NCBI GenBank assembly: GCA_052327205.1
Contig: CM126212.1
Span: 204,910,001-204,974,000, forward strand
Direction of reading: 5' to 3'
Source: Somniosus microcephalus
Taxonomy: Eukaryota
DNA length: 64,000 nt
Positions 1 through 64,000 of the stretch are shown one piece after another (positions within the stretch are counted from its first letter, which is position 1; each line of letters begins with the position of its first letter). The translations under genes were made by a program, and so were the position numbers. Below the pieces are notes generated by a model that saw nothing but the letters and a program-made list of their open reading frames with translations, searched no databases and was not told the origin of the DNA.

Positions 1-530
1 TCTGATCTCTGATCCTGGGTGGGGGTCCGATTTCAGGGGGGCGGTGGGTGGGGGGTCTGATCCCCGATCCTGGATGGGGATCCGATCCCGGGGGGGTGGG
101 GTCTGATCCCCGATCCTGGGTGGGGGTCCGATCCCGGGGGAGGATCTGATTCCCGATCCTGGGGGGGGGGAATGGGGCAGGGTTTGTATGGGGGGCTGGT
201 GGTGGGGGAGCTTGGGAGGAAGCACTCCTGCTCCACTCAGCCCACAAGCATTGCTCCACGACGCTGTCCTTCCCTCGCTGCAGCGAGGAACCCCGGCCGG
301 CTACAGTTAAATCTGCAAAGCAGGTTAAATCCGAGGCTTCCAGCCTCATTACCATATTTAAAGTGCAAACCCGCCTCCTGGGAGCGGATTCGCTGCCCGC
401 CCCCGTCACGCCTGCATCAAAACCGCAAGAGGGCAGTTTGGAGGTGGACCGGGGTCGGGATTCAGATTTTTAATACTTTAACCTCCCACCCAACCCAAAC
501 TTGCCTGTTTTTTGGGGTTAAAATTCCCCC
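1..530. mobile_element. Right part of a GC-rich Harbinger-type non-autonomous element
   Basis: Degenerate tandem gatcctgggtgggggtccgat units; terminus ggggttaaaattccccc like other elements in the window. Confidence 0.5.
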
Positions 531-583
531 TTCTGTTTCTCTCTCCACAGATGCTGCCTGACCTGCAGTTTCTGCTTTTATTT
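531..583 (+). mobile_element. Penelope-like terminal fragment
   Basis: tctgtttctctctccacagatgctgcctgacctg is also found at the ends of the Penelope copies (59581, 60481). Confidence 0.55.
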
Positions 584-837
584 TAAATTAGTAAGTAATG
601 TTGAACCTGTTCCAACTGCTGTCTTGAATCAGGAACCCATATTTCAAGATATTCTAAGTAAACATCTGTGCTTGCCACCACTCTACTAGTTCAGTTCTTT
701 AACTGCCTCCTAATTATAGTTGACAACTGATTAAGAGGATTTGTTGTTTTCCCTTTTCATTAGCTGGCTTGCTGTGCGGGAGATATAACCCACATTTTAG
801 ACCACAGACTGAAAACAGCAAAATTGTGACTAAACCA

Positions 838-1090
838 GGAGGGAAGAGAAGTGAAAGTGGGAGTATAAAGGGAAGTGAGAGAAGGGAAATTACAAGAGGC
901 CAAGGGGAGGATAAAGGGGAAGAGGGTAAAGGGAATGGCAGAGGAGGCGGGGAAGTGAGAGTTAAGAGGAGAAGGAAAAGGAAATGGAAAGCGTGGGTGG
1001 GAAAGAGACAGATGGAAGAGACATGGGGTGAGGGAAGGAATACGAGGGAGGGGAGAGAGTGGAGGGAAGGGGAGAAACTAGGATGGGGAA
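838..1090 (+). repeat. Purine-rich low-complexity tract
   Basis: Almost entirely G/A. Confidence 0.75.
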
Positions 1091-1209
1091 GCTTACATCC
1101 TCATGGTTGGATCACTGTGGAGTTTCGCATTGTGTATTCAACATTTTCAGATCTAATGAAAGAGAAGGAACACTCCTTGTTTGAATATTTTGGCCAGAAT
1201 TTTCCCTAC

Positions 1210-1471
1210 TGTAATGATCAATAACATGTCATTCTATAGTGGACACTAGGTGGAGCCGTAGAGCTGTGTAGAGCTGTATATAAGACTACACTACCCAGCT
1301 GTATATATATTAAGACTACATTACCCATGAGGCACTAGGCTACCCACAAGGCAACAGTCAAGATGGAAGCCTCTACAGATACAGTACCCAGTCCACATGT
1401 GCTCAATAAAGTAACTAGCAAAAGCTAGCTGTGTTCATAATAAGAATGTCTATTTATTAATGAACATAACA
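1210..1471 (+). repeat. 5' LTR of Gypsy element 1
   Basis: TGTAA...AACA ends; direct repeat of 3523-3784; contains TATA-like tracts and AATAAA. Confidence 0.95.
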
Positions 1472-1485
1472 TGGTACCAGGGTGG
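1472..1485 (+). promoter_or_regulatory. Primer-binding site, probably tRNA-Leu(TAA)
   Basis: TGGTACCAGGGTGG immediately after the LTR; resembles the complement of the tRNA-Leu(TAA) 3' end (TGGTACCAGGAGTGG). Confidence 0.7.
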
Positions 1486-1516
1486 TGAAGATCTGCTGAA
1501 AATTGTGAAAAGCGAC

Positions 1517-3328
1517 ATGGAGAATTTGAAGCCACCAGAGCGTTTGAATCGCGAGGGAAATGTCGACTACAATTGGCGGATTTTTAAACAACAATTCGAA
1601 CTCTACATTGCAGCCATCGGATTCGGTACGAAGCCAGACACAAGGAAGATAGCATTGCTGCTTACGGTTGCAGGCCCACAGGTGATAGAGGTATTTAATA
1701 CATTTGTATTTAATCCAGAGGAGAAAAGAGAAAAATTAGAAGATGTGCTAAAATAATTTGATGCACATTGCTCTCCCAAAAAGAATGAGACCTATGAAAG
1801 ATACATCTTCTGTTCTCGGACACAGCAGCAAAATGAGACTCTTGATAGCTTTATAACAGATCTGAAACTGAAAGCACAGACATGTAATTTCTCTAGGCTC
1901 AAAGCATCCATGATTCGTGACCAGATTGTGTTTGGTATTCATGATAAAAAAGTCAGGGAACGTCTGTTGAGAGAAACCGAACTAAATTTGGAAAATGCGG
2001 TGAAAATATGCCAAGCCAGCGAGCTAGCTCGAAAGCACGCGAAGACTTTCAGTGAAATCAATAATGATGCGATTGTAATGAGTGATAATGCTGCTGTCGG
2101 TGCTGTGTCCTACAAGGGGAAGAAACGTGGGCAGAACAGAAATGAAAAGCAATCGGAGGATGACATTTTTAATTGTAAACGCTGTGGTTACAAACACCAG
2201 TTAAGACAATGCCCAGCATTTGGAAAAATGTGCACAAAGTGTAATGGAAAGAATCACTTTGCCAAACAATGCTTTTCAAAAGTAAAAACAACGAAAGGGC
2301 AACAAGTTAATGTGATTGAGGACACTGATTTAAGTGAGACATTTTTTGTAGGAATGGTGTCATGTGACAATATCAAAAAGGATACAGAAAATGTGCAGCC
2401 CTCAGAAATGGACAATGCTGAACATAAAGTTAATGCAGTAAAAGAGGACAAATGGATGATCCCACTGCAGGTAAATGGAGCATTAGTTACAATGAAACTG
2501 GACACTGGGGCAAAAGCAAACTTAATCAGTATGAGTGACATTAACAATATGAAAGAAAAGCCCAAAATACAGAAAAAGTCAGTACTACTGAAGGACTATA
2601 ATGGACAGAAAATAGATAGCTTAGGTGTATGCAGACTTAAAGTGACAGTCAAAGACAAAGTGCATCATCTCATGTTTTCTGTTGTGGCTGAAAGACTTGA
2701 TTCGATACTAGGTGACAAAGCTTGTGAAGACTTAGAACTGGTCAAGAGAGTCTACCGTATAAACTGTGCCATAAGCAGACCAGATGACTCAGGTGATGAA
2801 GCAGAGAGCCCATCAAGGATGAAAAGGCCAAAGGGTATCCATGTCTTCAAAAAGCCTAGTTTCTCCAAGAAGAAAGAAAAAGACTTTAAGGTCAAAGAGA
2901 AGCCAAAGGAAGAAAAGCACAAAGAGGAAAAACACAAGGAGAAAAAGTCCAAAGATATAACCGCAGCAGATGTTGTTAAGCAGTGGAAAGAGAAAAAGAA
3001 AAAGAAGAAGCCTGCACCAGAGCAGGAAGCAGTTCCGGTGGATACTCCTTCTTCCCTCAGGCCAATCTTTGGTGTTCCATTAGCCGAGGCTGCTGAGAGG
3101 ACTATGCTGTATGATGGGATCCAGCTGCCAGCAGTTTTTCGAGAGTGCATTGACTACATTGAGAGTTATGGCATGAAGAGTGAAGGAAACACTGAAACCC
3201 TCTCCAAGCAAAGATCGCAAGGAGACCTCGATCTATACAAGAGCAGATTGATGACAATGCCGCAACTGCATCTTGTAATTCACCGCCAGAACAATCTCAT
3301 GAAGACACATCAGACTTACCCGTGTTGA
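1517..3328 (+). pseudogene. Gag-zinc knuckle-aspartic protease::RALBP1 chimeric ORF with one in-frame stop (1754-1756)
   Basis: ATG 1517. ORFs 1460-1756 and 1910-3328 share a frame and are joined by the open sequence FDAHCSPKKNETYERYIF. Double knuckle (CKRCGYKH...C, CTKCNGKNHFAKQC), protease motif LDTGA, then the RALBP1 segment. Confidence 0.9.
2789..3187 (+). pseudogene. RALBP1: Captured RALBP1 (RLIP76) coding fragment: Lys-rich region plus start of the RhoGAP domain
   Basis: SGDEAESPSRMKRPKGIHVFKKPSFSKKKEKDFKVKEKPKEEKHK...TAADVVKQWKEKKKKKKP...IFGVPL...YDGIQLPAVFRECIDYIESYGMKSEG is collinear with vertebrate RALBP1 as I recall it. Confidence 0.92.
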
Positions 3329-3375
3329 GAAGATCCACACGTGAAGTAAAAAAGCCTGATAGACTTAATCTTTGA
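3196..3375 (+). pseudogene. Residual C-terminal tail of Gypsy pol, out of frame with the chimeric ORF
   Basis: Ends LRRSTREVKKPDRLNL*, the usual RxSxRxxKxPxRL integrase-tail motif (compare RKSSRHVKPPERLIEQI in element 2). Confidence 0.7.
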
Positions 3376-3522
3376 GTACAATATAAAGCTTTGAAAATGT
3401 GTTGACTGTTTTGAAAATGTTTATGTTTATAGAGCACTAACAAAAGTGTTACTGATATTATCTTTATTGTCTTCTTGAAAGTTGATTGATATTGATTTTG
3501 TTAAAACTCAAAGAAAGGGGGA

Positions 3523-3784
3523 TGTAACGATCAATAACATGTCATTCTATAGTGGACATTAGGTGGAGCCGTAGAGCTGTGTAGAGCAGTATATAAGACT
3601 ACACTACCCAGCTGTATATATATTAAGACTACATTACCCATGAGGCACTAGGCTACCCACAAGGCAACAGTCAAGATGGAAGCCTCTACAGATACAGTAC
3701 CCAGTCCACATGTGCTCAATAAAGTAACTAGCAAAAGCTAGCTGTGTTCATAATAAGAATGTCTATTTATTAATGAACATAAGA
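3523..3784 (+). repeat. 3' LTR of Gypsy element 1
   Basis: Preceded by the polypurine tract aaagaaaggggga (3510-3522). Ends ...AAGA (terminal CA mutated), followed by the TSD. Confidence 0.95.
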
Positions 3785-4007
3785 CCTACCTGGGTGGGTC
3801 CGGTGCCATGGTGGGTTGTGACCCTGTTGCTGGCACCATCCTGCTCCACAGAACGACTTTACGTTAATAGGGCCTATTAAACCCTACCTACGCGTTAACC
3901 TGTCCAATTAAATGCTGCGGGCCTGGTGACGTCATTTATGACGCGTTTTCAGCCAGGATCTTTAAAGGGGCCATGGCCACATTACATTTGGAGTTTAATC
4001 TAACCTA

Positions 4008-5383
4008 GTGCTGTCAGTGCACTACAGCATTGGAGTGCTGCAAACACTGATGCTTATGGAGGGAGTCAGAGCATGCAGAGAGGTCCTCTTCCCTTCCAAT
4101 GGGCAGAAGAGACCTCCCCAGGAGACTAAAACAGCCTGTTTGGAGATTGCAGAGGAGGTCACCAGCAGTGATGTGGTTAGGAGGTGGTTGCAGTGCTGCA
4201 AATGTTTCAATGCTCTCATTAGATCAGGAAAGGTGAGCACAAAGCCACACTCAGCTTCATTCTGCTGTGCCTCTCATCACATCCCCATCATTCTGCCTTC
4301 CCAACCTTACTCCTGCACATCCTTACTCACACCAAAATACCTTGCATGTCCCCCCATCCCTGTCTCTCTATCTACATTATCACATCCCCATCTCACTAGC
4401 TACCCCTCACACTCACCCTCATCCTACTGCAATCATACCAACTAACAACACACAAGGAGGCCACTTGGCTTTGGCATCCCACTCCATCTAAAGATTTAGC
4501 CCATCCATTCCTTAGACTCACTCAACCTTCTCTTCTTTCCCCCCTTGCAGGAAAAGAGAGCCCACAATAAGAGGGAGAAGGGGAGAACCGGCGGTGGCCC
4601 TCCATCATTTGCAAACCCTACAACAGCAGAGGAGGCTGCTTTACAAATATCTGGAGTCACCGAGCAGCTGGAGGTGGGAGACGGAGAGAGGGGGACATCT
4701 CAGCAACCTGATGACAAAATTACATCTCATACAGCCACACGGCATACATCAGCCACTCATATGGGGACTGACTGATGTCAGCAGCCAGTGAATGGTTATC
4801 ATGTGCATAATGGTATCTGTACCCATTCTTCATATGACATATCTAACTCATCTCTTTACTCTCCCACAGGTCTATCAAGATGCACCCCCCCAACTGTCCA
4901 GGAGGAAGAAGAAGATGAGGACCCTCCAGCCTCTGAGGGTGGACCATCACCAGACGTAAGCGCACCCAGCACCAGTGCAGAAACGCACACCTGGATGGGT
5001 CCCACACAAGATAGAGTAGTGTTGTCACCTGGTGTCTCACGACTCACAAGTGAGCAAGAGCAGATGGTGGAGACAGGGACAGCAGTGGAGAGACCTCACC
5101 GGAGGGCGCAGATGCTGAGCCTCGGGGGCCATCCAGAAAGAGGGCAATCCTGGAGGTGCAGCAAGAAGTGCACAGGGCTCTGACAGGTTTTGCGAGTGCC
5201 ATGTCTGCAAATGTTCAGAGAATGGAGGAGTCCATCTCCAACTTGAGCAGCACTGTGTTGCAGGCGATGGTGACTGCAGGCTCTTCCATGGATAGGATGG
5301 CCACCTACATGGGGCAGCTAATGTACCACTCACAGCAGCACATGGTCTCTATGGAGAATAGATGGCTATCTATGGAGGATTGA
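4008..5383 (+). pseudogene. Harbinger Myb/SANT-like DNA-binding gene (spliced, decayed)
   Basis: LMEGVRACREVLFP...WLQCCKCFNALIRSGK|gtgag; next exon after ttgcag EKRAHNKREKGRTGGGPP; further acceptor ccacag near 4869; Met-rich coiled-coil C-terminus. Confidence 0.7.
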
Positions 5384-6302
5384 TGGCTATCTATGGAGAA
5401 TAGATGGCAGAGGCTCATAGACCTCCTCTCTAGGAGGGATGTCAGCGTAGACGTGGGTCCTCATGGCCCCACTGATGTGCAGCAAGGTGCTCTCCAGCTC
5501 CTTGGCAGCAGGGAAGTGAGTAGGCTGCCTCTACCTCTGCTGAAGCCACAGAGTTAGCACCTCATGGAAGTACGTGGAAGAGAAAGTTGACACACAAGTA
5601 GATTCATAAGGGTAGCCACTTGGGTGTTTTATTCAATGTTTATGTAAAGTTTCCGTTAATGTGCTGTCAAACATAAAAATCTTTATTTTCAACACTTTCT
5701 GGTCTTGGACAGATTTGTGTACACATTTGGAAGTGGCTTAGTGAGTTGCAGTGAATGGTGAGACATAATGGAATCTCTAGCAATGGTGATGAGTGTGAAA
5801 GGAATGGCTTGGTCATTGTAGGGAAGCTTTATGGTGTTGGTGTGGGGTGGTGCCAACCTGGCGCATCATGTGGCAGCCATATGAGTGTACAGCATCAAGT
5901 TAAGTAAATCTAGCCATGATGAGGCTATCCTGGGCCGCAATGTGCTCGGGTGCTGATGCTGTGTCCTGTGTAGCATCAGGTGATTGTGGAGAAGGATGGT
6001 GGTATTGTTGTTGGTGCTGCTGGTGTGTCCAGTGCTGCTGGTGTTGGGGCTCATCGTGGTGAGATTCTGAGGACCAAGGTGAAATAGTATAAACGGCACC
6101 CATGCTGATGGAATAGACGGCAGGTGAAGTAGAGCTGACAGAAGCAACCTGTCAATGGTGAGAGAGTTCTTCCATTGAGGTGACACTGGATGGAGACTTT
6201 GCTGGATAGACTTGCAGCCTACAGAATCTATGCTGGGAATGCAGTGAGCAACAGCTTCTGCCTGAGGAAGGTGATCAGCTGTCAGGTGGGAGCTTTTATA
6301 GT

Positions 6303-8037
6303 ACATAGAAACATAGAAGATAGGAGCAGGAATAGGCCATTCGGCCCTTCGAGCCTGCTCCGCCATTCAATGTGATCATGGCTGATCATCCAAATTCAGT
6401 ACCCTGTCCCTGCCTTTTCCCCATATCCCTTGATCCCTTTAGCCTTAAGAAATATATCCAACTCTTTCTTGAATATATTTAATGAACTAGCCTCCACCGC
6501 CCTCTGTGGCAGAGAATTCCACAGGTTCACCACTCTCTGGGTGAAGAAATTCCTCCTCATTTCAGCCCTAAATGGCTTACCCCTTATCCTTAGACTATGA
6601 CCCCTGGTTCTGGACTCCCCGGCCATCAGAAACATCCTTCCTGCATCTAGTCTGTCCAGACCTGACAGAATTTTACAGGTTCCGATGAGATCCCCTCTCA
6701 ATCTTCTAAACTCCAGTGAGTATAAGCCCAATCGACACAATCTCTCCTCATACGTCATTCCTGCCATCCCAGGTATCAGCCTGGTGAATCTTCGCTGCAC
6801 TCCCTCCATGGCAAGAACGTCCTTCCTCAGGTAAGGTGACCAAAACTGCACACAATACTCAAGGTGCGGTCTCATCAAGGCCCTGTACAACTGTAGCAAG
6901 ACATCCTTGTTCCTGTACTCGAACCCTCTTGCTACGAAGGCCAACATACCATTTGCCTTCTTAACCGCCTGCTGCACCTGCATGCTTACCTTCAGCGACT
7001 GGTGCACAAGGACACCCAGGTCTCTTTGCACTTCCCCTTCTCCCAATCTATTGCCATTCAAATAATAATCTGCCTTCCTGTTTTTGCCACCAAAGTGGAT
7101 AACCTCACATTTATCCACATTATAGTGCATTTGCCATGTTTCTGCCCAATCACCCAACCTGTCCAAATCGTACTGGAGTTTCCCGACATCCTCCTCGCAG
7201 CTTACCCTCCCGCCCAGCTTTGTGTCGTCTGCAAATTTGGAGATATTACATCCAATTCCCTCGTCCAGATCATTAATATATATTGTGAACAGCTGGGGTC
7301 CTAGGACCGATCCTTGCGGTACCCCACTAGTCACTGCCTGCCACTCGGAAAACGACCCGTTTATTCCAACTCTTTGCTTTCTGTCCGCCAACCAGTTCTC
7401 TATCCAAGTCAATACCTTGCCCCCAATCCCATGTTCCTTAATTTTGCATGCTAATCTCTTATGTGGGACCTTATTGAAAGCCTTCTGAAAGTCCAAATAC
7501 ACCACATCCACTGGTTCTCCCTTATCTATTTTACCAGTTACATCCTCAAAAAATTCCAGTAGATTAGTCAAGCATGATTTACCTTTTGTAAATCCATGTT
7601 GACTTTGTCCGATCCTGTCACTGCTTTCCAAGTGCTCTGCTATTACATCTTTTATAATAGACTCTAGCATTTTCCCCACTACCGATGTCAGGCTTACCGG
7701 TCTATAATTCCCCGCTTTTTCTCTACCACCTTTTTTGAATAGTGGGGTAACATTAGCTACCCTCCAATCCATGGGTACCGTTCCAGAGTCTATCGAGTTC
7801 TGGAAGATGACCAGTAATGCATCTACTATCTCTAGGGCCACTTCCTTAAGTACCCTGGGATGTAGACCATCAGGCCCTGGGGATTTATCGGCCTTCAGTC
7901 CCATCAATTTTCCTAACACCATTTTCCTACAAATACTGATTTCTTTCAGTTCCTCTCTTTCATCAGACCCTATGTTCCCCGGCATCTCTGGGAGGTTATT
8001 TGTGTCCTCCTTTGTGAAGACAGAACCAAAGTATGTA
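6303..8037 (-). mobile_element. CR1 LINE, 5'-truncated, RT ORF open (6396-7985)
   Basis: GVPQGSVLGP and FADD RT motifs; (tttctatg)n tail; near-identical to 38463-40196. Confidence 0.95.
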
Positions 8038-8539
8038 TGCTGTCAAGTAATCAGCTGGAGCAATGGCCACTCAACTCCCGCTTCAGGTTGACAGACGTGG
8101 TGAGCTGCATGAATCCCATGGCCATGCTGGGAAATTTGAAATGTGGGGGGCGGGGTTGGGGGTGGGGAGTGAAAGGCTCTTAATTGTCTGGAAACAAGAT
8201 TATAATGATTTGAATTAAGTCGCCTCTGCCGGTCGGGTCGCTGTTACACTGGCAAACATGCCTAAGGGAAAGGCACGTGGGGGCGAGATGACGGCGGCTT
8301 CCTGACCCGCTCCCGCTTTTTTCAAATGTCCCACCCGACCCGCCACCATTCCCACCCGCACGGACCCCAGAAACTCCCGGCCTTTGTATCCATTTTTTAT
8401 TTGTTTGAAATTCTGAATTTGCTCTGCTCGGCTAATGCTTCTTAAGTTTTTGCTGTGTTACCAATATTTGTTGCTTAATATTTAAGATGACAGTTTTACA
8501 CTTTTCATAAAAGGAAACCCCAAATGAACAATATCTTAC

Positions 8540-8819
8540 TTTAACTGAGGATGGGGTTGTGACTGTTGCTGAGGAGTCTTCGGCTGCGATTTGAGCACCT
8601 TCTGCTCAGGTTGCCCCTTCAGCGGTTGACCTTGTGGACTCTGGGTTTGCAAAGTAGGCTGTGGTTGTTGCATTGCTTGGCTTGGCTGCCTTTGTTGCTC
8701 AGTTGGGGGGCCAGTGGGACGCAGACCTCCTTGTGGACGCGGCCCCTCAGGAGAAGCATGATGTTGCAGCAGTGGATCTTGGCTTTGTGGATGTGGTCCT
8801 TGGGGTTGTGTTGGGCCCC
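8540..8819 (-). CDS. SYN2: Synapsin IIa-specific Pro/Gln-rich exon, 280 nt
   Basis: Acceptor aacatag, donor AA|GTAAGA. Phase fits the upstream exon (PQG-GPTQPQG). Ends QPHPQL(N), which leads into domain E (KSQSLTN); that exon is not found in the window. Confidence 0.9.
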
Positions 8820-9669
8820 CTATGTTCAGCACAAGAAATACTAAATAATGTTACATTGATAGGAATTCCTTATTCACTTTGAAATCCAGCGCTTCCTTAC
8901 TAGAAAATTAAAAGGGGGTATTTATATGTATTTTGGTGGTCTTCACAAATGTGACATTTTATGTGATCATTTTAATATTTTAGATCAATGGCTACATTGA
9001 TTCCTAAAGTCATAATTGTAAGCAGTGACGCAGGCCTTTCTCACTAATAAAATACAACCTTGCTTTTGAAGGCAATACCAGTGTTAGAATAGTTTTACAC
9101 AGGAGCTATAGTACTTTATAAGTAAACAGTACATGGAGATAATATACTAGGTCGCTGAAAGCAAAAACAATAGAAAAATCCAAAGGAGACAGATAAACAA
9201 CAAGGTTAGAGTAAGCAATATGGTAGGTGCCACAAGAAAATTGAGCAGAACATTTACAAAACTTCAGGAAAGCTATGTTGCTAACATAGCACATAAACCC
9301 TATTTACATTAAATCACCAGGTAATGGCAAGTTTGCTGTTGAGCAGTCTATTGACCATTTTACCGCCTTTATAAATTAATTCTTTGAAGTAACCCGTGTA
9401 ATGAAATAGGGTGGTTCATTCACTGCTTAATTGTCAAGATCAATATGTTTTTCAACAAACTTTAAGAACTTTTTAGTCAAATGAAATTTTGTTTTACACT
9501 TAGTGGATTTGGTAAGTCATAGAAAACTAATAAACTATTATAATTGACAGAATTTATTTGTGACAGATTATCAGTTATATTTACTTATTTCATGCTTACA
9601 CCAGTTGTTGGGAAATTGAAAAATTAGTTAATATGCTAATCCTTGTCAAGAAATCTTTTGATTATACAA

Positions 9670-11500
9670 AACTGGCAAAACATCAACTGCATATTGGATT
9701 GGAAAGTGGCAAATGTGACACCATTGTTCAAGAAAGAGTGTAAGGACAATCCTAGTAACTACAGGCCAGTCAGTTTAGCATCAGTGGTGGGTAAAGTTTT
9801 AGAAACAATTATCAAGGAAAAAATTAACAGCACGGTGGCATAGTGGTTAGCACTGTTGCCTCACAGCGCCAGGGACCCGGGTTCGAATCCGGCCTCGGGT
9901 GACTGTCTGTGTGGAGTTTGCACATTCTCCCCGTGTTTGCGTGGGTTTCCTCCGGGTGCCGGTCCGGTTTCCTCCCACACTCCAAAGATGTGCAGGTTAG
10001 GTTGATTGGCTATGATAAAATTGACCCTTAGTGCTAGGGGGATTAAATACGTGGGGTTACAGGGATAGGGTGGGATATGTGTTGGTGTAGGGATTACGGG
10101 GATCGGGTGGGATATGTGTCAGTGCAGGCTCGATGGGCCGAAATGGCCTCTATCTGCACTGTGGGGTTTCTGTGAATCTGTGAAAACTTGGAGAGGTTTA
10201 AGCTAATTAAGGAGAGCCAACACAAATTTGTAAAAGGCAGATCAGTTTGACTAATCTAATTGAATTTTTTGATGAAGTAACAGGGAGGATTGATGAAGGG
10301 AATGCGATGGATGTTGTCTACATGGATTTTAGGAAGGCGTTTGACAAAGTACCACATAGAAGGCTGGTTAACAAAATTGAGGCTCATGGAATAGGTGGGT
10401 CAATGGCAGCTTGGATAAGGAATTGGCTTAAGGACAGAAGACAGCGAGTTGTGGTAAATGGCTGTTTTTCAGACTGGAGGATGGTAGACAGTGGTGTTCC
10501 CTAAGGGTCAGTGCTGGGGCCACTGCTTTTTTTGATATATATAAATGACCTGGATATTGGAATACAAAGTAGAATTTCTAACTTTGCCGATAACACCAAA
10601 CTTGGGGGTGTGAAGCAAACAGTGAGGATGATACCAATTGACTGCAACAGGACATAAAAAAGCTAGCAGAATGGGCAGACAAGTGGCAGATGGAATTTAA
10701 TACAGAGAAGTGTGAGGTGATGCATTTTGGCAGAAGGAACAGGGAGAGGCAATATACACTTAATGGCACAGTTTTAAAGAGTGTGCAGGGACAGAGGGAC
10801 CTGGGAGTTAATGTGCATAGGTCGCTGAATTGACAGGACATATTGAGAGAGTGGTTAGCAAAGGATATGTGATCTTGGGTTTCATAAATAGAGGTATTGA
10901 GTACAAAAGTAGAGAAGTTATGCTGAATCTTTATAAAGCGCTGGTTAGGCCACAACTGGAGTATTGCGTCCAGTTCTGGTCACCACACTTTAGGAAGGAT
11001 GTAAAGGCCCTTGAGAGGGTGCAGAGGAGATTTAACAGAATGGTTCCAGGGATGGGGGATCTTAGCTACAAGGACAGGTTGGAGAAGCTGGATTTGTTTT
11101 CATTAGAACAAAAGAGGTTGAGGGGTGATTTGAAAGAGGTGTACAAGATTATGATGGGTTTGGATAGGCTAGACAGGGAAAGGCTGTTCCCACTAGTTGA
11201 TGGTACAAGGAATAGGGGACATAGATTTAAGGTTTTGGGCAAGAGATACAGGGGGGACGCGAGGAAAAACTTTTTTACGCAGCGAGTGGTGAGGACCTGG
11301 AACTCGCTGCCGACGGAAGTGGTGGAAGCGGACACGCTCAATGTTTTCTAGGGGAGACTGGATAGGCACTTGAGGGAAATAAACTTGCAGGGCTACAGGG
11401 ATAGAGCGGGGGAATGGGACTGACTGGATTGCTCTACAGAGAGCTGGCACAGACTCGATGGGCTGAATGGCCTCCTTCTGTGCCATTATGTTATGACTCT
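9670..11500 (+). mobile_element. CR1 LINE 3' portion (decayed RT), interrupted by a SINE
   Basis: DWKVANVTPLFKK, NYRPVSL, DFRKAFDKVPH, RPQLEYCVQFWSP motifs with stops and frameshifts. Confidence 0.9.
9829..10182 (+). mobile_element. tRNA-derived V-SINE (HE1-like)
   Basis: A box tggcatagtgg, B box gggttcgaatcc, V-domain tgtgtggagtttgcacattctccccgtg...ggtttcctcccacactccaaaga, CR1-like tail. Confidence 0.88.
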
Positions 11501-13589
11501 ATATAAAAGGGAGACACCAAAACATCAAATTATAATTGTAATTATATTTAAATTAAGACAAAGAAACCAATATTATTAATTTGTGTAAGTAGGGTCATTG
11601 AAAAACAGTGGAAAAGTAATTAATAAATTAATTTGCAAACATTTGGTATTTGAAGGTGTAATGTTGAGGATGGACATATTTGGTTTACCATTCAGTTCTG
11701 TTTGATTTTGGATATAGAGAGAAATATTACTGTCATTTCTCTAAGTATTATTAATGAACATTCATTTATAATCCCCCCCCATTTGTTAAGTAATTTTGCT
11801 CCTTTCTCCTTAAGTTCCTTTACAAAACACACCATTCCCTGACCAGAGGGTGGGTAGGTTTCTTGCTCTGAGGCCTCTGTAATTCTTTCGAGAGACACTT
11901 GAAGGTGTGTGAGAGTGACTCAAGGTGACTCACCCTCTGATTTCTGATTTTCCATCTCTCCCTGTGGGAAGTGCTTGGCCTCAGCTTGACGACTCCCACT
12001 GATAGTGATTGAGATTGAGAACTTACCACGTTGGTAATCATGATTGCTTCAATGTGCCTCCCTTAATTTGTTTCTTAAAGTTTAAGTAATAATGCAAGAA
12101 ATGGTCAAATGCAGCTACACAAGTCTCTGAGATTACATTTTCAATGCATAAGCAAGTGCTGGATTTAAATAATTCACCAATATTCCTCTGGTACAATGCA
12201 CAATACAGTTGATTTTGTAAAATAGATTCCTTCAAAAGGAAATCTGAATGATTTTTAAATAGTACATTTTTCATTGCATTCAAATTTCAATTAGATTTGA
12301 ATGAAACAAATGTGATTGAGTGTTTCAACAAGGGATTTGATTTACTAACAATTGAACACAGTTTCACAAAAGTGTTGATAGCAAAGATTAACCGTGCCAA
12401 GAACCTTACATCATTCTTCAGTATGTCAGGGCACATTAAAATACAGCTTTAAATCCATTGCTAATACAGTAATGGATACATGGGTAATTAGGGCCTGTAT
12501 TCATAAAATAAATTAGTTATAATCTAATGAATCCAATGATCTTCATGGTGTAGATAAAACTCATTTCTATGAATAATATTAAGTAGAATCTAATCTAATG
12601 AATAGTGGTCTCAATAAACAGATGTACATCCTAACAATTGGTTTGTTTTTCAGGCTTACTAAGAGATTGAATTGTACGTTTAGGAATAATCAGTGGTGGT
12701 AGAATTTGAATCAAATTCATACAGAGGAGTTAAATAGGTATGCATAGTCTTTAAGTCATTATCCTAGATTGTTGTATTACTATAGACAAGGAATGCCACA
12801 TCAAATAGGAGTTAATGTTTAAGATGTCATGAAAGCTGTTAATACTTCTACTTTTTTGATACATAAACAAAAGCTAGCACATGATTTTATTTCAGTTAGT
12901 ACATAACTGTAGTTCCCTTATTGCATTTCTTGTGAGAATTGTCAGTGTAGAAAACAGTGTATGTAAATGTACTTAGCTAACGATGTTATATTATATACAT
13001 ATATATATGTGTAAAAATTATATCATGAAGACCCGTCTACCTTTTGTGTTTTTATTGCACATCAAGCTGTACAAGTGTGTAGCCACATTATGTAAAATAC
13101 TGCAGTAAAACCTGAGCATTTTTAAACCAAATACAGTTATAATAAAAAAATAAGAGAGACTTTTACAAACAACTGAACACATTTTGTTATGACCTCAACT
13201 GTAACATTAGACTTTGCATATAGCATGCTTGCATGCAGTTCCGAACGCATTTTTAGTAGGAATGTTTATTTCTGGCTGTGTAATTCAGTGTCCTCCAGGA
13301 ATTAAAATATTAAGCCATTTATGTTTCTTTTAGCCACAACACTGTACTTTATCTCAACAAATGTCTCTCCTAAAGCAATGCACAAGGTCAACCATATCTA
13401 CTTCATATGATTAGGACAACTGCAGAATTACATGCAAATGATTATAACATGAGTTCAGAAGCACACCCATTTAATTTTTAATAATGGGCCAGAGACAGTT
13501 TTTCAAAATTTTTAGCAATAACAGGCTATTCCTCAGTCACACACCACCACATTATGACATTTTTGTGTACACATTTCAAGACGATTTTG

Positions 13590-14458
13590 GGAATACATGC
13601 TCCTGGTCAGGTGCTTCACCCGCCGGGAGCACATATTAGCAAATTGCAAGCATGCTCCCCATGATATTCCATCCATTCATTTTAGCAAAAATGGGCCAAA
13701 ATCTGCTGTGGCAGGGCAAGGAATGGCACCTGCTGTTACTTAGACTTGCCCTTGCATGCTTAATGTCGACGAAACTTTGCCCTGCAAGTTGCTGGAAGGG
13801 TGAGATGGAAACAGCACGGCGCCCTCTACAGGACATCTGGGATCTGAGTGAATAGAGCGTGCAACTGTGTATCTCCTTAACCAATCAGATTGAAGGATTG
13901 TGAAATTAACAGCGCAAGACTGAGAAGGAAGTGTAAAATAGAGTGGGTGAATTCAATGTCAGATCAGGTACAGAAAAAGAAATAGAGAGGGAAAGAAAGA
14001 TTGGATTAAAAGAGAGAGAAAAAAGAGATAGAAAGAAAAAGTAATAAAAATGTAATTACTTTTTTTAAACAAATTCTCCAAGAACAATTAAAACCTGAAG
14101 GAATGAGATTCCACATTTGTAATAGTTAATTTTGAGTGCCAGAGAGGTTGACTATCAGTAATTAACACTTACCACGTTGAAATAACTTGACTTAACTTTC
14201 TGTGGTGAGTTTACCTCGTATCGACCGTGAAAGTACAGCAACTTCATGCTGCTCAATGCGTTTGAATGGGGAGCGAGACAGCGAAATGCCATTTTCGCAA
14301 AGCTAACGGTGGAGAGTTAATTGCATATTCGACAGCAACCTTTTGATTTCTGCATTTAATCGCGCATCCGCCCTCGCCTGAAGTTGCTGTGACATTTGCG
14401 CATAAATAATGGCGAGCGCTATTAACCTTGCTGCTATTTTGACAGCAAATTTTGGACC
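13590..14458. mobile_element. Probable old non-autonomous DNA element
   Basis: GC/CpG-richer arms around an AT- and purine-rich centre; right end aaattttggacc resembles the Harbinger-type termini. Left end not resolved. Confidence 0.35.
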
Positions 14459-15029
14459 ATTATAAATCATAAGACCTGTATTTTCATCTGTATGTTAACT
14501 GTTATAAAATATAGATATGTGTAAATAGGGGCATAACACTGGCAGAAAGTAGTAATGGACTGTTCGTACTACTACTCATAATAGTATTTCCATCCTAAAA
14601 TAGGTTCGAAGAAATGAGTGAAAACCACGTACCCCCCACCCCGAGCTTTCTGTTTATTTAGGCCTTATTAAAAGCCAGTCGTGAGAAACTTTTACACAAT
14701 TATGTGGGTGTGGCAATAAAATCAAAAAGTGAGTATTGAAATCCAGATTAGCTTAATGAACACCAAGATTTCAAAGAATCACCACAGCTTTCAGAGAGCA
14801 GCGTAATAAAAGTTATATCAACATAGTGTAGAACATAACAATTTTACAGAAATGGGCATTTGAAAAATATACAATTGTTTTCATCTGCTTTAGGCCTCTA
14901 GGTTATTCAGTTCCTGTGGCCATGGAGACTATCGTTCATATACAGGCGACAAGCCAGAAAAGCTAACAGCCTACTGTCATTTCCTCAGTCCTATTGGAAT
15001 GTCACAAATTACATTCTTTGTGACTGCGA

Positions 15030-16200
15030 CCATGATAAACTATCCCACCTCATTCTTCTCGATCTATCTGCAGCCTTTGACACAGTTGACAACACCCTCC
15101 TCCTCCAACGCCTCTCCTATCGAACCATAGCCAGAGAGTCACCTGCAATGGTTTCTCTTCCCACTCCCGCACCGTTACCTCTGGAGTCCCCCAAGGGTCT
15201 ATCCTTGGGCCCCTTCTATTTTTCATCTACATGCTGCCCCTCGGTGATATCATTCGAAAGCACAGCATCAGGTTCCACATATACGCTGATGACACGCAAC
15301 GCTGGCTCACTGCCACCTCTCTGGACCCCTCCACTGTCTCTGATTTGTCATACTGCTTGTCTGCCATCCAATATTGAAAGGGTAGAAATTTCCTCCAACT
15401 AAAAATTGGGAAGACTGAAGCCATTGTCTTTGGTCCCCGTCACATTCCCTGACCACCATTACCATCCCTGGCAACTGTCTGAAGCTGAGCCAGACCGTTC
15501 ACAACCTTGCTGTTGTGTTTGACCCCGAGACGAGTTTCCGACCACATATCCGCTCCATCACCAAGACTGCCTGCTTCTACCTCCGTAACATCGCCCCGAC
15601 AGCTCATCTGCTGCTGAAACCCTCATCCATGCATTTGTCACCTCTAGACTTGACTATTCCAATGCTCTATTGCACAGCCTCCCATCTTCCATACTGCATA
15701 AACTTGAGCTCATCCAAAACTCTGCTGCCCATATCTTAACTCACTCCAAGTCTCGTTCACCCATCACCCCATTGCTTGCTGACCGGCTCCCGGTCCAACA
15801 GCGCCTCAATTTTAAAATCCTCATCCTTGTTTTCAAAATCCCTTCATAGCCTCACCCCTCCCTATCTCTGTAACCTCCTCCAGCCCTACAAGCCTGCAAG
15901 ATCTCTACGCTCCTCCAATTCTAGCCTCTTGTGCATCCCCGATTGTAATCGCGCCACCATTGGCGGCTGTGCTTTCAGCTGCCTAGGACCTAAGCTCTGG
16001 AATTCCTTCCCTAAAACTCTCCCCCCCTTTAAGACACTCCTTAAAACCTACCTCTTTGGCCAAGCTTTTGGTCATCTGTCCTCATATCTTCTTCTGTGGT
16101 TCAGTGCCAATAATGTTTTTATTGATATCGCTCTTGTTAAGCACCTTGGGATGTTTTGCTACATTAAATGCGCTATATAAATGTAAGTTGTTTTTGTTGT
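15030..16200 (+). mobile_element. L2-type LINE 3' fragment (decayed)
   Basis: LDLSAAFDTVD, GVPQGSILGP and YADDTQ remnants; tail ctatataaatgtaagttgtttttgttgt. Confidence 0.85.
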
Positions 16201-17205
16201 ATGGTTCTTTTATAGAAATGCATAATATCCAGATTTATAATTGAATAGCTCAGAAACTGGTGATACTTAGTGGAGAACAAAAGTGACAGTTTACTGCTTA
16301 GAGCACTCACCACATTAAAATAAAGTAAAATATTTAATTTTTCATTGATGGAGTGATGGCCATGTTTCTAACAAAATACTGCAGCAAATATAGGTTTAGC
16401 CAATGAGGGGTTTCAAAATTGTGTTTTACTTTTTTCTATAATATTTAAAACATCCCTCTTGTCTTACATACAAGTATTATTGATGAAGAAGATAAAAACT
16501 GCTATATAGATTTTCTTTAGGAGGGGGTTGTTTGAATATAAAACTGCTTGAGCTTTTGGTTAACTTTCCTTATTTCTTTTTCTATGGATCACTGAAGTTG
16601 AAGTTGGGACACGTCAGTCTAGTCAAGCCTGTAAAATTGGATACACAGTTGAAACACTGCTTTCCAGGACATGTCTTCAGTAGATGAGCTTTGCAGTTAT
16701 ACATCTGGAACTTTGCATTGCAAATGAGCAATATGGATAGGATAAATGCCAGCAGTGTTCTTGCTTCAGTGCTCTGTATCCTGTGGACTGTAGTGTGTTT
16801 GGCCAAAGCAAGTGCAGGGATACATTTTCACATTTATAGCTTAGAGCAGTGCATGCTGGGACCCCATATCGGATATTGGGTGTGGACGATTGTGCACCCA
16901 TTGTACAGCCAACCTGATTTTCTGTCCATTTAAATGTGTGTGCAATTCTCCATGCCCAATATTGCAGTAGGAGTTCTCAGTGTGTGCTCCTCTGCACTGG
17001 GAACACAAATGTACCTTCATATATCCTACAGTGATGGTAATCATATTTTACCAGTTTTCCGGGCCCAGGAAGTTTAAATAGACTGGAGCTTCCACATTGT
17101 TCACATCACAAGGGACTTCCTGGATGGCAGTGGACATGGATGATACATTGGTGATTGGTGCAGCTTGAGGGTCAAAGGGTGGTGATTGCAGTGGGAGTGG
17201 CAAGG

Positions 17206-18498
17206 CAGCACTGGGGGGAGCAGCACTGGTGGTAGCAGCACTAGGGGGAGCAGCACTGGTGGTTGCAGCACTGGGGGGAGCAGCACTGGTGGTAGCAGCA
17301 CTGGGGGGAGCAGCACTGGTGGTAGCAGCACTGGGGGGAGCAGCACTGGGGGGAGCATCACTGATGGTAGCAGCACTGGGGGGAGCAGCACTGGTGGTAG
17401 CAGCACTAGGGGGAGCAGCACTGGTGGTTGCAGCACTGGGGGGAGCAGCACTGGTGGTAGCAGCACTGGTGGTAGCAGCACTGGGGGGAGCAGCACTGGG
17501 GGGAGCAGCACTGGTGGTAGCAGCACTGGGGGGAGCAGCACTGGGGGGAGCAGCACTGGTGGTAGCAGCACTGGGGGGAGCAGCACTGATGCTAGCAGCA
17601 CTGTGGGGAGCAGCACTGGGGGGGAGCAGCACTGGTGGTAGCAGCACTGGGGGGAGCAGCACTGGGGGGAGCAGCACTGGGGGGAGCAGCACTGATGGTA
17701 GCAGCACTGGTGCTAGCAGCACTGGGGGGAGCAGCACTGGTGGTTGCAGCACTGGGGGGAGCAGCACCGGGGGGAGCAGCACTGGGGGGAGCAGCACTGG
17801 TGGTAGCAGCACTGGGGGGAGCAGCACTGGGGGGGAGCAGCACTGGTGCTAGCAGCACTGGGGGGAGCAGCACTGGGGGGAGCAGCACTGGTGGTAGCTG
17901 CACTGGGGGGAGCAGCACTGGTGGTAGCAGCACTGGGGGGAGCAGCAGTGGTGGTAGCAGCACTGGGGGGAGCAGCACTGGTGGTAGCAGCACTGGGGGG
18001 AGCAGCAGTGGTGGTAGCAGCACTGGGGGGAGCTGCACTGGGGGGAGCAGCACTGGTGGTAGCAGCACGGGGGGAGCAGCAGTGGTGGTAGCAGCACTGG
18101 GGGGAGCAGCAGTGGTGGTAGCAGCACTGGGGGGAGCTGCACTGGGGGGAGCAGCACTGGGGGGAGCAGCAGTGGTGGTAGCAGCACTGGGGGGAGCAGT
18201 ACTGGGGGGAGCAGCAGTGGGAGGAGCAGCACTGGGGGGAGCAGCAGTGGTGGTAGCAGCACTGGGGGGAGCTGCACTGGGGGGAGCAGCACTGGGGGGA
18301 GCAGCAGTGGTGGTAGCAGCACTGGTGGGAGCAGCACTGGGGGGAGCAGCACTGGGAGGAGCAGCACTGGGGGGAGCAGCAGTGGGAGGAGCAGCACTGG
18401 GGGGAGCAGCAGTAGGAGGAGCAGCACTGGTGGTAGCAGCACTGGGGGGAGCAGCACTGGTGATAGCAGCACTGGTGGTAGCAGCACTGGGGGTAGCA
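17206..18498. repeat. 15-bp minisatellite, about 1.3 kb
   Basis: Interspersed units gggggagcagcactg and gtggtagcagcactg. Confidence 0.97.
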
Positions 18499-18590
18499 GA
18501 GATGTCATCAAAGGCAGCAAAAGGAGAAAGTGGTGTTGGAGCTGGTCAGGGAGTAGCAGACAATGGTGAGAAGAGGATCAAAAAGGTATA

Positions 18591-20692
18591 GGCCGGGAAA
18601 TTGGAGGCATTAGCGCCGGCCATTAAGGCAAGTTTGGAAGAAAAAATGGTGGCCGCCTCACTTCTGCCCGCTTTTGGGCAGGTCAGCAGTGTTACCGTTG
18701 CCTGCGCTCACTTCCCATATTTAAATGATCCAGATCGTGATGTCAATCAGCAAGCAACACCTGAACTGACGCACGTTGCCACTCTTAATAACACCCTCTC
18801 CAAACCACGCATGGAAGAATGTGGATGCAGCAGTAGAACGGAACTGCTGCCATCGCTCCTTAAAGGAATACACACTACTTTCAAGTAAGTTTAGATTTTT
18901 GCTTTTGGACTGGTTTCTTTACATTTTGTTGGAGTAGCGGCTTGGTGTAATACATTTAAAAAGTTGCTAGTGTGAAGGGGATGCGGGGAGTGCTGCTGGA
19001 CTCCAAGAACACCGCTTGCTCACAGTCCTGGGGGCTCTAGTTACAGTCCCCACATCAAGATGGAGCAGAGGCAGCAAAGGGGACAAGCTGCTCGCAGAGG
19101 GAGGAGGAAGAGGAGGAAGCAGAAGAGGAGGAAGCAGAAGAGGAAAAAGCAGAAGAGGAGGAAGCAGAAGGAAGGAGACAACCCAGACAGCCCCTTTCTG
19201 ACCGGGATATCTGGGATCGAATCATCTGCCTGCACTAGCAGTGACCACAACCCCAATTCCCCTTTAAACATTTGTCCCACACCTTATCTTCCCTCTGTTA
19301 CTGACCATCACAGCATCTTCTTGGTCACAATGCTGAAATAAAAGCTACCACAAAGCAAACTTTCCAATCCAACTTTATCCATATATGCATCCAATATTAC
19401 ATCACAAAAAATCAATGAATCACCCTTGTGCATTCCCTTAGTGACTGTCTTACGTGTGCCTTTGCCTATCCTAGTGATGTTACGCAGTGCTACCCCAGTG
19501 GCTACAGCATGGCTGGTGGAAGGTTGCTGACTTTCAATGGGGGACACTGCAAATGGCCTTGCAGGATGCCCTCGAGGAGCTGGTGGCTGGGAGTGTGAAA
19601 TCAAGTGACGGTGTTTCTTCTTCTTTTTCTTCTTCTTCTTCACTCTCCTTCTTGGTCAACCACTGACTGGGCAGGCTGGATTTCTTGTGTGTCTGAAATG
19701 AGGAAGGCAGAAGGGCAGGGTTGTGGTGAGGGGAGGGGAGAAAAGCAAGAGGTGCATGCTTACACCATGTGCAGCTTGTAAATCAGAAAATATTGTGGGA
19801 TGAGGGGGTAGTGGGATGTGAGAAGGAGGATAACATATGAGGCTACCCGCATCTTGTATTCTTTCAGCCCCGCTGCTGGCCAAGGGCCCAGCCATACCCA
19901 TGCCAAGAATGGCCAGCACCGTCTCCTCCAAGGGAGTGAGGTGAAACTATGAATGTGAGGTGTGCCTTTTTATTGTTAGAGATTGTTGGTAGGTGAGTGA
20001 TGGGGGTGGGGGTCGTGCATTGAGCAGTGTGTGAGGCTAGTGGTGCAGTTGGTAGGAGATGGCTTTTGAAGATGCATTCACTGACCTTGACCACTCGTCT
20101 GAGGTCATGAAACTTCTTTGGGCACTGGAGCCAGGTCCTGGGGGTGACACTGCTGGCAGTGACTATCTCGGCAATCTGGTCCCCTTCTTTCTGGAGGGCC
20201 TTCTGGCCCCTTGTGGGTAGAGGACCTCTCTTCCAGTGTTGACCCCCTGCACAAAGCTCGAGTGCTGCATCCGAGATCCTGGGTGCTCTTTCCCTGGCCT
20301 GTTTAGCCATTTGAGTTAGTGCTGAAGCACTTTTAGCCTTTTTGATCAGCAGAAGGCAACTCATCTTTAAGAGGTGCGGACTGCCTAGTGCCGAAGCAAT
20401 TTAATTTTTTTTAGCTGCAGCCTGCAGCTCAGCTTTAGAGCTGCAGACTGCCTTGAAGAGGAGCAGGCTAGCTTTAGGTAAGGCTAGCCTCGCTCCAGCA
20501 GCGCAAACTTTGGCACGCTGCTGTGCGCACAGCCTGTCAGCAGTGCTTTCAGTGCTAGGCTGTGCGCTACAATCATGGTAATTAGCAGGCAGCACGAAGT
20601 TGACACGGTGCCTGCCCTTTTTGAATGGGTACGGGCATATCTCACATCGTGGTGCCCTCGCCCATTTTCCAGCGGTATCAAATTTCCTGGCC
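18591..20692. mobile_element. PIF/Harbinger-derived element
   Basis: TIRs ggccgggaaatt / aatttcctggcc. Minus-strand Myb/SANT-like remnant (MAKQARERAPRISDAALE...RTWLQCPKKFHDLRRVVK|gtcagt). Confidence 0.75.
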
Positions 20693-20739
20693 ATTATGTC
20701 AGTGTTTGGTGGGGAGTTAGGATTTTAATGTATGAGGGT

Positions 20740-21207
20740 TACATTTTTATTTTATGAAAGGTGGATTTTTTGTGTAGGATGCTAAATTTATAATATAGAA
20801 GGGATGAATTTTTGGTGTATGGGTCGTTAGATTTTTATTGCACAGGGGCTTGGATTTTGAATTTATGAAGGGGTAGCATATGGGGGCTGGATTGTTAGCA
20901 TGAGGTCTTGGATTGTTTGCGAATGGAGGATTTGATTTTTGGTGTATGGGAGGGGGCTTGGATCCTCTGTGTGCAGGGCAGTTTAGTTTTTTGCATGGGG
21001 GGCTTGGATTTTGAAAGTACAAGGGCTTGGATTTTGCAGATGTTTCTTAAATTAATGTGCAAATGTTTTAGTACAAAAAAAAAGCTAATGTGTGGCACAC
21101 CGTGTTTGATCACGATTCTGCCTGTCTCCAAATTGTTCTGATTGTGCGCAGTCCATTCAATGTTTGTGCCATGTAGATTCGCCCCCCTGAAAGGTTAGAT
21201 ACCCCTG
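20740..21207 (-). mobile_element. Possible hAT-type terminus with degenerate subterminal repeats
   Basis: Minus strand starts caggggtatctaacctt; ggggcttggatttt recurs several times. No partner TIR or TSD confirmed. Confidence 0.35.
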
Positions 21208-21957
21208 TTCCAGAGAATTAATGCAGATGAAAACAATTGTGTTTTCACAAGTGTCAACTTCTGGGAATTGTTATGCTGCATATCTTGTTGAGGTAACATC
21301 TATGAAAGCCACACATATAATTTGTAGTGCGACTGCATTCATTTTAGCATGATCTATGAGGAATAAAAACTTTATTTGTCTTTATAAAATACCATTATTT
21401 GTAAAGAAACCTATTCAATTTCTTAGCAATCTACTTAGCATCAGATTCAGTTTTTTGCAGGTTTCAAAAATCTGTGGGAAAATAGGGTATGCAACCCCAT
21501 TTTTGCATAGAGGAAAATATGGCCCATGGTGTTTTTAATGTGGTGCTATAAATCCTGATGCTAAAATGCCAGGGCACTCCTAGCAATATAATGAGACATC
21601 AGGAAAATACGCATATTTTTAATTAAAATAGAAGTTTTAACGCAGAACATCTAGTTGGGATTCGAACATCAAATGACTAAAGCTTTAGTGACCTAAATCA
21701 AGATGTCAAGTTCTATTAATAAATCTAGTACTAGTTGAGGAATCTAAGCTTTCACCTGTGGTATAAACAGCAGCTAACAGTGTAGTTCACTCCTGAGCAA
21801 GATCTGCATAATTTTTGGCTTATCAGCTCTTTTTAATTTTTGCACAAATTGCATATTCCACCTTCCTAATTGTGTGTCGTCCCTGCACATTTAACTGTTT
21901 TAAATTTTGGAATACTGTAATTGATAATCAAATGTGTATTATATAAGTTTTCTGAAT

Positions 21958-22501
21958 GGCCGGGATTTTCCGGGGCCTATGACCGCGTATGCTAAATGCC
22001 CCACAAGTTCTGGGTTACCGCATGTGCTGCGCATGCGCGAAAACCCGGAACTTGTGATCTGTCAAGTTTCAGCTTGGTTTTTTGGCCCCTGGAAAAATGT
22101 TTACATTTATTTGTCAAAAAATTAAATTTTTGTTTTAAATGCTTAATTAAATTGTATTTTAATTAATTTTGACCATGGGATGATTTATTTTTATTTAAGT
22201 GCTGTGAAAGTGTGTCTTTTAGGGGATTCCTGTTAAGCTTCTGGGGATTCCGTACGTAAATGAGATCCCCATAAGCATAATGGGGATCCCCCTTTGTGAT
22301 TGGTTGGGCCGGCCCACGTGATCGCAGGGACACTTGCAAACCGCCTGCGCCCCCAGGATACGTGGGCCTTTACACAGGCCTACGCCTGCAGGCCCAGGAG
22401 TGCGAGTCTTCGAAGGTACGGAGGCACCAGGTAGGTGCAGAGTTTACTTGCGGTTCGGAGCCGTTTGCCCGCGGGAAGCCTCCGACCGCAATTTCCAGCC
22501 C
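21958..22501. mobile_element. Harbinger-type MITE
   Basis: Termini ggccgggattttcc / gcaatttccagccc; CpG-rich arms, AT-rich core. Confidence 0.6.
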
Positions 22502-22984
22502 ATAAAGTCAAAACCAAACTGTTTGTAACCCGACATGGGCATGACATTTATTGGCTCATTAGTGAAGAATTACCTTCTTCATAGCCCTTTCATTTGCAAA
22601 TTACATAAATAAAATGGCCTAAAAATTAAAAAATTGTTGACAGGGTAAGTTTCCTATAGTTAGGGAAAAGTTTAGAAAATATATTTGTAAAGAGTAATTT
22701 TAAATAAGGCTCAATTTTATTCATGTAACTTTTAACTTGTTATATAGATGGTTCAACAATTTACAAATTATCTTTGCTGCTGCGTTGAATGCTGGCTTAA
22801 ATTGGCAATTTTATTTATTAAATCGTTATCAGTTGCCTTTGACTTAATATTACAGTTACATTTTATATTCAGAAAATTAAATTCTCTGATTTTTGCTATA
22901 ATCCACTGGACCTTTTGTTAAAAATTCACAAGCAGCATGAATTTAAACATCCTCAATAAATAAATGTATAAAAATGTTAATCCC

Positions 22985-23280
22985 AGGAAGGCTGAGGGTT
23001 CAATCCCCAGTCTGTGCTGAGTTAGTTGACTACAGGCAGGTGGTAGAGGTGCTATAATTGCTATCAATGCCCCTAGTCTAGGGAGGGGAACGTCAGCTGG
23101 AAGTGACCATGTGCAGTAATTGGGCAATGGCAGGACTTGATTGGGGTGCTTCATACAGCCAAATAGCTTGGCAACTATAATAACAAGGTTCAAATGCGAA
23201 TATTGGCCACTTGGGCATGATACTGAAGGGTGCCTAGATCCGTGGAACCATATCTCAGCAAAGAGTTATCATTTTTAGGA
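22985..23280 (+). mobile_element. Old SINE remnant (possibly MER131-like)
   Basis: B-box-like gggttcaatccc followed by ctgtgctgagttag...ctagggagggga; family name is from memory only. Confidence 0.4.
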
Positions 23281-24029
23281 GAGGCGGAGAGAGGTGAGAA
23301 TTGGCAACTTAAGAAAACGGCACTAATCAAAGAAGTATAAGATTATATAAAATTCACCTAAGGTTAATATTGCCTTGTAATGCCTCTTTTGAGCTGTTGG
23401 TGTCATCCTTTGCTCAAATTACTCTCTAACATTTCTGTAAAGCATTCCAAAACTAAATTGATTCATTAAACTAAAATGTCATAATTGTGGGAGTGATAGA
23501 CAGATAGTTACCTTACTTATTACAGGAACTAAGAAAAAAAGTTGGAAGACTAAAAGTAATGGCTCATTGACACAAAAATAAAAAAATTGCTAAGAATTAA
23601 CTCATAAATTAATATAAAGTTTAAGTTTTTAAAATGATCTTTACCTGTTCCATTTAATTCCCATGCAGAACAACAAGTAGCACGTAGTAAAAGCAAAGGA
23701 TTAACTCTGAAACCATTCACCTCACAACATAAAATACTTTGAAACACCATATCTAGCTATTGAATGAAGTACAGCAGCACTGGACTCTGTATAGGCACAA
23801 TTGTGTGTACTGTTTACAACACCGTGGCTTAAACTGCAGTCCCAAGGTCACAGAATGTACAGTAAAACATAGCCATCAATTACGAGCACAAACATTGACA
23901 AATAAACATCAGACAGTACAGTTGACACTGCATAGAAAAACACAGTCCAGGTCAGCACTGAAACACTGCCAAAAATTGCACGGAAAACTTTTCTCTTTTA
24001 GCTAAAAATCACCATCCTCTTATTTTTTT

Positions 24030-24164
24030 TTAGGAAGCCTGGACTTGTTTTGGTCCTACTGCAACGCCATTACAGTCGAGAATATACTGTAAACAACCTT
24101 GTGGTGGTGGTCGCTGCTGAGGAAATGAGCCTGGCTGTGTCTGTGCCTCCTTCAAACTTCCACT
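24030..24164 (-). CDS. SYN2: Synapsin II exon: shared 67 nt (24164-24098, internal donor G|GTTGTT for SYN2a) plus read-through SYN2b C-terminus
   Basis: Acceptor ttgcag. Translates SGSLKEAQTQPGSFPQQRPPPQ-GCLQYILDCNGVAVGPKQVQAS*, the recognisable synapsin IIb tail. TAA at 24032-24030. Confidence 0.93.
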   Translation of the reverse strand, partial: SGSLKEAQTQPGSFPQQRPPPQGCLQYILDCNGVAVGPKQVQAS

Positions 24165-24314
24165 CTGCAATAGAAAAGATTGAATTCAAAATCGGTCTGG
24201 TATTTAGATAGAATCTATTTACATTGGTAGAATTGGTCAAGGAAGTTCTGATGTGCCACCAATAGCCACTCAAAGATACTGCCGAACGTGTTCACCAACT
24301 GCTTATTGGTTATG

Positions 24315-24432
24315 ATTATTTCCTACATTACAACAGTAACTACACTCCAGAAAAGTACTTCATTGGCTGTAAAGCGCTTTGGGATGTCCGGTGGTCATGA
24401 AAGGCGCTACATGAATGCAAGCCTTTCTTTTT
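24315..24432 (+). mobile_element. 3' end of a Deu-domain SINE
   Basis: tacattacaacag...aagtacttcattggctgtaaagc shared with the copy at 52045-52465. Confidence 0.7.
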
Positions 24433-25208
24433 ATGAATGAAATACTTCCGACAAGGGTGGCTTGTTTATGATTGGTGCATTTAATTATTAAAGTAGTAGC
24501 TTGAAAATAACTATTCAAACCTTGGATTTGAGGAAAAAAAGCAAACAATTCACCATAGGAGATTTTGTTTTCACATATAAGGTCTATTTTGGTTCTAGTG
24601 TCTTTGTTTTAATCCACTACTCCTCACCCCCATCACCGTGACGAGCTGTTGAACAGTACATGAAAACAATTGGGACCATCTTAGGCCACATGAGGTGTTA
24701 AGTGAGGGTAATAAGCCACACTAGGAGATGAATAACGATAGCAGGGCCACTCTCAGTCAAGCTTCTTCTATTTTAAATGCCAAAATGATGTTGCCAGCAC
24801 AGTTTGCATGTCATATACTGGTGCTGGCTGCAATTCATAGGAGGATGCTACCGTCAGCTGCATTTAAAATGCTCATGCTACTGATAGTTTCGTTTAAATG
24901 GGAAATTCTGCTGCTGTAGGTCAGAATGGCATTATGAAAGATATTTTATAAAGCTTGGCCACTAATGGAAAATTTAGCTGCTGCTGCACATACTGTATAA
25001 CAATATTACTGTTACAAAGAATTCTGCTTCTTGATTCCAGTCCTTTTCTTGAATGATCAAAGGAAACATTAGGATTGAATGACCAGTAGTCTAGTAGCCA
25101 GGATAATATTGTACCTGATTGCTTTATAAGGAAGGTAAACGGTAGTTAGATTACATCAAGGTGCTGAACTTATTTACTGACGTCTTATAGTATAACAGCA
25201 ACATGTTA

Positions 25209-25541
25209 CAGGAAACTTTCGATTAACCAGCCCCTAAATAACCGGAAATGTTGGTTAACCGGCAAAATTCAGGAGTCGGTTTCAGCTAACTTTTATAACT
25301 TTTATTACTTGCACAGCAACAAATTGAGGAAGGCAAGGGTTTGGCTGTAGCTGTTGCTAAGCTACAGAGACGCTTGCAACTTATGGACGTTCTTCTGAAG
25401 CTGTTGCTAAGCAACAGGGTTTGTTGCTTCATACGGAGCTCTAAGGTCCGTATCTTTCACTATAGCGTTTGGTTATCCGGAATTGTTGCTGAACCGGCAC
25501 CACGTTGGTCCCATCCGTGCCGGATACCAGAAAGTTTCCTG
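25209..25541. mobile_element. Tc1/mariner-pogo (Tigger-like) MITE
   Basis: TIRs caggaaactttc / gaaagtttcctg flanked by TA on both sides. Confidence 0.8.
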
Positions 25542-25664
25542 TACTTCCATAGTAACAAATATTACTGAAAGATTTAGGTCTCCCATGTCCTGCACTTTAA
25601 ATATATGCAATAAAAAAAAGACAAGCACATTAGATAAGTTAATATTTCTTTCTGCTTTGCTTGC

Positions 25665-25814
25665 CTGTGGTTGCTGCGTGGCAGTAGGTCTCTGAAGTGA
25701 CGGAATAGGTGTTCTTGGTATCAGTTGGTTCATTTTGGCTAAAACCAGTTCAGTTAGAAGTTCTCTGTCTTCTGCCTGGTGCTCCCCAATCAATGGCATT
25801 GTACAGTCCATGAC
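25665..25814 (-). CDS. SYN2: Synapsin II coding exon (end of domain C / start of Pro-rich region), 150 nt
   Basis: Translates VMDCTMPLIGEHQAEDRELLTELVLAKMNQLIPRTPIPSLQRPTATQQPQ, matching mammalian SYN2 as I recall it (VMDCSMPLIGEHQVEDRQLITELVISKMNQL...QQPQ). Acceptor ttttacag; the donor that keeps frame is CAG|GCAAGC. Confidence 0.93.
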
Positions 25815-26002
25815 CTGTAAAAGATCATAAATGTGTACCTGTTGTGCTGGTGAGAAAGTGCTTCATACCATCACAAACGCTGGTGAAACAACATAATTGA
25901 TTTCAAAACATTGGATGACTTAATCTAAAGCTGTCTGATATAAGCAAAAACCAGACCAGCGTCAGTCTGTAATTCTGCTGCTCTCATTTATATTCTCACT
26001 TA

Positions 26003-27760
26003 GGGCTGAATTTTGCCGGCGCTCAGAGGGCGGGTTTGGAGGCGGGTCCGCTGTCAAAATGGCAGTGATTGACAGCGGGGCGGAAGTCTGCTCGGAACTC
26101 GCCTCCTTGTTAATCTCCCAAGTGCTGGCTCTGCCTGCGGTTTGCAGACCCAGCACTAAGCGGCGGGTCAGGCAATTGAGATACTTAAGAAGCTGCTTAA
26201 AGGTATTTAAACAGCATTTTACCAAGTCCTAATGATTTTTCCATGTTTTTCACGAGGTTCCCAGCGCTCGGGGATCACATCAGGTAAGTGTGTCGGGTTC
26301 TCAATGACGCTGCATTGCTGTGAATAGTTGACAGCTGCAAAAGTGGTATAAAAGCTACCATTTCACAGCTGTTCAATTTCCAATATTAGAGGCTGGAGCC
26401 TTCAGGATTTGGAACACACTTTTCAGCTTTATGGAGGTTTAAAGTGTTTGGAACAAACTCTCTATCCAGTGTCACCTCCTTGGAGCAACCTCATTAGTGA
26501 CAGATCTCAGCTTCATCTGCCATCTATTACATCAGTATCGGTGCCCTTGAAAAAATCTTACCTTGGTCCTCAGAATCCCACCACGATCAGCCCCAACACC
26601 AGCAGCACCAGGCACACCAGCAGCACCAACAACAGTACCAACCTTCTCCGCAACCAACTGATGCTGCATCAGCACCCGAGCACATTGCTGCCCAGGAGGC
26701 CAGGGATGGCCTCACCATGGCCAGATTTACTTCACTTGACGCTGTACACCCTGGCTGCCACATGATACGCTTGGTTGGCACCACCCCACACCAACACCAT
26801 AAAGCATCCCTACAATGCCCAAGCCATTCCTTTCACACTCATCACCATTGCTGGAGATTCCATTATGTCTCACCATTCACTGCAACTCACTAAGCCACTT
26901 CCAAAGGTGCACACAAATCTGTCCAAGAACACAAAGTGTTGAAAATAAAGATTTCAATGTTTGACAGCACATTAACAGAATCATTATATGAACATTGGCG
27001 ATAACACCCAACTGCCTACACTTGTGTGTTGTTAATTGGTATGATTGGACAAGGATGAGGGTGAGTGTGAGGGGTGGCTAGTGAGATGGGGAAGTGATAA
27101 TGTAGATAGAAAAGTATGGGTGGAGGTGTAAGGTAAGTTAGTGTGAGTAAGGATGTGCAGGAGTAGGGTAGGGAAGGCAGAGTCATGGGGATGTGATGAG
27201 TGGCACAGCAGGATGAGGTTGAGTGTGGCTTTGCAGTAACGTTTTGTGATCTACTGAGATAATTGAAAGGTTTGCGCCAATGCAGCCTGGCCCTCCTGAT
27301 GACATCCCTGCTTGTGTCCTCCTGTGCAATGTGCAACCAAGCTGCACTGGTCTCCTGTGGTGGTCTCTTCCGCCCATTAGAAGGGAAGAGAACCTCCCTG
27401 TGTGCTGTGACTCCCTCCATAAGCATATGGAGGAGACATAGGAGAGCCTGGGTGCAGCCGTGCACCTTTGTGCAGTGATTGTCAGTGTTTGTAGCACCTA
27501 AATGTTGTAGAACACGGACAGCAGAACTGTCAAAATGATTGTGGACATGACCCCTTTAAGGAAACCGGCTGATGACGCGTCATCAAATGACGTCATCAGA
27601 CCCGCTTCCTTTTAATTGGCCAGGAACCTTACAGGGCGGGCTTAACAAGCCCCATCAATGGAAAATCTTGTTGGAGGCCTGGATTGAGACAGATGCAGGT
27701 TCCGCATACGCCACGGACGTCGCCCGCCCCGGACCCGCTGAGGTTGGAAAAATCCAGCCC
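26003..27760. mobile_element. Non-autonomous Harbinger derivative, related to 1192-8382 and in opposite orientation
   Basis: TIRs gggctgaatttt / aaaatccagccc. 26540-27000 is the reverse complement homolog of about 5620-6100. Myb/SANT exon 1 on minus at about 27240-27465. Confidence 0.8.
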
Positions 27761-28001
27761 ATGTTGTGCCATTCTTTTCATATGTAATTCCACATGACTA
27801 TATGGTTCTATACTGTTAGCTCCCTTTGCAAAGAACTTCAATTATGCCCTTTTACTATTGTTCTTCTATGAGTCCAGGCCATTTTATATTATATCAGATT
27901 AGTACCACTGACACAGATATAGGTTGTCACTGTAATGATACAGAACAAATAGGTGTTGCTGCTCCCACCACTACTGCAGCACTATTTTATGTAGAAATAA
28001 A

Positions 28002-28838
28002 GGGGGCGATTTTCTCAGCCCCGAGGAGGCAGGGATGGAGGCAGGTCTGCCGGGAAAATGGCAGAATTTGGGGGTGGGTGCCCAACCCGCCCCCAACTCA
28101 CCTCCGTGCCCTCTTGCCAGGAAGTGGGAAGCCGTCCCGCGCCAGGTCCCGTCTCCTTGGAGGCGGGAAGGGATTAAAGCCTATTAACTGCCTGTTAACA
28201 GGTAGTTAACAGGCAGAAAATAGGATTATCCCCATTTTGTGCCCTGAAGTGCATGCTTTCCGACCTGGGGGAACCCCGCCAGGGTGTAGGAGGCGAGCAG
28301 TGGGTCTGCGGGGGTCTGCGGGGTCTGAAAGTGCGCTGTAGAGGTGAGTGATGGGTACAAATGTGGAGTGGTAAGTATGTGAGGTGAGTGTAAAGTGTTA
28401 GAAAATGTTAACTTACCTTAGTTTCTTCATGCAGCCTTCAGCCGCTGTGGAGCCGGAGTCCCCGACATCTCCATTGTAGAGATCACAGACTGGCTGCTGC
28501 ATCCTCCGATGCAACAGTCATCTGATTTCTGCAAAGTAAAAAGGTTTGATGAGTCCTGAACACCAGGACTCATCAAACTACACAGAATGTCAGTGTTTGA
28601 CAGCTTCACAGAGCTGTCAAATTATGACATTTCTTCTTTCAAAAATTCTTGACAGCTGACACTTCATACGTTGACGTGCTCTGCAACTGGCTTCGCCCTA
28701 ATTGGCCTGCTAAGCCCGCCGGGCACTTGGTCACTTGGGAAAATCCCACTGGTTGGCCAGAAGCTGATGGAGGCAGGACTGAAACCCGACAAGTGGGAGT
28801 CCCGCCTCCAAAAGCTTCCCATTGAGAAAATCACCCCC
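28002..28838. mobile_element. Harbinger-type MITE
   Basis: TIRs gggggcgattttctca / tgagaaaatcaccccc; internal homology to 48870-49330. Confidence 0.7.
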
Positions 28839-29619
28839 CAAGCCTTAGTTTTTAGTTCCAATCTTTGAAATGATAGAGAACTAACAAAGCAAATGAGAAT
28901 GTAAGAGAGGATGGAATGACAACAGGTCAGTTTGCACTATCATACAATAATTCAATACTTTACTCAGCTAATTTAATCTCCTAAGGGAGATAGATAACCA
29001 CAGCTAGTTGTTCAAGAAGATAAATTTCCTTGAAATGCCTTCTGAATCTCAAGACAACCTAAGAAATTGATTTAATTGTAAACTTATGTCAATATAAAGT
29101 AGTGCTGGTTGGAGCAGCAGCACCTATTGATTCTAATCAAAATTTATTTTATTATTAATTTTCTTTATTCAACCATCAGTTGCGTTTCATTGAAAACACT
29201 TTCATGAACCCAGCAACACAGGAGCCATCATGGTCGATAGAATATTTAATCATCTATGTCTGTGCTATCCTTATAACCTTCAATAGCATTCTAATCCAGA
29301 TATTCATTCAGATCATTTTTAAAGGAATTAATTGGCATAGCATGAACTGCTTTTGTTAGGAGTCGCTTACACTTTTTTTTTGCTGTGCATTGGATACGCA
29401 GGAGTTGTTCAATAGCTGATTTTTGTATTGCATCATCGACACCAAGATAAATGTTACAAATTCTTTATTTGATGGATAGTGTAAGTTGTTCAACATTATT
29501 GCAAACACTGCAATCCACAGATTGACACACAATAACAGCTCACTAGTGATTTGTTTAATGTCTTACTAAAATCAAAATATATTCAGGACTATTTTGTCTC
29601 ACTACCCGCCCTGTGTACC

Positions 29620-30232
29620 CCTCCTGGCTGGCTTCCCACCTTGCACCCTCTGTAAACTTGAGCTCATTTAAAACTCTGCTGCCCATGTCCTAACTCGCAC
29701 CAAGTATCGTTCACCCACCAACTCTGTGCTCGCTGATCTACATTGGCTCCCAACTGGTAATGCCTCGATTTTAAAATTTTCATCCTTGTTTTCAAATTCC
29801 TCCATGGCCTTGCCCCCCTCCCTATCTCTGTAACTTCCTCCAACCCTACAACTCTCCGAGATCTCTGTGCTCCTCCAATTCTGGCCTCTTGCGCATCCCC
29901 GATTATAATCGCTCTACCATTGGCGGCTGCGCCTTCAGCTACCTGGGCGCTCAGCTCTGGAAATCCCTCCCGAAACCTCTCCGCCTCTCTATCTCTCTCT
30001 CCTTCTTTAAAAGGCTCCTTCAAACCAGCAACTACAGTAACACTCTCTGCACTCAAAGTGGACTATATCTTTCATACCTTTTATAAAACCTCTTTGACCA
30101 AGCTTTTGATCACCTGTCCGAATATCTCCTTATGTGACTCGGTGTAAAATTTTGTTTGATAACGCTCCAGTGAAGTGCCTTGGAATGTTTTACTACGTTA
30201 AAAACGCTATATAAATTCAAGTTGTTGTTGTT
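29620..30232 (+). mobile_element. L2-type LINE 3' fragment
   Basis: Homologous to 15680-16200; tail aagttgttgttgtt. Confidence 0.8.
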
Positions 30233-32451
30233 TATGCCTAGAAACAAGACGGTAGCGAGACAAAAATAGTTAATGAAACAGAACTGCTGACTTACCGCTG
30301 GTTGTCCAGTGTTCAGTGGATCTCGGTTTAGGCAGAAACAGGCAGGGGCCGAATGAATATGTGCAAATCGGGGTCAAATTATGTTGTCAAGACTCCTGAT
30401 GCATTTTTGTCTCATCTCACCCACAAACACGAGTGGCACAAGTCGAGAGGCGGCCACTTCCAGTGATATTTAAATGGATGGTCATCTGCTCTCGGGTAAA
30501 ACGCATTTTCCTAGTATTACAATGTGGTTTTTGTCTACCTAGACCATTTCTTGTAGTGGCTGTAAAACATTCTGAACTCTTAATAACCTTCTGGTAACGC
30601 CCGTTTTTCTTTATGGTGGTCTTTTCAGCAATTCCACTCTGGCAAGAGGAGGAGCGGCAGCAGGAAGAGGAAGAGGAGCAACACAGCTGCAATTGCAAAT
30701 AGAATGAGGTGTGCCTGCAGGAATCCTTATCCTCCCAACACAGTTCATAGACCCAAGATAGCATATCTGTACTTCTTAGAAAGGCAGTACATAAGGAGGC
30801 TGCACTTCTCTAGGGAGGCTGTCACAGAGTTGCAATGCCACCTGCAACAAGACCTGCAACCAACTACCACAGCTGGCAAAGCATTGCCTATTGCAGTCAA
30901 GGTTACTGAAATCCTTAACTTCTTAGCCTCAAGGTCCTTCCAGGCTGCCACAAGGGGTATCAGGTGATATTCAGTCTGCTTGCATTAAGCAGATGACATG
31001 TTACACTTTCATCACTTTCCCCGTGGACATCCGGAGCACCAGGGGTTCGTGCAGATTACAGGCTTCTCGCAAGTCCAGGGCCTCACTGACTGCTTCCACA
31101 TTGCCCCGAGGGCTCCTTCACTTTACCCCACTGCCATCATGAATTGCAAGGGCTTCCACTCCATTCACGTGCAACTGGTGTGTGATGTGGGAGCTCTCCA
31201 CACCTGCCTGCAGCCGGTGCTCTTTGGCAGAAGCTCATTAACTGTCATATCCGACATCTATCCGAGTCCTTCTACCCTCAAATAAACTACATCCGTCCAA
31301 AGACTAATAGTGATATTCATGTCAACTAACATTGCAGGGTCACCAGCAACTACAGAAACATTCTTTGCACTAAAGATTTCAAAATGGATTATATTTTTCA
31401 TACCTTGTATAGATGCCTAACACTAAATATCACCCGGGTGTGAGTCCCTTCATGCTTGTCTTAGGGGCTCTCTTCACTAATCTGATGCTCTGATGAGGTG
31501 CTTCCCCCAGTGGTTGCAGCATGGTAAGTGGAAAGTTGCTGTAGCTCACTCAAGGGCCTAGAGATTTGCACACCAAAAATTCCTGTACCTGAATGGTGAG
31601 GCTAAAGGCACATCTGATATTGGGCCTCGGGCCTAATTATCAACGAGCCGGTGATCTGCGGACACCAAGATGCTTGTGACGGTGACCTCTAGGAGTTCAG
31701 GCATGAGAGGGGGCAGCTGCAGACTGCAGCAACTCAGCAGATGCCAGGCCAGTCTCGCCCAGCTGGCTTTCTAGAACCAGGGCGGGCATTGGTTGAAGGA
31801 ACTTGCGAGAGTCCAGACATGACAACGTGTTCCCTTCTTGTTGCATGACTGCTACAGCTGCCAGGCTGTGGCCCAGCTCTCCCACTGATCTGTGAGAGAG
31901 CAGACTGTAGGAAATCTGTTATCCAACTGAAACCCCTTTCCATTTGGTCTCCCGGCTTGTGCAAGGCAGAGGAGATGATTGAGCCCAGAGCATTTATATC
32001 CCTAGTACGAGCATCCCTGAGACTGGTGCCACAGACTCCTACAGGGAAGGCCCAGCTGCAGCGTCCATTGAGGTGAATGTATGCTCCATGTTTGACTTCT
32101 GAGTGTTGATGCATCCAAAGGAACCCCACAGAAATTGGGTAGTGAACTCCTCCACAATCTGACATATTTTGCAAGCTCCCTGGCAAGGCCATCCACTGCA
32201 ATGAGCAATTACTGGTGCACAGAAAGCACCTTTCTTTTAAAGGCTCCTGAAATCTGCATCTCTGTGCACTTCAGTGGAGCTAGGATGCGAGCTTTCCCTT
32301 CAGTGAGCTGTTTTCCGGGTTATCCTTTCCGCCTTCACTTTCTTCTGTGGCACTGTGTTTGGTGAATCAGCTACTGTAGACCCCTCTAACTCACTGTCTA
32401 TACCACACAGCATGTCAATTTTTGAGCTGGGGCTTGGAAGCAAGTGGGTTG

Positions 32452-35400
32452 TGTAATGATATCAGCAAATAGTGATGATATTTGTCTGTGTTTGATTACT
32501 TATGCCATACAGCATATTTGTCTGTGTTTTTGATTACTTGTGCCTGACCAGCAGAGGTCATGTGAGAGACAAGCAGTCCAGAGGAGTTTTACTTTCAGTT
32601 TCATTCTAGCTGCATCACAGCATGGTGTGTTCTGTAAAAAGCTGTAGAAAGTCTTGAACAAGACTTTAGATTAAACAACATTCTCTTTCAGAAATGAGTC
32701 TTTATTGAACCCAAAAAGAAATCAAAACATGATGTCAGAAGTGGCTGAAAGAGAAAAAATCTGAAGTTAGCAACTTGATGGGACAGTGAAAGCAGTTGTG
32801 GCAAGTAAGCGAAATCAGCTCTCCACATATTAGCAAGCCAGAAGAGAACATCGTTGCTTACCATTAGAGAATAGCTAACGAAGTGAAAAAATGGAAGGTT
32901 TACTCCCACCGGCGACGCTTCAATTGACAGGTAATGTGGCTGAAAATTGGAGGAGATTCAAACAACGTGTAGGGTTGTATTTATCAGCAATCGGAGCTGA
33001 CGATAAAAGTAATAAACAGAAATCGTCACTGTTCTTACATGTCGTGGGTGATGCAGCGCTGGAGGTATATAATAATTTCATATTCGCTGTTGATGGAGAC
33101 AAAATGAAGCTAGATAAAATAATGGAACAGTTTGAGGCCTACTGCATACCTAAACGCAACGTGACCTTTGAGAGGCACAAATTTTTCACATGTGTACAGA
33201 AAATCGGCGAGACTATTGATCAGTATGTGACTGAACTGAGAAACCGAAGCAAATCGTGTGAATTTGGGGGACTGACAGACTCGCTGATAAAAGACAGACT
33301 GGTGTGTGGTATTCCAGATAATGGTCTAAGGGAAAGACTGCTAAGAGAGCAAGATCTAGACCTGGGAAAAGCCATAGCACTGTGTAGGGTTACAGAGACT
33401 GTGAAGTTGCAGGCAAAGGAGCTGTTCAGTGACAGTAGCTGCAACGTGGATGCAGTGAGAAAGAATGGATACAAACCGTTTAACAAAAAGAGCGCCAATG
33501 TGATAAAAGAGACGTGGCCAGCAAACGAAAATGAAAGGGACAATCGGAAGTCATGTAGTCGATGCGATACACAGCATCCACCAAGAAAGTGTCCAGCATA
33601 TGGTAAAACTTGCTATAGTTGCAACAAAAACAACCATTATGCCCGTTGCTGTAAGAACCAAGCGCAACAAAGCAAGGTCCATACAGTAGATGAAAGCGAG
33701 ATAGAGGAATTCAATGTAGATGTTGTGTCTGAAAACAAAAAAGAAAGAGACTGGATGTTGACACTAAAAGTGAACAACATACACATTCCATTTAAATTGG
33801 ATACTGGAGCACAAGTTAATGTGATATCAGAGACCGATTTTAAGAGAATTAGACCCAGACCAAAGTTACATGGAAAACAAGTGAAAGTGACCGGATACTC
33901 AGGTACTGATATACCAGTGAAAGGAAAATGCATTGTCAAAGTAACACACAAGGACAGAGAGCACACGCTAGCATTAATCGTGGTGCCAAAGGATGTGCAA
34001 GCCATACTAGGTTTAAAAGCCTGTGAGAGACTGAACCTGGTAAAGAGAGTCCTCATTGTGGAAAGCGAAGGAGAGACAGTCTATGATGAACTGAATGTTG
34101 CGTACACACCGGGTAAGCTGATGTATACAGCAGACACGTTGTCCAGAGCTGTTGACCCAAGTGAGCCTGCAAACACCACAATGGATGAAAAAGTGAACGC
34201 CTACGTGGACATGATCACAAGTGCACTGCCCATAGCAGATGCAAAAATGGAGCTCATAAAGACTGAGACAAACAAAGATGAAACAATGAGACGACTGAGA
34301 AAAAGCATCTTGGATGGATGGCCCAACATGAAGCAAGACTGCTCACCTGATATAGCAGAGTACTGGAACTGCAGGGCGGAACTATCAGTGGTCGAAGACA
34401 TCATCTACAAAGGAAGTAAAATAGTTATCCCAAAGAGTCTGAGAAGAGAGATGCTAAAAAAGATCCATGGAGGACATCTGGGAATCGAAAAGTGTAAGAA
34501 AAGAGCACGAGAGGTGATGTACTGGCCACGAATCAACCAAGATGTGACAAATGAGGTGTCAAACTGCACAATATGCCTGAAATATCGAGCAAGCAATCCG
34601 GTAGAACCACTAAAGCCACACCCAGCACCAGACAGACCTTACCAGAAGGTAGGCGCTGACCTATTCGTATGTCAAGGGAAGGACTATCTTGTCGTCACAG
34701 ACTATTACTCCCTGTATCCAGAGGTTTGTAGACTGTACACCACCACTGCAGAAGCTGTGATAAGAAGTATGAAAGCCATATTCTCCAGACATGGCGTGGC
34801 AAGCGAGGTCTTCACAGACAACGGACCCCAGTTTAACAATGCAAATTTCCGACACTTTGCCAAAGAGTGGGACTTTGTCCACACAACGTCAAGTCCTCAC
34901 TATCCACAGTCCAATGGACTAGTGGAAAAATCGGTCCAGACAGTGAAAAGACTGATGCACAAGGCAAAAGACAGTGGAACTGACTTCTACCAAAGCATGC
35001 TTGTATACCACACAACGCCGCTCGAGTGTGGTATGTCACCAGCCCAACTCCTAATGGGACGTCGGCTAAGGTCAAACCTACCCATCCCGGAGAACCTCCT
35101 GAAAACAAAAGAGGGGGAGAAAGTGAGGAAGTTCAAAGAGCAACAGAAAGAAAAGCAAAAGTACTACTATGACAGAGGAACACAAAACCTACCTGAACTC
35201 CACACTGGTGACCAAGTAAGGTTGAAAGACAAAACAAACACATGGGCTCAGAAGGGAACTGTCCTGAGTGAAGTTCAACCAAGATCATACACCATTCAGA
35301 CAGATGAGGGTGCTGTTCTGAGAAGAAATCGTCGAGATCTTCTCATGGGACCAGCCACAGCAGGTCAAGAGACTGAAACTGGTGAACAACCTGATCACAC

Positions 35401-35964
35401 AGCTGAGAACCAATCATCTGAGGCAACAACTCAGATTCAAGGACAATCAATCAGAAAATCCTCAAGACACGTGAAGCCTCCTGAGAGACTCATTGAGCAA
35501 ATTTAAGGACTATTGTTAAAGAAGGAAGTAATGTTATCTTATTCTTTCTTCAAGTTCTAGTGTATTGACATATTTCATGTGAACACACAAAGCAAGGGTA
35601 AAAAACCTTGATCATGATAATGATAATGTAAGTTCATTAAATGTTGTTAGTTAAAAGTAAAATACTTTTGTTTTAAGAAAGGGAGATGTAATGATATCAG
35701 CAAATAGTGATGATATTTGTCTGTGTTTGATTACTTATGCCTTACAGCATATTTGTCTGTGTTTTTGATTACTTGTGCCTGACCAGCAGAGGTCATGTGA
35801 GAGACAAGCAGTCCAGAGGAGTTTTACTTTCAGTTTCATTCTAGCTGCATCACAGCATGGTGTGTTCTGTAAAAAGCTGTAGAAAGTCTTGAACAAGACT
35901 TTAGATTAAACAACATTCTCTTTCAGAAATGAGTCTTTATTGAACCCAAAAAGAAATCAAAACA
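32452..35964 (+). mobile_element. Gypsy LTR retrotransposon lacking RT and RNase H
   Basis: 278-bp LTRs 32452-32729 and 35687-35964 (1 mismatch by eye, TG...CA), TSD GGTTG, PBS tgatgtcagaagtgg (tRNA-Leu(CAA)-like with a G>A change), PPT aagaaagggaga. Confidence 0.96.
32891..35506 (+). CDS. Gag-protease-integrase polyprotein, 871 aa, no RT or RNase H
   Basis: Gag, double zinc knuckle, LDTGA protease, then directly YTPGKLMYTADTLSR (end of RNase H), HHCC, catalytic core (ADLF...TDNGPQF...NGLVEK) and C-terminal PRSY domain. Confidence 0.9.
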   Translation: MEGLLPPATLQLTGNVAENWRRFKQRVGLYLSAIGADDKSNKQKSSLFLHVVGDAALEVYNNFIFAVDGDKMKLDKIMEQFEAYCIPKRNVTFERHKFFTCVQKIGETIDQYVTELRNRSKSCEFGGLTDSLIKDRLVCGIPDNGLRERLLREQDLDLGKAIALCRVTETVKLQAKELFSDSSCNVDAVRKNGYKPFNKKSANVIKETWPANENERDNRKSCSRCDTQHPPRKCPAYGKTCYSCNKNNHYARCCKNQAQQSKVHTVDESEIEEFNVDVVSENKKERDWMLTLKVNNIHIPFKLDTGAQVNVISETDFKRIRPRPKLHGKQVKVTGYSGTDIPVKGKCIVKVTHKDREHTLALIVVPKDVQAILGLKACERLNLVKRVLIVESEGETVYDELNVAYTPGKLMYTADTLSRAVDPSEPANTTMDEKVNAYVDMITSALPIADAKMELIKTETNKDETMRRLRKSILDGWPNMKQDCSPDIAEYWNCRAELSVVEDIIYKGSKIVIPKSLRREMLKKIHGGHLGIEKCKKRAREVMYWPRINQDVTNEVSNCTICLKYRASNPVEPLKPHPAPDRPYQKVGADLFVCQGKDYLVVTDYYSLYPEVCRLYTTTAEAVIRSMKAIFSRHGVASEVFTDNGPQFNNANFRHFAKEWDFVHTTSSPHYPQSNGLVEKSVQTVKRLMHKAKDSGTDFYQSMLVYHTTPLECGMSPAQLLMGRRLRSNLPIPENLLKTKEGEKVRKFKEQQKEKQKYYYDRGTQNLPELHTGDQVRLKDKTNTWAQKGTVLSEVQPRSYTIQTDEGAVLRRNRRDLLMGPATAGQETETGEQPDHTAENQSSEATTQIQGQSIRKSSRHVKPPERLIEQI

Positions 35965-38554
35965 GGTTGTTCCCTCTTACTGGGTGCCTGCTAGGTGTGG
36001 TGTGTCTGATAGACTTAGAGAAGGGGAAAGGGTCAAGTGCACATGGTGGCAAGGGTAAGCAGCAGCAGATGAATGCCAGTGCAATGCACCACCAAGTTGT
36101 CATGCCGAGTGTGTGAGTGAGAGAGTTAAGTAGAAAGAAAAGCAAGGGAAGATAACCAAACAGCTGCTGTAAGTGGCCTCCAAGCTGGCCATCTCCAATG
36201 ATGCATGCCCTCTCTCTGCCAATGACATCAATGGCGGCCTCTTCCACTGGTGTCAGGATATGTATTGAAACAGGACCTCCTTTTGTCTTTGTGCTCTCCC
36301 CTCTGTTGTGTGCCCAGCTTCTCCTGCAAGAAGAGTGTAGTCTGTACCTTGTTGAAGGGTTTGGAAGACGTCTGAGGCAGCTTAGCATTGTGTGCATGAT
36401 GAGCTGAAGAAGCAGCAAGTGTGTCAAAGAGGGTGAAGTCATTGTGAGGGCAGTAGCAGGTTTTGAGAGTCTGACTGCAAGCAGAAGGAGGTGCAGTGAT
36501 CGGAGGAGAGGCATGGATTGATAGTGGTGGGACTAAATGATAATAATAACAAAACAGCAACAAAAAAAAACCTATTACATATATATAGCGCTTTTAACTT
36601 AGGAAAATGTTCCAAGGATTTTCCGAAAAGTGTAATCAGACAAAAATTGACATCGAGCTGTGGTAGGAAATATTAGGAGGGGTGCTGCAGGGCTGTACAG
36701 AGCCTAAGAGATGTGAAGGGGAGTCTTACCTTGGCAGCCCTGCTGATTTCCTTATTTCTTTTTCCTGCACTGCGGCCAGGTCCTGGAAGCAAAGCTGCTG
36801 GCATTGATTTGCTCTGCTATCTCTCTCCATTGCTGGGAGAAACTTGACTGGGTGCCCGTCGCCCATGGGAGGGAGAGAGAGCCTCCAATCTGCTGCATCA
36901 GAGAATCTGATGGCCCTGCCTGCTGCTTTAGAAAATTGTTTTTCATTGTCCCCCATTGAAGGAACACCTTCCCTTAAGGAGCTACAGGCTGCCTTTAAGT
37001 TGTGGCCGTCCCACCAGATTTCCTGCCCTCCTAATCTGCAAGCTGCCTATAGGAATTACAATTAGCAGTGGCAGCTCGCACATTCCACCAAAAATTGGCC
37101 ACCAAAATGACACAGACCCTCAGCCGACTGTATTGGGCGGGTGGAATGGGCCCACGGCCGACCAATCTACGCCAGGCATGAAATTCGGCCTCATTAAGTG
37201 AAACGTAAGCTCTTCAGTAGAAACTGCATTGCAATATATGACGACGATATATTTTTGCAAAAGTAATGGCGTAGATTTTCATCTCTCCTGCCTGGGCAGA
37301 GCACAATGAGTTTAATTGGCTGGGGAGGATCGTATAGCTGTAACAGAGCACGCTCAATTTTCCTTTTGTTATGGAAGGAAAATTGAATGGGTTCCATTAC
37401 GGGCGTGTGTTCGTCCCTGCCCAATATTCCTCTCTGTGTTCGCCAAGGCAATGCTTTACGCGAGGCAGTAAAGATGGAAGTCAAAGACTCATGTGAACTT
37501 GTACATTATGAATGTGGAATGAGGCAAAACCATGCCAAGAATAAATGATGTGACATTTGTGGTTAGGGAGCTGGTGATTTATTGTAATATAATTACAGTT
37601 TATGAGCAATAATGAAACAGACATTTGAAATTTTTAAATATTCTATAATTCCTAGATGTTGCCTCTGCTTTGGTGTCATTATGTGTGGAGAAATAGCCAT
37701 AATTTAGCCCTTCATGCACTTGCTATGAAACTGTTCCATTTCAATGCCCTGTCTCTTGACTTGCTTCTCTATCCAGTAATAAAACTTTGATAAAATAACC
37801 TATTAACAATACTTACCTGACACAATAATGCGAGATAGCTGACAAAATATTCACAAACATAATTAATCACTGCCTTCCTGGTGCAGATATTTCACGAACT
37901 AGCTTTTGAGACAACAACAAGCTTAAGGGACCACTATTTCAACAAGACCTCTGTGAAGCTTCAGGAGAACACCTCTTTAATTTTGTTTTATCACCGTGAA
38001 ACCAGTATTAAATCATACCTTCATCATTGCCCACCGATATCGGTGCGACTCATCCTGGTCTACTCACCTGACAATTTAGTGTAGTTTCCATGACAACCCT
38101 TCTACAATGTTGAAAACATGCTGTGAAGTGTTTTTTTCACTCTTCACATGCAAACTCACTCTTTTCAGAATGCCAAATTACCATCTATTGCGGGTGAGAC
38201 TGCAGTGTTCTAGTTTTGCCTAAAATTATCTTTAATACCAGATTTTCTTAGTGATTTCAAAAATTGAAATGGAAGCAGCAAGCATATAAAAAGGGTTTTT
38301 TCACAGAGCCTAAGGAACGAGAACAGCCTGCTTCAAAAATCTCATATGTATCCTGTATATTTGATTGCTACGTAAAATTATACTGAAGCAAATATTATAT
38401 AGGCTGCAGCACAAACTTATGCATTCTAGTTTCACTGTTTCTATATTCAGTTCCATTGAAGTCATAGAAACATAGAAGATAGGAGCAGTAGTAGGCCATT
38501 CGGCCCTTCGAGCCTGCTCCGCCATTCAATGAGATCATGGCTGATCATCCAAAT

Positions 38555-41413
38555 TCAGTACCCTGTCCCTGCCTTCTCCCCATATCCCTTGATCCCTTTA
38601 GCCTCAAGAAATATATCCAACTCTTTCTTGAATATATTTAATGAACTGGCCTCCACCGCCCTCTGTGGCAGAGAATTCCACAGGTTCACCACTCTCTGGG
38701 TGAAGAAATTCCTCCTCATTTCAGTCCTAAATGGCTTACCCGTTATCCTTAGACTATGACCCCTGGTTCTGGACTCCCCAGCCATCAGAAACATCCTTCC
38801 TGCATCTAATCTGTCCAGACCTGACAGAATTTTATAGGTTTCGATGAGATCCCCTCTCAATCTTCTAAACGCCAGTGAGTATAAGCCCAATCGACACAAT
38901 CTCTCCTCATACGTCATTCCTGCCATCCCAGGTATCAGCCTGGTGAATCTTCGCTGCACTCCCTCCATGGCAAGAACGTCCTTCCTCAGGTAAGGTGACC
39001 AAAACTGCACACAATACTCAAGGTGTGGTCTCACCAAGGCCCTGTACAAATGTAGCAAGACATCCTTGTTCCTGTACTCGAACCCTCTTGCTACGAAGGC
39101 CAACATGCCATTTGCCTTCTTAACCGCCTGCTGCACCTGCATGCTTACCTTCAGCGACTGGTGCACAAGAACACCCAGGTCTCTTTGCACTTCCCCTTCT
39201 CCCAATCTATTGCCATTCAAATAATAATCTGCCTTCCTGTTTTTGCCACCAAAGTGGATAACCTCACATTTATCCACATTATAGTGCATTTGCCATGTTT
39301 CTGCCCAATCACCCAACCTGTTCAAATCGTACTGGAGTTTCACGATATCCTCCTCACAGCTTACCCTCCCACCCAGCTTTGTGTCATCTGCAAATTTGGA
39401 GATATTACATCCAATTCCCTCGTCCAGATCATTAATATATATTGTGAACAGCTGGGGTCCTAGGACCGATCCTTGCGGTACCCCACTAGTCACTGCCTGC
39501 CACTCGGAAAACGACCCGTTTATTCCAACTCTTTGCTTTCTGTCCGCCAACCAGTTCTCTATCCAAGTCAATACCTTGCCCCCAATCCCATGTGCCTTAA
39601 TTTTGCATGCTAATCTCTTATGTGGGACCTTATCGAAAGCCTTCTGAAAGTCCAAATACACCACATCCACTGGTTCTCCCTTATCTATTTTACCAGTTAC
39701 ATCCTCAAAAAATCCAGTAGATTAGTCAAGCACGATTTACCTTTTGTAAATCCATGTTGACTTTGTCCGATCCTGTCACTGCTTTCCAAGTGCTCTGCTA
39801 TTACATCTTTTATAACAGACTCGAGCATTTTCCCCACTACCGATGTCAGGCTTACCGGTCTATAATTCCCCGCTCTTTCTCTACCACCTTTTTTGAATAG
39901 TGGGGTAATATTAGCTACCCGCCAATCCATGGGTACCGTTCCAGAGTCTATCGAGTTCTGGAAGATCACCAGCAATGCATCTACTATCTCTAGGGCCACT
40001 TCCTTAAGTACCCTGGGATGTAGACCATTAGGCCCTGGGGATTTATCAGCCTTCAGTCCCATCAATTTTCCTAACACCATTTCCCTACAAATACTGATTT
40101 CTTTCAGTTCCTCCCTTTCATCAAACCCTATGTTCCCCGGCATCTCTGGGAGGTTATTTGTGTCCTCCTTTGTGAAGACAGAACCGAAGTATGTATTTAG
40201 TTGGTCTGCCATTTCCTTGTTTCCCATTATAAATTCCCCTGATTCTGACTAAGGGAGCTACGCTTGACTTCACCAATCTTTTTCTCTTCACATATCTATA
40301 AAAGCTTTTACAGTCAGTTTTTATGTTCCCTGCTAGCTTACTCTCATATTTTATTTTCCCTTTCTTAATTAATCCCTTTGTCCTCCTTTGTTGACTCCTA
40401 AACTGCTCCCAATCCTCAGGATTATTGCTTTTTCTAGCCAATTTATATGTCCTCTCCTTGGATCTTATGCTATCCCTAATTTCCCTTGTTAGCCACGGTT
40501 GAGTCACCTTTTTTGTTTTATTTTTATGCCAAACTGGGATGAACAAATTTTGTAGCTCATCCATTCGGTCTTTGAATGTTTGCCATTGCCTATCCACCGT
40601 CAACCCTTTGAGTGCCATTCCCCAATCAATCCTACCCAACTCGCTCCTCAGACTATCGTGGTTTCCTTTATTTAAATTGAGGACCCTTGTCTCTGAGTCA
40701 ACTACTTCATTCTCCATCTTAATGAAGAATTCGATCATATTATGATCGCTCTGACGCAAGGGGCCTCGTACAACAAGATTGCTAATTAATCCTTTCTCGT
40801 TACATAATACCCAGTCTAAGATGGCCTGATCTCTGGTTGGTTCCTCGACATATTGGTCCAGGAAACCATCCCGTAAACACTCCAGGAATTCCTCCTCCAC
40901 AGTATTGTTACTAATTTGGTTGGCCCAATCTATATGTAGATTAAAGTCACCCATGATGACTACTGTGCCCTTATTGCACCCTTCTTTAATTTCCCTTTTA
41001 ATGCCATCCCCAACCTCCGCCTTACTGTTTGGAGGTCTATATACCACTCCCACTAATGTTTTTTTCCCCTTGGTATTTCTCAATTCTACCCATACAGATT
41101 CCACATCATCAGAGCTAATATCCTTCATTACAATTGTATTAATCCCTTCTTTAACCAGTAATGCTACCCTACCTCCCTTTCCTTTTTGCCTATCTTTCCT
41201 GAATACCGAATACCCCTGGATGTTGAGTTCCCAGTCTTGGCCATCCTTGAGCCACGTTTCCGTAATCCCAACCAAATCATATTCGTTTACCTCTATTTGC
41301 ACAGCCAATTCATCCACCTTATTACAAATGCTCCTCGCATTAAGACACAAAGCCTTCAGGCTTGTTTTTTTAACGCTCTTAGACCTATTAGAATTATTAT
41401 TTACTGTGGCCAC
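38555..41413 (-). pseudogene. CR1 ORF2 (APE endonuclease-RT), frameshifted near 40250 and 39712
   Basis: NARS, ITETW, GDFN, SDH endonuclease motifs; FADD RT motif; split into three ORFs. Confidence 0.92.
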
Positions 41414-41535
41414 ATTTGATTTAAACCGTTGATTTCTCTGACTGCCACTTTTGTTTTTCTCCTTCCTATCTTTTGCTTTTATCCCTGTTTTCCTTTCCTC
41501 TGTCTCCCTGCTCAGGTTCCCAACCCCCTGCCATT

Positions 41536-42465
41536 TTAGTTTAAACCCCCCCGAACAGTGCTAGCAAACCTCCCCACAAGGATATTTGTCCCGCTCTGGT
41601 TCAGGTGCAACCCGTCCGACTTGTACAAGTCCCACCTTTCCCAGAAGCAGACCCAGTGATCCAGGAAACTAAAGCCCTCCCTCCTGCACCAACTCTTTAG
41701 CCACGCATTCATCTGCTCTATCCTCCTATTCCTATACTCACTAGCACGTGGCACCGGGAGTAATCCAGTGATTACAACCTTTGAGGTCCTACTCTTTAAT
41801 CTGCTACCTAGCTCCCTAAATTCTTGCTGCAGGACCTCATCCCTCTTCCTACCTATGTCGTTGGTCCCAATGTGAACCACGACCTCTGCCTGTTCACCCT
41901 CCCCCTTCAGAATGCCCTGCAGCCTTTCAGTGACATCCTTGACCCTGGCACCAGGGAGGTAACAAACCATCTTGGAGTCATGTCTACGGCCACAGAAAAG
42001 CCTATCTGTTCCCCTTACGATAGAATCCCCTACCACTATTGCTCTCCCACTCTTTTTCCTCCCTTCCTGAGCAGCAGAAGCACCCCTGGTGCCAGGAAGT
42101 TGGCTGCTGCTGCCTTCCCCTGGTGAGTCATCCCCCTCAACAGTATCCAAATTGGTATACCTGTTTGAAAGGGGGATGGCCACAGGGGTCCCCTGCACTA
42201 CCTGCCTGCTTCTATTGCTCCACCTGGTGGTCACCCATTTCCCTTCTGCCTGTGCAGCCCTACCCTGCGGCGTGACCAACTCATCAAACGTGTAATCGAC
42301 GACCCTCTCAGCATCGTGAATGCTGGACAACCCATCCATCCGCAGTTCCAGCGCCTGAATATGGCTCGTTAGTAGCTGCAGCTGGATGCATTTCTGGCAC
42401 ACGTGGTCGTCAGGGACACTGGCAGCATCCCTGAATTCCCACATAGAGCAAGAGGAGCATAACAC
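41536..42465 (-). CDS. CR1 ORF1 (zinc finger plus SGNH/GDSL esterase)
   Basis: CSSCSMW...CQKC, VGDSIVRG, HIGTNDI, DGLHLN motifs. Confidence 0.9.
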   Translation of the reverse strand: MLCSSCSMWEFRDAASVPDDHVCQKCIQLQLLTSHIQALELRMDGLSSIHDAERVVDYTFDELVTPQGRAAQAEGKWVTTRWSNRSRQVVQGTPVAIPLSNRYTNLDTVEGDDSPGEGSSSQLPGTRGASAAQEGRKKSGRAIVVGDSIVRGTDRLFCGRRHDSKMVCYLPGARVKDVTERLQGILKGEGEQAEVVVHIGTNDIGRKRDEVLQQEFRELGSRLKSRTSKVVITGLLPVPRASEYRNRRIEQMNAWLKSWCRREGFSFLDHWVCFWERWDLYKSDGLHLNQSGTNILVGRFASTVRGGLN

Positions 42466-42479
42466 GGGCAGGGCGTATA

Positions 42480-44285
42480 ATGGGTGACCAATGCAATACC
42501 GCCCATTTTGCGCTACTGCCCAAAGTGAATTTCTATCCCTTCATCTCCCTCAACAACACTTGCTGTCACTCCTTTCACCCCTCCTCACCACTCTCAACAA
42601 TTCCCTCCCCTCCATCACATCCTTCAACATACAAGCACAAGGGCACATTGCAACATCTCTCTCATTCCAAACGCACCCATCTCTTCCTTTGCTCTCTTCA
42701 CTCCACACACTAACAGAATTCTCTCCTCACCTCCTAGCACTTGCACAACCATCAACTCCTCCTAGCACTCCTTTCACACCACATTCCACACACTTGGCTT
42801 TACGTTCATCACTTCCCCATCCTCATTCCATCTTGCTTCTTCTCCAGCTCTTAGCACATGCACCGTATGTACAAGCCCATCACATCTCCATTTACCGTTT
42901 CAATGGCCACTCACTAACTCTCCCCTCTCTTCCTGCAGGACCAAACAGCACATAATGCAAGTGAGAGGGCCAAGACTGGAGGAGGAGTATCTAACATCAT
43001 AGCCCACACCCAAGCGGAGCAAGAAGCTCTGGACATTAGTGGCCCGGGAAAAGCCATGAGCATCGGGGAAGGTGAGGCTGGTGACTTATCTCAGCAGGTT
43101 GTCTGCATATTACTTATAACCCTTCATTCACCTCAACAAATATTCAGTAAGCTTCTCAACTTCGAGCTGCATTCTGAAGACGGTCACCGGCTAATGACCA
43201 GCCTCTCAGTACCATCATAACTTTTGTCCTTTTTCTCTTTCCTCTAGGTCCTTCTCAGTAGCAAAAGCTTCCTGCAAAAGATACCTTGGAGGAGGACAAT
43301 TGTCATTGATATAGATTTTGGCTGAATGGCTTCAATATTCTTTAATGTAGTATTAAGGAAGTGGTGAAGGATGTAACGGTGACTTTTAATGTAGCAAGGC
43401 TTTTCTCTTGCTGCAAGGTATTGAGGGAGCTCTCCTTCTGCTGCTTCCTCGCTTTCTCCAAGGCCTTCCTCATCCAATGAGGATTGCTGCTGCTGCACTG
43501 CCTCCTCCAAATGCAGGTTTCTCTGTGCCAAGGTTGTGCAGGATGCAGGAGACTCTTTGTGGGGCATATTGTAGGGATCCCCCAGACCTGTTCAGATACC
43601 TGAACTGCTGCTTCAGCAGTCCTACCGTCTGCTCAATAATCATCCGGATGATCCCATGGCATTGATTATACCTGTGTTGCTCAGGCTTGGTGGGGTTGTG
43701 GAAGGGTGTCATGAGCCACATGTGTAGGGGATTTCTCTTGTCTCCCAGCAGCCACCCTGTTATGTTGGTGGAAGGTTCTAATATTGGGGGCATGGTTGAG
43801 TGTTGTAGGATAAATATATTGTGACAGCTACCTGGGTACCTTGCACAAACTTGTATGATCCAGTTTCTGTGATCGGAGACTTGTTGGACATTACTGAAGT
43901 GGTAGCCTTTTCTATTGATGAATGTTGCTGGCTGGTGTCCTGATGGCAACATATGTGCAGTCAATGACGATCTAGACGTGAGAGAAGACAGCCACTGCTG
44001 CAAATCCCTGAGCTCTCTCCTGCTGCCTGTTGAGGTCACTGGGGAAGGTGATGTATTGGTCAGCCCTGGCGAACAGAGCATTGGTGACTTCCGTAATGCA
44101 ACTGTGCACTGTGGACTGGGAGATACAGGTGACCGCTTGTAGCAGACTGGAAGGAGGCAGTGGCAAAGAAGTTGAGGTCTGCAGTGACTTTGAGAGCCAC
44201 TAGCAAAGCATGGCCTCCCTGGTTGAGCAGGCAGCAGGTCATGTTGCAGAATGTTACAGAGGTCTGCAACAGCCTGATGTTGTGT
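42480..44285. mobile_element. Harbinger internal remnant
   Basis: Minus-strand nuclease (FINRKGYHF, ARYPGSCH, WLLGDK, WLMTP, IEQTVGLLKQQFRYL) convergent with a + strand Myb/SANT exon at 42939 (AHNASERAKTGGG). Confidence 0.8.
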
Positions 44286-44611
44286 TAAAAAGGCACTACC
44301 ATCGTAATAATAATCATAATATGATAGCAGTGATCATAATATGATAACATTTTATATTGAGTTTGAGAGTGATTTAGTTAAGTCCAAAATTAGGGTCTTA
44401 AATCTGAACAATGCAAACTATGTAGGTATGAGAGGTGAGTTGGCTAAGGTAGTTTGGGAAGCTAGATTAAAAGATATGATGGTAGAAAAGCAATGGTAAA
44501 CATTTAAAGAAATAATTCATAAGTCACAACGAATATAAATTCCCTAAAGGAATAAAAACCCCATGGAAAAAATGGTGCAACCGTGGATAACAAGAGAAGT
44601 TAAAGAATGTA

Positions 44612-45238
44612 ACAATAGAAAATGCTGGAAAAACTCAACAGGCCAGGCAACATCTGTGGAGAGAGAAATAGAGTCAACGTTTTGAGTCAAACCCTTTGTC
44701 AAGACTGAAAAAGCACAGGAAATGAAACAAATTAAAAAGCCAGTCTGGGGGCTGGGAGAGAACAAAAGAGAAGTGAAGAGACATTAAGAGCTATTCAAAA
44801 TGAGACGCGATGGTGATAGGACTAGTGGAGACAAAAGACAGCTCTAGATTAGGTGTGAAATGCGCTGGCAGAATGGAAGACAGCTGCCATGTGGGAGAGA
44901 AAAAAAGGGAGGGAGGGCCAAAACAAAGGTGTGGATAAAAAATATAAGTAAAAATGTAATGGGGGCTGAGGTTATGATCTGAAATTGTTGAACTCGATAT
45001 TGAGTCCGGAAGGCTGCAAAGTGCCTAATCGGAAGATGAGGTACTGTTCCTCGAGCTTACCCTGAGCTTCCGTGGAACAATGCAAAAGCATGAGTATGGT
45101 GAGGTCTGAGTGGGAATGGGGCGGTGAATTAAAATGACAGGCGACCGGAAGCTTGGGGTCATCCTTACAGACTGAATGGAGATGTTCCGCAAAGCGGTCA
45201 CCCAATCTGCGTTTGGTCTCCTCAATTTGCTATCGTAC
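44612..45238 (-). mobile_element. 5'-truncated Penelope-like element
   Basis: GIY-YIG C-terminal part (GETKRRLGDRFAEH...HFN...LGTLQPSGLN); 15-bp TSD aagttaaagaatgta (44597-44611, 45239-45253). Confidence 0.85.
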
Positions 45239-45538
45239 AAGTTAAAGAATGTATTGGATTAAAGAAAAAGGCTTATAATGTGGCCAAAAAAAAGTAGTAA
45301 GCCTGAGGATTGGGAGGATTTTAGAATTCAGCAAAGGAGGACCAAGAAATTGATAAAGAGAGAGAAAATAGAATATGAGAGTAAACCAGCAAGAGACATA
45401 AAAACAGATTGTAAAAGCTTCTATAGGTATGTAAAAAGGAAGAGATTAGCAAAAGTAAACATGGGTCCCTTACAGGCAGAGACAGGAGAATTTATAATGG
45501 GGAATAAGGAAATGGCAGAGATATTAAACAAATACATT

Positions 45539-46406
45539 GGGGGGAATTTTGCCGGCGCTCAGGGGGTGAGTTTGGAGGCGGGACCAGTGGCAAAATTGCA
45601 AAGATTGACAGCGGATCCCGAACCCGCTGTCAAGCCACCTCCAAACAATCTTTCCGTGTGTTGGGTCCCCAATTTGCGTATGGACCCGACACCTGGTGGT
45701 GGGAAGAGGATTATAGGCACTTAATTGCTTGTTAACAGGTTGTTATCAGGCTGTTAAGAGGCTTTTTCCAATTTTGACAGGTCTACTGCAGGCTTCCCAA
45801 AGTCCGGACACCACGCCAGGGTAAGTGTGGTGTGCTGTGGGTCTACTGTAATGTTTCTTCATTGATGACAGCTGCAGAAGTGGTGTGAAGGATCCAATAG
45901 TACACTGGTGAGTTTCAGAGGTAAGAAAATGTTGGAAAAATCATTTTTAATGTATTTAGACTTTTCTGTAGGTAACAGGTTTCGAAGTGTTTGTGTAGAC
46001 CCACCTCATTGAGAGAACCTCTCTCACCAGTGACAGATCGCCTCTGTAATCTCACCTGCAGCTGCCATCTGTTCTCGCCTAAGGAGTGAGTCACTGGAGA
46101 GTCTGGGTGCAAGGGCTCACCTTTGTACAGTTATTGTCAGTGTTTGCAGCACCTTAATGCTGTCAAACACTGAAAAAGCACCTGTCAAAAAAATTGTGCG
46201 TGGCCCCTTTAAGAAAACACGTCATCAACTGACGTCATCTGACACCGGCTTTCTCTTAATTGGTTGGCAAGCCCGCAGGATGGGCTTAACAAGGCCAATT
46301 GATGCAAAATAGTGTCTGTGCATCGGACGTCATTGGGGGGCGGGATCGGAACCCGGAAGGCAGCTGTCCCGCCCCCAAGCCGCATCAAAAAGGTAAAATC
46401 CAGCCC
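45539..46406. mobile_element. Harbinger-type MITE inside CR1
   Basis: Termini ggggggaattttgcc / aaaatccagccc; the CR1 sequence (aaatac...tttgtatctgtcttc) resumes across it. Confidence 0.8.
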
Positions 46407-48297
46407 TTTGTATCTGTCTTCATCGAAGAGAACAAAAAAAACATTCAGGAAATAGTGGGGAACCAAGGGTTTAGTGAGAATGAGGAACTTAGAGAAATTA
46501 GTATTAGTAAAGAAATAGTACTGGAGAAATTAATGGGACTAAAAGCCAACAAATCCTCTGGACCTGATGGCCTGCATCCTAGGGTTTTAAAAGAGTTGGC
46601 TGCAGAGATAGTGGATGCATTGGTTTTTTTGAGGTTGTAACTAGCAGGGTAGATAAGGGGGAAACCAGTGGATGTAGTGTATTTGGATTTTCAGAAAGCA
46701 TTCAATAAGGTGGCACACAAAAGGTTATTGCATAAAATTAGGGCTCATGGGATTGGAGGTAATATATTAGCATGGATTGAGGATTGGTTAATGGACAGAA
46801 AACAGAGAGTAGGAACAAACGGATCATTTTCGGGTTGGCAGACTGCAACTAGTGGGATATTGCAAGGATCAGTGCTTGGGGCTCAGCTATTTGCAATCTA
46901 TATCAATGACTTAGATGAGGGGACCGAGTGTAATGTATCCAAGTTTGCTGATGATACAAAGCTAAGTGGGAAAGTAAGTTGTGAGGAGGAAACAAAGAGG
47001 CTGCAAAGGGATATAGATAGGTTAAGTGAGCGGACAAGAACATGGCAGATGGAATATAATGTGGAGAAATGTGAAGTTATCCACTTTGGTAGGAAAAATA
47101 GAAAATCAGAATATTTTTTTTAAATGGTGTGAGATTGGGAAATGTTGGTATTCAGAGGGACCTGTGTGTCCTTGTACACAAATCACTGAAAGTTAACATG
47201 TAGGTACAGCAAGCAATTAGGAAAGCAAATGGTATGTTAGCCTTTATTACAAAAGGATTGAAGTATAAGAGTAAAGAAGTCTTACTGCAATGATATAGGG
47301 CCTTGGTGAGACCACACCTGGAGTATTGTGTGCAGTCTTGGTCTCCTTACCTAAGGAAGGATATACTTGCCTTAGAGGAAGTGCAACGAAGGTTCACCAG
47401 ACTGATTCCTGGGATGGGGGGATTGTCCTATGAGGAGAGACTGAGGGCACTAGGCCTATATTCTCTAGAGTTTAGAAGAATGAGAGGTGATATAATTGAA
47501 ACATATAAACTTCTTACAGGACTTAACAGGGTAGATGCTGGGAAGATGTTTCCCCTGACTGGGGAATCTAGAACTAGGGGGTCACAGTCTCAGAATAAGG
47601 GGTCGGCCATTTAGGACTGAGCTGGGGAGAAATTTCTTCACTCAAAGGGTTGTGAACCTTTCGAATTCTCTACCCCAGAGGGCTGTGGATGCTCAGTCAT
47701 TGAGTATATTCAAGACTGAGATCAATAGATTTTTGAATATTAAGGGAATCAAGAGATATGGGGATAGTGCGGGAAGGTGGAGATGAGTTGGAAGATCAGC
47801 CATGATCTTATTGAATGGCGGAGCAGGCTCGAAGGGCCAAATGGCCTACTCCAGCTCCTTTTTCTTATGTTCTTAAGCTTATGTTCTTATCTTCTAATTA
47901 CATCATAGGACTCTAATTTGCATGTATTCGTTATCTCTGGCAGGCACCTCGGACAACTAAGAAAACCGTGTGGTTAAATTGGTGGCCAGAGTGAACTCAG
48001 TGGGAACAGAGCAAAAAAAATGATTTTAACCGTCCACCAGCCCCGTTCCCGCTGGGAGTTCAGGGTTAAAATCCCCCCCTTAAGGTTGTATATCAATACT
48101 ATGTGATAATCATCTTGGAGACAGAAAAATTTTGCCAGTACTACATATACACAGAAGATTAAATACCTGTTGTCCTGGAGTGTGAACGAGAACATGATTG
48201 CACGACATCAAATCCCTTAGCAGAGCTAGAATTACGTTGAGCAATTTAGAACAGCGAAATGGAAAACATTGATACTTATCATTTTTACTTACACAAA

Positions 48298-49335
48298 GGG
48301 GGGAATTTTAACCTCCAAGGACAGGTGGGAAGGAAAAAATGTTTAAACTCTCAAACCCAACCCCAGCCTGCCCACTTCCGGTTTTACCGGAGGCAGGTCG
48401 GGGGCAGGGAACCAATCCTCTCTCTGGAGTCACTGAAAACATTTAAGGATGCTACAGGCCTCCATTTAAACAGGATTTTTATTTTTAACTCATGGAGCTC
48501 GGGATTCCTGGGGATAATCCCGGCAGGTAAAAGGAAGCGAGCAGGGCCGGATCCAGGAGGTAAGTGCTTTTATTGCACTGCTTGTGGGCCAGAAGGAGCA
48601 GGGGTGTTTCCTCCAGGCCATATAAGTTTACCTGCACTCGATTGGACCTCCGCAATCGTCCGACCCCCACCCCCAACGATGTCCCACTCCTCCGCGATGT
48701 GTGATTCTACCGTCAGAAGGGGGCAAGGTGGGCAGGATTTTCATTGGGCCGTGGAGGCGGGATTGGAGGTGTGTGGGGAGTTAAAATCCCAAAATCAGGG
48801 GGGCACGAACCCATCCCGCACCCAACCCGCCTCCATGCCAGTTTCAAAGGAGGCGGGTACCCAACCCACACTGGGACCCACCTCCCCGAGGCGGGAAGGG
48901 GATTAGTGCCAATTAACTGCCTGTTAACAGGTAGTTAACAGGCAGTTTTTAGCCGAATCCCTATTTTTAATGTTGAAGTGTGGGATTCCCGACATCTGCA
49001 AACCACGCCAAGTTAGAGGAGGCGGACCGTCGGGATGAAGGGCTTGGAGGGGTCGAGACGTCTGGTGTTCAGGTGAGTGATGGGTGCATGAGTGCAAAGG
49101 TAAGTGTGTTTGGTGTGTGTAAAGTGTTTAAAGAAGTTTTACATACCTTTACTTACCTTTACAGCCTTCCATTCTTCAGGTCTCGGGAGTCCCTCATCTC
49201 ACCGGCACAGAAAGCAGAATGGCTGCGAGCTGTCAAAAATTGCAGCATTCAACTTTCTGTTCCGGGGAGATCTCTAAATCATCCTGAGAGGAAGGAATTA
49301 ACCTGGAGTACAGATTGTTAGTGTTTGACAGCCCA
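48298..49335. mobile_element. Composite Harbinger-type MITE fragments
   Basis: Starts ggggggaattttaacc; the later part is homologous to 28080-28620. Confidence 0.55.
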
Positions 49336-49344
49336 CAGAATCAA

Positions 49345-49555
49345 TCATAGAATCTTACAGCACAGAAGGAGGACTTTAGGCTCATCACATCTGTGCCAAC
49401 TCTTTGAAAGTTGTTAAATTTAGTCCCACATTCCCAGCATTTTCCCCATAACCCTGCAAATTAGTCCTCTTCAAGTACATGGCCAATTGCCTTTTGAAAG
49501 TTCCTGTGGAATCTGCTTCGGCCACTCTTTCAGGCAGTGCATTCCAGACCTTAAC
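49345..49555 (-). mobile_element. CR1 3' end
   Basis: catagaatcttacagcacagaaggagg...caggcagtgcattccaga, as at 53590-53790. Confidence 0.7.
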
Positions 49556-50394
49556 AGTCAGCAGATCTGTTACAAAATAAATATAACTTATCCCTGTTCA
49601 GATACACAGGCCGGGATATTCCAGCCTCAGCCACCCAAAAGTGAATGCTCAAGTGAGGAGTGTGGGCAGTAAGTGGTTTGGCATCGCACTCCGCTGAGTC
49701 TCCAGCTATGCATTATTCCATTGACTTTTTTGCTTCCTCTCCCCTAGGGGACAGTGCCGCCAAGGCCTACCAGAAAACAAGTGGAGGACATGCAATTGAG
49801 GGCGGATGATGGTGATGCCATCCACCATATTTCCTATCATCCTGCACCTCTTTACGTTAGTCGCAGAGCCTGTTGGAAGAACAAATCTCAGGATAAAAAT
49901 TCCAGTGAAGGATGTTGTAAGCCGCCAAACGAAGTGAGGTGAGATTTTGATTTATTGAAAGGAGAGGATTTTTTGTTCGGATATATTTTATTGCTGCTGT
50001 CAGTTAAATACTTTTAACTTAAGGTTTGTTACTACTGAGACCTGAAGCAGTGAATTCAGGGTGGGGTCTACACTCACTTAAAGCGAAATTTCCTTGCGGT
50101 GTCAGAGAGTATTGCAGTACCTCTAGGTATTCTTCTACATTTGGAATTCCTTGATGAAAAGGAGCAGGGGTGGGTTAACGCATAGGCTTACAAAGCCCTT
50201 ACCCTTGACAAATACGGGGCCCCCGAGAAGTCACCATACACTGAAAAACTGCATTCAACCACCTGATCAAAAGATAAAGTGGAGGGAGGGGTTCTAGAGT
50301 TGGGCACGTAAGTAATTGCTGTGAGGGGAGCTGGTTAACCATAGTGCAAGCTGCTGAGTTAGAGCTCCCCTTCACCAGAGTGCAGTGTGAAGGG

Positions 50395-50750
50395 TTAGTT
50401 GTGGAAGTGTTGCTTTACGCGAATGCAGAGTGTGATGGTGCTCATTATGGGCAAGAAAGAAAAGGAAAGAGTGCCAGCCCTGGTGAGGTCATTTTTCTGG
50501 CACTGTTCTGCGGTCCTGGGGGTGAGGACGTTGACACTCAGTGCCAGTGCTAGTATCACCTCCCTCCTGGCACCTCCCTCCTGGCAGCACGAGTTACATT
50601 TCTGCATGGCACCCACACACGGGAGTCCGTGCCTCTTGCCTTTGATTTCCTTTAGGAGGCTTTGGAGTTCTAAATCAGTGAGGTCCTGTGTTCTTCTCTG
50701 GCTTGGTGCCACGCCCTGCTGCCCTCTGAACCCAGATGGTGTCTGCACAG
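50395..50750 (-). pseudogene. Harbinger Myb/SANT-like remnant
   Basis: DLTDLELQSLLKEI...PRTAEQCQKNDLTRAG. Confidence 0.5.
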
Positions 50751-52044
50751 TCATAATTCTATGTCCGCATAGTCATAATTCTATATATGTATAATAAAAA
50801 TATTGCCAAGACATACACTGAAGTTATTCGAGAGTTCAAGTAAAAGCACCAAGCACTGTTCCTCTCTTACCTATCCCTCAGTCTGCTGCTGAAGAATGAA
50901 CATAGGAACAGGAGTAGACCATTCACTCTCTCTCGAGCCTGTTCCGCAGGCTGAATTGTCTTTTTAAAGACTGCACTGAGGTTTCCAGGGAGTTCAAATG
51001 CTTACAATCGTTTTACATGGATTTTGGGCAAAAGACTGCACCAATGTGAATGCAAATTATTTGACCCAGGAAAGCTGGGTGTAATTTCCTCTGCAGGCCA
51101 CCGGTGGGTGCAGATTGTCTTACAAGGTGCAATAGTGACATAACTCACTGAGGAAATTCTAGAGGTTTGATTCAAAACAGAGATCAGAACAGTTCAAGGT
51201 AACAGCTCTATGTGCTTGATTTGGCAACACAATGACTAAAAAGCAGCTCCTTATATCTTTGAGTAATCATTAAATGCATGTTTCAAGAATGCTAAGGTGA
51301 ACTTTGAACTTAGTTGTCTGGTTGCTAATCTAGCTTCACAGAAAATCAGCAAACTTGTGACATTCAAATTTATAGTGAAGAAATCAAACAATTCTCTTAA
51401 GGCTGAGCAAAAGCCGACAGCTTTAACACTTTAACAATTCTAGAATCTTTGATTAGGTGTGTTAGCTTAGCCTCATTGAGAAGCTGACCTCCAGTGGCAT
51501 ATTTGGTAAGCCACTGAATGGCCCTGAATTTCCTTGATCCGGCTCGTGCCAAAATTTATGCCGGTTTCTATGCCGATCTTGCCAAAGGCAACTTACTCTG
51601 AAAGTTCCTGAAAATCTCATCAGTGTACGCCCGAACGTAAAAACTGGTGTTAAACAAACAGAAATCAGCGTAAACAATCAGGGCCCAAGGAAAGTGCGAA
51701 ACATATGCCATCTATCCTCTTTAAGTCACTCTTTATCTTATTGATGTTATGAAAATTAAAGTTTGCAGCCATCAAAACATTATTTAACACAGCATGTTTA
51801 AGAAAATGCAATTGTGGAAGCTTTTCGCATTTTAATGTAACAGATTCTGATGCCATAACAAAGCATTCAAAATATAAAAATACAGTGCTGGTCTCAGTAA
51901 GGAGAAATTAAAAAGAATTGCTAAGAAAAATTATTATCAACCACCAGAATTGATGACTTTGGGTTCTGATGCACCTCAAATTTTGGGCTTAAAATTATGG
52001 CCATTCAGAACTGGTGTAAATGCAGGAAACTCGCGTGTTAGCCA

Positions 52045-52465
52045 GACGGCTCAGTGGTAGCACCCTTGCCTCTGCATCAGAAGGTTCTGTGTTCAAGTCC
52101 CACTCCAGAGACTTGAGCACAAAAATCTAGGATGACACTCCAGTGCTGCACTGTTGGAAGTACCGCCTTTCCTATGAGACATTAAACCGAGGCCCCGACT
52201 GCCCTCCCAGGTGGATGTTAAAGATCCCATGGCACTATTTCGAAGAAAAGCAGGGGAGTTCTCCCCGGTGTCCTGGACAATAATGATTCCTCAACCAACA
52301 TCACTAAAACAGATCAATTGGTCATTATCACATTGCTGTTTGTGGGAGCTAGCTGTGCACATATTGGCTGCCGTGCTTATTACATTACAACAGTGACTAC
52401 TCTTCAAAAGTACTTCATTGGCTGTAAAGCCCCTTGGGACATCCTGAAAGGCACTATACTTTTTT
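52045..52465 (+). mobile_element. tRNA-derived Deu-domain SINE (SacSINE1-like)
   Basis: A/B boxes ggctcagtggtagc and gttcaagtccc; core taaaccgaggcccc...taaagatcccatggcactattt...ggggagttctccccggtgtcctgg. Confidence 0.8.
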
Positions 52466-52499
52466 TCTCAATCCATAATTCCACGTGATATAGAAGCCC

Positions 52500-53137
52500 A
52501 TTTCATGAGTTGATCACTCCTTGTGTGAAGAATTTCCTAATATCAGCCCTAAATTTACCTTTTAATCATCCTCCCACTCCTCCCTCACTCCCGTTCTCCA
52601 TCTTCTCTTCTCACCTTATTTAACTCCTCTCCTCCTTCTACCTCCACTCTTCCCTCCTCACAACTTCTCTCTGTTACTTCCTCACCTCTCCTGCCCCACC
52701 TCTCCCCTCCCTCCCTTACACTACCCTCCTTCACTCTCTCTACTCCTGTTTCCTCCCTTCATTCTCCTCCTCCCTCCCCATTCTCCTTCTCTCTCCCTTT
52801 CCCATCACTCTCTTCCTCCCACCACCTTGCTCCCATTCCTCTTAAATGGCCAATCCCTTATCATGAGACTATGACCCCTAGAGGAGGAGGAATTTCTTCA
52901 GTCAGAGGGTTGTGAATCTTTGAAATTTTCTACCCCAAAGGGCTGTGGATGCTGAATCGTTGAGTATATTCAAGGCTGAGATAAATAGATTTTTGGACTT
53001 TAGGGGAATCAAGGGATATGGAGATCAGACGGGAAAGTGAAGTTGAGGTCAAAGATCAGCTATGATCTTATTGAATGGCGGAGAAAGCTCCAGGGGCTGT
53101 ATGGACTATTCCTGCTCCTAATTCTTATGTTCTTATG
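52500..53137. mobile_element. CR1 3' fragments in both orientations around a pyrimidine-rich tract
   Basis: Minus fragment ending ctatgacccct, then + fragment gaggaggaatttcttc...ttatgttcttatg; C/T tract at 52565-52840. Confidence 0.65.
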
Positions 53138-53439
53138 AGATCTCTGCACTCCTCCAATTCTGGCCTCTTGTGCATCCCCGATTTTAATTGCTCTACCATT
53201 GGCAGCCATGCCTTCAGCTGCCTAGGCCCCAGGCTCTGGAATTCTCTCCCTAAACTGCTCCGCCTCTCCCCCTCTCTCTCCTCCTTTGAGGCTCTCCTTA
53301 AAACCTACCTCTTTGACCAAGCTTTCGGTCATCTGTCCTGATATCTTCTTATGTGGCTAGGTGTCAAATTTTGTTTGATTACGCTCTTGTAAAGCACTTT
53401 GGGACATTTTACTACATTAAAGGTACTATACAAATGCAA
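53138..53439 (+). mobile_element. L2-type 3' end (tail resumes at 59641-59668)
   Basis: Homologous to 29860-30220. Confidence 0.8.
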
Positions 53440-53580
53440 AATGCCCGCTGACTCCCACAGTTACCTTGACTACACTTTCTTCCAACCCATTTCCTGTAAG
53501 GACTTCATTTCATTCTCCCAGTTTCTCCGTCTAGGTCGCATCTGTTCTGCTGATGCCACCTTCCATACCAGGGCTTCCGA

Positions 53581-56500
53581 TTTAGAATCATAGAATCATG
53601 GAATGGTTACAGCACAGAAGGAGGCCATTTGGCCCATCGAGCCCATTGAGCACTTCAGCTAGTCCCACTCCCCCGCCCCTTTCCCCGTAGCCCAACAAAT
53701 TTTCTTCCTTCAGGTACTTATCCAATTCCATTTTGAAAGCCATGATTGAATCGGCCTCCACCACCCTTTCAGGCAGTGCATTCCAGATCCTAACCACTCG
53801 CTGAGTAAAAGTTTTTTTCCTCATGTCGCCTTTGGTTCTTTTGCCAATCGCCTTAAATCTGTGTCCTCTGATTTTTGACTCTTCCGCCAATGGGAACAGT
53901 TTCCCTCTATCTTCTCTGTCTAGACTCCTCATGATTTTGAACACCTCTATCAAATCTCCTCTCAAACATCTCTGCTCTAAAGCGAACAACCCCAGCTTCT
54001 CCAGTCTATCCACTTAACTGAAGTCTCTCATCCCTGGAACCATTCTTGTAAATCTTTTCTGCACCCTCTCTGGGGCATTCACATCCTTGCTAAAGTGCGG
54101 CGCCCAGAATTGGACACAATACTCCAGTTGAGGCCGAACCAATGTTTTATAAAAGTTCATCATAACTTCCTTGCTCTTGCACTCTATGGCCCCGATTTTC
54201 GGCTTGTGTGGGAAATGGTCGGGTTTCCCCGAATGTGGGGTTTCTGACACACATAAAAAAGTGTCAGCCAGCTCCACACAATTTTCCCTCAAGTAGCCAA
54301 TTAATTCCCAGCATGTGGGAAGCCTTGCTAATTGTCCAATTAGAGTCAGAAATCCCCACAGTATGATGTCATCATTCGTGGTGCTTTCAAGGTCCATAGC
54401 AAGCACTGCATCCTCTGAAGGCTTCCAAACGAACCATACAGGATGGCAGAGGAGCCTGCAGCAGCTGGGGCCAGTGCCAGACCCCGAGCTGCCTCCAAAT
54501 TCGACAAGGCTTCACTGCAGGCATTATTGGATGGGGTTAGGGCCCACAGGGAGGTCCTCTTCCCTAAGTCAGGGAGGAAGAGGCCTCCCACTGAGACCTT
54601 GTCGGAGGGCGCAGGACTCTGCCAGCTCAGCTCAGCTGCGCTGCATGTCGACCCTCTGCCTCTGGGTCCACCCGCAAGAGAAGAGGTGATGGATCTCCAT
54701 GCACAGATGCAGGAGTCTCTGGCAGGTTTTGTCCCCAGGGTCGCTGCGAGTGTGGAGCGAATGGAGGAGTCCATAGCGACCATGAGCAGAGCCTTTGTGG
54801 AGTCATTGGCACATGAACGCATCACCATGGAAAGGTTGGCAACCTCCATGGAGGAGATAACTCGCCAGGGTACGGAAAACATGGTGAGTGCTCATAAGAG
54901 AATGACATCTCTTGAGGAGCGTTGGCCATCTGTTGAACAGAGAAACCAGATCTTCATGGAAGCCCTTCGGAGTAGGACTGCCAGTGCAGAAACAGGTCCC
55001 CATGGCCCCCTAAAGCGCAGCAAGGTGCTCTCAAGCCACTTCCAAGCGCTGGCCCCTTCTGGCCTGTGCAGCTTCAGGTGAGTGAGCAGCAGCCTGGTGC
55101 GCCTGTTGCTGATCCTGCTGTTCCTGGTTCTGCGGCTGCCGCCTCTGCTGCTGGAGATCCTCTAATGGCAAGAAGGGAAGGAAAAAAAAGGTGTCCCATG
55201 CTCCTCATAGATGCCTCCGCTGAGGAAGCGCTGAGTGAGGGTGCCGAGCGGTGCTTCCCAGGAGATCGCATTGGAGAAGTGTGTGAGACTCCAACCTTCC
55301 ACAGCTGTGCGTAAGCCTTGAAGAAGTAGCCCCAAACCTGCAACAAGGTCCTTCAACATACAAGTGCTGTCCCTTTAAATCACAGCTTCTCCGATTGACC
55401 TGCTGCTGCAAGCAAGCAAGCCAACTGTGTTCACGCCAGGTCTCATCAGCGGGGTTCCCCGCAGGTGTGTTTCAGGTGGGGAAAGCCCTAAATTCGCAAC
55501 GGCCCCGGAAAATCTACTTCAACAAGGTAATAATTGGTCATTAGTGCTCCGACGACCAGTCCGGCAGCGGCGGCCGGGACTGAAGTGGGTCGCGGAGAAA
55601 CGGCGGTCCGAAAGTCGGACGGGGCGGGGAATCAGGCGGGGGGGGGGGGGTCGCAACCCGCTTTCTCGGCGATTTTCGGCCCCCGGCCACCTGGAAAGCC
55701 GCCCGACGGCTGGCAGAAAATCGACCCCTATGCCTCTATTTATGAAGCCCAGGATCCCGTATGCTTTTTTAACCACTTTCTCAACCTGCCCTGCCACCTT
55801 CAACGATTTGTGCACATATACCCCAGGTCTCTCTGTTCATGCACCCCTTTAGGATTGTGCCCTTTAGTTTATATTGCCTCTCCTCGTTCTTCCTACCAAA
55901 ATGTATCACTTTGCACTTTTCTGCGTTAAATTTCATCTGCCACGTGTCCACCCATTTCACCAGCCTGTTTATGTCCTCTTGACGTGTATCACTATCCTCC
56001 TCACTGTTCACTATACTTCCAAGTTTTGTGTCATTTGTAAATTTTGAAATTGTGCCCTGTACCCCCAAGTCCAAGTCATTAATATATATCAAGAAAAGCA
56101 GTGGTCCTAGTACTGACCCCTGGGGAATACCACTGTATACCTTCCTCCAGTCCGAAAAACAACCGTTCACCACTACTCTGTTTCCAGTCACTTAGCCAAT
56201 TTCGTATCCATGCTGCCACTGTCCCTTTTATTCCATGGGCTTCAACTTTGCTGACAAGCCTATTATGTGGCACTTTATCAAATGCCTTTTGGAAGTCCAT
56301 ATACATCATGTCAACTGCATTGCCCTCATCAACCCTTTCTGTTACCTCATCAAAAAACTCAATCAAGTTAGTTAAACACAATTTGCCTTTAACAAATCCG
56401 TGCTGGTTTTCCTTAATTAATCCACACTTGTCCAAGTAACTGTTAATTTGTACCCGATTCTCATTTCTAAAAGCTTCCCCACTACTGAGGTTAAACTGAC

Positions 56501-58612
56501 TGGTCTGTAGTTGCTGGGTTTATCTGTACACCCTTTTTTGAACAAGGATGTAACATTTGCAATTCCCCAGTCCTCTGGCACCACCCCCGTATCTAAGCAG
56601 CATTGGAAGATTATGGCCAGTACCTCTGCAATTTACACCTTTACTTCCCTCAGCATCCTAGGATGCATCCTATCTAGTCCTGGTGACTTATCTACTTTAA
56701 GCACAGCAAGCCTTTCTAATACCTCCTCTTAATCAATGTTTAACCCATCCAGCATCTCAACTAGCTCCTCTTTCACTATGACTTCGGAAGCAACTTCTTC
56801 CTTGTTAAAGACAGATGCAAAGTACTCATTTAGTATCTCAGCCTTGCCCTCTGCCTCCATGTGTAGGTCTCCTTTTTGGTCCCTAATCGGCCCTACCCCT
56901 CCTTTTAATACCTGCTTACTATTTATATGCCTATAGAAGACTTTTGGATTCTCTTTTATGTTTGTTGCCAATCTGATCTCATACACTCTCTTTGTCCCTG
57001 TTGTTTCCTTTTTCACTTTCCCTCTGAACTTTCTATATTCAGGCTGGTTCTCACTTGTATTCTCAACCTGACATCTGTCATACACCCCCTTTTTCTGCTT
57101 CATCTTACTCTCTATCTTTTTCATCATCCAGGGAGCTCCAGCTTTGGTTGCCATACCTTTCTCTCTCGTGGGAATGTACCTCAACTGTACCCGAACCATC
57201 TCCTCTTTAAAGGCAGCTCATTGTTCAATTACAGTTTTGCCTGCCAATCTTTGATTCCAATTTACCCGGGCCAGATCAGTTCTCAACCCACTGAAATTGG
57301 CCCTCCTCCAATTAAGTATTTTTACTCTAGATTGCTCCTTGTCCTTTTCCATAGCTAATCTAAACCTTATGATACTATGATCACTTTTCCCTAAATGTTC
57401 TCCTACTGACTCTTGATCCACCTGACCCATCTCATTCCCCAGAACCAGATCCCGCAATGCATCCTTCCTCGTTGGGCTGGAAACGTACTGATCAAGAAAG
57501 TTCTCCTGAACACACTTCAGAAATTTCCCCCCTCTCTGCCCTTTACACTATTACTATCCCAGTCTATATCAGGATAGTTGAAGTCCCCCATTATCACCAC
57601 TCTATAATTCTTGCACCTCTCTGTAATTTCCCTGCAAATTTGCTCTATATCCTTCCCACTAGTTGGCGGCCTATAGAATACACCTAGTAGTGTAATGGCA
57701 GCTCTATTGTTTCTTAACTCTGACCAAATAGATTCTGTCCTTGACAGGTGGTCAAGGACATATTCTCCTAAATCAATACTGCCACCCCACCTCCTTTCCT
57801 TCCTTCCCTATCTTTCCTAAACACCTTATATCCAGGAATATTTAGTACCCAATCCTGCCTTTTTTTGAGTCAGGTCTCCGTTATCGGCATGACGTCACAT
57901 TCCCATGTGTTTATTTGCGTCTGCAGCTCACCAACCTTATTTACCACGCTTCGTGCGTTTACACACATGCACTGTAAACCTCTCTTAGACCTTCTTGTAG
58001 TCTCTCTTAGTCTGACCCCACCTAATACCACACTATTTCTTACTCTAATGTTTTCTGTCTCTCCCAATCCTTTGTGCACCTTGTTTCTCCTTTCTTATGC
58101 TACATCCTGGTGCCCATCCCCATGCCAAATTAGTTTAAACCCTCCCCAACAGCACTAGCAACCCCCCCCCCCCCCGCCCCTCGTGAGGATATTGCTCCTG
58201 GCTCTGTTGAGGTGCAACCTGTCCGGCCTGTACAGTTCCCACCTCCCCCAGAACTGGTCTCAATGTCCCAGAAATCTAAAGCCCTCCCTCCTGCACCATC
58301 TCTCCAGCCACGCATTCATCTGCTCTATCTCCCTATTTCTATATTCACTAGCTCGTGGCACCGGGAGCAATCGGAGATTACTACCTTTGAGGTCCTGCTT
58401 ATTAATCTCTTTCCTAGCTCCCTGAAATCTGCTTGCAGGATCTCATCCCTCTTTTTACCTATGTCGTTAATACTGATATGGACCACGACCTCTGGCTGTT
58501 CACCCTCCCTCCTCAGAATGTTCTGCAGCCGTTCAGTGACATCCTTGACCCTGGCACCAGGGAGGCAACACCTACCATCCTGGAGTCATGTCTGCGGCCG
58601 CCGAAATGCCTA
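53581..58612 (-). mobile_element. CR1 LINE (decayed, including ORF1 esterase remnant) interrupted by a Harbinger element
   Basis: RT, endonuclease (CVNARS, ITET, SDH) and ORF1 pieces; (attctatg)n tail at 53581. Confidence 0.9.
54188..55728 (+). mobile_element. Non-autonomous Harbinger element with a 212-aa ORF (54443-55081)
   Basis: 3-bp TSD TAT (54185-54187, 55729-55731), TIRs ggccccgattttc / gaaaatcgacccc; the CR1 resumes exactly across it. Confidence 0.88.
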
Positions 58613-60372
58613 TCTTCCTTTTTCCTCAAGCAAGGATTCTCCTCCACTGTGGTTGACAGGGCCCTCGACTGTGTCCGTCCCATTTCCTGTACTTCTGCTC
58701 TCACCCCTTCCCCTCCCTCCCAGAACCACGATAGGGTTCCCCTTGTCCTCACCTTCCACCCCAGCAGCTTCCATATTAAATGGATCATCCTCCACCATTT
58801 CCGCCACCTCCAATGTGATCCCGCCACCAAACACATTTCCCCCCCCCTTTCAGCATTCCGAAGGGACTGTTCCCTCCACGACACCCTGGTCCACTCCTCA
58901 ATCATCCCAACACCCACTCCCCTTCCCACAGCATCTTCCTGTGCAAGCGCAAGTGTTGCAACACATGCCCTTTTACCTCCTCCCTTCCCACCGTCCAGGG
59001 CCCCAAACACTTTTTCCAGGTGAAACAGCAATTTACTTGTACTTCTTTCAATTTAGTATACTGCTCTACATTGGGGAGACCAAACGCAGATTGGGTGACC
59101 ACTTTGCGGAACACCCCTTTCAGTCTGCAAGCGAGCCCCTGGGCTTCCTGTCACCTGTTATTTTAATTCTCCACCCCATTCCCACTCTGACCTCTTTGCT
59201 CTTGGCCTCCTACACTGTTCCAATGAAGCTCAACGTAAGCTCGAGGAACAGCACCTAATCTTTCTATTAGCCTTCCAGATTCAACATTGAGTTCAACAAT
59301 TTCAGACCATAACTTCTGCTCCCATTTTTTTGGACGGCAGCTATTGCTATTTGCACCTCCGCTAGACCCATCTTTTGTTTCTTTACTTGTCCCATTACCA
59401 TCCCCTTTTGCCTTGCACCATCATCCCTTTCGTCATTTAATCTCTCCTGCCTTCCACCCTATCACAAACCTTCCCTTTTGTTTCCCTCCCCCCTTTCCCT
59501 GCCTCTGCACTTGCTTAAAATCTGTTACATCTCTAACTTTTTCCAGTTCTGCTGAAAGGTCATCGACCTGAAACGTTAACTCTGTTTCTCTCTCCACAGA
59601 TGCTGCCGGACTGGCTGGGTATTTCCAGCATTTTCTGCGTCTATATAAATGCAAGTTGTTGTTGTTGTAATTACTGATAGAATACCATCATAGTTTCTGG
59701 ATGGCATAAACATTGCAAGGACACCAACGCCAACGAAGACAGAAGCAGCATCAATCTCAGTGTCGTGCCGAGAGCCTAATTATTTTAGTATGGCAGTAGA
59801 AGTCATTCTGGGCCCCTGAGAAAGCAGTTAGCAGACATTAAGCACCAGCGTGTACAATTTTAAAACTCTAAACTTGCATAGATTATTTGATAAATTAATT
59901 CAGAAAGCTAATGAAAACATGGTACAAATTAACTTAAATATGTGAATCACTCATCATTTTAGACTTTTTTGGCATTTTCTCAAATGGAATAAATCAAGCA
60001 ATGTAATGAAAGAATGGAATAAATATGATAATATTCATAAAAGATTAGCTGATGATTTGAGCCGATATGCATCTTTGGTTTTTGGAATGACAATTTGCTA
60101 AATTGGAGGAGGGTTAAATTGCAATTTAAAACCCCCCACATTTTTGTCAAATATAGCCGTTGTTACTCTAGGAACAGCTGGTTAAATTAATTGCATAATT
60201 CAACGGCAACACTGGATAATGCTGCCCAGCATTACATTAGGTGGAATTACAAGCTGTTCGGTCTTTAAAAAAAAAAATGGCCTGTTTTTCAGTCCTGCAA
60301 TTTCACCATGTGAAGCCCAATTTGTATTTATCTCTAATACAAACAGAAAATACTGCAGATGCTGGAAATCTG

Positions 60373-60547
60373 AAATAAAAACAGAAAATGCTGGAGAAAC
60401 TCAGCAGGTCAGGCAGCATCTGTGAAGAGAGAAACAGAGTTAACGTTTCAGGTCGATGGCCCTTCGACCTGAAACGTTAGCTCTGTTTCTCTCTTCACAG
60501 ATGCTGCCAGACCTGCTGAGTTTCTCCAGCATTTTCTGTTTTTATTT
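60373..60547. repeat. Inverted repeat of Penelope-like termini (84-bp arms, 7-nt loop)
   Basis: 60373-60456 is the reverse complement of 60464-60547 with about 2 mismatches. Confidence 0.9.
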
Positions 60548-62435
60548 TATATTATATTGTATTTATCTTGCAGTTGTCATGTTTTCAGTCCATTCTATTT
60601 CTACTGAGCCTGCTGCTTTAAAGGCCATTGTAAATTTGGAAAATAAAGCCTGACAATAATGAATTCAAATTATTTTTCCCTCCAGCTTCATACGTCCATT
60701 ATAAAATTCCAAATGGCATTTCTAATTATATCTGTTATGAGTTCGGGTCTGCTGTACATATCTCGTCAGCTTCAGTGGCATTAGTCGCGCTCATAAGTGG
60801 TCTAAGCACCTTACTTTTGTAGGCGTCGACTCACACTGCCCTATATTTACTTGTATAATAGCATGACCTCGGGTATAACAAGAGCAACCCAAACCAGATA
60901 TTCATGTCTTTCTCACGTGCGTTTTTCTTCAGTGTCTCCGACGGCAGACTGAACAAATATTTCCTGAGATAAGGCCTGATACAAATCAATAAGCTGCTTT
61001 ATTTCACATTAAGGTGAACATAAGGAATAGCAGTTACGACTGAACTCACCTAATTCAATCAGTACAATTTTATCTTGGCGCAATAATACAAAACTGCTTT
61101 TCTCTGGTGGCAGGTAGGTGACTTACTCTCAAGATTCTGTCAATATATTGCATTAAGCTGCACTGCAAACTGCATAATAGTGGCCTTCTGTGAATTGCAG
61201 TCTGATTTTTCCCTCTTGGGAAATGTCTGGATTCGAATGAACCCCTCCCAGTAATGGTACTCGCTGCAAGGGAGATTCCAGGTGCACACTTGCATTCTTC
61301 TGCTCCTTGGTAATTCTCAGATACAATTCAATAAATCAGTTACTACAAGTACACAGCAATGGTAGTGAAAGTCAACCTACTTTATGTCATTGTTGATGAT
61401 TGTTACCGGTTATGTCCATAAAAATGGATGAACTTTGAAATTCTGCAATAATTACAGTTGCAAGTGCATCTTACTTCAAATAAACACATTTACCCTGAAT
61501 TTCCTTGGGTCCTGGTCTGGAAACCCCCCAAAAACAACCAGCATACTGAGGTATATCGGCCCCCTTATAAAGAGGGTCCATAGGCAATATTTAAAAAAAA
61601 GCTTTGCAGTCAAATACACTGGTTGGCCTCCTGAGCAGCTTGCGAGCACCGATTTCCCTCCATAGCTGCCCTCCTCTAGCAGGTCTATCCTGGCACAGTA
61701 CCTCCTTTCAATGACCTATGCTAGCAGATGTTTGCTGTTCCAAGTGTTCTTGGCTGCAGCTAAATATTCCACCAATTACTACTCAAGTTGGGCCCCAAAT
61801 ACTGAAGTGCAAAATGGTACATTTCACATCTCTTTATTTCCTGTACATAATGATTCAATTTTTACACCAGTTAAACCCCTCTGTCCTATAATGTAGAACA
61901 TTGGCAAACATTAAAATGCATTCTACAAATACATTCTACAATACCTGTAATAATATCTGGTAATGCTTGTCTTGCTGTGCCAAGCCCCTCTCTCTCTCAG
62001 CCCTCCTTCTCTCTCTGAACCTCCCTCTCTTCCCCTTTTATGCACCCTTCCTATCTATTTCTCTTAAAGAGGCTTTGTTTGCTTTCAAAATTCAATTCTC
62101 TTTTTAAGAAAACGATCAAATTAGAATGAGGAAAGAAAATTGTCTGTCTACCTTTCTGTCTCTGTCTGTCTGTCTCTACCTCCCTTTGTCTCATGTGCGT
62201 TGGAAATCTCACAGATGAAAGCCTTTAGCATTGGGCTTTTCTATCCATCAGTCAAAACAAGTGGAGATAAACGAGTTGGCTTCAAAGTTCAACTAGTGTT
62301 TTTTTCCAAAAATTTATTATTAAGAAAGGCACCTTCTCACATCCCTTGTGTCTCCCTCTCACAGTCTTTCTATCTGTCTTGGAAGTTCGCAGAACACCAA
62401 ACAAAACAAGAACAGGTGTATAATTAGTACATTAA

Positions 62436-63064
62436 GGGGGGAAAATTGGCTCGCGCCCCCTTTGGGGCGATAACTTCATTTAGCGCCCTGAAAAAGTTAG
62501 CGCCCCCGCACTCAAAATTCAACGGAAGCACCCCAAGCAGGAGGCAGGGCGCTACTGGAAACACTTCCCCTCCCTCTTGGGGGCGCTCCCATGGAATATC
62601 GCAGCGCTATGTGCAGCAGCGCCACACGCGCCGGCACGTAGCACTGCGGTACTGCAGGCCTCCCTCCCCTGCTGGCCCACCAGGGAGCGGGGTACCAGCA
62701 AAAGAGCCCAGCACTCAAGAGGAGTGCTGGGCTGACGGATCACGGCCGGCACACCGCAGCAGGAGGCCAGAGGGGGCAGGTGCTGGCAGGCGGCCTAAAA
62801 AAAATGGCTGCCTGGCACCTGCCCTTTAATTATCGCCGCCTCAGCCATAAAAGCGCACCCTGACCTTGTCGGACATAGCGCCAGGTGGTAGGTCAGGGGG
62901 CGCGAGCCAAGTTTGCGGCTGGGGCGCGAGTGGGGCATTGCGCACGGCGATTACGTTATCGCTGGATGCACAGCGCCGTGGGACGCTACCGGCTACCGCC
63001 GCCGCTAACCTCCTGATGAATTTTGGTGCCACACCCAGGCGCAAAGCAACCGAATTTCCCCCCC
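62436..63064. mobile_element. CpG-rich Harbinger-type MITE
   Basis: Termini gggggggaaaattgg / cgaatttccccccc; high CpG content suggests a young insertion. Confidence 0.65.
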
Positions 63065-64000
63065 TTTTTTTTCCTCACTGTCACTCCTTCTCTCCTCTGC
63101 TATTCACACCCTTCCTCTCCTCCATGCATCACATAGTGAAATAATATTTTTACTTGGACACTTGCAGAACAGCATCTCTACAGAGCATAAACAGTTCCTT
63201 TAAAAGTGCTCCACATGTTGTTCCAGCTAGTTCCCTGGCAGAAGGTTGATATTTTAGAATACAACAGGGTAAGCTGCAGCTTTTCAAAGAAAGCTGTTTT
63301 ACTCATATATGATACTGCTCCTCAGACTCAGATTCAATTCCTTGTAAGATAAGACAACAGCTGCAATATTTTAAAGTAGGTTACAGGAATAAAATGACAT
63401 GAGCAGCAGAGAACACTGCATAGAATAATTAGTTTCTAATCCCAGTGATGAAGTTGACAACCATTTCTTCGGGCCAAGAGGTGGTGTCACAATATTCATT
63501 ATACTCTAATAAAGCTCAGAGCTTTGATGAGAGAAACAGTAATGTTGTTAAATAGATTTAGTGTGACTTTTCTTTCTCATTATATACACACCGCACTCAA
63601 TGCAGAAGAGTCCACGATGGACCTGGTGCCTTTTAGATTAGCTCAGCTGTCACAAACCTAACTTTTCCACCAGAGACAACCAAAAGGCAGAAATAATTGA
63701 GAATGAAGTTCATTTAAATGTTCAGTGGAAATTGCAGTAACATTAAATAAGGAATTAGCATTCACACGTTGCTTCAGTTTTGTTAAGCACATTCTAGCAT
63801 CTATCATGTACTACAGTCAATGTAGGCGATAATGAAGGGGTTTCTAATTTATGCAAATCTGTAATGACTATCTGGTAACTGCAAGGAAAACCAAACCACT
63901 AAGGAGTTGTCACATTCTGGAAAATAATGACAACCCTGAGTGGAAAAACAAATTATCTAAAAGGCTAAAGGGATGTGCCAGGATATAATGTAGGGGGGAA

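Follow-up and report, generated by a model that had tools for sequence, protein, structure and literature searches.

The window analysed here, a 64,000-nt stretch of the Somniosus microcephalus genome, contains at positions 1210-3784 a single copy of a non-autonomous Gypsy LTR family with an insert from the host gene RALBP1 (Table 1). A previous reading of this DNA from its letters alone (below, the sequence-only reading) had described a complete set of cis-elements, and all of them were located as claimed: the CCTAC TSD, the two LTRs, which differ by exactly 4 mismatches over 262 nt, the PBS, which forms a 10-nt pairing with the 3' end plus CCA of this genome's own tRNA-Leu(TAA), and the polypurine tract (PPT). 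Two LTRs, a TSD of 4-6 bp, a tRNA PBS and a PPT are the hallmarks of Ty3/Gypsy LTR elements. The top protein matches of gag are teleost Gypsy gag-pol proteins (57-75% identical), those of gag-PR include K02A2.6-like names, and the element may belong to the Mag-like clade.

The chimera is ~2.6 kb long versus ~4.65 kb for its autonomous parent. RT, RNase H and the zinc finger and core of integrase, which make up ~2.5 kb of the parent between the joins, are replaced by ~0.45 kb, and the earlier reading was right that RT and RNase H are gone, together with most of integrase. The internal ORF is thus replaced, not interrupted, by host exonic sequence, as in LTR-mediated retrocopies. The frame 1757-3328, in which a profile match places the protease domain at residues 235-319, enters the RALBP1 insert from the protease uninterrupted, again as the earlier reading had it, and ends at the stop 3326-3328.

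Three features had escaped that reading, namely the gag stop at 1754-1756, the second RALBP1 piece at 3180-3234, and the out-of-frame integrase tail. Because of the gag stop, translation from the ATG at 1517 cannot yield a Gag-PR-RALBP1 fusion in the window copy. Only junction 1 among the three joins (1/3) keeps the frame, and piece 2 and the integrase tail are read in other frames.

Table 1. Features of the chimeric Gypsy-RALBP1 element in the window
Feature	Positions	Strand	Details
5' TSD	1205..1209	+	CCTAC
5' LTR	1210..1471	+	262 nt, TG...CA
PBS	1472..1481	+	10 nt complementary to tRNA-Leu(TAA) 3' end
gag	1517..2458	+	two Cys/His knuckle-like motifs near end; premature stop 1754-1756
Aspartyl protease domain	2459..2713	+	DTG at 2501-2509; PF13975, E=8.8e-07
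Junction 1	2788..2792	+	CTCAG, 5-nt microhomology, in frame
RALBP1 piece 1	2788..3186	+	most of second coding exon
Junction 2	3180..3186	+	GTGAAGG, 7-nt microhomology, second coding exon to last exon
RALBP1 piece 2	3180..3234	+	read out of frame
Return to parental element	3233..3522	+	out-of-frame integrase tail, 3' untranslated part, PPT (3510-3522)
3' LTR	3523..3784	+	262 nt, TG...GA
3' TSD	3785..3789	+	CCTAC

Origin of the captured sequence

The assignment of the insert to RALBP1 was upheld by a match to PDB 2mbg (E=4.6e-19), by its closest protein matches, which are RALBP1 proteins of cartilaginous fish (skate, sawfish, catshark, and whale shark; 86-89% identity), and by mapping of the donor exon in the host. 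The Ral-binding domain profile matched 1 of the 51 candidates scored, on contig C7, and this is the host RALBP1 gene, with nine coding exons on the minus strand (C7:32333446 to 32292493). Piece 1 (399 nt) aligns to the host exon at C7:32331455-32331042 over 414 columns with 5 substitutions and one 15-nt gap, being one 15-nt repeat unit shorter than that exon. Piece 2 (55 nt) is identical at 55/55 positions to the host last coding exon and corresponds to the last 55 nt before completion of the host stop codon. Both pieces are exonic and in sense orientation, and their sources are separated by 38.5 kb in the gene and by ~1,240 nt in the coding sequence or mRNA.

The pieces are joined at microhomology, not at splice sites. 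The CTCAG of junction 1 is common to the RALBP1 exon and one of two parental alleles, the GTGAAGG of junction 2 is present in both donor exons, and junction 3, where the sequence returns to the parent, has a 2-nt exact microhomology that is within chance. For comparison, the available part of a study of LTR-mediated retrocopies gives a median microsimilarity of 6 nt at switch points (Tan et al. 2016, PMC5131818). The microhomologies of 5, 7, and 2 nt support template switching, suggested by the sequence-only reading, as the likely origin of the chimera. Neither half of the fusion was seen attached to the other in known proteins: none of the 120 RALBP1 relatives listed from 363 matches has a gag/protease domain, and none of the 120 gag-PR relatives listed from 142 matches has a RhoGAP/RALBP1 domain.

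Genomic distribution of the chimeric family and its autonomous parent

Searches with 30-nt patterns at no more than 1 mismatch, which yield lower bounds, returned 2,791 genomic matches for junction 1 and 2,802 for junction 2 (0 for each reversed control), as well as 6,040 for the parental protease/RT join. By these junction counts the chimera constitutes ~32% of copies, or ~1/3 of a Gypsy family of ~9,000 copies, and the earlier guess that a chimeric family may exist thus proved right. A protein search of the genome with the insert gave at least 150 matches (150/150 scored) from 9,143 candidates.

Individual loci were characterized in a sample comprising the first 60 exact junction-2 loci on contig C1, of the 2,802, together with 30 further chimeras, picked for the identity of their insert, and 33 loci of the parent, of which 20 were chosen by position and 13 by LTR likeness. 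All 60/60 junction-2 loci belong to the family. Both ends were in view in 48/60, and an exact 5-bp TSD flanks 41 of these 48 (39 distinct sequences; 3 required a 1-nt shift), the remainder having a TSD with one mismatch (5 loci) or none (2 loci). The LTRs of a copy diverge by 1.5% on average (n=35, range 0/266 to 12/264; window copy, two copies with unmatched TSDs, and copies with LTR ends missed by the motifs excluded). A frame of at least 595 codons is kept in 7/60 chimeric copies, and alignment revealed no disablement in 5/50 frame-covering copies.

These data bear on the trivial explanation that the joins are an assembly artefact or the remains of a one-off dead capture, to which the gag stop of the window copy would lend itself. 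With ~2,800 genomic copies of each junction, misassembly is excluded; the copies have different TSDs, RNA depth is unbroken across the joins (see below), and up to 0.90 of the words of the junction region recur in sequencing runs that bear the label of a second organism. We regard this explanation as refuted.

The autonomous parent, whose existence had been predicted, was found among the ~4.65-kb copies, which have the same LTRs as the chimera and in some cases an uninterrupted gag-pol frame. One such copy encodes PR (residues 336-419), RT (522-677), RNase H (743-874), and IN (980-1136) in a single frame of 1,332 codons, and this is the domain order of Gypsy elements. A Pfam scan of the parent detected no env domain, for which a 4.65-kb element has no room. 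Both LTR end types are present among chimeras and among parents. The chimera itself lacks RT and integrase, occupies many separate insertion sites, and has LTRs in common with the autonomous family, as is typical of non-autonomous LTR elements. Lacking both enzymes, it would have to be copied in trans, which supports the helper dependence that had been proposed.

Sampling of 20 + 8 parent-type loci revealed no plain deletion derivative of equal abundance. The PPT pattern has 6,615 matches, fewer than chimera and parent together, and is therefore uninformative on other derivative classes; of 8 PPT loci inspected, 5 have parental pol and 3 are interrupted, nested, or off target, with no other capture among them.

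Traces of exchange with helpers were found upstream of junction 1. At positions that set most chimeras apart from the parents, the parental allele occurs in 12-13 of 57-58 chimeras at 2369-2500, in 10-12/57 at 2704-2705, and in 2/57 at 2728, 60 nt from junction 1, and chimera haplotypes are mosaic farther upstream. This allele-sharing gradient fits recombination with helper RNA and supports co-packaging of the two. Recurrent mutation could explain single sites, not linked runs.

Probable RNA template, second LTR family, and proposed origin

Since the two captured pieces are exonic, in sense orientation, and close to each other only in the mRNA, an RNA template is favored. Piece 1 lies inside one exon, so the Gypsy-RALBP1 family has no spliced join of the kind that proves an mRNA template. 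No undeleted intermediate with the LTRs of this family was found, and the part of the last exon that would lie upstream of junction 2 was found in the host alone. A pattern search for exon sequence continuing past junction 2 identified the host gene and 8 other loci, which represent a second LTR family, dissimilar to the first. Its members are mosaics of host mRNAs, in which RALBP1 stands beside pieces of other genes such as PGK, and RALBP1 is present in only 7-9 copies. Exact RALBP1 splice joins are found between exons 2 and 3 in 6/8 of these loci and between exons 3 and 4 in 4/8; therefore, RALBP1 mRNA has been captured by LTR elements in this germline. We infer that the template captured by the Gypsy-RALBP1 family was likewise RNA rather than DNA.

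The two families have 4 differences from the present host exon in common, which raises the question whether the Gypsy element obtained its RALBP1 piece second-hand from RNA of the mosaic family, a scenario that bears on the origin alone and could stand beside the other readings considered here. We consider it quite unlikely. Each family has private changes, consisting of one substitution and a different repeat deletion; the mosaic copies examined lack the last-exon piece, whose upstream context is host-only; and at least one of the 4 shared sites reflects a change in the host lineage, as other cartilaginous fish have the ancestral residue there. Separate capture followed by change in the host is the simpler account of the 4 shared sites.

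We propose that Gypsy RNA would have been packaged together with RALBP1 RNA, and that RT would have switched templates at microhomology from the element, just past the protease, to the second coding exon of RALBP1. A second jump within RALBP1 to its last exon may have taken place in the same round or have arisen by later deletion, and a final switch near the integrase end would have led back to the element. The product would have retained both LTRs, PBS, PPT, and gag-PR but no RT, no RNase H, and no integrase core, and the autonomous family would have copied it in trans, with recombination with helper RNA during its spread to ~2,800 loci. We assign a probability of about 0.72 to this template-switch capture, in which RALBP1, as far as protein is concerned, would most likely be a passenger of a non-autonomous element that is short and well transcribed. 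Small size, intact cis signals, and strong transcription would be enough to account for the spread.

Coding capacity and selection

In acutely transforming gag-onc retroviruses, a host coding sequence takes the place of pol and continues the gag frame, and replication depends on a helper. The sequence-only reading had likened the element to these viruses, and the likeness holds for the layout and fails for the function. The captured stretch comprises RALBP1 residues 93-230 in whale-shark numbering. In the whale-shark protein, the RhoGAP profile begins at 211, the Ral-binding domain occupies 399-446, and the arginine at 233 is the equivalent of the human RLIP76 arginine finger, Arg232 (PMC8124665). 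The captured stretch thus stops 3 residues short of this arginine, covers ~20 of the 144 RhoGAP profile positions, the rest being a basic disordered region, and does not include the Ral-binding domain. Without the arginine finger and the Ral-binding domain, the piece cannot serve as a GAP or as an effector of Ral. It may have a binding role: in the available account of human RLIP76, the N-terminal third is basic, has predicted disorder, and binds AP2, ARNO, Epsin, and R-Ras, and the region corresponding to the insert is mostly predicted disordered (PMC8124665).

Selection was assessed from nonsynonymous to synonymous (N:S) counts, for gag-PR those of non-CpG variants. In the parent, gag-PR variants found in at least 3 of 33 copies amount to 47N:43S versus 198N:54S among singletons (p=5e-6), and the helper gag-PR is under purifying selection. 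Chimera-private gag-PR variants found in at least 3 copies amount to 17N:5S versus 235N:82S among singletons (p=1.0), and comparison of chimera-private with parent-shared gag-PR variants gave p=0.053. In the insert, the counts are 16N:6S for variants in at least 2 copies versus 79N:28S (p=1.0). Purifying selection was thus detected neither on the insert nor on chimera-private gag-PR changes by tests of low power (22 + 22 informative changes), and the RALBP1 insert appears to be neutral. No stop or frameshift inherited by descent was found among 90 copies, the outcome to be expected if an open frame were selected for; by our own estimate only ~2 would have occurred, and the difference is not significant. 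Shared stops and frameshifts lie mostly at CpG or homopolymer sites and have no linked rare alleles in common, and amplified disabled lineages were rejected on these grounds.

It is conceivable that the Gag-PR-RALBP1 fusion, or a basic peptide released from it by the protease, was selected through host signalling or particle assembly, as a gag-onc parallel would suggest. The in-frame junction 1, the whole frame in 7/60 copies, the sense transcripts described below, and the binding partners of the basic N-terminal region in the human protein are consistent with such a role. We find it very improbable, as no active or activated signalling domain is kept, the catalytic arginine and the Ral-binding domain being missing; N:S ratios are neutral in the insert and in chimera-private gag-PR, within the low power of these tests; one in-frame join among three is what chance would give; env is absent, and nothing points to infectious spread; and the window copy has a stop in gag. 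The Gypsy-RALBP1 family also differs from gag-onc viruses in its mode of spread, which is via the germline instead of transformation. We conclude that it belongs to the class of LTR-mediated retrocopies and resembles gag-onc viruses in layout only.

Transcription of the chimeric family

Two raw RNA runs of one study, X23 and X24, were mapped to positions 1472-3522. The family is transcribed. In X23, depth is ~370 before junction 1 and ~325 after it, with 76 loose ends continuing into the parental RT, and 93% of the insert depth comes from first mates on the minus strand, which corresponds to sense RNA under the usual stranded protocol. The junction-spanning RNA that the sequence-only reading had proposed to look for is thus evident as continuous sense depth, and sense co-transcription is a further feature of retrocopies found here. 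No host-type loose ends and no 15-nt insertion were seen among the X23 rows listed (194 further loose ends lie beyond these rows), and most X23 insert reads seem to be chimeric. The chimera, at ~32% of copies, appears to supply most X23 reads across junction 1. In X24, depth falls across junction 1 from 663 to 213, a ratio equal to that of the genomic copies, and reads come from both strands. Per-copy expression above that of the helper may therefore be sample-dependent and perhaps rests on few loci.

Run X11 (organism D) yielded one contig that bridges junction 1 at a depth of 4.6; its words are absent from two sister runs of the same sample, and it is a probable contamination.

In a variant of the proposed origin, the host exon would confer an advantage at the RNA level that explains the ~2,800 copies. 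It may act as a shield against piRNA/siRNA, since targeting of the element would strike an important host gene; alternatively, it may provide exonic export or stability signals, or a long open frame that escapes decay. Such an advantage would agree with the chimera forming ~1/3 of the family while no comparable plain deletion class was seen in the sampled loci, with the small drop in X23 depth over junction 1 and its 93% sense share, and with the lack of disabling mutations inherited by descent. Moreover, both capturing families depart from the host exon at 4 sites, of which at least one changed in the host lineage. However, the X24 depth ratio equals the copy ratio with both strands read, a small number of highly expressed loci may account for the X23 signal, host exons 2 and 4 have a similar rate of fixed differences (1/151 and 1/39 sites), and the second family with RALBP1 reached only 7-9 copies. 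In maize, captured fragments gave no copy gain according to the available part of a study that also presents a model of captured exons moderating silencing (bioRxiv 10.1101/777037). We therefore hold an RNA-level advantage to be a possibility on the unlikely side, and only tentatively consider that the captured exon caused the success of the family by serving in cis as camouflage of host origin or as a signal for RNA export or stability. If it did, a vertebrate LTR parasite would be expressed above its helper per copy, and silencing of the element would risk silencing RALBP1, the genome being loaded with ~2,800 nearly identical copies of one exon from a signalling gene that is itself single-copy. 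Together with the second mosaic family, this would amount to large-scale LTR-driven capture and shuffling of host mRNA in one genome.

Comparison with known systems

The sequence-only reading had stated that gene capture by LTR elements is rarely shown for vertebrates, which needs softening, as LTR-mediated retrocopies have been reported in zebrafish, chicken, mouse, and human (Tan et al. 2016, PMC5131818). According to the available sections of that study, these retrocopies resemble the Gypsy-RALBP1 family in several respects: the internal ORF is partly replaced by partial mRNA, there is microsimilarity and multiple switching, the host sequence is co-transcribed in sense and often in frame, and secondary retroposition occurs as a non-autonomous element (PMC5131818). 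They differ in their few insertions, with 18 sites for nine Drosophila retrocopies (PMC5131818) compared with ~2,800 loci here, where the chimera forms ~1/3 of its own family and has an allele gradient fitting continued recombination with helpers.

Maize Bs1 is likewise a non-autonomous LTR element in which the pol region is replaced by host mRNA fragments, partly in frame and partly out of frame, with switch points common to all copies (PMC5131818, PMC13317346). Bs1 is described in the parts of these papers at hand as having 1-5 copies and three donor genes (PMC5131818, PMC13317346), whereas the Gypsy-RALBP1 family resides in a vertebrate, drew on one donor, and has ~2,800 copies, with no constraint detected on the protein. 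In build, the mosaic second family is nearer to Bs1.

Multiplication of host gene fragments to high copy number by vertebrate transposons is known from bat Helitrons, for which the accessible text reports about a thousand copies of the NUBPL 5' region and 12,382 copies in all (PMC4224331). These are rolling-circle DNA elements that carry mostly promoter or 5' fragments with introns, and, as far as that text goes, they involve neither template switching by RT nor in-frame fusion to gag-PR (PMC4224331).

Within the literature covered, which did not extend to repeat libraries and most subscription journals, no description of the Gypsy-RALBP1 family was found. Its mechanism is already known from the retrocopies of Tan et al. 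2016 and from maize Bs1, and copy number is the unusual part. LTR gene capture is known, and the published cases compared here stay at a handful of copies in the available accounts. In the present case, the donor gene, the helpers, and the recombinants are together in one genome, and copy-choice recombination between helper and passenger RNA is visible at population scale in a vertebrate. Helper and chimera have the same LTRs and a similar age, which offers a matched control and a test case for whether captured host sequence protects a transposon from silencing and at what cost to the donor gene. On the practical side, ~2,800 copies with 98% identity to an exon of RALBP1 will distort both the annotation of this gene and its quantification by RNA-seq in these species.

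A second LTR family carrying spliced RALBP1

Apart from the chimeric Gypsy family with its two RALBP1 pieces, the shark genome contains a second non-autonomous LTR family, unrelated to it, that also carries RALBP1 (eight loci, L108-L115). Its LTRs are ~500-850 nt long with TG...CA ends, and its primer-binding site is presumably tRNA-Ala-like. The interior opens with a short gag-like start and continues as a patchwork of host mRNA pieces, among which RALBP1 is present in spliced form, with exons 2 and 3 joined in six of the eight loci and exons 3 and 4 in four of the eight. The partners following RALBP1 vary from copy to copy; Pfam matches identify PGK and a VWA-domain gene among them, and we take other pieces to resemble Tudor-domain, DCUN1D, PRPF6 and UBR7-like genes, together with a presumed tRNA-Ala fragment. 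RALBP1-bearing copies of this family number 7-9. This mosaic family is possibly an exon-shuffling vehicle.

At one site in its second coding exon, the host gene encodes Leu where Ile (GIQLP) is found in both capturing families and in four other cartilaginous fish. The Leu is either a substitution that the host acquired once the exon had been captured, or a polymorphism.

Features in the window and in the searched genome (contigs C1, C4, C7 and C10)
Feature	Location	Remarks
Host RALBP1 exon	C7:32331031-32331455	
Chimeric copy (L087/L088)	C7:32357713-32361072	Same strand as RALBP1
Chimeric copies L136, L137	C1:67.20, 68.40 Mb	
Mosaic LTR family, example loci	C10:164.738-164.741 Mb; C7:228.572-228.576 Mb; C10:81.149-81.152 Mb	
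Another Gypsy element	Window 32452-35970	LTRs 284 nt, 98.9% alike
Long frames and tandem repeat	Window 5866-8042, 38555-42540, 17048-18591	
tRNA gene array	C4:0.72-1.92 Mb	

Origin and age of the chimeric family

One chimeric copy (L087/L088) sits upstream of host RALBP1 itself, ~24-27 kb from its first coding exon; the probability that a copy falls within 26 kb by chance is ~1-2%, as reckoned after the proximity had been noticed. This copy has the standard junctions between element and RALBP1 and disablements of its own, and so is apparently not the family's founder. The LTRs of this Gypsy family end in one of two ways, ...AACA or ...AAGA, and both forms occur in chimeras as well as in parent copies. 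In the window copy, CA closes the 5' LTR (1470-1471) and GA closes the 3' LTR (3783-3784), a combination found in this copy alone among the 38 complete elements listed. Chimeric copies L136 and L137 share their flanks and haplotype, and probably represent a segmental duplication, not two insertions.

In sequencing runs labelled as organism B (X2, X4 and X8), 0.79-0.90 of the junction-region words were present, a measure of word content. In run X10 of organism C, the summed contig depth was 1,360-7,400 for the insert versus ~30,000 for gag, and no contig among those listed spans any join. The family probably arose before at least two of the labelled organisms diverged.

Expression over the window copy

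In run X23, RNA depth fell 5- to 8-fold across the part of gag at window 1748-1954, where no joint is listed; X24 showed no such fall. A variant with a 48-nt duplication (window 2850-2897) was represented by 8 reads. Expression may be dominated by a few loci.

Other elements

The other Gypsy element of the window, with ~40-50% protein identity to the chimera's parent, has a single 875-codon frame encoding gag, protease and integrase, in which no Pfam match to reverse transcriptase or RNase H was found; it carries an in-frame internal deletion. Elsewhere in the window, long frames presumably resembling CR1-type LINE reverse transcriptase and endonuclease were recorded together with a GC-rich tandem repeat. 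The long tRNA gene array on contig C4 includes dozens of tRNA-Leu(TAA)-type ends.
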